Shown here piece after piece: positions 1-55,338 of a stretch of 55,338 bases of DNA; position 1 is the first letter of the stretch, and each line of letters opens with the position of its first letter. The notes below the pieces were generated by a model. That model worked only from the letters and a program-made list of their open reading frames with translations. It was not told the DNA's origin and did no database searches. The stretch spans positions 1 through 55,338 of the forward strand of contig LJVD01000016.1 of the NCBI GenBank assembly GCA_001304225.1. Reading direction: 5' to 3'. Position numbers and translations under genes: made by a program. This DNA comes from a candidate division Zixibacteria bacterium SM1_73 (lineage in GTDB: Bacteria; Zixibacteria; MSB-5A5; SM1-73).

Positions 1-1746
1 CTGGATGAGAGATCTGGTATGCTTCATTTTCCATACTTTGTCGATGAGGAGGAAGAAAATCCTGGTCCTCAGCCATTGGGTCAAGGCTTGACTGAATATG
101 TCCTTCGGACTGGTCAATCCCTTTTAGCATCCCCCGAAGTCTTTGCAGATCTCGAGGAGAAAGGGGAGGTTGTATCCATAGGACCGCCTTCCATCGATTG
201 GCTCGGCGTCCCTCTCAAGATCGGAGGCAGGGTCATAGGTGTGCTGACTGTCCAGAGTTACACAGAAGGAGTCCGGTACACGGAGGAAGAAAAAAATGTT
301 TTGACTTTCATTGCCGAACAGGTTGCCATGGCCATCGAACGGAAACGGGCTACTTACGCCCTCAGTCAAAGCGAGAAACAGATTCGGGCATTAATCGAGG
401 CTATCCCCGCTTCTATTTATTTCAAAGACACAGAGGGCAGAAACATCGTTATAAACAGGGCTTATGAAAAATTGGTCGGGAAAGAAAGAAAAGATATGAT
501 AGGAAAAACCGACACAGAGATCCTGCCTCCGACACTGGCTGAAGAGTGCCGCAAGAGCGACCAAAAAGTTTTACAGACCGGAAAAACTTACCAAGGGGAG
601 GAAGGTCTTCTTCATCAAAATGGGGAGATGACTTTCTTTGAAACGACAAAATCTCCCATCCTCGATGAGAATGGAGATATCGTGGGGCTGGTTGGTGTAA
701 GCCGTGATATCACAGAGAGAAAAAAAACAGAAGAGGCCTTAGAGGAATCAGAGGAGCGGTATAGAGACCTGGTTGAGAAAGCAGGAATAGCCATTTTGAT
801 CGATGACAGGGGGGGGAATTTCAAATACGTAAACAAGAGATATGCACAATTGTTCGGATATTCCGAGGAAGAATTGGAGTCTCAGTCCATCCATTCTGTC
901 GTTCATCCTGATGATATAGATATGGTCCTTCGGTATCATAATAAGCGTATACAAGGCAAAAAAGCTCCCTCCAGGTATGAGTTCAAAGGTGTAAAAAAAG
1001 ATGGCACTCCCATCTATCTTGAGGTCGATGCAAAAGCCATAAAGAGAGGGAAGAGGGTCGTCGGGACACGCAGCTATATTTGGGATATCACAGCTCGCAA
1101 GATGGCCGAGGAAAGACTCAAGGCTTCGCTCCTGGAAAAAGAGGTCCTTCTTCGTGAAATTCACCACAGGGTCAAGAACAATCTTCAGATCATCTCCAGC
1201 CTGCTCAATCTCCAGTCTCGATATATCCAAGATGAACCTTCCCTCGATATGTTTCAGGAAAGCAGACAACGGGTGCGATCCATGGCTCTTGTACACGAGA
1301 AATTGTACAGGTCGGAGGATATGGCAAGAATCGATTTTTGTGAATACCTCAAGAGTCTCGCGAGTCATCTTTTCATGTCCTATGGTGTGAATTCTGCATC
1401 CGTGGAACTGGATGTCGATGTGAATGGCGTGTATCTCGATATCAATACATCTATTCCATGTGGTCTGATTGTCAATGAGCTGGTCTCCAATTCGCTCAAG
1501 CATGCTTTTTCAGGGAGAGAAAAAGGCAAAATTCGAATCGTCCTTCAGCCTGAAAACAAGAACAAGTTCAAGCTTGTGGTGAGCGATGATGGCGTGGGTT
1601 TGCCGAGAAGTCTGGATGTTTTAAATACCGACTCATTGGGTCTTCAATTGGTGACTATGTTGGTCGAGCAGCTCCAAGGAACATTATCCATCGAAAGAAA
1701 CCACGGCACGTCCTTCGAAATCGTCTTCCAAGGAGCCTTCAAATGA
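1..1746 (+). CDS. GAF-PAS-PAS sensor histidine kinase (HisKA_2 type), 5'-partial
   Basis: Frame is open from base 1. GAF tail (WLGVPLKIGGRVIGVLTVQSY), two PAS/PAC units (DITERKK, DITARK), H-box LLREIHHRVKNNLQ, N-box NELVSNSLKHAF, G-boxes DDGVG and SLGL. Confidence 0.92.
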   Translation: MDERSGMLHFPYFVDEEEENPGPQPLGQGLTEYVLRTGQSLLASPEVFADLEEKGEVVSIGPPSIDWLGVPLKIGGRVIGVLTVQSYTEGVRYTEEEKNVLTFIAEQVAMAIERKRATYALSQSEKQIRALIEAIPASIYFKDTEGRNIVINRAYEKLVGKERKDMIGKTDTEILPPTLAEECRKSDQKVLQTGKTYQGEEGLLHQNGEMTFFETTKSPILDENGDIVGLVGVSRDITERKKTEEALEESEERYRDLVEKAGIAILIDDRGGNFKYVNKRYAQLFGYSEEELESQSIHSVVHPDDIDMVLRYHNKRIQGKKAPSRYEFKGVKKDGTPIYLEVDAKAIKRGKRVVGTRSYIWDITARKMAEERLKASLLEKEVLLREIHHRVKNNLQIISSLLNLQSRYIQDEPSLDMFQESRQRVRSMALVHEKLYRSEDMARIDFCEYLKSLASHLFMSYGVNSASVELDVDVNGVYLDINTSIPCGLIVNELVSNSLKHAFSGREKGKIRIVLQPENKNKFKLVVSDDGVGLPRSLDVLNTDSLGLQLVTMLVEQLQGTLSIERNHGTSFEIVFQGAFK

Positions 1747-1844
1747 TGCGAATCTCCGCTAACGCAGCTTGAATATTTGAATGTCCTCCTCTACAATCAG
1801 AATCTAAGACTAAAGTTGTGAAGACAATGAATGTCTAATCCCGA

Positions 1845-2888
1845 TTGACTCTTTTGAAAGCATATAGACAAACCCTGCGGCTGAAAACAGCCCAAGTAAA
1901 AAAATTCCTATCGGAAATCACTTACAGTCACCTGTGTATGAATATTATGCCCACAGTCTTAGAACAGGGATTCCGCAACCGCGCCAAATTCAAGATATTC
2001 GGCAATCCCCGAAAATTTGAAGTGAAAGGGACAGATCCTCTTTCAGGGGAAATTCCAGCTTCTGAGGCGATCTGGATTCTTCCTGGATGGGGAAGAAAGC
2101 TCGTGTCCGACACCATTGGAGTCATATCCCAGAATTTATCCGGATATTGGGTCGACGGCTTCGAGGTTCAGCTCACTCACGGAAATAAACATGCTCATCT
2201 AATTTTGTTTGTGAAGCGATCTAAGCGCCGTTCATATGCTGAACTTGCGGATTTGCTGCTTGCCAAAATTCCAAGCCTCAAAGGTGTATCGATCCCTTCC
2301 CAGAAGAGCGATTTTGGAGAGCCTTATCTCCTCCATGCCATCCGTGGGAAAAATATTTTTTCTCATCATGACGCTTTCTTCCAGTCGAATATTCAATTGA
2401 CACCCAGGCTTTTGGAAGATGTCCAAAAGAAATCTCAAAAGATAAGCTTCCGAAGAATTATTGATCTCTTTTGCGGAGTGGGACTGTTTTCTCTCTTTCT
2501 TACAAAAAACGACACGGAGATCATCGGAGTCGATAACAGTAAAAAAGCCATAGAAAGTGCAAGGAGAAATGCGGATTATCAGGGAATCGGTCGTGCATCA
2601 TTCATATGCTCTTCTGTAGAGACATACACACATCGAGCTCGTCTCTTTCCAGACGACTTCGTGCTTATCGATCCCCCACGATCGGGTTGCGCGAGTTCCC
2701 TCATCGAAACCATAGCCAGCCATAGGCCTCATTCCGTGTGTTCGATCTCCTGCTGCTTGAAAACCCACATCCGGGATCTTAAAGACTGGATCAAAAGGGG
2801 ATATTCGATTCAATCCTTTTCTGCCTTCGATATGTTCCCTTTCACAGAATTTCTGGAGACAGTCGCACTTCTGGCAAAAAAACCTTAG
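1845..2888 (+). CDS. TrmA/RlmD-family RNA (uracil-5)-methyltransferase without TRAM domain
   Basis: FFQSN, SAM motif DLFCGVG, DPPRSG, catalytic Cys in SISC, DMFP. TTG start uncertain. Confidence 0.85.
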   Translation: MTLLKAYRQTLRLKTAQVKKFLSEITYSHLCMNIMPTVLEQGFRNRAKFKIFGNPRKFEVKGTDPLSGEIPASEAIWILPGWGRKLVSDTIGVISQNLSGYWVDGFEVQLTHGNKHAHLILFVKRSKRRSYAELADLLLAKIPSLKGVSIPSQKSDFGEPYLLHAIRGKNIFSHHDAFFQSNIQLTPRLLEDVQKKSQKISFRRIIDLFCGVGLFSLFLTKNDTEIIGVDNSKKAIESARRNADYQGIGRASFICSSVETYTHRARLFPDDFVLIDPPRSGCASSLIETIASHRPHSVCSISCCLKTHIRDLKDWIKRGYSIQSFSAFDMFPFTEFLETVALLAKKP

Positions 2889-2986
2889 TCCTTCATATTC
2901 CATTGGGGCACCTTCGGATCGATTTTTCGTATTGTCAGAGCCAGATTATTTTTTTATAATCGAACAGAACAAGGGAAAGAAGCAGC

Positions 2987-3999
2987 ATGACAGGAAAAAA
3001 GAGAGTTTTTCTCTCTCTCGCATTGTTCTTTTCGGTCCTCTTTATCGGTGTTGGAGGATTCATGATTATTGGGGGAGGAAGGTGGTCCCTCCTGGATAGT
3101 CTCTACATGACTGTCATAACCCTGTCCACTGTTGGCTATGGAGAAGTCGTGGACATCAGCACAAATCCCGCAGCCAGAATATTCACCGTCATTTTCATCT
3201 TCCTGTGCCTGGGCACGATTGCCTTTGCAGTAACTTCTATAACCAGCTTTATTATCGAGGGAGAGCTAACAAACATTCTCGGGAGACGACGAATGGAAAA
3301 AGAGATATCTAAGTTAAAGGATCACTATATTGTCTGTGGATCGGATGAGACAGCTTTAACCATCATCCAAGAGCTCATCCTGACCAAAAGGTCCTTCGTT
3401 GTGATTGAGCCCCTTCAAGAAAAAATCGAAAAGCTTTCCGTTTTGGGGAATATACTCTTTGTCCACGGTGACCCCACAGAAGACAATGTCCTCATTCAGG
3501 CTGGAATCGAAAAGGCCAAAGGAATACTGCTCTCTCTCCCCACAGATGAGGCCAATCTTTTTGTCATGCAAGGAGCCTCAATCCTGATATCAGAATCGTG
3601 ACCAAGGGCATCGATGTCAAATCTCACAAGAAAATATTCAAGGCGGGTTCGGATGCGGTCGTGTCTCCATCGTTTATAGGAGGAATGCGCATGATCTCGG
3701 AGATGATCCGGCCGGCTGTGGTGACTTTTCTGGATATGATGCTCAGGGACAGAGAAGAGGTTCTTCGGTTTGAAGAATTCCACGTCAAAAAAGGTTCCCG
3801 ACTGGTGGGCTGCACCATACAAGAGGCAAATATAGATAAAGAGACAGGTTCCCTTCTTGTTGCTCTCAAAAGGGCAGGAAAAGCGAAGTATGATTTCAAT
3901 CCTTCAAAGGAGACAAAAATTCAGGAAGGTGATACCCTTGTCCTGATTGCCACCCCAGATTTGATCAGCCAGATTGGAAAGGAACTTGAAGAGAATTAA
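2987..3999 (+). CDS. 2-TM potassium channel with TrkA-N/TrkA-C (RCK) domains, frameshifted at ~3566
   Basis: Selectivity filter TVGYG. The frame of 2987 ends ...DEANLFV and another frame continues ARSLNPDIRIVTKGID..., joining ORFs 2987-3601 and 3598-3999. Confidence 0.88.
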
Positions 4000-5066
4000 T
4001 CCTCTTTATCCTCTGGGCCGTTCAGATCTTTAGGTTTCTCAGGAAGTTTCTCGATCTGTTCGCTACTGACAAGCTCCAGTTTATCTGCAAATTTATCCAA
4101 CCGCTTATCTGCATCATCATACTTTGTTTTCGCATGAACAAGATGAGTTCCCAGCACCTCGAAATCTTTCTTGAATCGCGTCAGGTCTCCCTGAAGTCTC
4201 ATGATTCTCTGAAAGATTTCACGGGCAGATTTTTCGATTTGGAGTCCTTTAAGCCCCTGTACAATAACCTGTAAGTAGGCGTAAAAAGAGTTGGGAGAGA
4301 CAGGTATGACTCTTTTCTTCATGGCAAAGGAAAAGATGCTTCGCTCCTCTCCCAAACTTTCATCTTTGAGAATGGTCTCGTAGTAAATGTTTTCGGCTGG
4401 GATGTACATCAGGGCAAAGTCATACGTGCCCTCATCAGGAAGGATATACTTTTTTGCGATCTCACCGATGTGTTTTTTTACATCTGAAACAAATCGCTTT
4501 CTCAGGTCCTCTCTTTTAGTTTGTTGTTCTTCGTTCATATACTTTTGGAAATTTTCCAAAGGGAATTTGGCGTCGATCGGGACCATATTCTCACCGATAT
4601 GAATCGCTGCATCGACTGCCTCGCCGCTCTTGAATTTGTATTGAAGGCTGAAGTAGACAGGGGGAAGTATTTGAGCCAGCAGGTCCCCGAGAAAGAGCTC
4701 TCCGAATCCTCCCCGGAATTTGGGCGCACGCAGAAGATTTTCCAGGTTTGAGATGTTTTTGGCCTTTTCGAGCACCTCACGGGTGACCTCTTCCATCTTG
4801 CCCAGGTCTTTTTTTACATCGCCCAGTGTCCCCCCAATATGGCCGGTTGTTTTTTGGAATTGATGGCTCATGCTTTGGAGCTGCTGGTTTATGTTTTGGG
4901 TGAGCTGTCCGATCTGTTGCTGCATGAGAGAAAGTGCCTTGTCTTGGACTTGGAGTTTTTTAATTTCTTCGACTTTGGAGGCGGTGGTTTTCTGCGACCA
5001 AAGAAGAAAGAGCAGGAGAAACAGAAGAATACCTAAAACAATGATGAGCAAAATATTCAGGTCCAT
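3996..5066 (-). CDS. rmuC: DNA recombination protein RmuC
   Basis: N-terminal TM, coiled coil, RGGFGE..L, PIDAKFP, KYILP, DFALMYIPAE, VSP motifs. Confidence 0.92.
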   Translation of the reverse strand: MDLNILLIIVLGILLFLLLFLLWSQKTTASKVEEIKKLQVQDKALSLMQQQIGQLTQNINQQLQSMSHQFQKTTGHIGGTLGDVKKDLGKMEEVTREVLEKAKNISNLENLLRAPKFRGGFGELFLGDLLAQILPPVYFSLQYKFKSGEAVDAAIHIGENMVPIDAKFPLENFQKYMNEEQQTKREDLRKRFVSDVKKHIGEIAKKYILPDEGTYDFALMYIPAENIYYETILKDESLGEERSIFSFAMKKRVIPVSPNSFYAYLQVIVQGLKGLQIEKSAREIFQRIMRLQGDLTRFKKDFEVLGTHLVHAKTKYDDADKRLDKFADKLELVSSEQIEKLPEKPKDLNGPEDKED

Positions 5067-5090
5067 CGAAGGTATAACTCCTTGTGTGCA

Positions 5091-5119
5091 ATTATAAGAA
5101 AATCAAAGGCCCTGTGCAA
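5091..5119 (-). promoter_or_regulatory. sigma70-like promoter of rmuC
   Basis: Minus strand TTGCAC-17 nt-TATAAT about 25 nt before the ATG. Confidence 0.55.
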
Positions 5120-5171
5120 ATGATGGAGGTTCTTGGCCAGGCAAGCCCCCCTAAATTATGGCTTCTTCAAT

Positions 5172-5200
5172 TTGACAACACATTATGACTTTTCTAAACT
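5172..5200 (+). promoter_or_regulatory. sigma70-like promoter of tRNA-Lys
   Basis: TTGACA-17 nt-TAAACT ending 14 nt before the tRNA. Confidence 0.65.
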
Positions 5201-5214
5201 ATGAGATACTTCAT

Positions 5215-5287
5215 GGCCCGTTAGCTCAACTGGTAGAGCAGCGGACTCTTAATCCGCGGGTTCCAGGTTCGAGTCCTGGACGGGTCA
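5215..5287 (+). tRNA. tRNA-Lys (anticodon CTT), CCA not encoded
   Basis: Acceptor GGCCCGT/ACGGGTC, D arm GCTC..TGGTA..GAGC, anticodon arm GCGGA-CTCTTAA-TCCGC, T arm CCAGG-TTCGAGT-CCTGG, discriminator A. Confidence 0.97.
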
Positions 5288-5549
5288 TATTTTTTTTCCT
5301 TTATTTATCAGCAACTTACCTTATTTTCTGTTTTTAGCCTGAGTCAATTAAATTGAGCCATTTTGGGTGATTTTGTCCTCAATTTGTCCACACGAATTTT
5401 AGAAAAGGAATCTATAGCTTAATTTTGTCTAGAATTACTACCCGAATTGCTGACCGAGACTACTGGAGGATTGTTCTAAATTATGTACGTTGACCAACAC
5501 AAGAACTGAAAAGGCAAATCAAATCAAGTTCAGCTTAATGAAAAAAAAT

Positions 5550-6089
5550 CTACTTCTCTCCCTCCTTCGGCTTAAGCTCCATGCCGAGTTGCTGCATTAA
5601 ACCTAAGACGTCCTCAAAAACCCAAATTTCCTTGATTTGCCCGTCAACAATCCTCATGATGTGCATTCCGTACTGCGTCACTTTCTTTCCAGTTGCAGGA
5701 ATTCCCTCATACTCAGCTTCATGCGTAGCGTTTATATGGAGTTTAACTGCGACTTTATCACCTTCAGCTATTAGCTCGTCAATCGTATGGGAAGCATCTG
5801 GAAAAGATTCATAAAATGCATCTCTAAAATGGACAAGTTTAACTCTCCCTGTGAATTCAGTTATATCTGGAGATGTAAGGCTAAAATCAATAGGTAAGAG
5901 TTCCATGAGTTTTTCTGTATTTCTTTCATCAATCGCCTTGAAAAAATCTCGCACTATCTCCTTATTCTGTTCCTCAACCTCTGCCTGGGCTTTCATCGCT
6001 TCAGACTCTGTCATCGCTTCCCTGTCCTGGAAACCGACCATAAAGCTTAGAATCAAAGCCAAAGGCAGAATAATGTAAAGTTGTTTCAT
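5550..6089 (-). CDS. Exported SnoaL-like ester cyclase (NTF2 fold)
   Basis: Signal peptide; EQNKEIVR, SFPD, IAEGDKV, GIPATGKKV, DGQIKE.W...D.LGLMQQLG. Confidence 0.88.
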   Translation of the reverse strand: MKQLYIILPLALILSFMVGFQDREAMTESEAMKAQAEVEEQNKEIVRDFFKAIDERNTEKLMELLPIDFSLTSPDITEFTGRVKLVHFRDAFYESFPDASHTIDELIAEGDKVAVKLHINATHEAEYEGIPATGKKVTQYGMHIMRIVDGQIKEIWVFEDVLGLMQQLGMELKPKEGEK

Positions 6090-6125
6090 CGCTTCCCCCT
6101 CTCTGAAAACTTGGTTTCTGATTAG

Positions 6126-6671
6126 CTACTTTTTCTCTTCTTGCGGTTCTGGAGGCTGCGGAGGAACAATAGTAAAACCTAATTGTTGCATCAACTGGAG
6201 CACATTGAAATAAACCCATTCCTCTACTATCTTGCCTTCATCAAAACGGTCGATAGCGACTCCTGAAAAATGAACTTTATTTCCCGTCGCAGGCATATCG
6301 CCTAAATGTGTGTGAAGCGGACCTGTATTTGTGCCTGACAAGGTCCAAACAGTTACAGTCCTATCACCTTTAACAATCATATCATCGATTGTCATATGGA
6401 GATCAGGCAAAGCTCTATGGTTGTTTGAATAGTACTGTTTCAAAGCATCTAGACCGATGATGTCTTCAGGAGCACTGCAATCATGCACCACAACATCTTC
6501 GGCATAAATTTCATCGAGCAAATCCAGGTTAACTGTATTTCTAGCTTCTACATAGAGGTTATGAATAGCTTTCGCTTCTTCTTCAGTGATTACTTCTTCA
6601 GCCTGCTTTTGGCAGCCAAAAGTAAAACAAAGCAGAATGACCAAAGGAATAATCATGAGAAGTTTTTTCAT
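6126..6671 (-). CDS. Lipoprotein SnoaL-like ester cyclase
   Basis: Lipobox FTFGC; ALPDL, GDR, GTNTG, PATGNKV, GKIVEEW, LMQQLG. Confidence 0.88.
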   Translation of the reverse strand: MKKLLMIIPLVILLCFTFGCQKQAEEVITEEEAKAIHNLYVEARNTVNLDLLDEIYAEDVVVHDCSAPEDIIGLDALKQYYSNNHRALPDLHMTIDDMIVKGDRTVTVWTLSGTNTGPLHTHLGDMPATGNKVHFSGVAIDRFDEGKIVEEWVYFNVLQLMQQLGFTIVPPQPPEPQEEKK

Positions 6672-6814
6672 TTTTCCCTCCTTAATTCCTTGATGAGGAT
6701 GTTTAAATAGATTACCCGCCCCTTAAAATTGTCAGTCGCCACTTTATTTCAGCGACTGTCCTAACCGAGAAATCTATTTTGTAGTCTACTTCTCCTTGAG
6801 CTTATGTGATAAGT

Positions 6815-7237
6815 CTATTTCTTTGGTCGAAGAGGCTCAGGCACAATAGGTGATGGACCCCAAATTTCAACTCTAATGTTGACTCCAAACGAATCACGGA
6901 GCTCTGCCGCAATTTTCTCCCATTCTTCACTTTGAGCAAAATTGGCCCAATCAGTTAGAGTTTGCCATACAGTAGTTGAACGTACAAACGGTGAACCCAA
7001 AACATTGCGATTGGCACGAAATTCAATGAGCCCTGGTGATTGCATCACAAAGGCAATTGCCTTCTTGGCCCATTCTTGGTAGGCTTGCTGGTCAATACCT
7101 GGCAATAAATCATAGTATAAATTCACTTCTACTTTTTGATTTGTCTTGTTCTGCTCCTCAGCTTTAGCAAGGCTTGTTAGAACAAATAGACTAACTAAAA
7201 AGCTCACAATTAAAAAGATTGAAATTTTACCTCTCAT
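6815..7237 (-). CDS. Exported dimeric alpha+beta barrel (ABM/EthD-like) protein
   Basis: Signal peptide (AKA|EE), strong RBS AGGAGGG, PGLIEFRANR...W..L.DW..F pattern typical of ABM barrels. Confidence 0.6.
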   Translation of the reverse strand: MRGKISIFLIVSFLVSLFVLTSLAKAEEQNKTNQKVEVNLYYDLLPGIDQQAYQEWAKKAIAFVMQSPGLIEFRANRNVLGSPFVRSTTVWQTLTDWANFAQSEEWEKIAAELRDSFGVNIRVEIWGPSPIVPEPLRPKK

Positions 7238-7607
7238 AAAATCCCTCCTTTTTTGGTTTATAGATGTGGGGGAAGAATTCTGCCTTTTGATTTAAGTAGA
7301 AATTCCTCCCGTCTTGTTGGATTCATGTTGTCCCCCAACGCAGACTCTCAGATTTATATCACAAAGAAAGAAGTGAATCAATGCAAAAGGAAAATTTGTT
7401 TGATATTTAAAACTTTTATCCCATTTAAAATGATGGGACAGGTTCCATTTCACTTATTTGTGTTTTCATAACTGTTTTAATGCCTTTTTTCCTTTTCAAG
7501 ATACCAAAAAAGATTCCTTCCTGAAAAATATGGTTCATCATAAAAATGGGTACTACGCAAGATGAGAAGTAGAAATATTCAGGATGCAAAGGTTTAGGAG
7601 AAATTAT

Positions 7608-8153
7608 TTACTGAGCGTTTTTAATCCTGGCTTTTTTGCGAAGTGTCTCCAGAATCTCTTGTATTTCTGAGTTGGATTTGCCTTCAAATTTGATTGTTTT
7701 GTCAGTTCCTAAAACTGCTCCAATAACTAATCCAGGTAGGCCAAATAATATTGCTCCCCCAGCTGCATTGCCACTTGCACCAAAATCAAAAAAGTTGGAC
7801 TCTGAGTAGGTCAAGAGTCCGAAACCAGCTCCTACAAGCCCACCAATAAAAAGACCAACTAATGCCTTCGATTTTTTAATAATTCTGACTGCCTTAATTT
7901 CACTAATATCAACAGTCACATCAGTTCCTGAATTTCGTTCCAGTAATAACAACGAGTTCTGGTTAACCGCGATTAATTCCCCTCTTATTTCAGGTCTTAT
8001 TGTCTCCCACGGTGTTCCTTCCATCTTTGGCTTTATTTCACCAACTCCTACCGTGTATATTGCAATATTAGCTCCACGTTTTTCCTTAGCAAATAAGTTC
8101 CCTGAAAGTGCCAAGATAGAGAACACCAAAAACAAAGATATGAATTTTTTCAT
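7608..8153 (-). CDS. Exported/membrane hypothetical protein with glycine-zipper hairpin
   Basis: Signal peptide, beta-rich RGELIAV..SLLLL domain, GLFIGGLVGAGFG and GGAILFGLPGLVIGAVLG glycine zippers. Confidence 0.75.
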   Translation of the reverse strand: MKKFISLFLVFSILALSGNLFAKEKRGANIAIYTVGVGEIKPKMEGTPWETIRPEIRGELIAVNQNSLLLLERNSGTDVTVDISEIKAVRIIKKSKALVGLFIGGLVGAGFGLLTYSESNFFDFGASGNAAGGAILFGLPGLVIGAVLGTDKTIKFEGKSNSEIQEILETLRKKARIKNAQ

Positions 8154-8155
8154 GA

Positions 8156-8230
8156 TTCCCCGTTTTTAACGATTCCTCTCTTTTAAGATAGAGTGATGGA
8201 AGGTTTATGTCAATCTTTTAGCTACTGATT
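8156..8230 (-). repeat. Promoter+RBS module, copy 1 (copy 2 at 19004-19080)
   Basis: 8172-8230 vs 19022-19080 match at 49/59 nt ungapped. Minus strand TTGACA-17-TATCTT followed by a GGGGA RBS. Confidence 0.75.
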
Positions 8231-8361
8231 TTTATAATATGCCTTGATTAATCTTTTCAAGGTTATTTTTGTATTGGAATCATCTACTTCCTAGAAATCC
8301 TTATGATATCTTACATTGCAAGGTTGTATCTTTTTAATAGGGGTCTGAATTTTCAATAAAA

Positions 8362-8632
8362 CAGCCATTGATTCTTCAATAATCATATTGAGGTCACGGA
8401 AAGCTTTCCAAAACATCTTTAACATCTTTAAATTTTCTTTTAGGGAAATTGGATTGGGACTTCCTGATGGAGAATAGCAAAATTAGTCAGGAGCATACGC
8501 CTCAATAAAAAACTCAGCATTTCTTTTGTTCCATTCCTCAACCACTTTTCTTACCAATTCCATATTCTGCTGCTCAGTCTCTGCCTGGGCTTTAATCGTT
8601 TCTTGCTCTGCATTCGCTTCCCTGTCTTTGAA
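8362..8632 (-). pseudogene. Decayed SnoaL-like ester cyclase paralog
   Basis: FKDREANAEQETIKAQAETEQQNMELVRKVVEEWNKRNAEFFIEAYAPD*FCYSPSG...WKAFRDLNMIIEE aligns to 5550-6089. In-frame TAA at 8483-8485; signal peptide and C-terminus missing. Confidence 0.8.
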
Positions 8633-8875
8633 AACAGCATATGATCCTCGTGAGATCTTGCCTCTCGGGAGTTCATGTTCAGTGGTCGTTAGGAAAAGCC
8701 GCGAATCAGTCGTTTAGGTAAGGGAGCAGCCCGGGGGAAAGGATCAATCTAGCAACAAGGAATAGGCACCACTTGTTTTTAAAAAGATTTTTCGTTTCAT
8801 TCATCTTCCCTTATCAAGCTTATTAAGAAATTCAAGAAGATAATTAAGGGGTTGGGTATCCACTTGCCGAATTAT

Positions 8876-9991
8876 TTAATCCAACTTAATGAGTCTGATC
8901 TTGTATTTCAGCCAGTCCGACATGCCCCCAGTGAGGACATGGCCGTCCACCAAAGGCATTTTCTCCCTCGAAATGTACCCGATGAATTCTTTGGATTCGA
9001 AATTGGGCCGATGAGGGACCTTCCCCAAATAGGATTTCCTCGGGATGCACATATAGCGTTCCAAAGCATTAAACTCCGGCCATTTCAACTGCACAGTATT
9101 TCCACTCACCTTTCCTCCGATGGGCTGACCGGTCAGATCGCCCTCGTCCCAGTCATCCGCGCTCTTTATCTTTTCGATCCTATAAAGATCCCAGTGGTCG
9201 AACAGGATTGCAGGAGTTATATTCGCCGAAAAAACATGGCCATCATAAAATTGTCTAGCGCTTCCCTTTCCGATTAGAACAAACTCACCTATCAGCATCC
9301 ATTTATACTGCATGGCGATGGGCAATTCCTTGCTTTTATTCTGCAGCTTCTTATTCCTAATTGGGGACTGCGTGGTATCGATCTCCTCTCCCTCGACTGC
9401 AATCCTCCACAACTCCGCACCATCCAGTGCGAAATCTGTCTTCCAAGACATAATCTGGACACCCTCTCCAAAACTCTTGGGTCCAAAACTGAACGTTCCT
9501 GTTGCTCCATCTTTCAGTTCGATTTTCGCTCCCGGATTTTCCCCAGGTGCAAGTACATGGGGATCAAAGTTATCTTCATAAGGCTCTTTCTGCGTCCCCA
9601 TCGGAGCGGGATAATTGATTATAATTTCTCCCTTACAGGGGATGTTGCGGTGCTTAAAATAGAATCGCAGGTATTTCCCTTCTGTTTCCCCCACAACTTC
9701 GAGAGACCCTTCCCCTTTGAGCTGGCTTATGCTGAAAGCTCCTGTTTTCTTGTAGTCGAAATCCATGGTCACATAGATTTCTCCCGTCCCAGTGAATTTC
9801 CCTTTAGAACCGGGGATCAAATGGGCATACCCTTCGGCCTTGACTGAAACACCGGCAGGACCATAAGGGCCTATAACCTTCGTGGCTCCTTGAGACCGAA
9901 AGGTAAGCACCATTCTCTGACCGGTCTGGGTGAAAGAAACCAGCGGAAAAAGCAGTAATATCACCAAAAACAAAGCAAGCTTTCTCTTCAT
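8876..9991 (-). CDS. Exported beta-rich hypothetical protein
   Basis: Likely start MKRKLALF at 9991 after an AGGAG RBS; signal peptide; no family recognised. Confidence 0.75.
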   Translation of the reverse strand: MKRKLALFLVILLLFPLVSFTQTGQRMVLTFRSQGATKVIGPYGPAGVSVKAEGYAHLIPGSKGKFTGTGEIYVTMDFDYKKTGAFSISQLKGEGSLEVVGETEGKYLRFYFKHRNIPCKGEIIINYPAPMGTQKEPYEDNFDPHVLAPGENPGAKIELKDGATGTFSFGPKSFGEGVQIMSWKTDFALDGAELWRIAVEGEEIDTTQSPIRNKKLQNKSKELPIAMQYKWMLIGEFVLIGKGSARQFYDGHVFSANITPAILFDHWDLYRIEKIKSADDWDEGDLTGQPIGGKVSGNTVQLKWPEFNALERYMCIPRKSYLGKVPHRPNFESKEFIGYISREKMPLVDGHVLTGGMSDWLKYKIRLIKLD

Positions 9992-10321
9992 CAGATCAAT
10001 CTCCTTTTTTCTCCAATTCTTAATCATTCATTTTACGAAACATTATCATCTAAAACGACTAAATATATGAGGAAAAAAAATGGGACTTATTTGGGAACGG
10101 AAAGAAAAAAATATTATATATTATCTGCTCAAAGGTCCTTTTGTTTTTTTTCTTATAGTCATTAATTCTTTACTGACATCTTGGATCTTTCACCTTTCAT
10201 TCAGCATATTTACAGACGCTCAAGATCATATGTCTCTTTATGAATGGATTGAACATTTATTTACTTTTTTGAAGTTATAGATCGCACATTTTATAGTACC
10301 CCACCTTAAAAAATTTAATAC

Positions 10322-10618
10322 TTAGTTCTTGATAATGATGTCATCTTCTGTATTGAAGGTTTTGTCCTTTCCTGCAGAGATTAGGCGATATTTAGAGTCT
10401 GAAATCCTTTCATATTTTATTGGATTCCCCCAAGCATCAGATTCAACATAGACTGAACGACTAAAGGTTTGAACTTCTCTGAGGTCATTCGGAGTCCTAT
10501 CATTTTGAGCGATAAAAAAATCAATCGCCCTTTCAAGAGAGGTCAAGTTTGTTCGAGTAGTTTTCTCTCTGACCCTACTGAAAGCATCGACTTGTTCCCG
10601 CAAAGGAGTTTTATCTCC
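10322..10618 (-). repeat. Inverted paralogous copy of 25319-25615
   Basis: Ungapped codon-by-codon alignment; many differences are synonymous third-position changes. Confidence 0.9.
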
Positions 10619-11134
10619 AGTTTCTAGTTTGATAAATCCTTCTATTTTAAATCCAAGATACGCGTCTGAATTAAGCCCTACATTTTTATGAAAGAAATAG
10701 ACACCATCTACAATCTCGTCTACTGGGATTAGCTGGATTAATTTTCTTCCTCTAAAACTACCCATAGGAATCACTTTGAAAGAATTATCAATTTCTCCCA
10801 ATGACTTTCCGAATATATAAGTATTATCCGCTTGTGATATTTCGTATCTAAGCATTTCAACTGTGGTTTCAAAGGGTCCTTCGGGCATATCCCCATAAAG
10901 CAGTATGAAGTCGTTCTTTTTAATCGTTGGAATTTCACCGAATTCAGTACTAAGAAGCCTGCGACGTGTGTTACCTTTTCCTAAATTTTTAAATTTTAGA
11001 AGATACGCTTCTCCATCAAGAATAGCGTAAAATCCAAGTTCTGTTAGGTCTTTCTTCCAATCAGCTTTACATTCGTATAAAAATAAAGAAATAAAAAGAA
11101 GCGATAAGAACAGAATCAGTCTTGATATCTTCAT
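10322..11134 (-). CDS. Exported (possibly lipo)protein: unknown N-terminal domain fused to a C-terminal GspG/T2SSG-like pilin head
   Basis: Likely start MKISRL at 11134 after GAGGAAGGGG. C-terminal DAWGNPIKY...LISAGKDKTFNTEDDI motif; last 98 aa are 83/98 identical to ORF 25244-25615. Confidence 0.8.
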   Translation of the reverse strand: MKISRLILFLSLLFISLFLYECKADWKKDLTELGFYAILDGEAYLLKFKNLGKGNTRRRLLSTEFGEIPTIKKNDFILLYGDMPEGPFETTVEMLRYEISQADNTYIFGKSLGEIDNSFKVIPMGSFRGRKLIQLIPVDEIVDGVYFFHKNVGLNSDAYLGFKIEGFIKLETGDKTPLREQVDAFSRVREKTTRTNLTSLERAIDFFIAQNDRTPNDLREVQTFSRSVYVESDAWGNPIKYERISDSKYRLISAGKDKTFNTEDDIIIKN

Positions 11135-11348
11135 ATCCCCTTCCTCTTTTTTCATTGAGACATTCCCAAAAGTTGTAATAATTAAATCCGACTTTATACC
11201 CGAAGTCAACTTATTCATTCAAGCTTCTTCTCATCCAAAAAAATGAATCAAATCCAAAAATTTGCATTTAGATACAGAAATAAAAAACAATCATATAAAT
11301 AAGATATTGATTCTAAATAAAATGCATATATTAGATGTTTGATTGTAT

Positions 11349-11365
11349 CTGGCACAAATATTGCA
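11349..11365 (+). promoter_or_regulatory. sigma54 (-24/-12) promoter upstream of the TonB-dependent receptor
   Basis: CTGGCACAAATATTGCA matches YTGGCAC-N5-TTGCW with exact GG-N10-GC spacing, within an AT-rich intergenic region. Confidence 0.7.
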
Positions 11366-11606
11366 CATCAAATGATCCAGATAAAAAATATCATAATTTG
11401 GGGGTGAAATTAAACAGATAGTCAACCAAAAAAGGCAAAAGGAAAGTATGAAGTGAAGTATTGGAAGCGAAAAAGCTTCATTCATACTCATAAGGGAATT
11501 GGCGTTTCTGTTAAGCGATCAACTCGAAAATCGAACGCTTAGCGGAACAACTAACAGTCCCAAAAATCCCGTTCATAGGGAAGAGGGACACTAAAAGGAG
11601 AAGAGA

Positions 11607-14600
11607 TTGAGTAAATTTCGGACTTTCTTTTTCGTAACAACTTGCTTGGTACTGCTTGTTGGTTCGCTCGCAGCACAGAGGCCGATTGGAAGGATTATCG
11701 GAGAAGTCAAAGATGCAGAAGGTACTCCTCTACCTGGTGTGACAGTGGAAGCCACCAGCCCAAAAGTAATAGGCAAATCTTCGGCGATAACAGATGAAAA
11801 TGGAACCTATCGTCTTCTTGCATTGCCACCTGGTACATACACCCTTACATATAACCTTACAGGATTTAAACCTGTAGTCAGGCAGGATATTATCCTTCGT
11901 GTAGAGGAAACCATCACAGTCGATATCACCATGGAGATGGGTGCAATAGAAGAACAAATCACTGTTATAGGTCAGTCGCCGTTGATTGATGTAAAGAGCA
12001 CGTACAAAGGAATGACGATGGACCAGGAAATGTTTACCAAGCTGCCTAGAGGTAGAAACTTCGACACCTTGGTCACGGCCGTCTCGGGCGTGTCTAATGA
12101 GCCTTGGCTTGGCGGAATATCCGTGGATGGGGCTTCCGGAGCTGAAAACATGTATTATATCGATGGCACAGATATTACTCACATGGTAAGAGGAACTCGT
12201 GCTCAAAGTGCCGCGTTTGAATTTGTGGATGAAATTCAAATCAAAGCTAGCGGTTACGCGGCAGAGTATGGAGGCGCCATGGGCGGTGTTGTCAGTGTGA
12301 TCACTCGCTCTGGAGGAAATGAATATCACGGCGAACTTGTAGGTTTCTACAGCGGCTCAAAGCTAGAAGGCAAAGAAAGGGACACCCTCCGTTTGAAGCC
12401 AGAAGATGTCTCCCAATCAGAGTATGTTAACTACCAGGAGATGTATGGAAAGGATACGGTTCACAGATACGAATTCGGCTTTAATTTTGGCGGTTATATT
12501 TTAAAGGACAGGCTTTGGTTCTTTGGCTCGCTTCTGCCTGTCTTTCAAGACACAACACGACATGTCACATTTACCGTCAATAATGAAAAGAGGGATTCCC
12601 TCCAGAATTGGAGATGGTATAATTTTCAGGGTAAGATTACTGCACAGCCCCTCAGGAATTTGCGCTTGAGCGCCAGTCTTGTTAATAACTTCAGCAAATA
12701 CAAAGGAGATCTTCCCCCTAGAGATGGCTCAGGCAATCCAGATACAGATTATGAGGCTTACGGTTATTCCTACCCCAACTGGTCTGCCGCCGGAAGCGCT
12801 GACATAACCCTGGGAAACAACTTTTTGATCGGCCTCCGTGGTGGTTATTTCTTCACCGACACAAAAGATCAACTGGTTACTGCAGATACACCGTGGTGGC
12901 GCTTTCAGTCAGAGACAGGCGGATACCCTAACACATCAAACGCGCAATTCAATACAGATGCGGATCCCACAAATGATATTCCTGAGCAGTATATAAGAGA
13001 TGCAGGATGGCAGCCATTCTCCAGAGGCGCAGTAATGGAAACAAAGAAATTGGTCAGAGCCAAGGGGTATGTCAATGCGGACTTCAACTTGTTTGTGGAT
13101 TTGGCTGGCGAGCATTCCTGGAAAGCGGGTGTTCAATGGGTTCGCCAATCGGAAGATGTTGATCAGACAAACTCTCAACCCATTGTCTACCTGGCATGGG
13201 ATAGGGAACATATCCTGGGGGGAGAGGTTGTAGGTGCAGGCCGGGGAATATATGGCTTCTATGGTGTTCGTGGAAATGATGCAACTGGCCCTTACGGATC
13301 ATTCTATCAACCCCATAGTAACAGGTGGGCACTTTACCTCCAGGACAGCTGGACTCCCGAATTCCTGGACAACAAGTTCACTCTAAATGCTGGAATTCGT
13401 ACTGAATACGAATACATTCCCAGCTATAGTGACGAGGAAGGGTTTAAGGATGTCAAGCCCATCGAGTTCACATTCGGCGATAAACTAGCCCCAAGAATCG
13501 GATTCACTTACGATGTATTTGGTGATTCGACCACAAAAATCTTTGGAAGTTACGGTTTATACTTCGATGTATTTAAGCTGTATATGGCCTCAGATGCTTA
13601 TGGCGGATTTAAATGGGTTAGTGCCTACTACACATTGGATAGCTATGAATGGGATCAGATTGGAGTAAATGGATACTATCCGGGAACGCTGCTGAGCGTA
13701 AACAATTGGCGTCACCCATCTTTTGAAAGCACGGATCCTGATTTGAAACCCATGAGCCAGCAGGAAATCTCTTTTGGTGTGGAAAGAGAATTGATGGAGA
13801 ATCTGTCCCTTTCGGTTCGTCTGGTTCAAAAGCATCTCCGCTATGCTATTGAAGATGTGGGTGTTTTTGTACCTGGGGTAGGGGAAGAATATTATACGAC
13901 TAATCCAGGCTATGGTTATTCACAACATCAGGGTGTGGGCACCGGTAAATTCGATCCTCGTTTCCCTGAAACGCCTAAAGCCAAACGCGAATACTGGGCT
14001 GTTAATTTTGATTTGGACAAGCGCTTTAGCGACAACTGGCTTGCAGGCTTCTCTTATACCTGGAGCAGACTGACAGGCAACTATTCCGGACTGGCAAGTT
14101 CTGATGAATATGGAAGAGTCGGCCCCAACCTCGAAAGATACTTTGATCTCTGGCATCTGGCCTACACAAAAGACCTTGAGAAGCAAGATGGAGTCATGCC
14201 AACGGACAGAACTCACTTTTTCAAGTTCTACGGTGCTTACACTTTCCCCTTCGACTTAACTATTGGTGCGGTTGTGAATGCGATGAGTGGAACTCCTGTC
14301 ACAGAAGAATGGACAGTCGAGGCGAATGGTTACTACCCCTTTAACAGGGGTAATATGGGACGGACGTCTTTCTTATGGTTTGCCAACGCCTATGCGGAAT
14401 ACAATTTGAAGCTCACTGAAAGATACAGACTCCAAGTCAACATCAATGCCGATAATGTTTTCAATGTCGGGACTGCTCGCCGTATTTGGTCTCGCTTAAC
14501 ACAAGGCAGAGTAGCTGTGACGGAAGATCAATTGCTTTCTACGAATTGGGAATTGGAAGCGATTGGGTATAACAAGGATCCTCGATTTGGACAGGAAATG

Positions 14601-14651
14601 GATTACTTTGCTCCAATTTCGCTAAGGTTGGGAGTCAAGTTCATATTCTAA
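11607..14651 (+). CDS. Oar-like TonB-dependent receptor with N-terminal carboxypeptidase-regulatory-like domain
   Basis: Signal peptide, G.I.G.V.D..G.PLPGVTV, plug (SVDGASGAENMYYIDG; AEYGGAMGGVV..ITRSGGN), barrel with C-terminal Phe (GVKFIF). TTG start after AAGGAG. Confidence 0.93.
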   Translation: MSKFRTFFFVTTCLVLLVGSLAAQRPIGRIIGEVKDAEGTPLPGVTVEATSPKVIGKSSAITDENGTYRLLALPPGTYTLTYNLTGFKPVVRQDIILRVEETITVDITMEMGAIEEQITVIGQSPLIDVKSTYKGMTMDQEMFTKLPRGRNFDTLVTAVSGVSNEPWLGGISVDGASGAENMYYIDGTDITHMVRGTRAQSAAFEFVDEIQIKASGYAAEYGGAMGGVVSVITRSGGNEYHGELVGFYSGSKLEGKERDTLRLKPEDVSQSEYVNYQEMYGKDTVHRYEFGFNFGGYILKDRLWFFGSLLPVFQDTTRHVTFTVNNEKRDSLQNWRWYNFQGKITAQPLRNLRLSASLVNNFSKYKGDLPPRDGSGNPDTDYEAYGYSYPNWSAAGSADITLGNNFLIGLRGGYFFTDTKDQLVTADTPWWRFQSETGGYPNTSNAQFNTDADPTNDIPEQYIRDAGWQPFSRGAVMETKKLVRAKGYVNADFNLFVDLAGEHSWKAGVQWVRQSEDVDQTNSQPIVYLAWDREHILGGEVVGAGRGIYGFYGVRGNDATGPYGSFYQPHSNRWALYLQDSWTPEFLDNKFTLNAGIRTEYEYIPSYSDEEGFKDVKPIEFTFGDKLAPRIGFTYDVFGDSTTKIFGSYGLYFDVFKLYMASDAYGGFKWVSAYYTLDSYEWDQIGVNGYYPGTLLSVNNWRHPSFESTDPDLKPMSQQEISFGVERELMENLSLSVRLVQKHLRYAIEDVGVFVPGVGEEYYTTNPGYGYSQHQGVGTGKFDPRFPETPKAKREYWAVNFDLDKRFSDNWLAGFSYTWSRLTGNYSGLASSDEYGRVGPNLERYFDLWHLAYTKDLEKQDGVMPTDRTHFFKFYGAYTFPFDLTIGAVVNAMSGTPVTEEWTVEANGYYPFNRGNMGRTSFLWFANAYAEYNLKLTERYRLQVNINADNVFNVGTARRIWSRLTQGRVAVTEDQLLSTNWELEAIGYNKDPRFGQEMDYFAPISLRLGVKFIF

Positions 14652-14674
14652 CCTGAAGTCAGAGCAGAAACTCG

Positions 14675-14711
14675 AAGCCCTCTTCCCGAGTTCTCGGGAA
14701 GAGGGCTTTTT
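14675..14711 (+). terminator. Rho-independent terminator
   Basis: AAGCCCTCTTCCCGAG-TT-CTCGGGAAGAGGGCTT perfect inverted repeat followed by a T run. Confidence 0.9.
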
Positions 14712-14817
14712 CTTATCTGGTCAAATTAACAGAACGCTGATTATCTGTGATCTTAGCAATTATGGATATAGAGATGTTTTAGGATTTTGATGGATTTTTG
14801 CAAAACATTCATCTAGT

Positions 14818-15660
14818 ATGAAAATAGGAGGTTATGAAGAAATGAGAAGAAAAGGGGATTTATTGAAGAGTCAAATTTTTATTTTCTTATCTATATGTTT
14901 TTTCATTCTGCAAACACAACTCGCCTACAGCCAGAAAGGCTTCTTCATGAATGAAAAAAAAATGTATGAAAAGTACAGGCTTTCCGTGAAGAATTTTGAA
15001 AAAGGAAAAGAGCACTTCCATAAAGAAGATTACAGCAAGGCCGAAAAAGAATTGAACAAATGCCTGGAAATTTTTCCGCAACATGCCCAGGCGCATTTTT
15101 ATCTGGCAACCCTTTATCACAAGAAAGAGAATTTCGAGAAAGCTTTGAATCATATTGAAGAGGCCAAAGAAAATTTTAGCCTTATGAATCAAATGTATAA
15201 ACTTGCCTATGAAGATTATATAGCCCAACTCAGAAGGCAGAGTGATGAACAGAGAAATAACCTTGAACAATATAAAGAGCAGCTTTCAAAGACGACAGAC
15301 CCAGAAGAAAAGGGCAAAATTACTGCTGCAATTTTATCTCTTGAAAATCAAATTGAAACCATAAACAGCAGATTAACGAATCCTCTGCCTCCTGAAAGCC
15401 AGATGCCGGCTGAATATTGTTATCAGCACGGAAATATCCTTTTCAGAATGAAACAATTCCAGGAGGCTCATGACCAGTGGCTCAAGACAATAGAGGCTGA
15501 CCCTCAACATGGAAAGGCTTACAATAATCTGGCCAATCTCTATTACATGTCCAAGCATTATGAAAGAGCTTTGAAATACTTAGAGCAGGCTGAATCTCAT
15601 GGGGCTGAGGTGAATTCTGAATTTAAAAAGGCGATTCTCAAAGCTCTTGAAAAAAAGTAA
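14818..15660 (+). CDS. Exported tetratricopeptide-repeat protein
   Basis: Signal-like hydrophobic stretch; TPR motifs (PQHAQAHFYLA, PQHGKAYNNLANLYY) flanking a coiled coil. Start may be 14842. Confidence 0.85.
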   Translation: MKIGGYEEMRRKGDLLKSQIFIFLSICFFILQTQLAYSQKGFFMNEKKMYEKYRLSVKNFEKGKEHFHKEDYSKAEKELNKCLEIFPQHAQAHFYLATLYHKKENFEKALNHIEEAKENFSLMNQMYKLAYEDYIAQLRRQSDEQRNNLEQYKEQLSKTTDPEEKGKITAAILSLENQIETINSRLTNPLPPESQMPAEYCYQHGNILFRMKQFQEAHDQWLKTIEADPQHGKAYNNLANLYYMSKHYERALKYLEQAESHGAEVNSEFKKAILKALEKK

Positions 15661-15784
15661 GTCAGAGAGTCGTTAATAGGTTGTAAAGAGTCTGTTAAGA
15701 TCGATTCCCTATGTCGTTGATATTGCCTTTTCGATTGTGCCATGTTCATTTCAAGAAATTATTAGGGTAAAGGAGAAAAGAAGG

Positions 15785-16707
15785 ATGCCTATTTTCACAA
15801 AGCTTAGATTGGTATGAAAGATAGTGTTCCTCTTTTAGCCGATACCAAGGGACGTCCCAACGTCGCTACACCTCACTATCTTATGGATGGAAGAGTCCGA
15901 GTCATCCAAAACGCGAGTGTCGATAGTGTCGCTCCAGCTGGCTCTGTCTGGTCGAGCGTTCATGACATGGCCAAATGGATGCTTTTCATGCTCGAGGAGG
16001 GAGATGAAAAGTCTGTGCTCAGCGAATCCGTGCGTAAGGAGCTCTTTACGCCGCAGTTTATTGTCGACAGACAAGAGTTTTACCCCACAGCCCGACTCAC
16101 ACAGCCCCACTGGACGACTTACAGCCTCGGCTGGTTTCAGCATGACTACAACGGCCGTGCAGTTGATTTTCATACTGGGAGCATCGACGGGATGGTTGCC
16201 ATCATAGGCCTCATTCGGGATGAACGCCTGGGCGTATATGTGCTTGGGAATCTTGACCATGCTGAGGTCCGACACGCCTTGATGTATAGGGTGTTCGATC
16301 TCTATGCCGAGAGACCTTTGCGCGACTGGAGCAGAGAGTTCCAGAAGCTCTATACCGAACTCAAGGAGAAGAACGAAACCAGAAGAAAAAAAGTAGAGGA
16401 GGAAAGAATTCCCGACACGCATCCCTCTCTGCTGCTGGATAAATATGCAGGAACCTATTGCGATCCACTTTATGGGACAGTCAACGTTGCCTATGATAGT
16501 AAGCTCGTACTGCGCTATGGAAAAGGATTTGTGGGAGAGCTTGAGCATTGGCACTACGATACCTTCCGCGCACGCTGGGAAGCGGAATGGAGAGGCAGTG
16601 ACCTTGTCTCATTCACTCTGGATTCTAAAGGCCATCCTGAAAGTTTGACGCTATTAGGCTTTACTTTCAAACGTGACGTTCTGGATAAAGACGATCCTGT
16701 TAAGTGA
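15785..16707 (+). pseudogene. Serine hydrolase (class C beta-lactamase-like) + DUF3471, N-terminal half missing
   Basis: GMKDS, APAGSVWSSVHDMAKW, YSLGW, HTGSIDG, C-terminal YAGTY.DPLYG...LEHWHYDTF; no SxxK. Upstream RBS+ATG (MPIFTKLR) at 15785 is out of frame. Confidence 0.75.
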
Positions 16708-16713
16708 CGATTT

Positions 16714-18156
16714 TTATTTATCTGCGAACAAATAGCCGGCCATGAAAAAAAGCCGTACGATATCCTCCATGATCTTGGGTGTGATAACGTAAATAGTATC
16801 CTCTTCTGTGTGAACGCCGTAACCTCCACCTCCTGTTACCCAAGTTGAATAAGCCGGGATTCCATTTTCCACAAACGGGGCGTAGTCGCTGTTGCCGAAC
16901 CTCTGACTGATCTCGCTTGCATTGATGCTGTCATTGATGGAATATTTTTCGTTGACCTTAGTTAGGATTTCATAGAACTCCGGATAGGTTTTGCCTCCGG
17001 CGATACGCAGCCCCCTTCCCACACCATTCATGTCGTGGTTGAGCATAAGGACCGGTTTGGAAGGAAAATCAGGCAGGTTTGCCGCCATGTATCTGCTTCC
17101 CAGAAGACCCAGTTCCTCTCCACCGAAAAGGGCAAACACGATTGATCTCTTCGGACGGCTTTTGAGTTGTGAAAACGCATGGGCCAGTTTCATCACCACG
17201 GCTGATCCGCTTGCATTGTCGCTGGCAGCAGAATGAAGCCGCGGCCACGGGCCAACACCGTCCAAGTGGCCGCCGAAAATGATGTATTCTTCCTTGAGCG
17301 TGGGATCAGAACCTTCGATAATTCCAACCACATTTGAGGTGAAGGCATTTGGGTGATGAACGCCTGTGACTTTGATCTTTGCTCTCACACCTGTTGCAAA
17401 ACGCAGCGGATTCCCATCACGAAGCAAGGCCCTTATACTATGGATATCAAAACCTTTATGCTTAAAAAGAGTCTCTGCCACATTATTGCTGACCATAACC
17501 ATGGGCAGTTCTTCCTGGTAGGTTCCATATCCTGATATAACGGCTCTATTGATGATGATTAAACCCCCAGCTTCATGTTCCTTTGCATTCTGAAGCTTGT
17601 ACGGACGAGGATAGTACTTCGAGAAATCCTTGTCTTCGACCTGCGGCATCCCATCAACAATCGCCACCACTTTCCCTTTAACATCTCTATCCTTATAGTC
17701 GTCCCAATCGAGTTCTGAAGCAGTGATGCCAAATCCCAGAAATACGACCTCTTCCTCCACCTCACCAAAGCCGCTGTAGAGGGTGGGACAATAATCCTTA
17801 TACATCTCCATTTCGAGATTTTCAGGCTTACCCTCCTGTCCTATGGCAGGGAGTATCAGGGAAAAAGCGCTGTCGTGCGTCTCGTTATAGCTCAGCTCAA
17901 AAGGCTGAAGGAAGTCATCATAGACTGGTGCTAAGCCCCATTCTTTGAATTTTGCTTTAGCCCATTGTGCTGCTTTGTTGTACTCCTCGGTACCGGCAAG
18001 CCTGCCCCTCATCTCGGGTGTGGAAAGGTACTCGTTGAGCTCGAAGATATCTCCTGCTTTGATGGATTTCATGATATGCTCCAACTCATCCGCTTGTGCT
18101 GGCTGGAGCATCAAAAAAAGAACAAACAAGCATAAAAAAACGCTCCGAGATTTCAT
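16714..18156 (-). CDS. M28-family peptidase with PA domain, exported
   Basis: Signal peptide; GRLAGT, GGHLDG, DNASGS, GEELGLLGS, NHDM, SDYAPF, HTEEDT. Confidence 0.9.
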   Translation of the reverse strand: MKSRSVFLCLFVLFLMLQPAQADELEHIMKSIKAGDIFELNEYLSTPEMRGRLAGTEEYNKAAQWAKAKFKEWGLAPVYDDFLQPFELSYNETHDSAFSLILPAIGQEGKPENLEMEMYKDYCPTLYSGFGEVEEEVVFLGFGITASELDWDDYKDRDVKGKVVAIVDGMPQVEDKDFSKYYPRPYKLQNAKEHEAGGLIIINRAVISGYGTYQEELPMVMVSNNVAETLFKHKGFDIHSIRALLRDGNPLRFATGVRAKIKVTGVHHPNAFTSNVVGIIEGSDPTLKEEYIIFGGHLDGVGPWPRLHSAASDNASGSAVVMKLAHAFSQLKSRPKRSIVFALFGGEELGLLGSRYMAANLPDFPSKPVLMLNHDMNGVGRGLRIAGGKTYPEFYEILTKVNEKYSINDSINASEISQRFGNSDYAPFVENGIPAYSTWVTGGGGYGVHTEEDTIYVITPKIMEDIVRLFFMAGYLFADK

Positions 18157-18551
18157 CTTGATTCTCTCCTTTTCAATGAGATGGATCCTTGGATAGTAGT
18201 CATTAAATCTGACTTTGCAACCTATGTCAACCTATTCATACTTGTCCCTTCAAATTAGAAGTTCTCGTGGCAGAGAAGTAGGTTTCAGACCAAAAAAAAT
18301 GACTCTCATATATCCCTGGAACATACTGAAAGGCTCATAGAGCAACTTTAATCCTATGTATTTGTTTCTCTGCATATCACTGGAAGTTTCCAGATCAAGT
18401 TGTGGCGGGGACCTCATTTAATGAATGAAATATCTCCCAAACCTTCTTTCAATTTATGGAAGGATTACATTAATGGTTTTGGGCTGGGATACTCAAGAAA
18501 TTAGCTCAGTGATTGAATTCGTTATATCGATTCATCACAGTATCCTCCAGT

Positions 18552-18916
18552 CTATTTCATTGGGATAAGTTGAGCGTTTACTACATGATCGCCTGTCGAG
18601 TTCGAGATCGCTTTTACTAACGTTTCATTCCCAGATACTTGAAACCAAATCTTCAGGATTCCGCCGAGATCGTAGTCTTTCTCAATTGATAGTGAATAGC
18701 ATCCATTATTATCAGTCGTTGTGGAAGCTAAATCGGGATAACTTACCTCTCCAGGAAGAAAGCTTTTTTTTCACCAGATATTGTCATGCTAACACCAGCG
18801 ATAGGAGAGCCGTTTGAGGCATCCGTTACGACTCCCTCAACATGTATTTTATTTGAAACAAGAAAGCATGATGTTGATAGCATATAAAATAATAAGCATA
18901 TTATTATTTTTTGCAC
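18552..18916 (-). pseudogene. Lipoprotein with carboxypeptidase-regulatory-like beta-sandwich, frameshifted in an A8 run
   Basis: GTG start after GAGGA; lipobox-like LSTSC; VEGVVTDASNGSPIAGVS. Adding one A at 18764-18771 continues SFLPGEVSYPDLASTTTDNNGCYSLSI...VVNAQLIPMK*. Confidence 0.72.
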
Positions 18917-19003
18917 TCTGTCCTCTTCTCCATTTGTTCTCTTAAACAAGTTAAGCTATCCTGGAGTTGTTAAGAGTTTATCAAAAGTTTGTTAAGTTTT
19001 ACT

Positions 19004-19080
19004 TTCCCCCGTTTATTAGTCATTCCTCTCTTTTTATATAAAGTGATGGGTGATCTATGTCAATCTTTTAGGAACTCATT
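19004..19080 (-). repeat. Promoter+RBS module, copy 2
   Basis: TTGACA-17-TATATA plus GGGGGA; 83% identical to 8172-8230. Confidence 0.75.
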
Positions 19081-19139
19081 ATTACGATGAACCATTATTT
19101 TAACCGGTGACAAATGAAAGGCTTAAAGCATTAAGATGA

Positions 19140-19226
19140 GAAGTGGTGCGGGCTGTGTCAGCAAAAGGGGGGTTGATGATGGGAACCAAAAAGGTGTGAG
19201 CTCTCTCCAGCCCGCACAAGAGAGCC
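19140..19226 (-). ncRNA. Candidate structured small RNA or leader
   Basis: Promoter TTGAAA-16-TATAAT (19260-19233). Perfect 10-bp stem GTGCGGGCTG/CAGCCCGCAC (19146-19155/19208-19217) enclosing C/U-rich tracts. Confidence 0.4.
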
Positions 19227-19326
19227 AAATTAATTATACAAAAGCAATCTCATTTTTCAAGTAAAAATTTTAAAAATTTTAAATTGCGGATTGATGCGAT
19301 AATGAATCCCTAGTTGGGGGACGTTT

Positions 19327-21684
19327 CTAAGGCTCTATCTCGATCTTTTCTAAAAGCGTAGCCAATTTACCGTACGGAGCAAAATTAAAAAAGAGATGAT
19401 ACTTGAATTGAAGCGAGAGAGTAATTGCATTCTCTATGGCATGAGAATCGTCAAAAGGAATAGAAATGATATTAAAGCCATCCTTCAAGCTTGTTTTACG
19501 GACAGACTGTCCGTTGAGATAAATTTCGACTTCTTGACGATAGTCTCCATACCACCACGGATGAGAGAATTTAAAGGGCGAATAAAGATATAATCTTATC
19601 TTTGAGATATATTTTTTTCTCTTGTTAATTTCGATTTTCACTTGCTTAGCACAAACGTGCATACGCTTGTCTTTAATTTTTACTGTGGAGTTGACACCAG
19701 TCAAAAATACGATTCTTTTTTTTCTCTCTTGGACACTGTCCGGAGGAGAACATTTGATCCTTTTCTGCGTCTGTGCAATTTTTATCCCTTTATAACTTAA
19801 ATGAAATTCTAGAGGAAACGACTTCTCTCGGGGATAAGGCAATTGAATTTTGGTTCGCCCTTTTTCTAAAGGAAATTTTTTTATATAAGAGCTATATCCT
19901 GGGATTTCAGCATGGATCCAGTAATTGGATCCCTTTTTTTCTCCGATATTTTTAAAATCTATATTTAGAAACCCTTTTTGGAAATATTTTCGGGATATCT
20001 CAGGGTCAGGAAATGCTGAATGTACAGGCGCTAATAAGGATGCAGGACATATAGGCGTGTTAATATCATGAATGAGCAAATAATCTCCGAGATCAATTTT
20101 TTGATAATCCAAATGACACGCTTCTAAAAGTCTTGTAAAATGCAGGGCGCGTCTTCTTTCCACATCATTGAAAACGTAATTCTCCCCTGTTCCTAAATTC
20201 TCATACATTAATCGATAAGGGAAGTAGCGATTGACCGAATAAGAATCAGCTATTAGCTCTTCTCCAGAGAGGGCGGTGAAAAGGTATGCTGTCCAGAAAT
20301 TCCCTCTCCAGTAGCGGTTTCCTGTTTTTTTCATGGCTGTTAATGTCTGAAATCTTTGTCGATGACTTTTTTTTACTGCCTGAAGATCTTTTTGCACCTC
20401 CTTCAGATTAAGGCCAAAAAATAGCAATAGAAGGATTAGGCCCATAAGATAGTATTTGAATTTTGACCGAATAAGCCAAAAGACTCCTAGAATTAAGACT
20501 GGTAAACAGAAATAGAGGGGTAAAAGATACCTGACAAGATACATTTTGCTGAAGTGGGATATGAAATAAATGGGCAAGAATAACAGGAAGAAAAGGCTGT
20601 AGAGACTTTGTGGCTGTATCTTTTTGGCTTTGAATGAAGGATACAGCAAGGCGAAAAAACCCAGGAGAAAGAGGAAGAAATAAACATATCTGAGAGAATT
20701 TGGCGATTTGGAGAATAGTAGCAGACTCATTTTGATCGTTTTTTTGATCTGGATTCCTCCGGGAGCATATCCGTCCCCCGGCAAGAGGTATTTAAGCAAA
20801 TGAAATTTCCGAAGGATTTCGGCCATCAATAAAGGAAGGCATCCCATGATGATATAAAACAGTAAGGGCAGATATTTTTTCCACAGGGTGTTGATCTTAA
20901 AGGCCAATACCACCAGAGCTGCAAGGATAAAAAAAATACTGATTTGATGCGCCCAAAAGGTTATTCCCATAAGAAAGCCGAGAGCTGGCAGCAGATTTGT
21001 TTTGTTTTTAAGGCTAACCAAGTAGGATAAATAAAAAATTAAAGAGCCAAGAAAGAGAATCATGGGGTATGCATTAGCAATAAAAAAACATCCCAATATT
21101 CCCATGAATCCGATTGGCAGACAATAGAAGATGGATACCATTACAGCAAAAGCTAAAGAAAATATATTTTTAAGAAAATGAAACTGGATGGCTATAAAAG
21201 CGAGATAGAAGGCTAGAATAATCAACTCCATCAATAAATGACTGAAACCGAAAATGAGGATGATCAGGGCACTGAAATGAGAAAATAGGGAGCCTTGATA
21301 TAACTGGCCGTAAAAATATAAAGGCGGCAACTTTCCCTCAGCAATGTGTTTACTCATTAAAGTTGTTATTGCGTTATCACTATGAGTCAAGCCAGCGTGA
21401 TGCATCAAAAAGGGAATACGGACAGCAACTGCGAGAGCAATTAATAGTACTAAGAAAAAGATGCTTTTGCTGTCTTTGAGTATTACTCTAGCTTTTTTTC
21501 TCCTTATGTAGATGATGATTTTGATAATCGATGTAACAATTAGTCCCACCAAGGGTATCGCATAGCTGACAGGAATTGACTTCAATTGAGAAAAACTGCC
21601 CTTGAACCATAAAATCACTGTTCCTGCATAGAACAGCCAGAACAGTACATTCAATACTTTATAGGCATTTGAAGATATATGCAT
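19327..21684 (-). CDS. Multi-pass membrane protein, GT-C/PMT-ArnT-like glycosyltransferase with large C-terminal extracytoplasmic domain
   Basis: Many TM helices; SD.A...LMSKHIAEG..P.YFYGQ.YQGS loop, RY.LP, YW..Y motifs; low GC. Confidence 0.7.
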   Translation of the reverse strand: MHISSNAYKVLNVLFWLFYAGTVILWFKGSFSQLKSIPVSYAIPLVGLIVTSIIKIIIYIRRKKARVILKDSKSIFFLVLLIALAVAVRIPFLMHHAGLTHSDNAITTLMSKHIAEGKLPPLYFYGQLYQGSLFSHFSALIILIFGFSHLLMELIILAFYLAFIAIQFHFLKNIFSLAFAVMVSIFYCLPIGFMGILGCFFIANAYPMILFLGSLIFYLSYLVSLKNKTNLLPALGFLMGITFWAHQISIFFILAALVVLAFKINTLWKKYLPLLFYIIMGCLPLLMAEILRKFHLLKYLLPGDGYAPGGIQIKKTIKMSLLLFSKSPNSLRYVYFFLFLLGFFALLYPSFKAKKIQPQSLYSLFFLLFLPIYFISHFSKMYLVRYLLPLYFCLPVLILGVFWLIRSKFKYYLMGLILLLLFFGLNLKEVQKDLQAVKKSHRQRFQTLTAMKKTGNRYWRGNFWTAYLFTALSGEELIADSYSVNRYFPYRLMYENLGTGENYVFNDVERRRALHFTRLLEACHLDYQKIDLGDYLLIHDINTPICPASLLAPVHSAFPDPEISRKYFQKGFLNIDFKNIGEKKGSNYWIHAEIPGYSSYIKKFPLEKGRTKIQLPYPREKSFPLEFHLSYKGIKIAQTQKRIKCSPPDSVQERKKRIVFLTGVNSTVKIKDKRMHVCAKQVKIEINKRKKYISKIRLYLYSPFKFSHPWWYGDYRQEVEIYLNGQSVRKTSLKDGFNIISIPFDDSHAIENAITLSLQFKYHLFFNFAPYGKLATLLEKIEIEP

Positions 21685-21935
21685 TCAGCGAACTTTCTTC
21701 ACGCTTAAGATGAGTCGAAACGAGAATTTTCCCTAGGCATTTTCCGTTTATATCATCATCAGAATTTGATGTCAAACTTAGATCAACCGCTGATCAATCA
21801 TCATTCCCACAAGGTTATTTTCGGCTTCAACAAAATAGAATTCCAGTCCAATCATGCTTTTTTATGTCAACTTTTTCGAAATGGAGGATGTAAAATACAA
21901 GATTCAAATATAACATGCTGTGAGATAGACTTCCC

Positions 21936-22127
21936 TCATTTTTTCCTGTCTGCGTAAAGCTCTCCAGCAACCATATACTCCTTTGCTGAGAGCTCATGGA
22001 TCCAAACCCGGATAGATGTCAGTGGAACTCCCAGCGAATCGCGAACAGCTTCGGTCACTGCATCCAGAAGCGCTCGCTTTTGTTGATCCGTTCGCCCTTC
22101 CAACATGCGAATCTCCACCAGCGGCAT
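21936..22127 (-). CDS. 4-oxalocrotonate tautomerase family protein
   Basis: Catalytic Pro1 (MPLVEI), EGRT.QQK..L, IRVWIHE; RBS GGAGGA. Confidence 0.92.
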   Translation of the reverse strand: MPLVEIRMLEGRTDQQKRALLDAVTEAVRDSLGVPLTSIRVWIHELSAKEYMVAGELYADRKK

Positions 22128-22523
22128 ATCGTCCTCCTGTAAATTTTAATGATTCCTTTTATTTATAGGTTTTTCTCGTCCTATTAACAAGCTAAATCTT
22201 CTTTTTTAACAACTCTTCTTCTTCAGATGCTGAATTCAAAGTCTTCTCCAGCGCATCTGTCTTGTTGTCTTTCGCACCTCTATTTTATGAAATTTTGCTC
22301 GCCTTTATTGATCACGTCAGTCCCCCACTACCATTCTTAAAGATCACCTTACAAAGTCTGTTCCTTGGATCTTGTCCAATATGTACCAGTGCGTGGTCGA
22401 ATAGATATATTGAAAGGAAAGAAGAGAAACAAAGTTGGCTAAAAAATTGAAACAGAATGAGATGAGATGACTCAGATGATGCTCTTATATATAGAGATCG
22501 AGATTTAGTCACAGGAGGAAAGA

Positions 22524-23333
22524 ATGAAGAATAGAATCGGCGTATTCTTGATGGTCGGATTAATGGTCACAACCCTTTCCGTACATCCTTGGTCTAGTGA
22601 GGGACAATCGTGCCCAAAACTGGATTGTCAAAAAATAGTTCTTGAGTATGTCAAGGCACTTGAAAACCTCGATATCCGAACCATAGCCCGTCTCACGGGA
22701 CAGCAATACTCTGAAGAGCTTGAGTCTGAGGCCAAAAAAGAACTCGAAAGTCCCGAAGCCAAAGAACAACTTGCTCCTCTTCTTGAATTGCTCCGTTTAT
22801 TCCCCAAGATTGGAGAAGTTCCGGACTGGGTCACTAAGATAGCGCTGGAATATGAATACATCGAAGGAGATGATTTGATCGAGATGCATGGAGAGTTCGT
22901 TTTTACAGATGACAACTGGACCATTCAAGATCTCGAACCCCGTGGAGGTGAAAGCCTCGATGAGAAAAAGAAGAAAGAGTATGCCAGTGAAATATCATTG
23001 TCTCCACCTGAAGGTCAGAAGACTATAAATGCGGGATTGAACGAACTCGTAGCTAAGCTTATTTCTGCCATCAAGCAGAAGAGCTGGGACGATGCGGAGG
23101 AAACCGGTGCCCATCCTGATGATTGCGGCCTCCATCCGAGTGATCCGCCAGAGGAAAGGGAAAGAGCTCTTAAACTCCTTTCACAATTTCCTTCTATAGG
23201 TCCGATCCCCGCGCCAGCTAAGACGCTCAGTTTGGATCTGAAAGGCACTATCGACGGTAAGGAGGCTGAAGTCGGGATAGGATTCTGCTGGCCGGATAAT
23301 AATTTAGAAATACGTTATGTGTATTTTAAGTAA
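22524..23333 (+). CDS. Exported hypothetical protein with two tandem homologous (NTF2-like?) domains
   Basis: RBS GGAGGA, signal peptide; LLRLFPKIGEVP...F.FTDDNWTI repeated as LLSQFPSIGPIP...F.WPDNNLEI. Confidence 0.78.
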   Translation: MKNRIGVFLMVGLMVTTLSVHPWSSEGQSCPKLDCQKIVLEYVKALENLDIRTIARLTGQQYSEELESEAKKELESPEAKEQLAPLLELLRLFPKIGEVPDWVTKIALEYEYIEGDDLIEMHGEFVFTDDNWTIQDLEPRGGESLDEKKKKEYASEISLSPPEGQKTINAGLNELVAKLISAIKQKSWDDAEETGAHPDDCGLHPSDPPEERERALKLLSQFPSIGPIPAPAKTLSLDLKGTIDGKEAEVGIGFCWPDNNLEIRYVYFK

Positions 23334-23360
23334 GAAGGCAGGCAGGGGAGGTGAAAGACC

Positions 23361-24233
23361 ATGAATAATATTATACAGAGAATGAAATGGGGGAAACTTA
23401 TCTTATTTTTTCTTATCTTTTTTGTTGTATGGAACATGTTCCTCTTCTATGAAGCATCGGGCAAGGATAGCCTCTCAGGTCAAGAAAAAGATATCAAGAG
23501 TGCCCTTGAAACTGTAGAAGATATGAGGGCGGAAATTCAGCAGGCTCATTTAAAGCTCGCCAAGGCAAAAGAAGGCGATGATCTTTCGATCTATACAGTG
23601 ACCGTGAAGAGCATGCCCAACTTGATGCGTCAATTTCAATCCTTATCGGAATGCATCAAGAATATTCAGCGGGGCCTCGAAGCGTCCTCTGAGATGCAGA
23701 ATCTTTCCTCTGATCTTCTCAAGATGGAAAACGTCCTGAAAGAGTTGGATCGTGTGTCGAAGCTGAACCTCAAATCTGCATCCCAAGATCAGCTCAACAA
23801 ATTATCTCTTGCTTTAGACGCATTGGAACAGGATCTGTCGGAGACAGAAAAATTTGTCGTTCGATCTAGGGTAAAGGATCTCAAGAAATCCCTCCAGGGA
23901 GATTTGCAAGACATGGAAGAAGAAGTGAAGGACGCTTTTGACAGGCTCGCCAAAGCCCAAGAAGGCGACGATCTCTATGAGATCTGTCTGACAAGAAAGA
24001 ATCTTCCCAACTTAAAGAAGAACTATGATTCTTTGTCGCAGAAAGTCAAGGAAGCAGAAGAGAATTTTACATCTTCTCAAGAGATCCAAACGCTCTCCTC
24101 TGATATCTCGAAGATCGGGACCATCCTCCAGGAGCTTGAGCGTGTGGGTAAGGCCAATCTCAAAGCCGATTCCGAGGCTCAGCTAAAAAAGCTGGCTGAC
24201 AGATTGACAGTCTTCCGATCGAGGATTATATAG
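23361..24233 (+). CDS. Exported/membrane-anchored all-helical protein with two tandem ~130-aa repeats
   Basis: RBS GGAGGT; LAKAKEGDDL...MPNL...SSEMQNLSSD...ELDRV.K.NLK repeated as LAKAQEGDDL...LPNL...SQEIQTLSSD...ELERV.K.NLK. Confidence 0.8.
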   Translation: MNNIIQRMKWGKLILFFLIFFVVWNMFLFYEASGKDSLSGQEKDIKSALETVEDMRAEIQQAHLKLAKAKEGDDLSIYTVTVKSMPNLMRQFQSLSECIKNIQRGLEASSEMQNLSSDLLKMENVLKELDRVSKLNLKSASQDQLNKLSLALDALEQDLSETEKFVVRSRVKDLKKSLQGDLQDMEEEVKDAFDRLAKAQEGDDLYEICLTRKNLPNLKKNYDSLSQKVKEAEENFTSSQEIQTLSSDISKIGTILQELERVGKANLKADSEAQLKKLADRLTVFRSRII

Positions 24234-24364
24234 ACACTCTTTCCCAGGATAAAATCACCCCTTGATTCATCCTTAAGGGCGATTGACGCTCTGAGGACCC
24301 CATTGCATATTTTTATACTGGCATGATTAAAGGAGAAGTGCAGGAACTCAAGGCAGGTATAAAA

Positions 24365-25105
24365 ATGGCAAAAATATTGCTGGTGGAAGATGATCCTGTC
24401 TCTGTAGCCATAGTTAAAAACAGACTCAAAGAAAAGAAATATCAGGTCATTGTGGCTCTCAGCGGAGAAGAGGGGATCAAACTTGCCCGGGAGCACAAGC
24501 CAGACTTGATCCTGATGGATATGTTGCTTCCTGGAATGCATGGGCTGGAAGCCACCATACAATTAAAAAAGGATCCAGAAACCAAGGACATCCCAATTTT
24601 TGCTGTGACTGCGATGAACTTACCCGAGTTCGAGGAGGCCTGTTACCAGGATGGAATTTGTGTGTTCATTAAAAAACCCTATGATTTCAAAGAGCTTCTG
24701 AATCGCATTGAACAATACACCGTGCGAAAAAAAGCGAAAAGGAAGATCTTAATCATAAATGATGATCCAGCTCTTGTGACTTTGATGGCGAGATATTTGA
24801 AGGAATACGGCTATGTGTTGATATCTGCACCCTCAAGGATGGTCAATGTAAATCACGTAACGAAGTTAAAGCCTGATGTGATTCTTCTTGATATCGGGTT
24901 GATCGAGGATTGGGGCGTTGCGATCTTTGAGATATTGAGAAAATCTAACAGTACAAAGTCCATTCCTATCATTCTCATGGCATCTCAATTATCATCTAAG
25001 GAGCTCAAAAATATGGCCGCACAACTGGGAGCTGAAGGCTATCTCCCTCATCTGTTTGAATTCAATGAAGTCGACCGCAAAATAAGAAAAGTCTCAGAAA
25101 AATAA
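24365..25105 (+). CDS. Response regulator with two receiver domains and no output domain
   Basis: REC1 is canonical (EDD, LMD, TA, KP). REC2 keeps DD and LLD but the conserved Lys-Pro is replaced (YLPHL). Start may be 24323. Confidence 0.88.
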   Translation: MAKILLVEDDPVSVAIVKNRLKEKKYQVIVALSGEEGIKLAREHKPDLILMDMLLPGMHGLEATIQLKKDPETKDIPIFAVTAMNLPEFEEACYQDGICVFIKKPYDFKELLNRIEQYTVRKKAKRKILIINDDPALVTLMARYLKEYGYVLISAPSRMVNVNHVTKLKPDVILLDIGLIEDWGVAIFEILRKSNSTKSIPIILMASQLSSKELKNMAAQLGAEGYLPHLFEFNEVDRKIRKVSEK

Positions 25106-25243
25106 CCTTTTTTATTCTTTTCTTGTTTCTTAAGCTTTGACGATTATATAATGAATGGACAAACCGCACTTTTGCTCATGAAGAAGGAGTGAGATGCATC
25201 GGGTCTCAGCGATACAAAATGAGGAATGTAAAGGGGAAATTCA

Positions 25244-25615
25244 ATGAGGATAAAAGGATTTTTGGTCATTCTTCTTTTAGTCGTGATCGTGGTTTTCTTT
25301 CTCTTTGTGTCTAAACGAGGAGACAAGTCTCAGTTACAGGAGCAGGTCAAGGCTTTCAGCGAAGTCAGAGAGAAAACCACTCGGACAAACTTGACCTCTC
25401 TTGAAAGAGCGATTGATTTTTTCATCGCTCAAAATGGACGGACACCGAATGACCTCAAAGAAGTCCAAACCTTTAATCGTTCAATCTATGTCGAATCTGA
25501 TGCTTGGGGGAATCCAGTAAAATACGAAAGACTGTCAGACTCCAACTTTCGCCTCATTTCTGCAGGAAAAGATAAGACCTTTGGGACAGAGGATGACATT
25601 GTCATAAAGAATTGA
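25244..25615 (+). CDS. GspG/T2SSG-like pseudopilin
   Basis: MRIKG|FLVILLL prepilin-like leader and hydrophobic helix; P.DL, DAWGNP..Y, SAG.D..FGT.DDI. Confidence 0.82.
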   Translation: MRIKGFLVILLLVVIVVFFLFVSKRGDKSQLQEQVKAFSEVREKTTRTNLTSLERAIDFFIAQNGRTPNDLKEVQTFNRSIYVESDAWGNPVKYERLSDSNFRLISAGKDKTFGTEDDIVIKN

Positions 25616-25621
25616 AAAAGA

Positions 25622-26158
25622 ATGAGCGTTCAACAGATTATCTTTGGGCTTCTCGAATTTCTTGTTTCGATTCTTATCAGTTTTGTCTTGATCTTCGGCA
25701 GCTATCGTTTACTGCTTGTCTTGTCGCCTCGGTTCGATGAGGAACGGCAGCTTAAGAAAAAGAACATCTCGGTTGGGATAGTGCTGGGAGGCATCCTTCT
25801 GGGAGAGGCTGTAGTAGTCAAACAGGCACTTTACCCGGTTATGGCTGTGATCCAGCTTTTTGTTATCGGACAGGAGAAAAACTTCGGAAACTTTGCCATG
25901 GCGTTGTTGTACAGCCTGGGTTATGTTCTTATTGCGGGAGTACTGGCTATCGCTTGCATATTCTTCAGTTTTTGGATGTTCAATAGATTAACCCCTCGGA
26001 TCAATCAGTACCAGGAGATCCAGGACAACAACATAGCCATCGCTCTTTTTATGGCTTTATTCATCATCGCGATTTGCCTGCTGATGAGCTCAGGAGTATC
26101 GGGTCTTGTGCGCGCTCTCATCCCCTTCCCAGAGATTGGATCGGTTCCTCTTGAATGA
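25622..26158 (+). CDS. DUF350-family membrane protein
   Basis: Two repeats of P..DE..QL.K.NI.VGI / P.INQ.QEI.DNNIAIAL, each flanked by TM helices. Confidence 0.8.
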   Translation: MSVQQIIFGLLEFLVSILISFVLIFGSYRLLLVLSPRFDEERQLKKKNISVGIVLGGILLGEAVVVKQALYPVMAVIQLFVIGQEKNFGNFAMALLYSLGYVLIAGVLAIACIFFSFWMFNRLTPRINQYQEIQDNNIAIALFMALFIIAICLLMSSGVSGLVRALIPFPEIGSVPLE

Positions 26159-26165
26159 ATCCAGG

Positions 26166-27266
26166 ATGAAAACGCCGTTTCTCCCCTTTTTTTCAGTCCT
26201 CTTTCTTATATGTGGACTCATCTATCTTTCATGGTCTACTCCAGGTAACTCTGATGGCAAATCTTTTGCCGTTTCGAATAATAGTCAAGAGAGTGCTGCC
26301 GGTCAGGATTCCCAGCCTTTTATGAAAACCGAGAATCCAGAGAGCTACAGTCTCGAATATGGATGGAGAGATTTTGATGGGAAATCGCATAGAATCACCT
26401 TCGATCTCTCTAAGGCTCAACTGCAACAAGCAGAGAGTGAATTCGGATATTATCCGGAAGACCTTAGAAAATACTTGGATGATCATCTCGAGGTATCCAG
26501 AGGGAGAATGGTTCAGGACCTGAGAAAGTTTACCCAGGAGATGATCGATAAAAGCAAATATTCTGAGTACATTTCCATAGTGGAGGCCACATCAAAAAGT
26601 TTCGATCTGAAGCTTTCGGCCCCTTCTGGTCTCCACAAAAAAGTCAAGGGAGAGTTCGAAAAAATAAGATCAAAATTAGCCAAGGAACAGGCTAAACTTT
26701 TGAAAAAAATAGAGAAAATCCAAGAAGAAGAAAAAATGCGGTTTTTGGAAAGCAAGGGTATCCGGAAGTTCAGCGGAAAACTTGGTGTGGATTATAGTCT
26801 GTGTGTAAAAAACAATCAGGCCAGAGTCAGACATATTCTGGAAATTATGAGGGACGAGAACAAAGATCTGTCTCTCCGTCATTTTTTGGGCCTTTTGCTG
26901 TCCTTTATCCAAGAAATCCGGTATTATGTTCCTCCTTTTTCGGAAAAAGGAAAAATCATCATGGAATTTTGGGTGCCTCCAAGAGTTCTCGTGGAAAATT
27001 TTGGGGATTGTGACTCGAACGGAGTCACCTTTGCCGCTCTGTGGAAGAATTTCAAGAAGTATCCCCTGCTTCTCATAAGGATTCCCAAACATTTTCTGGT
27101 TGGATTGGCCATTCCTCCAATCAGCGAGCAGTATTTGGTATTGAAGGGACTGAGGTATACTCTCTGTGAGGTCTCAGTCCCGGAAAAGCTGCCGCCGGGC
27201 ATGATAGGACGCTACAGTCAGATTTGCCTTCAAAACGGCCAGTTTGTGTATGACCTGATTCGATAA
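26166..27266 (+). CDS. Membrane-anchored transglutaminase-like cysteine protein
   Basis: N-terminal TM; FIQEIRY...PP..L...GDCDS...IPKHFLVG...YTLCE gives a Cys-His-Glu triad pattern. In-frame ATG at 26166. Confidence 0.72.
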   Translation: MKTPFLPFFSVLFLICGLIYLSWSTPGNSDGKSFAVSNNSQESAAGQDSQPFMKTENPESYSLEYGWRDFDGKSHRITFDLSKAQLQQAESEFGYYPEDLRKYLDDHLEVSRGRMVQDLRKFTQEMIDKSKYSEYISIVEATSKSFDLKLSAPSGLHKKVKGEFEKIRSKLAKEQAKLLKKIEKIQEEEKMRFLESKGIRKFSGKLGVDYSLCVKNNQARVRHILEIMRDENKDLSLRHFLGLLLSFIQEIRYYVPPFSEKGKIIMEFWVPPRVLVENFGDCDSNGVTFAALWKNFKKYPLLLIRIPKHFLVGLAIPPISEQYLVLKGLRYTLCEVSVPEKLPPGMIGRYSQICLQNGQFVYDLIR

Positions 27267-27270
27267 AACT

Positions 27271-27648
27271 TTATCTTTTTCTAGGGGAGAGCAGTCTGTA
27301 TATTAATTTTCTCCAAAAGCTGACTTTGTCTGCTGTGTCTTCAATGACCAATTTTTCCGTGGATCTACGGAAAAAGGCTTTCTCTTTGTATCCCTCTTTA
27401 CTCTCGAACATTTTAAGATCGTATAATTTTCTCCTATGAGAATCTCTGAGCGTATCATACGCTTCATCAATCCGGTCTAAGATGGCTTTTCTCTCTTCCT
27501 CTGAGATGAGGCTGTAATGAGCGATCGAGTCCTTCTGATAGGTGGCTTTGCAAAGATGATAGGCTCTTTCGACTTCCTGGAGGGATGCACTTCTTCTGAC
27601 ATTCAGAAGCTCGTAGTAATCCATTTCCTCGACATTTTTGATCTTCAT
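27271..27648 (-). CDS. J-domain-like protein lacking HPD
   Basis: DYYELLNV...AS..EV..AY...(Y)QKD...I.EAY.TL.D...R..YD. Confidence 0.78.
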   Translation of the reverse strand: MKIKNVEEMDYYELLNVRRSASLQEVERAYHLCKATYQKDSIAHYSLISEEERKAILDRIDEAYDTLRDSHRRKLYDLKMFESKEGYKEKAFFRRSTEKLVIEDTADKVSFWRKLIYRLLSPRKR

Positions 27649-27672
27649 GATGTTAACTGCTGGTTGAAGGGA

Positions 27673-28623
27673 TTAATTTTCTCTGTACGCGAGCTTGTTC
27701 ACGATGGATCTAAAGGAAAGAGAAACCTCAGAATCTGGATAGGTACTTAAAAAAGGCGTCATGTTTCTTAAACTGAGGTGGACTCTCTCATCATAGGGTA
27801 TGGCTCCTAAGAAGTCGAGGTCCACAATCAGATATTTTTTGACCACATCGACGATCGATTGTCCCAGGAGAAAATCCCTCTCGTTTCTTGCTTTATTGAT
27901 TATCAGGCAAGGCCTAAATTTTTTCAGGGCCTTGTATAAAATATGGGCATAGTTTTTATCATGAGATATTATCTCATTCAAAAAGCTGTAGATGGATTTT
28001 GAATTGTCCTTGATGTGGGAGCTGATTTTGTTCACCAAGTCTTGAATATTGTAGAAATCTGTGTAAAGTTTGAGGATCCTGATGATGCAGGATTTCAAAA
28101 AGTAATAGGCGTTCTCAATAGAGGTTGGCTCTGGATTTACAACGAGAATCCCTGGATTAGATAAAAGGAAGAAATCAACACAGTTGTAGGACGCTCCAGT
28201 ACCGATATCGACAATGACTCTTTTGGCATCGAATGTCTTGATGTGCCTGATCAGCTTCAGTTTTTTGTAATAGTTCAGATTTGCCATAAAGATGAGGTTT
28301 TCAGTTCCTTTAATCAGCTTAAGTCCTTTAAAAGGAGTAAGGATGACAGTATCCTTGAGATTAGGCACTTTGTTCGATATGAAATCTCCCAAGTCAAGAT
28401 TTGTCTCTTTCATGCCCAGGAAGGTATGGAGGTTAGGGCCTCCCAGATCTGCATCGATCAACGCTACATCATTCTCTAGATCTGCAAGATGAACAGCGAG
28501 GCTGGCAGAAATGAAGCTCTTTCCTGTGCCTCCCTTTCCTCCTCCGACAGCCCAAATAGTCTTATCACTTCCCTTGTGTATGGAGAGGTGGGGGATCATT
28601 CTTTCTGCATTCGTTTGAAACAT
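27673..28623 (-). CDS. MinD/FlhG-like deviant Walker A ATPase
   Basis: GGKGGTGKS, DADLGGPNLH, DIGTG, PEPTSIENAY, IINK, IPYD. Confidence 0.9.
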   Translation of the reverse strand: MFQTNAERMIPHLSIHKGSDKTIWAVGGGKGGTGKSFISASLAVHLADLENDVALIDADLGGPNLHTFLGMKETNLDLGDFISNKVPNLKDTVILTPFKGLKLIKGTENLIFMANLNYYKKLKLIRHIKTFDAKRVIVDIGTGASYNCVDFFLLSNPGILVVNPEPTSIENAYYFLKSCIIRILKLYTDFYNIQDLVNKISSHIKDNSKSIYSFLNEIISHDKNYAHILYKALKKFRPCLIINKARNERDFLLGQSIVDVVKKYLIVDLDFLGAIPYDERVHLSLRNMTPFLSTYPDSEVSLSFRSIVNKLAYREN

Positions 28624-28833
28624 CTTATATGGGCCACAGTTAAGAGTATTTCGGCCTCATGATTTTGAGGAATTCACATTTTAGCACAGAAGAAAGACGA
28701 ATGAAAAGATAGAAAAAATATAAAAAAAAATTAATATGGAATTATTCATTGATATTGAATTACTCCGCGAATTCTGATATTTTACATGTTTATACAGAGA
28801 ATACGAGAATAAGAACCAAGGAGAACAGTTTAT

Positions 28834-29181
28834 TTGAAAGATTACGGTGAAATCGATAGCAAATTCAGGTATGTCATTTTAGCTTCGATGAGAGCGAAAC
28901 AGCTTCTGAGGGGCGCGAAACCTCTGATAAAATCAAAGTCAAAAAATCTAATCAGGATTGCCCAGGAAGAGGTTAAACAAGGTCTTATTGATTACGAGAT
29001 TGTCAAGTCCTCTCCCGAGGAGACTCCATCAGTTGAGGAAGAAACATTTATAGGGGAGGAAATTGAAGAAGAAAAGGGAGAAGAACTGGCAAAACAAGAA
29101 GAGCCAGAAAAAATAGAGGAATCCCCGGAGCAGAAAGAAAAAGGGGCCCAGAAAAAGCCAAAGAAATCCAGTAAGAAATAG
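28834..29181 (+). CDS. rpoZ: RNA polymerase omega subunit with acidic/lysine-rich tail
   Basis: IDSKFRYVILASMRAKQL..GA.P...IAQEE; TTG start after AGGAG. Confidence 0.9.
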   Translation: MKDYGEIDSKFRYVILASMRAKQLLRGAKPLIKSKSKNLIRIAQEEVKQGLIDYEIVKSSPEETPSVEEETFIGEEIEEEKGEELAKQEEPEKIEESPEQKEKGAQKKPKKSSKK

Positions 29182-29186
29182 ATATT

Positions 29187-29702
29187 TTAGTTTTTTACTT
29201 CTCTTTGCTTCATCAATTGGATGTAATCTAATTTGATGAACTCCTTTTTTGAAAATCCTAATGCCTGTGCGACTTTGACAATCTCGTTCCGTTCTCCTTC
29301 AAGTTCTAAGAATATTCCGAATGATGTTTCGTCCAAGCATATTTTTAAGCGGTGTATTCTGTATATCGACCGGTATTTTTTATATTTGAATGTAGGTACC
29401 AATCTCAGCTCTTTTAGAATCTTTTTTATGTTTTTTGTGCTTTTGACTTCACTTTGATATTCTTCCCGAATTTTGAATTTCCTGGATTTTTGAGGTGCAC
29501 CTTTGAAGGTTAAAAATGCTTTTTTATCCGCTGTGCGGAGTCTCAGTGCCTGATGCTTTCTATACAGGAGTTGATTTGGGAAGTCGTAAAGTGTGTTTTC
29601 CTCCAGGCAGCGATTTTTTATCAGCTCAGCGCCAAGTGATGTGATCTTATTTATTATCCCATCGATATCTTTTATCTCAATTTTGACTTCGATTTCTGTC
29701 AT
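29187..29702 (-). CDS. CYTH-domain protein (class IV adenylate cyclase-like)
   Basis: EIEVK, LRLR, LTFKG, REE, Y.K.R, LD...G.FLELE. Confidence 0.9.
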   Translation of the reverse strand: MTEIEVKIEIKDIDGIINKITSLGAELIKNRCLEENTLYDFPNQLLYRKHQALRLRTADKKAFLTFKGAPQKSRKFKIREEYQSEVKSTKNIKKILKELRLVPTFKYKKYRSIYRIHRLKICLDETSFGIFLELEGERNEIVKVAQALGFSKKEFIKLDYIQLMKQREVKN

Positions 29703-29747
29703 TTTTAATGCATGACGAATGGGTTAAAAAGCATAGAGGATGCCCTG

Positions 29748-30770
29748 TTATTTGTTCCTTTTGAGGATATAATCGGGGAACAAAGACAAAGCATCTCTGT
29801 AAATGGAGGGAGGCATTTTATGGATGAGGGCCTTGGAATGAAACGAATACTCTTGGGCTTTCTTCTTGGAATATTCTAGGGCTCCATTGGATCTGACAAT
29901 ATTCAAGATTTGATCGAGTGAAGTTGTATTCAGTTCTTTTCTCTTCAACAAGTTTGTGATGCGTTTGCGGTTTATTTTGCCGTCATTGTTAAGCGTATAA
30001 ATCAAGGGAAGCGTTATCCGGCCTTCCCTGAGATCAGAGAGGACCGGTTTTCCCATCGTGTTTTCGTCTCCAGTGTAGTCCAAAAGATCGTCGACAATTT
30101 GAAAGGTCATTCCGAGGTTTGTCCCGAATTCTGCGAGGGTATTTTCTTCTTCTTCAGAAGCCATGCCCAGAATACCACCGATTCGACAGGAGGCTGAAAA
30201 AAGCGAGGCGGTCTTTTTCTTGATGATGTTCAGATAGTCATTTTCATCTAGGTCCAAATTCCAGCTAACATAATATTCGTCAAGTTCCCCTTCTATCATT
30301 TTTGATGATATATCAGTGAGGATTTGAACAATCCTTCTGTGCTTGCTCTCAAGGGATTGACTTATTGTTTTTATGTAAAGATAGTCTCCCAAAAGGACCG
30401 TGATGTTAGGTCCCCATCTGGAATGGACCGATTCTCTTCCTCTTCGAACCTCAGAGTTGTCGATAATGTCGTCATGTATGAGGCTGGCCGTATGTATGGT
30501 CTCCACGAGGCTAGACATGACGATATGCTCCTTCCCTTTGTATCCTCTGAGTTTTGCGCAGAGGATGAGAAGTGCAGGTCTTATTCTCTTGCCAGTGTTT
30601 TGAAAGAGATAGTTGCTTATTTCTGAGATGATTTTGTTGGGTGACGTGGTGAAGAGCTTCAATGTCTCTTCGACCTCATGTAAATCTTTACTGATATCAC
30701 GGTAGAGTTGTCGAAGGTGTGGAATTCTCTTGATCCGAGATTTGTCCGCTTGATCGATTATATCTCTCAT
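29748..30770 (-). CDS. Polyprenyl diphosphate synthase
   Basis: GKRIRP, FARM HDDIID..RRG, KTA, SARM QIVDDLLD, GKP..DL.EG..TLP. Confidence 0.95.
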   Translation of the reverse strand: MRDIIDQADKSRIKRIPHLRQLYRDISKDLHEVEETLKLFTTSPNKIISEISNYLFQNTGKRIRPALLILCAKLRGYKGKEHIVMSSLVETIHTASLIHDDIIDNSEVRRGRESVHSRWGPNITVLLGDYLYIKTISQSLESKHRRIVQILTDISSKMIEGELDEYYVSWNLDLDENDYLNIIKKKTASLFSASCRIGGILGMASEEEENTLAEFGTNLGMTFQIVDDLLDYTGDENTMGKPVLSDLREGRITLPLIYTLNNDGKINRKRITNLLKRKELNTTSLDQILNIVRSNGALEYSKKKAQEYSFHSKALIHKMPPSIYRDALSLFPDYILKRNK

Positions 30771-30811
30771 GGCTCCTTATCAGTTGCGGGACTATATTAA
30801 CATCTCAGTTT

Positions 30812-31594
30812 CTATATTTCAAACAGAAAAACAGATGAAAAATTTTGAGATGTTATGGTGGAAATTTCCTCCAGACTCGTTTGTTTTATATGTGCCAATG
30901 TTTGAGCGACTTCCTTCACATAAAGCGGTTCATTTCTTTTAATTTTCCCCCTGTGGGGAACAGGAACGAGATAAGGAGAGTCAGTTTCAATCAAAATTCT
31001 CTCCAAAGGAAGTTTTCGTGCGACTTCTCTTAAGGGATCGGCATTGGGATAAGTCAAGATCCCTGAGAAAGATACCCAGAAATTATAATCCATCATGAGT
31101 TTGGCAAATGACCAGTCTTCGGTAAAACAGTGGAGAACACCTCCTCTTGTGTAATTGAGTTCCTTGACAGAGGCTGCAATCTCTTTTCCTGCATTCCGAC
31201 TGTGGATGACGACAGGAAGACCCAGCTCCTGGGCCAAGTTTAATTGAGCATTGAAGGCTTCGATCTGGTCTTTTCGTGAGGATAAATTGTAGTGGAAATC
31301 TAGTCCAATCTCTCCTACGGCACAAATCTTTTTTTCGCGTGTCATTTCTTGGAGAGTCGTTGCGATGTCAGGATTGAAATTTCTGGCATGGTGAGGATGG
31401 ATCCCAGCCGCCGCAATAATATTTGGATAAGTGTCGATTAAATCCAGCGCAATCTCTGTATTTTTTTCCTCAGTGAGTTCTGCTGGACAGAGAAGAGCTT
31501 CGATCCCGCCCTGGAATGCCCGCTCGATGACCTGGATGCGGTCCTCATCGAATTCTGTGGTGTTGATGTGGGCATGGGAGTCAATAAAATGCAT
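30812..31594 (-). CDS. tatD: TatD-family hydrolase
   Basis: DSHAH, GIHPH, GEIGLD, HSR, HCF, ETDSPYL, NEP. Confidence 0.95.
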   Translation of the reverse strand: MHFIDSHAHINTTEFDEDRIQVIERAFQGGIEALLCPAELTEEKNTEIALDLIDTYPNIIAAAGIHPHHARNFNPDIATTLQEMTREKKICAVGEIGLDFHYNLSSRKDQIEAFNAQLNLAQELGLPVVIHSRNAGKEIAASVKELNYTRGGVLHCFTEDWSFAKLMMDYNFWVSFSGILTYPNADPLREVARKLPLERILIETDSPYLVPVPHRGKIKRNEPLYVKEVAQTLAHIKQTSLEEISTITSQNFSSVFLFEI

Positions 31595-31641
31595 CCTTTT
31601 TTCAGGAAACTTCTTCTGCTCTTCGCGGATATCGGGCTATC

Positions 31642-33414
31642 TTATTGCTCTAAGATTTTCTTTTTCAGATGGCGAAGGGGCAACGCCCCATGGCTGAGGA
31701 GTTCTTTGTAGAATTCCTTTTGGCTGAAGGAATCGCCTTTGAGCTGCTTATATTCTGTCTCCATATCTAAAATCTCTTGCACGCCTACGTAGGCGTAGGC
31801 CGCATCTCCGGGAAGAAGCAGGATGCGATTCCATTTTCTTTCAGCCTCGGCTTCGGTCTGGAAGCCGACCCTCATCATGTAGTTTATGGCGTCTTCTTTG
31901 GTCCAGTTGCCTTCGTGGATTTGGAATTCAGCAATAAAGTCTGTGACAATTCTGAGCTTGAATTTGAGCTGATTAAGACGGCGTCTGAGGTCATAATTTC
32001 CGAAGCCTTCAAAGATCAACTTCTCTTCGAGCGGAATGGACCAGCCCTTTATAAGAGGCAAGCTGGGATACAGTTTTTCCAGCAGCGAGGAGTTTTGGTT
32101 GGCGTAAAAGTAGGGGATGAATGTTCCTGGATAGATCGTGCGGATCGTGTAGAAGTAAAGGAGATAATTGTTGTATTCTTCAAGGAATGATGTGATTTGT
32201 TGCTCGTTCCAGTCCTCGGGAAAAGGCGTTATCTGAGCTGTGAAATTTTGCGACGTCTCGTAAGCCCCAGGAGTGACGAATCGTGTCCATGTTATTCCCT
32301 GATATTCTGCAGGCATAGGCTCGATATTCAAATCCATATCAGGCAGATCGATTAGTTGTTTCTCATTGAGGAAGCTTTTTATTTCCTCTGTCATAGATCG
32401 AATCTTATCTAAAAATTCATCTTTGGAGACATGTTCTTCCTTAATCTTATCTAAAACGCCTTTAATGATGATCCGACGTGCTTCGTTTTCACCTCTTTGG
32501 GAAGTGAGCTGCTGCATGTCGACATCGGGATACATCAATCTGTACAAGGGGAGACAGACTATGGCCATTTCCACTTCCGTTATGTTTTTGACGTCAGCTC
32601 TTGCTCTCTCGACAAGCTCTTGGATGGGGATGTTGTTCTGGAGAGTCAAACGCAGGAACCTTACATGTGCTTCCCCGAGACGGAAGTTCCCAGCCGATTT
32701 GGGGAGGAGCTCGTTTCTAAGATAGTTCTGGTAATCTTCCAGGGCAGGGATGACTTTCCCCAGCTCGGAGAGGAGTTTGGTTCTCTGGTTTTCGGGGACC
32801 TGTGAGGCCAATGTCGGCAGTTCGGTTCTGAAGATTTCAAAAATAGCAGGGAATTGCTTTATGGCTGTCTCGGTTGAGATTTGAGTGGGATTCTTTAAGA
32901 TTTCCTTAGCTTGCTTGATGAGCTTTGGAAGATCTTTCAGCCTATCAGTGGCATTCTTGGCCCGCGTATCAAGGGGTGCAAATTCATTTTTCAGAAGAGG
33001 CCGTACACAGTTTATGAATATCGTGTTATAGAAAAGAGGATCATATTCCCATGGGATGAGTTGCTCGAATTTCAATCGTTCTGAGTCGAGAGCATCCATG
33101 AGCATTTCATGGGTGATCTGGAATTCTGGACTCATCTTTGTCCTGTCTACTTTGGTTACTAAATCCTGGTTGAACTTATCCAGCTCCTCCATACGTTTTT
33201 CGACGTTTTTCTCCCCGAAGTCTCCAAGTTTGTTGTCGTATCTATGAAACCCGGCCATAGTGCCTGCTGTGGGGTAGAATTTCCATAGAGCATCCATATA
33301 TTCCTCGAATATTTTCTGCAGCTTCCCGTCCTCTTCGTTTTGCTGAGACCATACAATTCCCGTGCTTGATAGGACGAAGATGAAGATGAAGATCGATATG
33401 ACGATTTTCCTCAT
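31642..33414 (-). CDS. Exported DUF885-family protein
   Basis: Signal peptide; P..GT..G...YD..L.D, IYPG, GW, E..R....PG.A.AY..G, F...LL.HGALPL. Confidence 0.82.
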   Translation of the reverse strand: MRKIVISIFIFIFVLSSTGIVWSQQNEEDGKLQKIFEEYMDALWKFYPTAGTMAGFHRYDNKLGDFGEKNVEKRMEELDKFNQDLVTKVDRTKMSPEFQITHEMLMDALDSERLKFEQLIPWEYDPLFYNTIFINCVRPLLKNEFAPLDTRAKNATDRLKDLPKLIKQAKEILKNPTQISTETAIKQFPAIFEIFRTELPTLASQVPENQRTKLLSELGKVIPALEDYQNYLRNELLPKSAGNFRLGEAHVRFLRLTLQNNIPIQELVERARADVKNITEVEMAIVCLPLYRLMYPDVDMQQLTSQRGENEARRIIIKGVLDKIKEEHVSKDEFLDKIRSMTEEIKSFLNEKQLIDLPDMDLNIEPMPAEYQGITWTRFVTPGAYETSQNFTAQITPFPEDWNEQQITSFLEEYNNYLLYFYTIRTIYPGTFIPYFYANQNSSLLEKLYPSLPLIKGWSIPLEEKLIFEGFGNYDLRRRLNQLKFKLRIVTDFIAEFQIHEGNWTKEDAINYMMRVGFQTEAEAERKWNRILLLPGDAAYAYVGVQEILDMETEYKQLKGDSFSQKEFYKELLSHGALPLRHLKKKILEQ

Positions 33415-33537
33415 TGAACCCTCCTCTGAGCGTGCTTTTTTGTGTTCATATTAATCGTTGACGCAGAAAAAATATAGTATGACATCCTACCACAAAATAA
33501 TCTTTAAAAGCAATAACTTGCCCTTCTATCCTCATGT

Positions 33538-34539
33538 TCACCATCGGATAACTGCAGAGGCCCAAGTGAATCCTGAGCCAAAGGCGGTGAGCACAACAAG
33601 ATCACCAGCCTTAATTCTTCCCTCCTCTACAGCTTCATCGAGAGCGATGGGAATCGAAGCAGCGGTTGTGTTTCCGTAACGGTCGATGTTTCTGATGACT
33701 TTTTCAACAGGGATCCTCAGATTTCTGGCGACCATTAGGCTGATCCTGTCATTGGCCTGATGGGGAATCAAATGGTCCACATCCTCGATCGTCAGTCCGT
33801 TTTGTTTGAGTGCTGCCTGCACAGCTTCAGGCATTTTTTCAACAGCATTTTTAAAGACAGTTCGTCCGTCCATTCGGGGATAGAATTTCTTGTCGGCCAA
33901 CAATTCCTTGGCAAAGGTAGGATGATCGTAAGGGGAAGGTTTTTCCATCCATAAATCAGACGCATTCTTTCCATCTGAAAAAAGGTGAGTGGAAAGAATT
34001 CCCATTTCTCCTTGGGAATTACTGGCTTCTATAATGGCAGCCCCTCCTCCATCTCCGAAAAGGACAGCCATATCTCTGCCTTCGTCTGAATAATCCAGAT
34101 TAGAGGATTGTTTTTCTGCGGCTACAAGCAAGATTTTTTTGTAAGTACCTGCTTTTATATACTGATCAGCAACAGACAGACCGTAGATGAAGCCGCAGCA
34201 CTGGTTTCTGACATCAAGCGCTCCGATTTGAGAAAGCCCTAGCTTCGCCTGTACAAGCACCCCAATGCCTGGGAAGTAATGGTCCGGCGAAAGAGTCGCT
34301 GCGATGATAAAGTCTATTTTGGATTTCTCTATTTGGGCGTTCTCAATAGCTTTCAATGCAGCTTCATAAGCGAGATCGGAACTGCCGACGCCAGCTTCGG
34401 CATAGCGTCTTTCACCTATCCCGGATCTCTGTCGGATCCACTCATCCGTTGTATTCATTTTTTTCTCTAGGTCAAAATTGGAGATAATTCGAGGAGGAAG
34501 GAAACGTCCAGTTCCTGTGATTATCGAACGATTTCTCAT
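33538..34539 (-). CDS. fabH: 3-oxoacyl-ACP synthase III
   Basis: WI..RSGI.ERR, catalytic Cys (QCCGF), LFGDG, HQAN, GNT.AASIP, FGSG..W. Confidence 0.95.
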   Translation of the reverse strand: MRNRSIITGTGRFLPPRIISNFDLEKKMNTTDEWIRQRSGIGERRYAEAGVGSSDLAYEAALKAIENAQIEKSKIDFIIAATLSPDHYFPGIGVLVQAKLGLSQIGALDVRNQCCGFIYGLSVADQYIKAGTYKKILLVAAEKQSSNLDYSDEGRDMAVLFGDGGGAAIIEASNSQGEMGILSTHLFSDGKNASDLWMEKPSPYDHPTFAKELLADKKFYPRMDGRTVFKNAVEKMPEAVQAALKQNGLTIEDVDHLIPHQANDRISLMVARNLRIPVEKVIRNIDRYGNTTAASIPIALDEAVEEGRIKAGDLVVLTAFGSGFTWASAVIRW

Positions 34540-34737
34540 TTTATACGATGCAAATTATAAGAGATGGTTTCAGAAAAATAAAGAGAATTCTAGATGTTAT
34601 TATTTATTCTCTTTCCGCTTGTTTAATCACTGGCGAGACTGCCACAAAGACAGAAACACTCACAAGAAAAAGTGTGCCTTGACTCGAGGATTCCTTGAGA
34701 GTAATATTTGAATAAGCGGAATGTTTGAGGAGTCTTA

Positions 34738-35211
34738 TTGAAAAGAATAGTATTCAGCTTGGTCTTCTTATCCTTCATTTATCTGTTGACAGGGGCTCAG
34801 CAAGAAGAAGCATGTTTGAGAGTGGAAGCCTCTATACGCCCTCGATGGCTTTCGAGAGGACAAGAAGGAAAAGTCATCATTAAAATAATACTAGCCAAGG
34901 GAATTACCATCAATCCCCAACCCTCCTTTGTTATCGAATGCACCCCATCGCAGGAACTCATTTTCCCAAAAAATTTTTTTAGTGCTTCGGATTTAGAGAT
35001 CGAAATCAAGGAAGAAAATAGCCAGGAAATTTTAAACCTCGAAAAGCCTATCGAGATCCCATTCACTGTAAATTTAGAAGCCAAAAGAGGCAATCACACC
35101 TTCGAAGGAAAGATTAAATATTTTGCCTTCTCTAAAGAGGAGGATTGGTGCCTAAAGAGCACAGAGAAATTTTCTGCCTCCTTTTACACCCGGAGCACAA
35201 GAATTAAATAG
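34738..35211 (+). CDS. Exported DsbD N-terminal-like (Ig-like) domain protein
   Basis: Signal peptide, TTG start after GAGGAG; G..IN, FP, G.I.Y...S....WC pattern; promoter TTGACT-17-TAATAT upstream. Confidence 0.55.
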   Translation: MKRIVFSLVFLSFIYLLTGAQQEEACLRVEASIRPRWLSRGQEGKVIIKIILAKGITINPQPSFVIECTPSQELIFPKNFFSASDLEIEIKEENSQEILNLEKPIEIPFTVNLEAKRGNHTFEGKIKYFAFSKEEDWCLKSTEKFSASFYTRSTRIK

Positions 35212-35243
35212 AGAACAGGGTTGAAGATGGGAGGGATTGCTGA

Positions 35244-36219
35244 TTACAGCCAGCCTTGGTCAATATACCAGGTCAGACTTTTTTGGAGTCCTTCTTGAAT
35301 CGAAAATTTAAGTGAGAAGGCAAGACGTTCCTCTGCTTTTTTTGTATCAATGATCCAACCCGGTTGTCTCATTTCCCTCAGTCTTCTCCGGTCGAACGTA
35401 GTTGTTCTTTTTCTTAAGTTCGATAATCCCTCTGAAATCAAGGCTATGGGATAGAGCAGACAGAGGGGGAATTTCACTGAAAATAACTTTTTTCCTAATA
35501 TTTTCCCTGCTTCCCTTCCCAATTCATCCCAGGTATAGGGTTGCGGGTCAGCGATATTGAAGATTTCACCTGATTCGATATCTTTTTGGAGGCAGAGATC
35601 GAAAGCATGGACGAGATCTTCAATATAGCATAAGCTCAGCCTTCGCCTTTTGAATGCGAGGGAAGGGAGGATTCCTTTGTTTATGATTTTGAAATAGGAG
35701 AGAAAGTCTTTATCTCGAGGACCGAAAACTGCTCCCACTCGGATGATGATGAGGGAAAAGTTATTTCTAAATTTCAAAGCTTCTTTCTCGCCGAGCAGCT
35801 TGCTCTCGCCATATGGATGTATGGGATGTGGTTTATCGTTTTCTTTGATGGGAATTTTCTCAGCTGATGGGCCCGATGCAGCGATGCTGCTGAGGTATAT
35901 GATCTTTCTAGGCGATATCTTCTGTCTCTGGAGAGTCTGAAAAAGACTTGCTGTCCCGTGTTGGTTTACTGTATAATAATCAGCCAATTTGCGAGCTTTC
36001 GTGATTCCTGCAATGTGGAAAAACATAGTCGATGTCAGAAGGAAGAGAGGGTAAAGTAAATAGATCTCCTTTCAAGAGATGGACATCGAGGCCGGTCAAC
36101 CATTTGAGGTTCGTAGGGTCTCGGACTAAAGCATATACCTCTGCACCTTTATTTTCTAGTAAATAGTCGATGAGGTGGCTTCCGATAAAGCCGGTTCCGC
36201 CTGTGACAAACGCTCTCAT
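35244..36219 (-). CDS. NAD-dependent epimerase/dehydratase, frameshifted at ~36021
   Basis: MRAFVTGGTGFIGSHL at 36219; one extra base in the A5 run 36019-36023 breaks DYVFHIAG; SSIAA, YGESK, GPRD. Confidence 0.9.
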
Positions 36220-36277
36220 TGGTAAGATTGTATGAAAATAAATAGAGAGGGTCAAACCTGAAAGAAGTGGTCTTTGG

Positions 36278-38083
36278 ATGAAAAGAAAAATAAATGCATT
36301 TTTACTGACGTTTTTGCTCCTCTGCGGTTTTGCTGTTGCCGAGGAATCCTCTATCAGCATCCTTCCACTCGACCAGATAAAACCAGGTATGAAGGGGACG
36401 GGACGAACCGTTTTTAAGGGAGATAAGATCGAAGAGTTCGGTGTGGAGATCCTTGGAATCCTGCATAATTTTCAACCCAGACGAAATTTGATCCTTGCCA
36501 AGCTTGAAAGTGAAGTACTGGATGAAGCAGGCGTGATTGAAGGAATGAGTGGGAGTCCGGTTTATGTGGGTGAAAAACTCATCGGAGCCGTGGCCTATTC
36601 AGTCGGAGCTTTTGCCAAAGAAGCCATAGCAGGAATCACGCCCATCGGCGAAATGCTTGCCATTTCCCCTGAGAAAGGCCCTGCGTCCTCCTTTGCGCCA
36701 CGGATGCAGGTCTTAAGCCATTTGACCTTGGATGAGCTTTTTGAATTGAATAAGGAACGTTTCCAGCTCCCTTTAGCAGAAGCCGAGGGACGATTAGTGA
36801 AACCTTTGAGTATCCCTCTCGTTTTCAGCGGATTTTCTCCTTATGTATTTGAGAAGGCAAAAGCCAATTTCTCACGTATGGGTTTCACACCCATTCAATC
36901 AGGATCACAAGGGCAGATTCAGCCTGAAATGTCCTCCTCGGGCCTGACTCTTCAACCTGGATCTCCTATTGGTGTTCAACTCATCAAGGGAGACATAAAT
37001 GTTTCCTATTTGGGAACAGTAACTCATGTGGATGGAAATAGCGTCTTAGCCTTCGGACATCCTGTGTTTAACCTGGGTCCAGTCGATCTTGCGATGACCA
37101 AAGCGAGAGTGATAACTGTCCTGCCAAGCCTCATGCTGTCCTCCTGGTTGGCTGTCTCGGATGTTACTATCGGAAGGTTCGTACAAGACAGGACAGCGGG
37201 TATTCTTGGTGAGTTGGGCAAGATGCCTAAGTTCATCCCAATAAATTTCAAAATTCTGGATGTGGAATCCGGAGAAAGAGAATTTAAGATCCAGGTGGCC
37301 AATGACAAAATCCTGACTCCTTTCCTTGTTAATCTTGCTGCAGCCAGTGTTATATCATCAGAAGAGCGGGGGATTGGAGATCTGACTCTTGAACTGAATG
37401 GTGTCATCTATTTAGATAACGGTATGAATGTCCGGCTCGAAGACCTCTTTTCCGGGAATTTCGATATGGCTTCGACCAATTTGTCCGGCCTTGTCACAGC
37501 GGTCGTCTATATGCTAACCACAAATGAGTTCATAGAATTGGGCATTCACAGCATCGACCTCAACATAACAGTAGCCGAAGAAGTGAGATTCGCCTATCTT
37601 GAGAAAGTGTGGTTGGAGAAGTACGAAGCCTACCCGGGTGAGCGGGTGCGGATGAAAGTCTATTACAGGAATTTTAGAGGAAACACCGTAGAGGAAGAGT
37701 TCCCGCTTCCTATCCCTAACCTTCCTTCAGGATCGGAGTTCAGCCTGGTTGTTGGAGATGCTGTCTCCTTGCAGAGTATCGAGTTCCGCCAGTACAGGAC
37801 GACATCGTTTGTCCCACGAAGCCTTTATCAGCTTGTCAGAATGCTGAACAGTCTGAGGAGGCACAATTACATTTATTTCAAGATTATCGCAACCAAACCT
37901 GGCCTTTTTCTCCGAGGGGAAGAGATGCCGAATCTTCCACCAACCATGAAGTCCATGTTTTCCTCGCCGCGGGCGGCTTCATCTCCTCCTATAGAGATCA
38001 CCAGGTCTACTCTAGGCGAATACCGGCATGTTATCCCTTATGTTTTTAACGGCCTTGCCGTGATTCCGATCAAAATAAAATAA
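36278..38083 (+). CDS. SpoIVB-like peptidase S55 domain protein, exported
   Basis: Signal peptide; GMKG.G.TVF.G, EGMSGSPV (catalytic Ser motif), LIGAVAY, AFGHP, QDR.AGI.G. Confidence 0.88.
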   Translation: MKRKINAFLLTFLLLCGFAVAEESSISILPLDQIKPGMKGTGRTVFKGDKIEEFGVEILGILHNFQPRRNLILAKLESEVLDEAGVIEGMSGSPVYVGEKLIGAVAYSVGAFAKEAIAGITPIGEMLAISPEKGPASSFAPRMQVLSHLTLDELFELNKERFQLPLAEAEGRLVKPLSIPLVFSGFSPYVFEKAKANFSRMGFTPIQSGSQGQIQPEMSSSGLTLQPGSPIGVQLIKGDINVSYLGTVTHVDGNSVLAFGHPVFNLGPVDLAMTKARVITVLPSLMLSSWLAVSDVTIGRFVQDRTAGILGELGKMPKFIPINFKILDVESGEREFKIQVANDKILTPFLVNLAAASVISSEERGIGDLTLELNGVIYLDNGMNVRLEDLFSGNFDMASTNLSGLVTAVVYMLTTNEFIELGIHSIDLNITVAEEVRFAYLEKVWLEKYEAYPGERVRMKVYYRNFRGNTVEEEFPLPIPNLPSGSEFSLVVGDAVSLQSIEFRQYRTTSFVPRSLYQLVRMLNSLRRHNYIYFKIIATKPGLFLRGEEMPNLPPTMKSMFSSPRAASSPPIEITRSTLGEYRHVIPYVFNGLAVIPIKIK

Positions 38084-38119
38084 GGCTTGTTTTCTGTTGT
38101 GGACTTCTGAAGACGGAAT

Positions 38120-38144
38120 TCAGGAGATCAGGAGATCAGGAGAT
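38120..38144 (+). repeat. Triple tandem 8-mer TCAGGAGA containing three AGGAG Shine-Dalgarno motifs
   Basis: TCAGGAGA x3 directly before the ATG at 38152. Confidence 0.85.
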
Positions 38145-38151
38145 TGATGGA

Positions 38152-40308
38152 ATGAAAAAGATTAAGGTTTTGACCATTGTCCTTATGCTCGTGTCAGTTC
38201 AGATGCTCCTTGGAGTTATTCCTCGAAAGTGGGAATTTTATAAGATAGACGATTATCTCGATGGAAAATTCTTTGGAATTTCTGTGTCCCATGATGGAGT
38301 GCTTTCCTTTTCGCCCCAAGAAGAGGCAATCGAGGGGCCAACGGAGGAATTTTATCTTTCGCTGCTCATAACCTCTGGTGAGACGATGTATTTAGGAACA
38401 GGACACAGTGGAAAGATTTACAAAATCCAGGCAGACGGAAAAGCTGAACTGTTTTTCCAGGCACCTGAAATGGATGTTTACTGTCTCGCTCAAGATGGAA
38501 AGGGAAACCTCTATGCCGGCACTTCGCCAAACGGAAAAATCTATAAGATCACACGTCAGGGCGATGGGGAGCCTTTCTTTAATCCCACAGAAAAATATAT
38601 ATGGGATCTTTTGTTTGTAGATAGTGAGAACCTATTGGCAGCTGTAGGTGAGAGCGGCGGGATTTATGAAATAAATAAAGAAGGGGAGGGGGCCTTGATC
38701 ATGAAGGCAGAGGAAAACCATATCCTCTGTTTAGAGCAGTCCGGAAGAGGAGAATTCATTGCGGGGAGCGGAGGCAAAGGGATTATATACAGAGTAACGC
38801 CTGGCAAGAAAGCCTCGATTTTGTATGAGTCTCCCTATGAAGAAATAAAATGCGTGGCTTTGGATAAAGCGGGGAATGTCTATGCAGCAGCAGGTGGAAA
38901 GGTGGTTGCAGCCAAGAAGGATGCTGCTTCGCTTTTGCCGACCGGAGTGTCCACAGAGATTACGGTTACGGCAATCCCGGATACACCAGCACAAAAACAG
39001 ACTGCTGTTTCTTTAGACAGCCAGCCCGGTGCTCTCTTTCGTGTGAATCCAGAAGGACTAGCAAAAAAGCTTTGGTCATCAGAGGACGAGTTGGTCTACT
39101 GTTTACTCTGGGATGAAGGAACGAAAAAAATTATTTTTGGCACAGGAGACAAAGGCCGACTTTATGAGATCGATTCAGACGAAAAAGTTTCTCTTCTTCT
39201 TCAGAAAGACTCTGAGCAGGTCTATCTCCTTACCCCTCACGACTCTTCTATCTATTCTTTATTCAATAATCCCTCCCGGTTGATTCGTATCTCTCCTGGC
39301 CAGAGGTTTGAGGGAGAATATGAGAGTCGTGTCATGGATGCCGGAACCCTCTCCCAATGGGGAAAGATCGAGTGGGAGGCTGAGCTTATGACCGGTTCCA
39401 CTGTTCAATTTTTCACCCGGAGCGGGAATTCTTCACAGCCGGATCTGACCTGGAGCGAGTGGTCGCCGCCCTACCAAAGGGCAGAGGGAGAACAAGTCCT
39501 CAGCCCTAAGGGCCGCTATCTTCAGTTCAAAGTCAAATTCAGGGCTGAGTCGGGTCGGAGATCCCCTTTCCTGAAAAAGATCGCCCTTTTCTACCTGCAA
39601 TCCAACCTCCCTCCATCGTTGACCAAACTCGAACTTCTTCCTGCGAATGAGGTTTATCTAAAGCCTCTCGAACAGGATGAAGTCATTTGGGGTGAGGATA
39701 TCAGCCAGTCCGAACAGGCTATAGCTAAGGAAAAATCGAAAAGCTTTATGGCTCCCAAAAAGGTCCAAAGGAAGGGTTATCAGACTGTTACCTGGGATGC
39801 AGAAGACGAGAATAAAGACAGCCTTCTCTATTCGATTTACATTCGACGCGAAGATGAGTCGAAATGGAGAGTTTTCAAGCAAAGATGGGTAGAAAAGATC
39901 TTTTCATTCGACACTTTGAATTTTCCCGATGGAATTTATTATCTAAAGATCGAAGTCTCTGATTCGCCTTCCAATCCCAAGGGTGTGGATTTAAGGTCAG
40001 AAAAAGTCAGCCGTAAGCTGATCATCGATAATTCCCTACCTGTCTTTAAAAATGTTCAGGTAAACAAGCAAGGAAACAGTTTAACTGTTACATTTTCCGT
40101 TGAAGATGTGCAGTCTTCTATCAAAGAAGCTAAATTCCTGATTCGTCCGAACGATTGGGAGGCTGTGTTTCCTGAGGACGGGATAAGTGATTCCAAGACT
40201 GAATTGTTCCGATTTAACGTAAGTTTAACGCCAGATTCGGACAATCTGATCGTCATCAAAGTCACAGACAACCAGGATAACGTCGCGGTATACAGAGCCT
40301 CATTTTAA
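38152..40308 (+). CDS. Exported beta-propeller protein with C-terminal beta-sandwich domains
   Basis: Repeated Y.GT...GKIY.I blades; TRSGN...PD..WS.WS; W.A.D.N.D.L; DG.Y. Confidence 0.82.
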   Translation: MKKIKVLTIVLMLVSVQMLLGVIPRKWEFYKIDDYLDGKFFGISVSHDGVLSFSPQEEAIEGPTEEFYLSLLITSGETMYLGTGHSGKIYKIQADGKAELFFQAPEMDVYCLAQDGKGNLYAGTSPNGKIYKITRQGDGEPFFNPTEKYIWDLLFVDSENLLAAVGESGGIYEINKEGEGALIMKAEENHILCLEQSGRGEFIAGSGGKGIIYRVTPGKKASILYESPYEEIKCVALDKAGNVYAAAGGKVVAAKKDAASLLPTGVSTEITVTAIPDTPAQKQTAVSLDSQPGALFRVNPEGLAKKLWSSEDELVYCLLWDEGTKKIIFGTGDKGRLYEIDSDEKVSLLLQKDSEQVYLLTPHDSSIYSLFNNPSRLIRISPGQRFEGEYESRVMDAGTLSQWGKIEWEAELMTGSTVQFFTRSGNSSQPDLTWSEWSPPYQRAEGEQVLSPKGRYLQFKVKFRAESGRRSPFLKKIALFYLQSNLPPSLTKLELLPANEVYLKPLEQDEVIWGEDISQSEQAIAKEKSKSFMAPKKVQRKGYQTVTWDAEDENKDSLLYSIYIRREDESKWRVFKQRWVEKIFSFDTLNFPDGIYYLKIEVSDSPSNPKGVDLRSEKVSRKLIIDNSLPVFKNVQVNKQGNSLTVTFSVEDVQSSIKEAKFLIRPNDWEAVFPEDGISDSKTELFRFNVSLTPDSDNLIVIKVTDNQDNVAVYRASF

Positions 40309-40314
40309 CCTGGA

Positions 40315-40878
40315 TCAGCCGCTCACCCGTTCGATGTAGGAATTGTCTCGGGTGTCTATTCTTACAATATCCCCTTCTTTTATGAACTGAGGGACTGTGA
40401 CTGTGATACCGGTTTGCAGAGTGGCTGGCTTGTTGCTGGCCGACTGAGTGGCCCCTTTGAGATAAGGTTCGGTTTTCACCACCTCCATGTCAATGGTTAA
40501 GGGGGGATTCACTCCCACAGGTTTTCCATCAGACATCTCAATCGAGAATGTCACATCGGATATGAGATAGTCCACAGAATCACCCAAAATATCTGGAGTA
40601 AGTTTTATCTGCTCATAATTTTCAAGATTCATAAAAACATAGGCATTCCCTTCCTGGTACAGGAATTGCATTTCAATCACTTCAAGATAAGCTTGTTCTA
40701 CCTTATCCTTGGAACGAAATCTGTGATCGTGCAGAGTTTGATCACTGAGCCGGCGAAGTTTTGTCTGCATCAGAGCCTGCCCCTTGCCCGGTGTCACATG
40801 CGTTGTCTCGAGCACCTTGTAGAGTCCATCTTCCAATTTTATGATCATTCCTTTTCTGATCTGTGTGGCGTTGATCAT
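40315..40878 (-). CDS. efp: Elongation factor P
   Basis: HVTPGKG loop, FRS.DK.E, F...E.YEQ, KPA.L.TG..V.VP.FI..G...IDTR. Confidence 0.97.
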   Translation of the reverse strand: MINATQIRKGMIIKLEDGLYKVLETTHVTPGKGQALMQTKLRRLSDQTLHDHRFRSKDKVEQAYLEVIEMQFLYQEGNAYVFMNLENYEQIKLTPDILGDSVDYLISDVTFSIEMSDGKPVGVNPPLTIDMEVVKTEPYLKGATQSASNKPATLQTGITVTVPQFIKEGDIVRIDTRDNSYIERVSG

Positions 40879-41875
40879 CTCTCCTCCTTTCGCTCTCTAT
40901 AGGGGGTAGGTTCAATGCGGGCTCCTTCATCCACACAGACGATGGCGCTCCTGCATTGAGCCCTTCCTCAATCATTTTATCTATTTTAGGAGTAGATGTT
41001 TGAATATAGTCTCTGAGCACAAGATGTTGTTGGGTAAGAAGTTGGCCAAATTCTTGGTGGTCGAACGTTTCTGATTCAAAGAGAGATTTTCCCTGTGCTG
41101 TCAGATCACGAGTCATCAGCGTTCCTTTGAGCAGCCTCTTGTTATCTGGAGGAAGGTTCTCGATTTGCTCCTGTTCCTTCTGGCCCAAAGGTTCCTTCAG
41201 ACTGAAACCTTCGATATTTTTGTGGATAATTTGCACCCCTTCAAGAACATGTGTTTTGATGTACCCGAGCATCCCTGTAGTGTCCTTTTTTTGGAGGGAA
41301 TTGGCAAGGACAAAGCGTTTCAATGGGTTTCTCAGTTTTGTCGCCTTCAACTCTCCCTCGAAGGAGACGTTGACAATACCCCCTAAAGAGGATGCATAGT
41401 GATCCATCTTTCCACCTGGCTCATTGAATTCGGCGACTTCGGTAAGAAATCCGAGCTCAGCTATGGTCTCAGGAACATTCAGCGTGTTGTCTTTTGCTGT
41501 TTCCAGCAAAAATTTTAACCATGCAATGACTAGAGCCGATGAGCTGGAGGTTCCTGCATTGATGGGGATAGTCCCATGGAGATGGCAGTCCCATCCGAAA
41601 GGGAACTGTATCCCTTTTCTTCTAAGAACATTGACCGCACTTTTGAGATAGTCCCGTTCTTTCTGATAAACCAGGTCTCCTTCAAGAGAGAATTCTTCTT
41701 TTTCACCTAAGTCAGGTAGACTGACCCTCATGATTTGGTCGTTTCTGCGCGTTCCCCGGATAAATATCCTTAAGTTAACAGCGGCAGCGATGATGGGCAA
41801 TGCAAAATAATCCTGGTGTTCGCCGAAAAGACAGATTCTTCCTGGTGCAGAGACAGAAATTTCATCATTCTTCAT
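40875..41875 (-). CDS. galK: Galactokinase/GHMP kinase with an internal deletion near the C-terminus (~40945)
   Basis: SAPGRICLFGEHQDY, IPINAGTSSSSA, GGKMDHY. The Gly-rich C-terminal motif is absent; the true end AIVCVDEGARIEPTPYRERKEER* is in another frame and its TGA overlaps the efp ATG. Confidence 0.8.
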
Positions 41876-42038
41876 GCCTTCTATTATCCAAAGTCAGCCT
41901 TGACTGTCAACTCTTACGGAATGCAGGAATCTTCATTTCCGTAACCAAAGAAGAGCATTGGAGATGCAAACGCTCTTGCGTGGATTCAGATTTTTTTATA
42001 TAAAGAATGCGATTCATTAAGGTCGAGAACAGGATATT

Positions 42039-42842
42039 GTGAGCGAGCTTTATTTTATCGGAACAGGAGGATCTGTCGCTACAGAGGACAGGGATAATAC
42101 ATCTTTTGTGCTTCAAACCCGAGAATCTTTGCTGTTGATCGACTGCCCGGGAAGTACGATACAGAAGCTGAAGAAGTTGAATTTTAATCCAAGAAGCATC
42201 AATGCTTTGTTAGTCACACATATCCATCCTGATCACATCTACGGATTGCCCTCTCTAGTACACAGCCTTATGTTAGATGAATGTCTTTTACGCATTTATG
42301 GATCAGAAGAAACAGTCCGTTTTTGTGCGGAATTACTCGATCTTTTTGACCTGCGGGCTGAAAAAGTCAAATGTCGGGTAGTTTTTATACCTGTAGAGGA
42401 CAGAGAGATTCAGCAGATATCACCATCGCTCAGCTGTACTTTTTTCAAAGTCCCTCACAGTCCTGAATCTATGGCTTTTCACTTTTACCTTGAGGAAGAA
42501 GGAATACATTTCATTTATTCTGGCGATACACCTGTCTATCCGATGCTGTTCCAGGAGGCTCTAAACACAGATTATCTGGTTCATGATTGCAGTGCACCTT
42601 CCCGATTTTTTCGAAAGTATCCATCGCTCCAATCCATGCACACAGATGCACTATCCTTGGGAAAACGTGCTCAGGAGGCTGGGGTGAAAAATCTTCTGCC
42701 CTGTCATTTTTTCGGTGAAATTGATTTCCCGCTCAAAGAGATAGAGGAGGAAATCAGAAGATATTTTCGCGGGAATTTAATCATTCCCGATGATTTTTCA
42801 AGAATTCCCTTGATTTCTGCAAGACGTAGAGTCATAAGTTGA
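42039..42842 (+). CDS. RNase Z-like MBL-fold metallo-hydrolase
   Basis: FIGTGG, IDC.G, THIHPDH, VPH, YSGDT, H...H, CHF. Confidence 0.85.
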   Translation: MSELYFIGTGGSVATEDRDNTSFVLQTRESLLLIDCPGSTIQKLKKLNFNPRSINALLVTHIHPDHIYGLPSLVHSLMLDECLLRIYGSEETVRFCAELLDLFDLRAEKVKCRVVFIPVEDREIQQISPSLSCTFFKVPHSPESMAFHFYLEEEGIHFIYSGDTPVYPMLFQEALNTDYLVHDCSAPSRFFRKYPSLQSMHTDALSLGKRAQEAGVKNLLPCHFFGEIDFPLKEIEEEIRRYFRGNLIIPDDFSRIPLISARRRVIS

Positions 42843-42937
42843 TAGATTAGGATGGTTGACCAGGATTTTGCTGAGCCAAGATCGCAATGAATAGGAATAA
42901 TTTCAATGAGGCGTATGAGATCCTTTAGGCGGAATAG

Positions 42938-44617
42938 ATGAAAGGCTTTTCGATCTTCATTATGACCGTGGTTTTTGTCATCGGGGCTTTCTGTCATAAA
43001 GAATCCGAGAGGGAAGTCGCTGATGTCGTTCTTCTCAACGGCATGGTCTGGACGGTAGACCCGGCGATACCTTGGGCGGAAGGGATTGCTCTCAAGGGGA
43101 ATAAAATTCTCAAGGTGGGATCTACATCAGAGATCAAAGGATATATCGGGGAGAGGACAAAGTCCATTGATTTGAAGGGATCCTTTGTGTTGCCTGGTTT
43201 TATAGACTGCCATACCCATTTCCTCGATGGGGGATTTTCCCTCTCCAGCGTTCAGTTAGGAAATGCTCGAACCAAGGATGATTTCATTGCCCGAATTGGA
43301 CAGAAGGCCCAGGAGCTTGGGCAGGGCGAGTGGATTCTTAGAGGGAACTGGGATCACCAGCAATTCGATCCTGTTGAGTTACCCAGGAAGGAATGGATTG
43401 ATGCTGTTACTCCTGACAATCCTGTTTGTGTGAACCGTCACGATGGACATATGGTCCTTGTGAACAGCCTGGCGCTGAAACTGTCCGGGATCACCAAAGA
43501 TTCAGCAGTACCGGAGGGAGGTGAAATCGTCAAAGATTCCCTGACAGGAGAACCAACCGGGATTCTTAAAGATGCAGCCATGGATCTTGTTATGGATCAC
43601 ATCCCAGAGCCTTCTCTCGAGGATAGATTAAGGGCAGTGGAAGCAGGTTTAGCACATGCTAAGAGTTGGGGAATAACCTCTATTCACGATATGGATTATA
43701 CGTCCAGCTTCGAGGTTTACGAGAATTTACTGGAACAGAACAAATTGACAGCTCGTCTCTATGTGTACATTCCCATCTCAGATGTCGAGCTTTTGTCCGA
43801 GCACAAGCTTGTTTCGCCACTTCAAAGTGATGTTTTAAGGATTGCTGGACTCAAAGGATTTGTGGATGGATCTTTGGGCTCCTCCACAGCGCTTTTTTTT
43901 GATCCCTATACAGATGATCCAACAAAGAGAGGGCTTCTGGCTTCAGACATGTTCCCTGAAGGAATCATGGAAAGGAGGCTCATGGAGGCTGATCGGTCAG
44001 GACTCCAAGTCGCCATCCATGCTATCGGAGACAAAGCGAACCATATGATCTTGGATATCTTCGAGAAGGTTATGCGTGCGAATGCCGACCGAGACCGAAG
44101 ATGGAGAATCGAGCATGCACAGCATCTTCTTCCCGAGGATATTGAGCGGATGAAAAAACTGAGGGTTATTGCTTCTGTCCAGCCCTATCATGCAGTGGAT
44201 GATGGACGGTGGGCCGAGAAAAAAATCGGAAAACAAAGAGCCCAATACACCTATGCGTTTCGCTCTCTTCTTGATGAAGGAGTACACTTGGCCTGCGGTT
44301 CGGATTGGACGGTTGCTCCGTTGAATCCGTTGACTGGAATCTTTGCGGCGGTCACCCGACAGACTCTGGATGGAAGAAATCCTGATGGTTGGATCCCTGA
44401 TCAAAAGATCAAATTAGAAGAAGCGATCAAAGGATATACCCTTCACGCAGCCTACACAGAATTTTCCGAACACAAAAAAGGCTCGTTGGAGGAGGGAAAA
44501 TTAGCGGATTTAGTTGTCCTCGATCAGAATTTGTTTGAAATTCCGCCTGAAAAAATATTGGAGACAGAAGTTCGGATGACCATCTTTAACGGCAGAATTA
44601 TCTACGAAAAACAATAG
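42938..44617 (+). CDS. YtcJ-like amidohydrolase, exported
   Basis: PGFIDCHTH, DGH, GEPTG, KGFVDGSLGS, HAIGD, RIEHAQ, GSDW, GKLAD. Confidence 0.93.
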   Translation: MKGFSIFIMTVVFVIGAFCHKESEREVADVVLLNGMVWTVDPAIPWAEGIALKGNKILKVGSTSEIKGYIGERTKSIDLKGSFVLPGFIDCHTHFLDGGFSLSSVQLGNARTKDDFIARIGQKAQELGQGEWILRGNWDHQQFDPVELPRKEWIDAVTPDNPVCVNRHDGHMVLVNSLALKLSGITKDSAVPEGGEIVKDSLTGEPTGILKDAAMDLVMDHIPEPSLEDRLRAVEAGLAHAKSWGITSIHDMDYTSSFEVYENLLEQNKLTARLYVYIPISDVELLSEHKLVSPLQSDVLRIAGLKGFVDGSLGSSTALFFDPYTDDPTKRGLLASDMFPEGIMERRLMEADRSGLQVAIHAIGDKANHMILDIFEKVMRANADRDRRWRIEHAQHLLPEDIERMKKLRVIASVQPYHAVDDGRWAEKKIGKQRAQYTYAFRSLLDEGVHLACGSDWTVAPLNPLTGIFAAVTRQTLDGRNPDGWIPDQKIKLEEAIKGYTLHAAYTEFSEHKKGSLEEGKLADLVVLDQNLFEIPPEKILETEVRMTIFNGRIIYEKQ

Positions 44618-44623
44618 AATCTA

Positions 44624-45604
44624 ATGATTTATGTTTATTTTCTAGCCTTTATCGTAGCCTTCGCAGTTCTTTTCAAGAGTGCTTCCCTTTTTGTTGAAGG
44701 GGCCTCAGGCATTGCTCAAGTTTTGAATGTCCCCAAGATGGTGATCGGAATAGTGTTGGTCGGCTTGGCAACTACGGCTCCTGAGTTCGGTGTGTCTTTC
44801 ATCGCAGCCATAATGGGCCAGCCAGAAATTGCTCTGGGAAATGCTATCGGATCTGTAATCTGTGATGATGGCGTAGCTCTGGCTCTGGCAGCTTTGCTGG
44901 CTCCTGCGGCAATCTCTGTAAACTGCCGACTGCTAAAATCAATCGGAGTGTTTCTGGTAGCTATCGATATCCTGGCCTACGGGCTAGCCAGGAACGGCAC
45001 AATCGGCAGACTGGAAGGTTTATGTCTTATCCTGATTCTCTGTGTTTACTATGTGTTTGTCTTAAGAAGTCAAAGAAGAAACATGAGGACCAGAAAGGTT
45101 AAGGAGCCCTTATCCGACTCAGATGAAGCACGCCCACAGCGCGAAAAAGAGGCCTTGAAACGGTTGGCCATTCGCTTTTTAGCCGGATTCTTTGGGGTGG
45201 CTGCCACCAGCTTCCTTATTGTTTGGGCGGCAAGAAACATAGCTTTACACTTTTCTGTTTCTGAAATCATCATCGGTTCAACTATCGTGGCGATCGGGAC
45301 CTCTCTGCCAGAAATCAGCACATGTATCACTGCTGCTTTAAAGGGAGAGGGGGAGATTGCCGTGGGGAACATAATTGGAGCGGACATTCTCAATATACTC
45401 TGGATCATAGGCATGGCTTCCTTAGCCAACCCGATAACAGTGGACCTGGATATCATTAATTTCTCATTTCCCTATATGATTCTGATAGTGGTAGTCATGC
45501 TGGTAAGTATGAGAATCGGGTGTCGGCTTGGAAAGGCAAAAGGATTGATCCTAATAGTCCTGTATGCTCTGTATGTCTTTCTGGTTTTAAGCATTTTTGT
45601 CTAA
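44624..45604 (+). CDS. Calcium/sodium antiporter (YrbG-like)
   Basis: Two alpha repeats: ATTAPE...GNAIGS and GTSLPE...GNIIGA. Confidence 0.92.
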   Translation: MIYVYFLAFIVAFAVLFKSASLFVEGASGIAQVLNVPKMVIGIVLVGLATTAPEFGVSFIAAIMGQPEIALGNAIGSVICDDGVALALAALLAPAAISVNCRLLKSIGVFLVAIDILAYGLARNGTIGRLEGLCLILILCVYYVFVLRSQRRNMRTRKVKEPLSDSDEARPQREKEALKRLAIRFLAGFFGVAATSFLIVWAARNIALHFSVSEIIIGSTIVAIGTSLPEISTCITAALKGEGEIAVGNIIGADILNILWIIGMASLANPITVDLDIINFSFPYMILIVVVMLVSMRIGCRLGKAKGLILIVLYALYVFLVLSIFV

Positions 45605-45648
45605 TTCCCTTTAGATCCAGCCTATCATCTGCTGAATCCCAAATTTTC

Positions 45649-45679
45649 TTGACTTAAAATATTGATTTGATATTATAAT
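45649..45679 (+). promoter_or_regulatory. sigma70-like promoter of the redox operon
   Basis: TTGACT-16-TATTAT with extended TG, and an overlapping TATAAT. Confidence 0.55.
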
Positions 45680-45694
45680 CAGTCCTTTGGGAGC

Positions 45695-46822
45695 ATGGAG
45701 GACGGCATGAATATTGGAGTCATCAACGAGAGCAACAAGATCGAAAATAGAGCGGGTCTCTCTCCCAGTGGCGTATCCTTTCTAGCCGAGAGAGGACATA
45801 CGGTCTATTTTCAGGCTGGAGCAGGACTGAAATCAGGATATTCGAACGAGGAATACACATCCCTTGGCGCGAATATTGTATTCACCAAAGAAGAGGCCTT
45901 CGGGCGTTCGGATATCGTTCTCAACATATCGCCTCTGGATGAGGAAGAATGTAAGCTGGTGAAAGCAAACCAGATCTTGTTCGGGTTTCATCATCTGGCA
46001 GTTTCTCGCAAATGCAATGTAGAGGATATGCTTAAGAAGAATGTCACTATGATAGGTTATGAAATTGTCCAGAAGGAGAATGAAGAACTCCCTTTTATTG
46101 AGAGCTTGAGTGAAATCGCAGGACAGATGTGTTTGGTCATATCAGGAAACTACCTTCAGACGAGCCAGGGAGGCCGCGGTCTTGTTATAGGGGGAGTGGT
46201 CAGTGTCCCCCCTGCAACTGCTGTTGTAATCGGTAGCGGGGTACTCGCGAAAAGTGCGATCAAAGCCATGCTTGGAGCAGGAGCGCAAACCATAGCCTTA
46301 GGGAGGGATATGGACAGGTTGAGAGAACTCGAAGAGATTACCTCAGGCAGATTGATTACTTTGATGGCCAGCCAGTATAACCTGGCGCGCATGGTGAAAG
46401 TTGCTGATATCCTGATAGGAGCTGTCCTTCTTCCGGGAGAAAAAGCGCCTGTTTTGATTACCCGTGACATGGTCAAATCCATGAAAAATGGATCTGTATT
46501 GATTGACCTGGCTATCGATCAGGGAGGCTGTTCTGAAACTTCCCGATTGACTACCCTTGAACATCCGACTTATGTTGATGAGGGCGTCATACATTATTGT
46601 GTCCCTAACATCACATCCACAGTAAGCCGGACCTCCACAAAGGTTCTATCGAACATGGTTGTTCCCTACTTGCTCGATATTGCGGATGGGGGGATCGACC
46701 AGACTTTGAAGGAAAATACATCTCTAGCTCGAGGAGTGTATGTATATAATGGAAATCTTGTCAAGAAGGGTGTTGCCGAGAGATTTTCTATGCCCTACAA
46801 AGAGCTCTCTTCTTTATTATAA
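45695..46822 (+). CDS. ald: Alanine dehydrogenase-like protein (atypical active-site and cofactor residues)
   Basis: ENR..LSP, GAG..SG, HLA, SEIAG, GG.G...GG, IGAVL.PG.KAP, DLAIDQGGC.ETS, HYCVPN. Confidence 0.82.
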   Translation: MEDGMNIGVINESNKIENRAGLSPSGVSFLAERGHTVYFQAGAGLKSGYSNEEYTSLGANIVFTKEEAFGRSDIVLNISPLDEEECKLVKANQILFGFHHLAVSRKCNVEDMLKKNVTMIGYEIVQKENEELPFIESLSEIAGQMCLVISGNYLQTSQGGRGLVIGGVVSVPPATAVVIGSGVLAKSAIKAMLGAGAQTIALGRDMDRLRELEEITSGRLITLMASQYNLARMVKVADILIGAVLLPGEKAPVLITRDMVKSMKNGSVLIDLAIDQGGCSETSRLTTLEHPTYVDEGVIHYCVPNITSTVSRTSTKVLSNMVVPYLLDIADGGIDQTLKENTSLARGVYVYNGNLVKKGVAERFSMPYKELSSLL

Positions 46823-46837
46823 AAAACAGGTTTTAAG

Positions 46838-47252
46838 ATGAAAAAATTATTAACCGAATCCGAAGCCAATCAAAGAGACCTCATTCATATTCTTCATAAG
46901 GTACAGGCCGAAATGGGCTATATCTCCCCAGAAGCCATTGCTGCTATTTCTAAACATCTGAAGATCTCGGAGAATGAGATCTATGGTGTTCTCACTTTCT
47001 ATAAAGCTTTTAGCCTTAAACCCAGAGGTGAACATCTGGTCACGATTTGTATGGGAACTGCCTGCCATGTAAGAGGAGCCCCAAGGATATTGGATGAATT
47101 CAAACGGGGTCTTTGCATCGAACCAGGAGAAACCTCAGAGGATAATCTGTTTACTCTAGAAACGGTCAATTGTGTCGGAGCATCATGGACAGTTGAAGAC
47201 CAGAGATGTGGACAAGCTGATCGGCGAAATAAAGAAAAATTCAAAGGAATAA
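46838..47252 (+). CDS. nuoE: NuoE/HydC-like 2Fe-2S subunit with internal deletion at ~47183
   Basis: V.TFY..F...PRG, CMGTACHVRG, TLETVNCVGA; resumes in another frame as HGQLKTRDVDKLIGEIKKNSKE*. The fourth Cys is missing. Confidence 0.85.
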
Positions 47253-47278
47253 AACGGGAAGGGAACAGTATAAAAAAA

Positions 47279-49191
47279 ATGGAAAAGATCAACGCGACAA
47301 GATTAGAAGAACTCAAAGCGGAAATCCTTGATTCTCGCAAGGACCAGAAGACCTGTATTACGGTATGTGGAGGCACAGGCTGTCATGCCTCGGATGTCTT
47401 CAGATTGCAGATGCTTTCAGGGATGAGGTTAAGAGGCAGAAGCTGAAAGCCACGGTTGACGTGAGAACCACGGGGTGTCATGGTTTTTGTGAGAGGGGCC
47501 CGATTACAGTGATTCAACCTGATGGGATTTTTTATCAGAGAGTAAAGCTTGAAGATGTGGCAGAGGTTGTGACTGAAACCATTAGGAACAAAAAAATCAT
47601 CGACCGCCTTCTGTACATTGATCCACGAACTGGGAAGAAGATCATCAAGGAAAAAGAAGTTCCCTTTTATAAAAAACAGAAAAGGATCATATTCGGAAAC
47701 AATGGTTTCATCGATCCCACGGATATAGAGGATTATATTGCTTTGGATGGTTACAAAGCCCTGGCCAAGGTCCTCTTTGATATGACGGCTGATGAGGTCA
47801 TCGCCGAGGTCAAAGATTCTGGACTCAGGGGCAGAGGAGGAGCAGGATTTCTAGCTGGCCTCAAGTGGGAGATCTGCCGCAATGTCAGTTCCGATGTGAA
47901 ATACATCATCTGCAATGCGGATGAAGGAGATCCTGGGGCCTATATGGACCGGAGCCTGTTGGAGGGCAATCCGCACAGTGTCATCGAAGGCATGATCATC
48001 GGCGCCTATGCCATAGGGGCGTCCGAGGGATACATCTATGTTCGAATGGAATACCCTCTGGCCGTCAAAAATATCACCCTCGCTCTTGAACAGGCAAGAG
48101 AAATGGGTTTTCTTGGGGACTCTATCCTCGGATCTGAGTTCAGCTTCGATATCCATGTTTTCAAAGGGGCTGGAGCCTTTGTCTCCGGGGAAGAAACATC
48201 CATGATGGCCTCGATTGAGGGACGCCGGGCCTTCCCGCGTCAGAGGCCTCCTTTTCCTGCCCAGGAGGGTCTTTGGGGAAAGCCCACCAATATCAACAAT
48301 GTGGAGACGTGGGCCAATATTCCTCTTATCTTGAATAAAGGTGCCGATTGGTATTCCCATATTGGGACCAGGAAGAGCAAGGGAACAAAGATCTTCTCCC
48401 TGGTTGGGAAGATCAACAACACGGGTTTGGTCGAGGTCCCGATGGGTATCTCCCTGAGGGAGATCATTTATGAGATCGGGGGGGGGATAAAAGATGGAAA
48501 AAAGTTCAAGGCTGTCCAGACAGGAGGTCCTTCAGGTGGATGTATTCCTGCGGATATGCTCGATCTAACGATAGATTTTGACACCTTGACCAAAGCAGGA
48601 TCTATGATGGGATCGGGTGGAATGATCGTCATGGATGAGGACACCTGTATGGTGGACGTTGCCCGATATTTTCTTGAATTTACTCAGGAAGAATCCTGTG
48701 GAAAGTGTGTGCCCTGTCGAGTAGGAACAAGACAGCTGGTGGAAATTTTGACCCGCATCACCAAGGGAAGGGGAGAGGAGAGAGATATCCAGAAACTTCA
48801 GGATCTGGCAAAGACGATAAAAGCCGGTTCCCTCTGCGGATTAGGGCAAACAGCTCCCAATCCCGTGCTGACCACTCTTCGCTATTTCGAGAACGAATAC
48901 GAGGCCCATATCAATCAAAAGAGTTGTCCTGCGCTCGTTTGCAAGGATTTGATCATTTACCATATCGATCCAAAAAAGTGTGTGGGTTGTCTCTTGTGTT
49001 TGAAGAACTGTCCGGTAGATGCCATAAGCGGAGAGCGGAAACAAGTTCATGTGATTGACCAGGACCTGTGCATTAAATGTGGAGCATGTTTGGATGTCTG
49101 TCCGCCTAAAGTCAGTGCTGTCGTCAGATACACTGGAAAGAAGAAAGAGAGAGTTTTAAAAAACGTTCAGTCGAAAAGAGCAAAGAAATGA
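47279..49191 (+). CDS. nuoF: NuoF/HydB(BfuB)-like FMN/NADH subunit, 1-nt frameshift at ~47390
   Basis: MEKINAT...CGGTGCHA|GC...TTGCHGFC (2Fe-2S), GRGGAG, NADEGDPGAYMD, GEET, GGPSGG, CGKC.PC, H....CP...C, C-terminal 2x[4Fe-4S]. Confidence 0.92.
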
Positions 49192-51622
49192 AAGTAATCA
49201 TTGACGGAAAAAAGCTGGAAGCCGACGGTCACAAAACGATATTAGAAACGGCGCGGGAAAGCGATATATTCATTCCTTCACTTTGCGATCACCCTCAACT
49301 TTTACCCTTCGGCGGGTGTCGGCTCTGTATCGTTGAAATCAAGGGACGTAAGGGGCTTGTTCCTTCATGCAGTACCTATCCCGAAGAGGGGATGGAGGTG
49401 AAGACCGATTCTGCGAATCTCCGCAGGATGAGGAAACAGATATTGGGACTCATCCTCTCAGAGCATCCTGATGCCTGTTTGATCTGTTCTGAAAAGGAAA
49501 ATTGCGACGAGTACAAATCCACTATCCGCAGATCGATAAGATAGATTTCCCCTCGGTTTACCGAGATTACGAGGTCAGGAGAGATGACCCATTCTTTGAC
49601 CGGAACTATAACCTGTGCATCCTTTGTGGACGTTGTGTCAGAGTCTGTCATGAAATCAGAGGTGCCTCCACAGTCACCTTCGTCTTCCGGGGATCCCATG
49701 CTGTAGTGGGGACTGTTTTGGATCGACCTTTACAGGAGGTTGGATGCCAGTTTTGCGGTGCATGTGTGGATGTCTGTCCCACAGGAGCTTTAACCGAAAG
49801 AGCCATTAAGTATGAGCCCTTACCCGATGACCAGGCCAAGACCATCTGCCCTCTTTGCAGTATGGGGTGCGAGTTGGACGTGATGCTGAACAAAGGACGG
49901 ATATTGAGCACTCGGCCTTCCAAAGAAGGAGCCGTTAACCTAGGGCAGGCCTGTGTCAAAGGACGTTTCGCGATCAAAGACACAGTTTATAGTTCCCAAC
50001 GAATCCTCAAACCAATGATCCGACGAAGAAAAGAACTCGAGGAGGTCTCTTGGGACGAAGCCTTGGATTTTGTGGCCCAACGGCTCAAGTCTTATAAAGG
50101 AAAAGAGATCGGTTTGATCCAGTCTCCCCAGATCTCTTGTGAAGGCAATTTTCTTGTGGAGAGATTCGCTCGAGAGGTTGTCAAGTCCCAAAATGTAGAC
50201 TTCTCAACAGGAATCTCACCCCTGGAAGCCTTTTATGAGACAGCACACAAAGACAAAGTCAAACCTCGGTTCAATTTTAAAAGAGAAGAAATCTCTGAAG
50301 CCGATGTAATCCTTCTTGCAGGATTGAATTTGGCCGTTTCCCATCCCATCCTTTGGCTGGAGGTATTGAAAGCTGTCCGGAAGGGAACAAAACTTATCAT
50401 GGTCAGCCCTGATGAGCCTCTGGGTGGTCGTCATACGACCGTGTGCCTCCGAGTGAAGCCTGGATCAGAAGCTTCGTTATTCAATTATCTCTCTAAAAGA
50501 CTTCTGAAAGATGAGCAGGCTGATGGGCGTGTGCTCGAAGGACAAGAATTTTTCACGACAGATTTGGCCAAGCTTACCGCGGCTAAGGTCGTGGAATCTA
50601 CAGGGATTGACGAAAACACGCTAAACTATGCGGCAAGGCTCCTCTCGGAAGGCAAGTCTTGTTTCATTTTCGGAATGGGATTGATCCAAGATTCCAGGAT
50701 CGAGCAGAATCTGGCAGCACTTTGGAATCTTGCCCTTCTGAACAAGGGCCGGATTATTCCTTTGGGATTGGAAACTAACAGCAGAGGCCTTTTTGAAATA
50801 AAACGGAAGTCTGGGCAAAAAACAAAACCTTTTGACCAAATCGTGCAGGAGGTCAAGGGAGGACAGATAAAAGCACTGTATTTATTCGGTCCGGTTCCAG
50901 GTAACAAGAAGTTAAAAACAGAGTTTTTGGTTGTTCAGGACAGCTACCTCAATAAGATGTCAGAGAGGGCGGATGCTGTGTTTCCGGCTGCCACTTTTGC
51001 AGAATCAGATGGAATGTTTGTCAATGTAGAGGGAAGGATGCAGAGTTTCCACAGGGTCATCGAGCCCCTCGGGGATGCAAAGCCTGATTGGTGGATTGTT
51101 TCACAACTGGCCCTTAGATGGGGGAAAAAAGATTTTTTATATAAAAAATCTTCAGATATTTTGAGAGAATTGAAAAAAGCGATTCCAGCTTTTTCCAAGG
51201 TCAGTACATCGGCTCAGAAAGGAGGGCTGCCTCGCTTTATCCAGGAATCCGATAAGGAGAAAGAGAAATTCATGCCGCTTAAATACCAAGAAAGAACTGA
51301 GCTAACCAGCAAAACGTACCCTTTCCTTCTCGGTTCGGAATACAACCTGGATTATTACAGGAGCCTTATCTTATCCGATGAAATAAAGGGATTTGAAATC
51401 ATCAGAAATCCTCGATGGTTCAAGTTGAATCCCAAAGACGCCAAGAGGTTGGATCTAGAAGATGGAGATGAGGTTGAGGTCGTCTCCCCCGTAGGAAAGA
51501 TCAAGGGAATCATCAGAAACACAGATTCTGTTCCTGAAGGCATGGTGAGATCCTGTCTTTTCTGGATCGAGGAGCCAAGTTCCAGTCCCCTTCTTCCAGT
51601 TAAAATTAAAAGAGGAAAATAA
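49188..51622 (+). CDS. NuoG/FdhA-like FeS subunit with a molybdopterin-fold domain lacking the Mo ligand; deletion at ~49530
   Basis: 2Fe-2S (LC...GGCRLC...C), H...C..C, two CxxCxxC, CPLCSMGC...C, then NVDFSTGISP (no C/U-H); joins ORFs 49188-49544 and 49502-51622. Confidence 0.85.
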
Positions 51623-52455
51623 TGGCTAAGATACTAAAAAGAGAACGGCTTGTTCCAAATATTCATCTCATCGAAGTCGAAGCTCCGGAAATCGTTCGCA
51701 AATGCCGACCCGGACAGTTTGTCATCGTCATGCCTGATGATAAAGGAGAACGGATCCCGTTGACCATCGCGGATTGGGATATTCAGAAAGGTTCGATCAC
51801 TTCAATTTTTTTAGTGGTAGGAACCTCAACTCATAAGCTTGCCAATCTTCATGCGGGAGATGAAGTTCCTGTCTTTGTTGGGCCTCTAGGAAAACCCTCT
51901 GAGATCGAAAAATTCGGGACGGTACTTTGTGCTGGCGGCTGTTTTGGAATCGCTGCCATCTATCCCATAGCTCGTGCTCTGAAAGAAAAAGGCAACAAGG
52001 TCATTACCCTGCTGGATGTCAAGGCGAATTACCTCCTTTACTGGGAGGATAAACTAAGGGCGGTGAGCGACCATTTCAGCATCTCCAGCCGGGATAATTA
52101 TTATGACTGCAAAGAATACATCCCTTACTCCCTTAAGAATATTCTTAAGAAAGAAAAGAATATCGATCGAGTGGTATCCATCGGATGCACCTATCTCATG
52201 TATACCTGTGCCGAAGCAACAAGGTTGCACGAGATCAAGACCATGGTAAGCCTCAATCCGATCATGGTAGACGGTACTGGAATGTGTGGGGCGTGCCGTG
52301 TGACTGTAGGTGGCAAGACCAAATTCGCCTGCGTGGATGGACCGGATTTTGATGGTCATCTCGTTGATTGGGATGAGCTTTTCATGAGAAGAAAATCCTA
52401 TTTCGATGATGAAATCCAGTCCATGTGTTATTGGGAAAGGAAGAATTTTCCCTGA
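51622..52455 (+). CDS. nfnA: NfnA (sulfide/dihydroorotate dehydrogenase-like electron transfer subunit)
   Basis: PGQFVI, ERIPLTIAD, GPLG, SLNPIMVDGTGMCGACRV..FACVDGP; TAATG overlap with the upstream gene. Confidence 0.9.
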   Translation: MAKILKRERLVPNIHLIEVEAPEIVRKCRPGQFVIVMPDDKGERIPLTIADWDIQKGSITSIFLVVGTSTHKLANLHAGDEVPVFVGPLGKPSEIEKFGTVLCAGGCFGIAAIYPIARALKEKGNKVITLLDVKANYLLYWEDKLRAVSDHFSISSRDNYYDCKEYIPYSLKNILKKEKNIDRVVSIGCTYLMYTCAEATRLHEIKTMVSLNPIMVDGTGMCGACRVTVGGKTKFACVDGPDFDGHLVDWDELFMRRKSYFDDEIQSMCYWERKNFP

Positions 52456-52480
52456 AAGTTAAAACAGAAAAGAGCAAAAA

Positions 52481-53986
52481 ATGGCTGAGAACAAAAAAGA
52501 AATGCCTCCAGAGCTGAAAGAAAGACTGCGGGCCGGCTTCAACCTCGATTGGCGCAAGGAGCTGCGGAAATCTCTCCCTGTCAAGGAAAGGATGAAGATC
52601 AAGCGCCAGAAAATGCCAGAGAGAAGTCCTGAAGTGCGGAACCAGGATTTTTTTGAAGTAAACAAAGGCTTAGAAGCAAGGGCAGCCGTAGAAGAAGCCA
52701 AGAGATGCCTGGATTGTGCAAATCCTCAGTGCGTAATGGGTTGTCCCGTTGGCATAGATATTCCCACCTTCGTGAAAATGGTCGAAATCGGCGACTTCGA
52801 AAAGAGTATACGCAAGATCAAGGAAACCAATGCGCTTCCTGCCATATGCGGTCGAGTCTGCCCCCAAGAGACCCAGTGCGAGGTTGTGTGCAACCTGAAA
52901 AAGGCCACGGGTACGCCGGTGGCTATAGGGAATCTAGAGCGATTCGTGGCTGATTATGAAAGGGACAAAGGGGAGATGTTTATTCCTTCCCTTCCCTCAT
53001 CAACTGGGAAAAAAGTGGCGATTATTGGCTCCGGTCCTGCCGGCCTCACTGTAGCCGGAGATTTGGCTCTCAAGGGGCATCAGTGCACGATTTACGAGGC
53101 ACTTCATGTCCCAGGCGGTGTGTTGTGGTACGGCATCCCTGAATTCAGGCTGCCCAAGAATATATTGGAAGCCGAGGTAGATTATCTTGGAAAGTTAGGT
53201 GTCGAACTGAAGACCAATTTTGTCGTGGGGTTGACAGCCACTCTCGATGATCTTCGTGAAGAAGGATATGATGCCTTTTTCGTCGGCACTGGGGCTGGAT
53301 TGCCGAATTTCATGCGGATACCAGGGGAGAATCTGATCGGAGTCTATTCGGCGAATGAATATTTAACCCGGGTCAATCTGATGAGAGCCTTTGCCTTCCC
53401 AGAGTATGATACTCCGGTCTATCTGGGGAAGAAGGCTGTTGTCCTCGGAGGCGGTAATGTGGCCATGGATTCGGTTCGGACGGCAAAACGACTTGGCGCT
53501 GTGGAATCGACAATTGTATACCGCCGCTCGAGAGTGGAAATGCCGGCAAGGATCGAAGAGGTGCATCATGCCGAGGAAGAAGGCATCGTGTTTCATTTTC
53601 TGACCACTCCTATTCGGTTCATCGGAGATGACAAGGGATGCGTCAAGGCCATGGAGTGCATCCAGATGGAACTCGGTGAACCGGATGCATCAGGCCGGCG
53701 CCGACCCATTCCTATAGAAGGCTCGGAATTCATCATGGAAACAGATCTGGTCGTGGTAGCTATTGGAAACAGTCCCAATCCTCTGATCCCCCAGACAACT
53801 CCTCAATTGAAGGTGGGAAAATGGGGAAACATCGAAGTCAATTGGGATACTATGGAGACCAGTATGAAGGGTGTCTATGCTGGAGGGGATATCATCCGTG
53901 GAGGAGCGACAGTCATTCTGGCCATGGGAGATGCCCGGATAGCTGCCAATGAAATAGACAAATACCTTCAAAACCATAAAAAATAG
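52481..53986 (+). CDS. nfnB: NfnB (GltD/SudA-like NADPH-binding flavo-FeS subunit)
   Basis: RCLDC...C..GCP, CGRVCPQE.QCE..C, ERF, GSGPAGL, YGIPEFRLP, GGGNVAMD, YRR, AGGD..RG.ATVILAM. Confidence 0.92.
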   Translation: MAENKKEMPPELKERLRAGFNLDWRKELRKSLPVKERMKIKRQKMPERSPEVRNQDFFEVNKGLEARAAVEEAKRCLDCANPQCVMGCPVGIDIPTFVKMVEIGDFEKSIRKIKETNALPAICGRVCPQETQCEVVCNLKKATGTPVAIGNLERFVADYERDKGEMFIPSLPSSTGKKVAIIGSGPAGLTVAGDLALKGHQCTIYEALHVPGGVLWYGIPEFRLPKNILEAEVDYLGKLGVELKTNFVVGLTATLDDLREEGYDAFFVGTGAGLPNFMRIPGENLIGVYSANEYLTRVNLMRAFAFPEYDTPVYLGKKAVVLGGGNVAMDSVRTAKRLGAVESTIVYRRSRVEMPARIEEVHHAEEEGIVFHFLTTPIRFIGDDKGCVKAMECIQMELGEPDASGRRRPIPIEGSEFIMETDLVVVAIGNSPNPLIPQTTPQLKVGKWGNIEVNWDTMETSMKGVYAGGDIIRGGATVILAMGDARIAANEIDKYLQNHKK

Positions 53987-54037
53987 GACATAACTCTCAA
54001 AAGCCATACATCTGGGTTGGAGATAAGGGAGGCTTAA

Positions 54038-55336
54038 ATGCCTTGGGTAGATGATTACAAAAAAAAGTTAGTGACTGCCGAAGAGGCGGTTTCGGCGATC
54101 AAGAGCCACGATCGTGTCTATATCAGTGGAAATGCAGCCACACCTTACGTGTTGATGAATGCCTTGGCTTCGAAGAAAGACGAACTGGAGGATGTCGAGC
54201 TGGTTCACGTGCTCTTGATGGGAGACGACCCCCTATCGAAGCCAGAGATGGAGGGGCATTTCCGTCACAATTCACTTTTTGTGGGTCCTGCCGACAGGCG
54301 GGCCATAAACGAGGGAAGGGCGGATTACGTCCCCATATTTCTGCATCAGATTCCCAACCTGTTCTATTCTGGGCAGATGCCGATCGATGTGGCAATGCTT
54401 CATCTTTCCCCTCCTGATGAGCATGGTTTTATGAGCTATGGCGTCGAGGTTCTGGCTTCCAAAGGAGCGGCTGAGACAGCCAAAATCGTCATCGCTCAAG
54501 TCAACGAGAAAATGCCCCGTGTCTTGGGAGATTCCTTCATCCACGTCTCCCGCGTGCACAAGATTGTCGAGATTTCAGAAGACCTCCCCCAACTGGAAAA
54601 GAAAGCTTTCACTGAGGTCGAACGCAAGATCGGACATTTCATCGCTGAACTCATCGATGATGGATCCACGCTCCAATTGGGTATCGGAGGAATACCGGAT
54701 GCAGTTTTATCGGCTCTCAAAGGAAGAAAAGATTTGGGCGTCCATACCGAGATGGTTTCCGACGGCGTGATGGAAGCCATAGAGTCAGGAATCATCACAG
54801 GAGCGAAAAAGACCTTTCATCCATACAAAGTTATTCTGACCTTTATGCTGGGGTCGAACAGACTGTATGATTTTGCCGATAATAACCCGATATTTGAAGC
54901 GCACCCTACAGATTATACGAATCATCCGTTCAAGGTCGCCCAAAACGATAACATGATCGCCATCAATTCTGCGATCGAAGTGGATATCTCTGGACAGGTG
55001 TGTTCGGATTCGATCGGAACATACATCTACAGCGGGTTTGGTGGTCAGGTGGATTTCATCCGGGGAGCTGCCCATTCAAAAGGGGGAAAACCCATAATAG
55101 CCCTTCCTTCTACAGCCAAGGGGGATGAAGTGTCCCGGATCGTTCCCTTCCTCAAAAAAGGGGCAGGAGTCGTGACAACCCGGGCGGATGTCACATACAT
55201 CGTGACAGAATATGGTGTGGCGTATCTCCACGGAAAAAATCTTCAAGAGAGAACCAAAGCACTCATCGAAATCGCCCATCCTAAGTTTAGAGATGATTTA
55301 GTCAAGGAAGCCAAGGAGCGGCACCTCCTGACCTGA
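54038..55336 (+). CDS. 4-hydroxybutyrate CoA-transferase / acetyl-CoA hydrolase-transferase family
   Basis: GRADY.P, SPPD.HG, LQLGIG.IP, HTEM (catalytic Glu), SG.GGQ.DF.RGA, TEYG.A.L.G, IAHP.FR. Confidence 0.93.
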   Translation: MPWVDDYKKKLVTAEEAVSAIKSHDRVYISGNAATPYVLMNALASKKDELEDVELVHVLLMGDDPLSKPEMEGHFRHNSLFVGPADRRAINEGRADYVPIFLHQIPNLFYSGQMPIDVAMLHLSPPDEHGFMSYGVEVLASKGAAETAKIVIAQVNEKMPRVLGDSFIHVSRVHKIVEISEDLPQLEKKAFTEVERKIGHFIAELIDDGSTLQLGIGGIPDAVLSALKGRKDLGVHTEMVSDGVMEAIESGIITGAKKTFHPYKVILTFMLGSNRLYDFADNNPIFEAHPTDYTNHPFKVAQNDNMIAINSAIEVDISGQVCSDSIGTYIYSGFGGQVDFIRGAAHSKGGKPIIALPSTAKGDEVSRIVPFLKKGAGVVTTRADVTYIVTEYGVAYLHGKNLQERTKALIEIAHPKFRDDLVKEAKERHLLT

Positions 55337-55338
55337 GA

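Follow-up and report, generated by a model that had tools for sequence, protein, structure and literature searches.

In the Stn/NfnABC enzymes, StnC and the NfnA subunit of NfnABC carry an NfnL-like domain inserted in a NuoG/Fdh-like protein with a dead pterin site, according to the accessible parts of two reports (PMC10482914, PMC11829005), and type 3 Bfu enzymes retain both clusters of their ferredoxin-like domain (PMC9304861). The nfn genes occur in many gene clusters, one of them adjoining a multimeric FeFe hydrogenase (accessible part of PMC6405883), and fdhA and nuoE/F-like genes were found near nfn in Margulisbacteria and Saganbacteria (2019; accessible part of PMC6349859). In addition, a CoA transferase of Thermus thermophilus has been solved bound to a dead alanine-dehydrogenase-like NAD+ sensor (accessible part of bioRxiv 10.1101/2025.10.31.685773). 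Here, we analyzed a 55,338-nt stretch of DNA (the window) from candidate division Zixibacteria bacterium SM1_73, in which one interval is a single operon of two modules nested one inside the other, an outer gene pair and five inner redox genes. The features are as follows.

45649..45676, + strand: promoter-like site, TTGACT-16-TATTAT with an upstream TG, the top consensus match within 42700-55338
45695..55336, + strand: seven-gene operon, seven co-oriented open reading frames (ORFs)
45695..46822, + strand: alanine-dehydrogenase-like (Ald-like) protein of the ADLP type, catalytic Lys absent, 375 aa; Pfam AlaDh_PNT_N/C
46838..47252, + strand: bfuC (nuoE/hydC-like, 2Fe-2S), broken; Pfam 2Fe-2S_thioredx
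47279..49191, + strand: bfuB (nuoF/hydB-like), broken; Pfam Complex1_51K, SLBB, NADH_4Fe-4S, C-terminal 2x[4Fe-4S]
49188..51622, + strand: bfuA (NuoG/FdsA-like, pterin site degenerate), broken; Fer2_4, Fer4_Nqo3, Molybdop_Fe4S4, Molybdopterin
51622..52455, + strand: nfnA (NfnS-type: FAD/NAD domain plus 2Fe-2S), intact, 277 aa; NF004862
52481..53986, + strand: nfnB (NfnL-type: two 4Fe-4S, FAD, NADPH), intact, 501 aa; TIGR01316
54038..55336, + strand: CoA transferase, 4-hydroxybutyrate / butyryl-CoA:acetate type, 432 aa; Pfam AcetylCoA_hydro and AcetylCoA_hyd_C

The first-pass annotation had described seven co-oriented genes with short gaps behind a single promoter, and the ORF coordinates bear out the gene layout, with gaps of 15, about 26, -4, -1, 25, and 51 nt from 5' to 3'. 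Both overlaps that it had reported, ATGA at bfuB/bfuA and TAATG between the bfuA stop and the nfnA start, were read in the sequence; its boundaries between bfuC and bfuB had to be corrected to an end at 47252 and a start at 47279. The candidate promoter lies 19 nt 5' of the first ATG and is a consensus match only; 19 such sites were counted, compared with 15.0 +/- 4.0 in shuffled sequences.

The three Bfu genes are interrupted in this copy, and the lesions are confirmed in the window sequence by comparison with the closest related locus (L001) and an intact 837-aa BfuA protein (P0001). DNA alignment to loci L001, L003, and L061 places a 38-nt deletion in bfuC between 47181 and 47182, which puts the following codons out of frame and eliminates the 2Fe-2S site's fourth Cys. 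In bfuB, 1 nt is missing near 47390/47391 relative to L001, and bfuA has lost 79 nt between 49528 and 49529 relative to L001 and P0001, at a cost of 26 residues, including three invariant Cys. As written, this copy could make only NfnAB, the putative sensor, and the CoA transferase. The deletions may be real in the organism, leaving the Bfu half dead and NfnAB working alone, a reading limited to this copy that does not conflict with the others discussed below. We regard it as a tentative possibility of some weight: all three deletions are frame-breaking, they lie in neighboring genes, and invariant cluster ligands are lost with them; 38 and 79 nt exceed typical read errors, and the truncated 560-aa BfuB product of the window's own contig (P0127) is present in the protein set. 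Against it, intact proteins are found on other contigs, namely, a 637-aa BfuB at 100% identity (P0121, on 7 contigs, and P0122) and a BfuA of about 100% identity (P0001, on 2 contigs), and the broken genes exhibit no further decay. Frameshifts of 1 nt also affect at least two further window genes, a TrkA-type gene near 3570 and an epimerase gene near 36020, which suggests that the sequence is error-prone in general. The broken state of the Bfu half in the window copy was counted against a single complex.

The outer genes are co-present or co-absent in 49 of 50 loci. The Ald-like protein scored 359.4 bits against TIGR00518, under the cut-off of 391.85, and an Ile aligns with Lys73 of the Thermus alanine dehydrogenase 2eez; the catalytic-Lys column is I, V, or L in all 55 Ald-like homologs. 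The CoA transferase matched the Thermus CoA transferase 9vag_F with 628.7 bits. Given the dead Lys site and this match, the two outer genes bracketing the redox block are best interpreted as encoding a sensor and its enzyme, the Ald-like protein being the likely NAD(H) sensor and the CoA transferase its target; as in the T. thermophilus homologs, the sensor would bind NAD+/NADH and throttle the enzyme. The role in amino-acid fermentation previously proposed for the operon is thus unsupported. As in the window, the genes of the TtCoAT-ADLP complex (PDB 9wns, 9wnu) lie within one transcription unit, but, in the accessible part of that report (bioRxiv 10.1101/2025.10.31.685773), they are adjacent in Thermus and other named genera, whereas five redox genes separate them here. 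The Ald-like protein scored 313 bits against a true alanine dehydrogenase and 250 bits against the Thermus ADLP, so the Lys may have been lost independently.

Among the inner genes, the NuoEFG-like set had been taken for a Bfu-type (HydBC-like) module, and domains and scores agree. The bfuC product matches Pfam 2Fe-2S_thioredx at profile positions 2 to 116 of 145 only, and BfuC is 144 to 158 aa long in most related loci. BfuB possesses the long HydB-type architecture ascribed to it, comprising an N-terminal 2Fe-2S domain (thioredoxin-like in relatives such as L001), the FMN/NADH domain, an N3-type cluster, the Cys/His site, and the C-terminal 2x[4Fe-4S] domain. Its nearest solved counterpart is subunit B of the NiFe-Bfu enzyme of Acetomicrobium mobile (7t2r_B, 843.9 bits), followed by the B subunits of other solved bifurcating Bfu enzymes, i.e., hydrogenases, StnB, and NfnB of NfnABC (673 to 781 bits), and complex I NuoF scored about 400 bits or below. 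By these scores, BfuB is assigned to the bifurcating type.

Pfam and NCBIfam searches of BfuA identified Fer2_4, the His-cluster motif, Fer4_Nqo3, Molybdop_Fe4S4, and a Molybdopterin domain with a weak score; Pfam detected no hydrogenase domain. Its top PDB match was FdsA (6tg9_A), and its fold matched the alpha subunit of NAD-dependent formate dehydrogenase (FDH) with a TM score of 0.71 to 0.73. Both clusters of the ferredoxin-like domain are retained. As seen in the alignment, Cys386 and His387 of FdsA, the Mo-ligand Cys and its neighboring His, correspond to Ser and Pro, and none of 18 BfuA homologs from Aminicenantes and Elusimicrobiota has a Cys in this stretch. BfuA therefore has no catalytic site, in line with the earlier remark that this subunit has neither an H-cluster nor a Mo ligand. 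In the Nitrospirota locus L080, the Cys is kept and the Mo-domain scores are strong, suggesting that the ancestor was probably a molybdoenzyme.

The L080 protein could also speak for a NuoEFG-like module that serves a partner encoded elsewhere, such as a membrane complex I-type enzyme, a hydrogenase, or a true FDH, with NfnAB as a bystander, since Nuo-Bfu, NiFe-Bfu, and Fdh-Bfu are cases in which a Bfu module is docked on a partner of this kind (PMC9304861). Nevertheless, the partner genes share the cluster with bfuABC in those described cases (PMC9304861). When 47 selected ORFs from the 55-kb window were scanned with Pfam, no gene for a membrane Nuo subunit, a hydrogenase, or a catalytic FDH subunit was revealed, upholding the reported absence of membrane Nuo subunits, and none lie within 4 kb 3' of the CoA transferase gene in L001 and L061. 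Most related loci have amidohydrolase and Na/Ca exchanger genes as their upstream neighbors. We consider an outside partner very improbable.

NfnAB is complete and separate, as had been claimed. Both genes are intact, and both products score above curated cut-offs: 363.6 bits for NfnA against NF004862 (cut-off 220) and 605.2 bits for NfnB against TIGR01316 (cut-off 471.75). NfnA matched the Pyrococcus NfnI small subunit (5jca_S) with 317.5 bits and the Thermotoga counterpart with 228 bits; NfnB matched Thermotoga NfnB (4ylf_B) with 545.4 bits and the Pyrococcus counterpart with 523 bits. The NfnL-like domains of Bfu enzymes scored 314 to 349 bits against NfnB, far below stand-alone NfnB (545). 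The cluster motifs and the Arg aligned with that of the PEFRLP motif of Thermotoga and Pyrococcus are invariant in 47 NfnB sequences. NfnB also keeps both the Arg and the Glu that the Stn paper, in its accessible part, ties to autonomous bifurcation; being nearer to stand-alone NfnB and retaining these residues, it could work alone. The only addition to either protein is a conserved N-terminal extension of 37 aa on NfnB; because it aligns with the linker in NF009414, the fused NfnA-NfnB model, it does not have to serve in docking.

These properties would suit two enzymes that work independently and share only a transcript, with NfnAB as an ordinary transhydrogenase and a separate BfuABC acting alone or with another substrate; they would share an operon because the NADH, NADPH, and ferredoxin pools are common. 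In its favor, NfnAB differs from the Thermotoga and Pyrococcus enzymes about as much as those two would be expected to differ from one another, nfn occurs in varied gene clusters elsewhere, and the accessible part of the 2019 genome paper treated fdhA and the nuoE/F-like genes near nfn as separate enzymes. However, a BfuABC with a catalytically empty A subunit would have no third substrate of its own, and the genes keep close company. The 80 loci compared were picked by likeness to BfuA, and nearly all come from one phylum, so the linkage partly reflects shared descent. Wherever at least 2.6 kb of downstream sequence was available (61 loci), NfnA and NfnB come after BfuA in the same orientation, without exception; NuoE and NuoF precede it in 67/67 with room. 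The arrangement is therefore not an accident of one genome. The 1-nt overlap of bfuA and nfnA recurs in 46 of 73 loci, and eight loci have the five-gene block without the outer pair. One sub-group of relatives has a BfuB that lacks the C-terminal ferredoxin-type domain, or carries a GltD-like module instead, and still keeps NfnAB.

Natural fusions also weigh against two enzymes. A C-terminal NfnA domain is present on the BfuA-like protein in 3 of the best 150 family representatives, and at least 103 BfuA-NfnA fusions were found among the best 120 matches to one fusion query; by name, their sources include Asgard archaea, Planctomycetota, Kiritimatiellae, Desulfobulbus, Syntrophales, and Hydrogenedentes. 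The NfnA domains of the three representatives are 40 to 45% identical to the window NfnA, two of the three proteins are colinear across 1080 aa at 45% identity, and an AlphaFold2 model of a fusion protein (1080 residues) has a pLDDT of 86.6 and a pTM of 0.85. The third place of the NfnA glycine-rich loop (residues 105 to 109) is Cys in 47 of 47 NfnA proteins of the bfu-nfn gene arrangement and in 89/89 fused NfnA domains; it is Cys in none of 16 NfnA-NfnB fusion proteins and is not present in the Thermotoga and Pyrococcus enzymes. We judge two co-transcribed enzymes unlikely.

Overall, linkage and fusions support one physical complex, making an empty Bfu module wired to NfnAB the best reading, as first proposed. 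We lean, with modest confidence, toward two nested modules whose inner five proteins most likely come together as a single soluble Bfu-family oxidoreductase for NAD(H), NADP(H), and ferredoxin. In it, BfuBC would be the FMN/iron-sulfur bifurcating core, and BfuA, which resembles formate dehydrogenase but no longer has a pterin site, would serve as a wire on which the canonical-type NfnAB would sit, handling NADPH as the third substrate. The remainder of the first-pass proposal, a five-subunit complex with double bifurcation, is less firm: we infer that the five proteins and their cofactors make contact and that the NfnB FAD and the BfuBC flavin-cluster site may both be active in one electron path. 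The part played by NfnAB would parallel that of the hydrogenase subunits in NiFe-Bfu and of the fused NfnL-like domain in Stn/NfnABC. This arrangement is a Bfu-family variant of which we found no description in the literature searched.

Compared with known systems, Stn/NfnABC (Nfn-Bfu, type 1 Bfu; Sporomusa ovata, Caldicellulosiruptor saccharolyticus, and Thermococcus sibiricus) shares with the window a HydBC-like bifurcating core (715 to 745 bits between the B subunits), a NuoG/Fdh-like subunit with a dead pterin site (235 bits for P0001 against 9bov_A), and an NfnL/GltD-type NADPH-FAD module with two 4Fe-4S clusters. In those enzymes, the NfnL-like domain is fused inside BfuA, does not itself bifurcate, and comes with no NfnA homolog, according to the accessible part of PMC10482914, whereas NfnB of the window is separate and of the canonical, autonomously bifurcating sequence type, with a full NfnA beside it. 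Their insertion point corresponds to a tandem cluster-motif repeat in the window BfuA. NiFe-HydABCSL of A. mobile (type 3 Bfu), the source of the closest solved BfuB, resembles the window in a BfuA with a cofactor-less NuoG-like C-terminal domain and both ferredoxin-like-domain clusters (PMC9304861; 208 bits, residues 121 to 674 against 99 to 665). Its catalytic module is made by two extra subunits (PMC9304861), a NiFe hydrogenase; here, the two would be NfnA and NfnB, a complete bifurcating enzyme themselves. All cluster and flavin motifs of NfnAB/NfnSL from Thermotoga maritima and Pyrococcus furiosus are kept, but those enzymes stand alone, whereas the window genes are translationally coupled to bfuA; the NfnA loop has Cys and Phe/Tyr in place of Gly-Val, and their NfnB is without the N-terminal extension. 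Lastly, Bam-Bfu (benzoyl-CoA reductase class II) has been proposed to consist of BfuABC wired to a second bifurcating module, HdrA, with the second module, substrates, and subunit set differing from those of the window and its bifurcation likewise a proposal (PMC9304861).

Seven open reading frames follow one another on the + strand between 45695 and 55336, with gaps of, in order, 15, about 26, -4, -1, 25 and 51 nt. As seen, the ATGA overlap of nuoF with nuoG and the TAATG overlap of nuoG with nfnA are both as claimed in the first-pass annotation; its observation of a seven-gene operon was confirmed, and its interpretation was supported in part. Using Pfam and NCBIfam, the first product was identified as a member of the AlaDh/PNT family, the second as a NuoE-type 2Fe-2S protein, the third as a NuoF of the long form that ends in a two-cluster ferredoxin domain, the fourth as a NuoG/formate-dehydrogenase-like protein and the seventh as a member of the acetyl-CoA hydrolase/transferase family. 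Homologues of the operon lie nearly all in metagenome-assembled genomes (MAGs) of Candidatus Aminicenantes. In these relatives, the next genes downstream encode RNase HII and an AlaX-like protein, which indicates that the redox content of the operon stops at the window end. A search against Rfam returned a single tRNA, distant from the operon, and nothing else.

The operon and its upstream surroundings
42938-45604, + strand: genes for an Amidohydro_3 protein (559 aa) and a Na/Ca exchanger family protein (326 aa), upstream of the operon; neighbourhood kept in most related loci, without an obvious tie to the redox genes
45649-45676: best promoter-like match of the region, TTGACT-16-TATTAT with TG, a consensus match only; its end lies 19 nt upstream of the first start codon
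45695-55336, + strand: operon, in the order Ald-like gene, bfuC (nuoE), bfuB (nuoF), bfuA (nuoG), nfnA, nfnB and CoA transferase gene

The window's own copy of the operon is damaged. Lesions were defined at the DNA level against the closest related locus, L001, and against P0001, an intact BfuA protein of about 100% identity.

Lesions in the inner redox genes
nuoE, between 47181 and 47182: 38 nt deleted; fourth Cys of the 2Fe-2S site lost and frame shifted
nuoF, near 47390/47391: 1 nt deleted; frame shifted
nuoG, between 49528 and 49529: 79 nt deleted; 26 residues lost, including three Cys invariant in 44 homologues

Intact NuoF at 100% identity occurs elsewhere as P0121 (7 contigs) and P0122, and the protein collection also holds the window's own truncated 560-aa product (P0127). 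Among relatives the lengths are uniform (NuoE 144-158 aa, NuoF about 637, NuoG 817-860, NfnA 277 and NfnB about 500), the exceptions being short and fused BfuB variants. Selenocysteine was ruled out as the cause of the break in nuoG, since the 79-nt deletion changes the frame. Apparent frameshifts were also found in a TrkA-type channel gene and an epimerase gene, indicating that the window sequence is error-prone or decaying in general, beyond the operon. That the three deletions are real is, in our judgement, somewhat doubtful.

Other irregular genes of the window
2987-3999: TrkA-type K+ channel gene with an apparent 1-nt frameshift; TrkA_N ends at profile position 83/116 and resumes in another frame near 3570
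15814-16707: beta-lactamase-family ORF covering profile positions 188-318 of 329 only; the N-terminal domain half is absent and upstream there is no open frame for it
35244-36360: NAD-dependent epimerase gene with an apparent 1-nt frameshift, split near 36020
40315-41875, - strand: galactokinase/GHMP-kinase ORF extending 137 nt into the EF-P gene start and ending in a low-complexity tail; another frameshift may have cost it its true stop

Next, the window proteins were mapped onto the best 80 of 576 loci encoding a BfuA relative. In all 61 loci with room for them, NfnA and NfnB come after BfuA on its strand, and NuoE and NuoF precede BfuA in 67/67. In 46 of 73 loci, the BfuA stop shares one base with the NfnA start. 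This linkage partly reflects shared descent, because most loci are from Aminicenantes; the inner five-gene block, bfuC to nfnB, was also found in two Elusimicrobiota MAGs and one Nitrospirota MAG.

Gene fusion is stronger evidence for a meaningful pairing than linkage. Of the 150 best BfuA-family representatives among 1.84 billion proteins, three end in an NfnA domain that is 40-45% identical to the window NfnA, and two of these BfuA-NfnA fusions align colinearly along 1080 residues with 45% identity. When the junction region of one fusion was used as the query, 103 of the best 120 matches were BfuA-NfnA fusions. By source name they come from archaea (Lokiarchaeota, Thorarchaeota, Helarchaeota and Promethearchaeota) and from bacteria (Planctomycetota, Kiritimatiellae, Desulfobulbus, Syntrophales and Hydrogenedentes). 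The fusion proteins (P0294, P0311, P0361 and P0398-P0501; 825-1100 aa) join a NuoG/Fdh-like part to an NfnA-type domain and are mostly annotated as [quoted passage not shown]. For one of them, an AlphaFold2 model built from 89 aligned fusions reached a pLDDT of 86.6 and a pTM of 0.85; these global scores would be hard to reach if the 290-residue domain were placed at random. Co-folding of NfnA and NfnB with BfuA residues 1-222 (own alignments, without controls) scored 0.31 and 0.29 against a mark of 0.32, and is given no weight in either direction. The choice of residues 1-222 may have been poor: the AlphaFold2 pLDDT is below 50 there, and in the fusions it is the C-terminal end of BfuA that neighbours NfnA. 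The fusions favour a contact between NfnA and BfuA and, together with the linkage, speak for NfnA and NfnB as extra subunits bound to BfuA. A physical complex of the inner five proteins is an unproven proposal, backed by gene fusion.

We then asked which enzymes the two halves of this block resemble. The window BfuB matched subunit B of the bifurcating NiFe hydrogenase of Acetomicrobium mobile (7t2r_B) with 843.9 bits over 549 aligned residues and the other solved bifurcating B subunits (hydrogenases, StnB and NfnB of NfnABC) with 673-781 bits, compared with about 400 bits or less for complex I NuoF. By Pfam and motifs it carries the FMN/NADH domain, the N3-type cluster, an N-terminal 2Fe-2S domain, a Cys/His site and a C-terminal domain with two 4Fe-4S clusters. 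The N-terminal domain, the Cys/His site and the C-terminal two-cluster domain are the marks of bifurcating BfuB (PMC9304861), and the protein has the HydB-type architecture first ascribed to it. All features of a Bfu-family BfuB (Schut et al. 2022) are present, the window gene being frameshifted and the intact P0121 measuring 637 aa. As for BfuC, the 150-aa protein of L001 covers the full Pfam profile, and the window copy lacks the fourth Cys through the 38-nt deletion. These genes do not fit the N-module of respiratory complex I: NuoF has the extra cluster domains and scored 508.9 bits with TIGR01959, below the cut-off of 558.65, and among 47 chosen window ORFs scanned with Pfam no further nuo gene appeared. 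When the flanks of the relatives were compared with nine window proteins as queries, only these nine were seen as neighbours.

The C-terminal end of BfuB varies among relatives. In four Aminicenantes loci (L044:4850-8005, L048:4850-8005, L067:4853-8005 and L076:4841-7993), BfuB is about 1050 aa long and has a GltD/NfnL-like module (Fer4_20 and Pyr_redox_2) instead of the C-terminal two-cluster ferredoxin domain, a replacement checked by Pfam in L044 and L067. BfuA, NfnA and NfnB are still present downstream in all four. The ferredoxin-type domain is absent, as checked by Pfam, in L056:6449-8005 and L066:4333-6054, and probably absent in L058, L064, L068, L072 and L078, where the tblastn matches are shorter. 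Structural papers describe this domain as essential for ferredoxin reduction. NfnAB is kept in every locus where the domain is replaced or absent; if ferredoxin cannot dock on such a BfuB, the NfnB clusters would be the obvious alternative site, which would again hint at electronic coupling.

The catalytic pocket and cluster ligands of BfuA were compared with those of known enzymes. The best match of the protein is the alpha subunit of NAD-dependent formate dehydrogenase (FdsA, 6tg9_A; 277 bits), with a fold TM of 0.71-0.73. However, the Mo-ligand Cys of FdsA and the neighbouring His align to Ser-Pro in BfuA, and this stretch lacks a Cys in all of 18 close homologues. No in-frame TGA lies at the Mo-ligand place of bfuA, Pfam found no hydrogenase domain in the protein, and TIGR01591 gave 291 bits against a cut-off of 666. 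We therefore rejected a true Mo/W formate dehydrogenase or hydrogenase, and the lack of both the Mo-ligand Cys/His and a hydrogenase domain confirms the earlier description of a catalytically empty G subunit. The ligands for the 2Fe-2S, His-ligated 4Fe-4S and ferredoxin-like clusters are intact in the family, with Cys and His invariant in 44 sequences. At family level this is the cluster set of a Bfu-family BfuA, the window gene itself being broken by its deletion. In addition, BfuA contains a tandem repeat of the motif [His/Glu]-x3-Cys-x2-Cys-x5-Cys (residues 93-106 and 118-131 of P0001), which does not vary across 44 homologues, recurs in 124 of the 150 best representatives of the family and may hold an extra iron-sulfur cluster. 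The repeat lies exactly where an NfnL-like domain is inserted in StnC and in NfnA of NfnABC. In the window, the repeat region runs from 49464 to 49528, where the deletion begins and removes the second motif copy.

Some relatives depart from this pattern. The BfuA of a Nitrospirota locus (L080:7983-10739) has a Cys at the Mo-ligand place, followed by Tyr, not His, and strong Molybdopterin and Molydop_binding scores (263 and 113 bits). It is probably of the functional molybdoenzyme type and may represent a catalytic ancestor-like state; in this locus NfnAB follows BfuA at larger gaps and NfnB has no N-terminal extension. Among single proteins, P0249 (1405 aa) contains a whole BfuA-like protein and, after it, the beginning of another copy. 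In P0307 (1365 aa), a 2Fe-2S domain, an NfnL-like domain and an Fdh-like domain come in the same order as in Stn, but with strong Mo-domain scores; this protein may be an NADPH-linked molybdoenzyme.

The Nfn half is encoded in full by separate genes, as first described, and both products exceed curated cut-offs: NfnA scored 363.6 bits with NF004862 (cut-off 220) and NfnB 605.2 bits with TIGR01316 (cut-off 471.75). NfnB matched Thermotoga NfnB with 545 bits and Pyrococcus NfnI-L with 523 bits, and NfnA matched Pyrococcus NfnI-S with 317 bits. The cofactor sites of NfnAB/NfnSL are present, FAD/NAD(H) and 2Fe-2S in NfnA and two 4Fe-4S, FAD and NADPH in NfnB, with ligands invariant among the aligned homologues. 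The Arg of PEFRLP and the CPQE..QCE motif of NfnB align with Thermotoga and Pyrococcus and are invariant in 47 sequences; an Arg beside the bifurcating FAD and a non-Cys (Glu) ligand of the proximal cluster have been tied to autonomous bifurcation by NfnB (PMC10482914). Judged from its sequence, NfnAB is complete and competent. The N-terminal extension of NfnB is conserved in Aminicenantes-type loci and absent in L080. It was considered as a Bfu docking peptide and set aside, as it aligns to the linker of a fused NfnA-NfnB family model.

One feature is common to the NfnA of this arrangement and the NfnA domains of the BfuA-NfnA fusions. Their glycine-rich loop, at NfnA residues 105-109, has a Cys and a Phe/Tyr, where stand-alone or NfnB-fused NfnA, including those of Thermotoga and Pyrococcus, has Gly-Val.

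Occurrence of the loop Cys
NfnA of the BfuABC+NfnAB arrangement: 47/47
NfnA domains of BfuA-NfnA fusions: 89/89
NfnA-NfnB fusions: 0/16

Since the loop is presumably part of the dinucleotide site in the ferredoxin-NADP reductase fold, this NfnA may bind NAD(H) differently. In an NfnA-domain tree, the Aminicenantes group forms a clade with support 100 and the NfnA-NfnB fusion group a clade with support 99.9. No order of events is claimed, because the tree is unrooted.

The two outer genes changed the reading of the operon's function. The first-pass annotation had placed the module in amino-acid fermentation; however, Lys73 of Thermus alanine dehydrogenase aligns to Ile in the Ald-like protein, and this column is Ile, Val or Leu in 55/55 sequences, namely the window and all 54 loci having the gene. 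The protein also falls below the TIGR00518 cut-off. An alanine dehydrogenase supplying NADH to the module was therefore ruled out. The CoA transferase matched that of Thermus thermophilus with 628.7 bits, and PDB entries 9wns and 9wnu hold the Thermus enzyme together with an "alanine dehydrogenase" chain. This partner (ADLP) is reported to be a catalytically dead alanine-dehydrogenase-like protein with the catalytic Lys replaced, which binds NAD+ and NADH and, in its NAD+-bound form, inhibits the butyryl-CoA:acetate CoA transferase (CoAT); in Thermus, Ignavibacterium, Melioribacter and Roseiflexus, the partner's gene lies next to that of the transferase (bioRxiv 10.1101/2025.10.31.685773). Here too, an AlaDH-like protein without the Lys is encoded together with a homologous transferase, and this match replaces the fermentation reading. 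In 50 loci with room, both outer genes are present in 41, both absent in 8 and one alone present in 1, a concordance of 49/50. Unlike the Thermus genes, the window pair shares an operon but is not adjacent, as the five redox genes lie between. The missing Lys, the Thermus-type transferase and the co-occurrence together suggest a putative sensor-transferase pair enclosing five redox genes, and the layout suggests that the operon co-expresses functions in short-chain acyl-CoA turnover and in the NADH/NADPH/ferredoxin balance. With this pair, ADLP-CoAT regulation, demonstrated so far in Thermus alone, would reach another phylum and be tied to that redox balance.

As for the inner five proteins, they would make up a Bfu enzyme of type 3 as defined in PMC9304861, with BfuBC as the NAD(H)- and ferredoxin-linked core, BfuA as a wire and NfnAB as the NADPH module. 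Electrons could pass from the NfnA flavin or 2Fe-2S cluster to the cluster beside the dead pterin pocket of BfuA or, alternatively, from the distal NfnB cluster to the ferredoxin-like domain or the extra cluster site of BfuA. If the low-potential branch of Nfn feeds Bfu, the electron count is 4 NADPH + 3 NAD+ + Fd(ox) = 4 NADP+ + 3 NADH + Fd(red, 2 e-). With working potentials of -280 mV for NADH, -380 mV for NADPH and -500 mV for ferredoxin (PMC9304861), this series reaction has, in our own and purely illustrative calculation, more NADPH-oxidising driving force than plain Nfn. The full proposal, which we offer tentatively and consider rather unlikely to hold in every part, is that the five genes encode a single soluble machine with two different bifurcation centres, the NfnB FAD and the BfuBC FMN-cluster site, on one iron-sulfur wire. 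NfnA would deliver electrons to the pterin-less BfuA instead of, or besides, NAD+, and the enzyme would be a widespread undescribed transhydrogenase class with BfuA-NfnA fused cousins in Asgard archaea and several bacterial phyla, as well as the evolutionary link between NfnSL and Stn/NfnABC.

Should the five proteins form one complex, two bifurcating modules working in series would have a second candidate besides Bam-Bfu, itself unproven. Such a complex would also offer a concrete route to the fused Stn enzymes and name a major redox hub of Aminicenantes, and perhaps of Asgard archaea, abundant anaerobes that remain uncultured. If true, a transhydrogenase in Aminicenantes would share its promoter with a CoA-transferase switch that senses NAD+/NADH. 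Full-text literature searches found neither a BfuABC+NfnAB complex nor a NuoG-NfnA fusion family described. In the Bfu classification (PMC9304861), section 5 and the passages matching our search terms do not describe BfuABC with a separate NfnAB, and its supplementary clade tables could include one. Genes for nfn are known from varied clusters (reviewed in PMC6405883), and in Margulisbacteria and Saganbacteria an fdhA with nuoE/F-like genes lies near nfn, taken there as separate enzymes (PMC6349859).

NfnSL and the Bfu-type Nfn (Stn/NfnABC) are regarded as two unrelated solutions to one reaction, almost mutually exclusive in acetogens and Thermococcaceae, Stn having "no NfnA homologue" and Nfn "no HydBC homologue" (PMC10482914, PMC7483475, PMC12018979); a structure paper likewise treats them as alternatives (PMC11829005). 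In contrast to Stn/NfnABC, the type 1 Nfn-Bfu enzymes, BfuA here has no Pyr_redox or Fer4_20 domain, and NfnB and NfnA are encoded by separate genes, which places the operon outside that type. Overall, one conserved operon with a core like HydBC, a dead Fdh-like wire and a complete NfnAB cuts across the either-or picture of NfnSL and Stn, as does the large family in which the wire and NfnA form one polypeptide.
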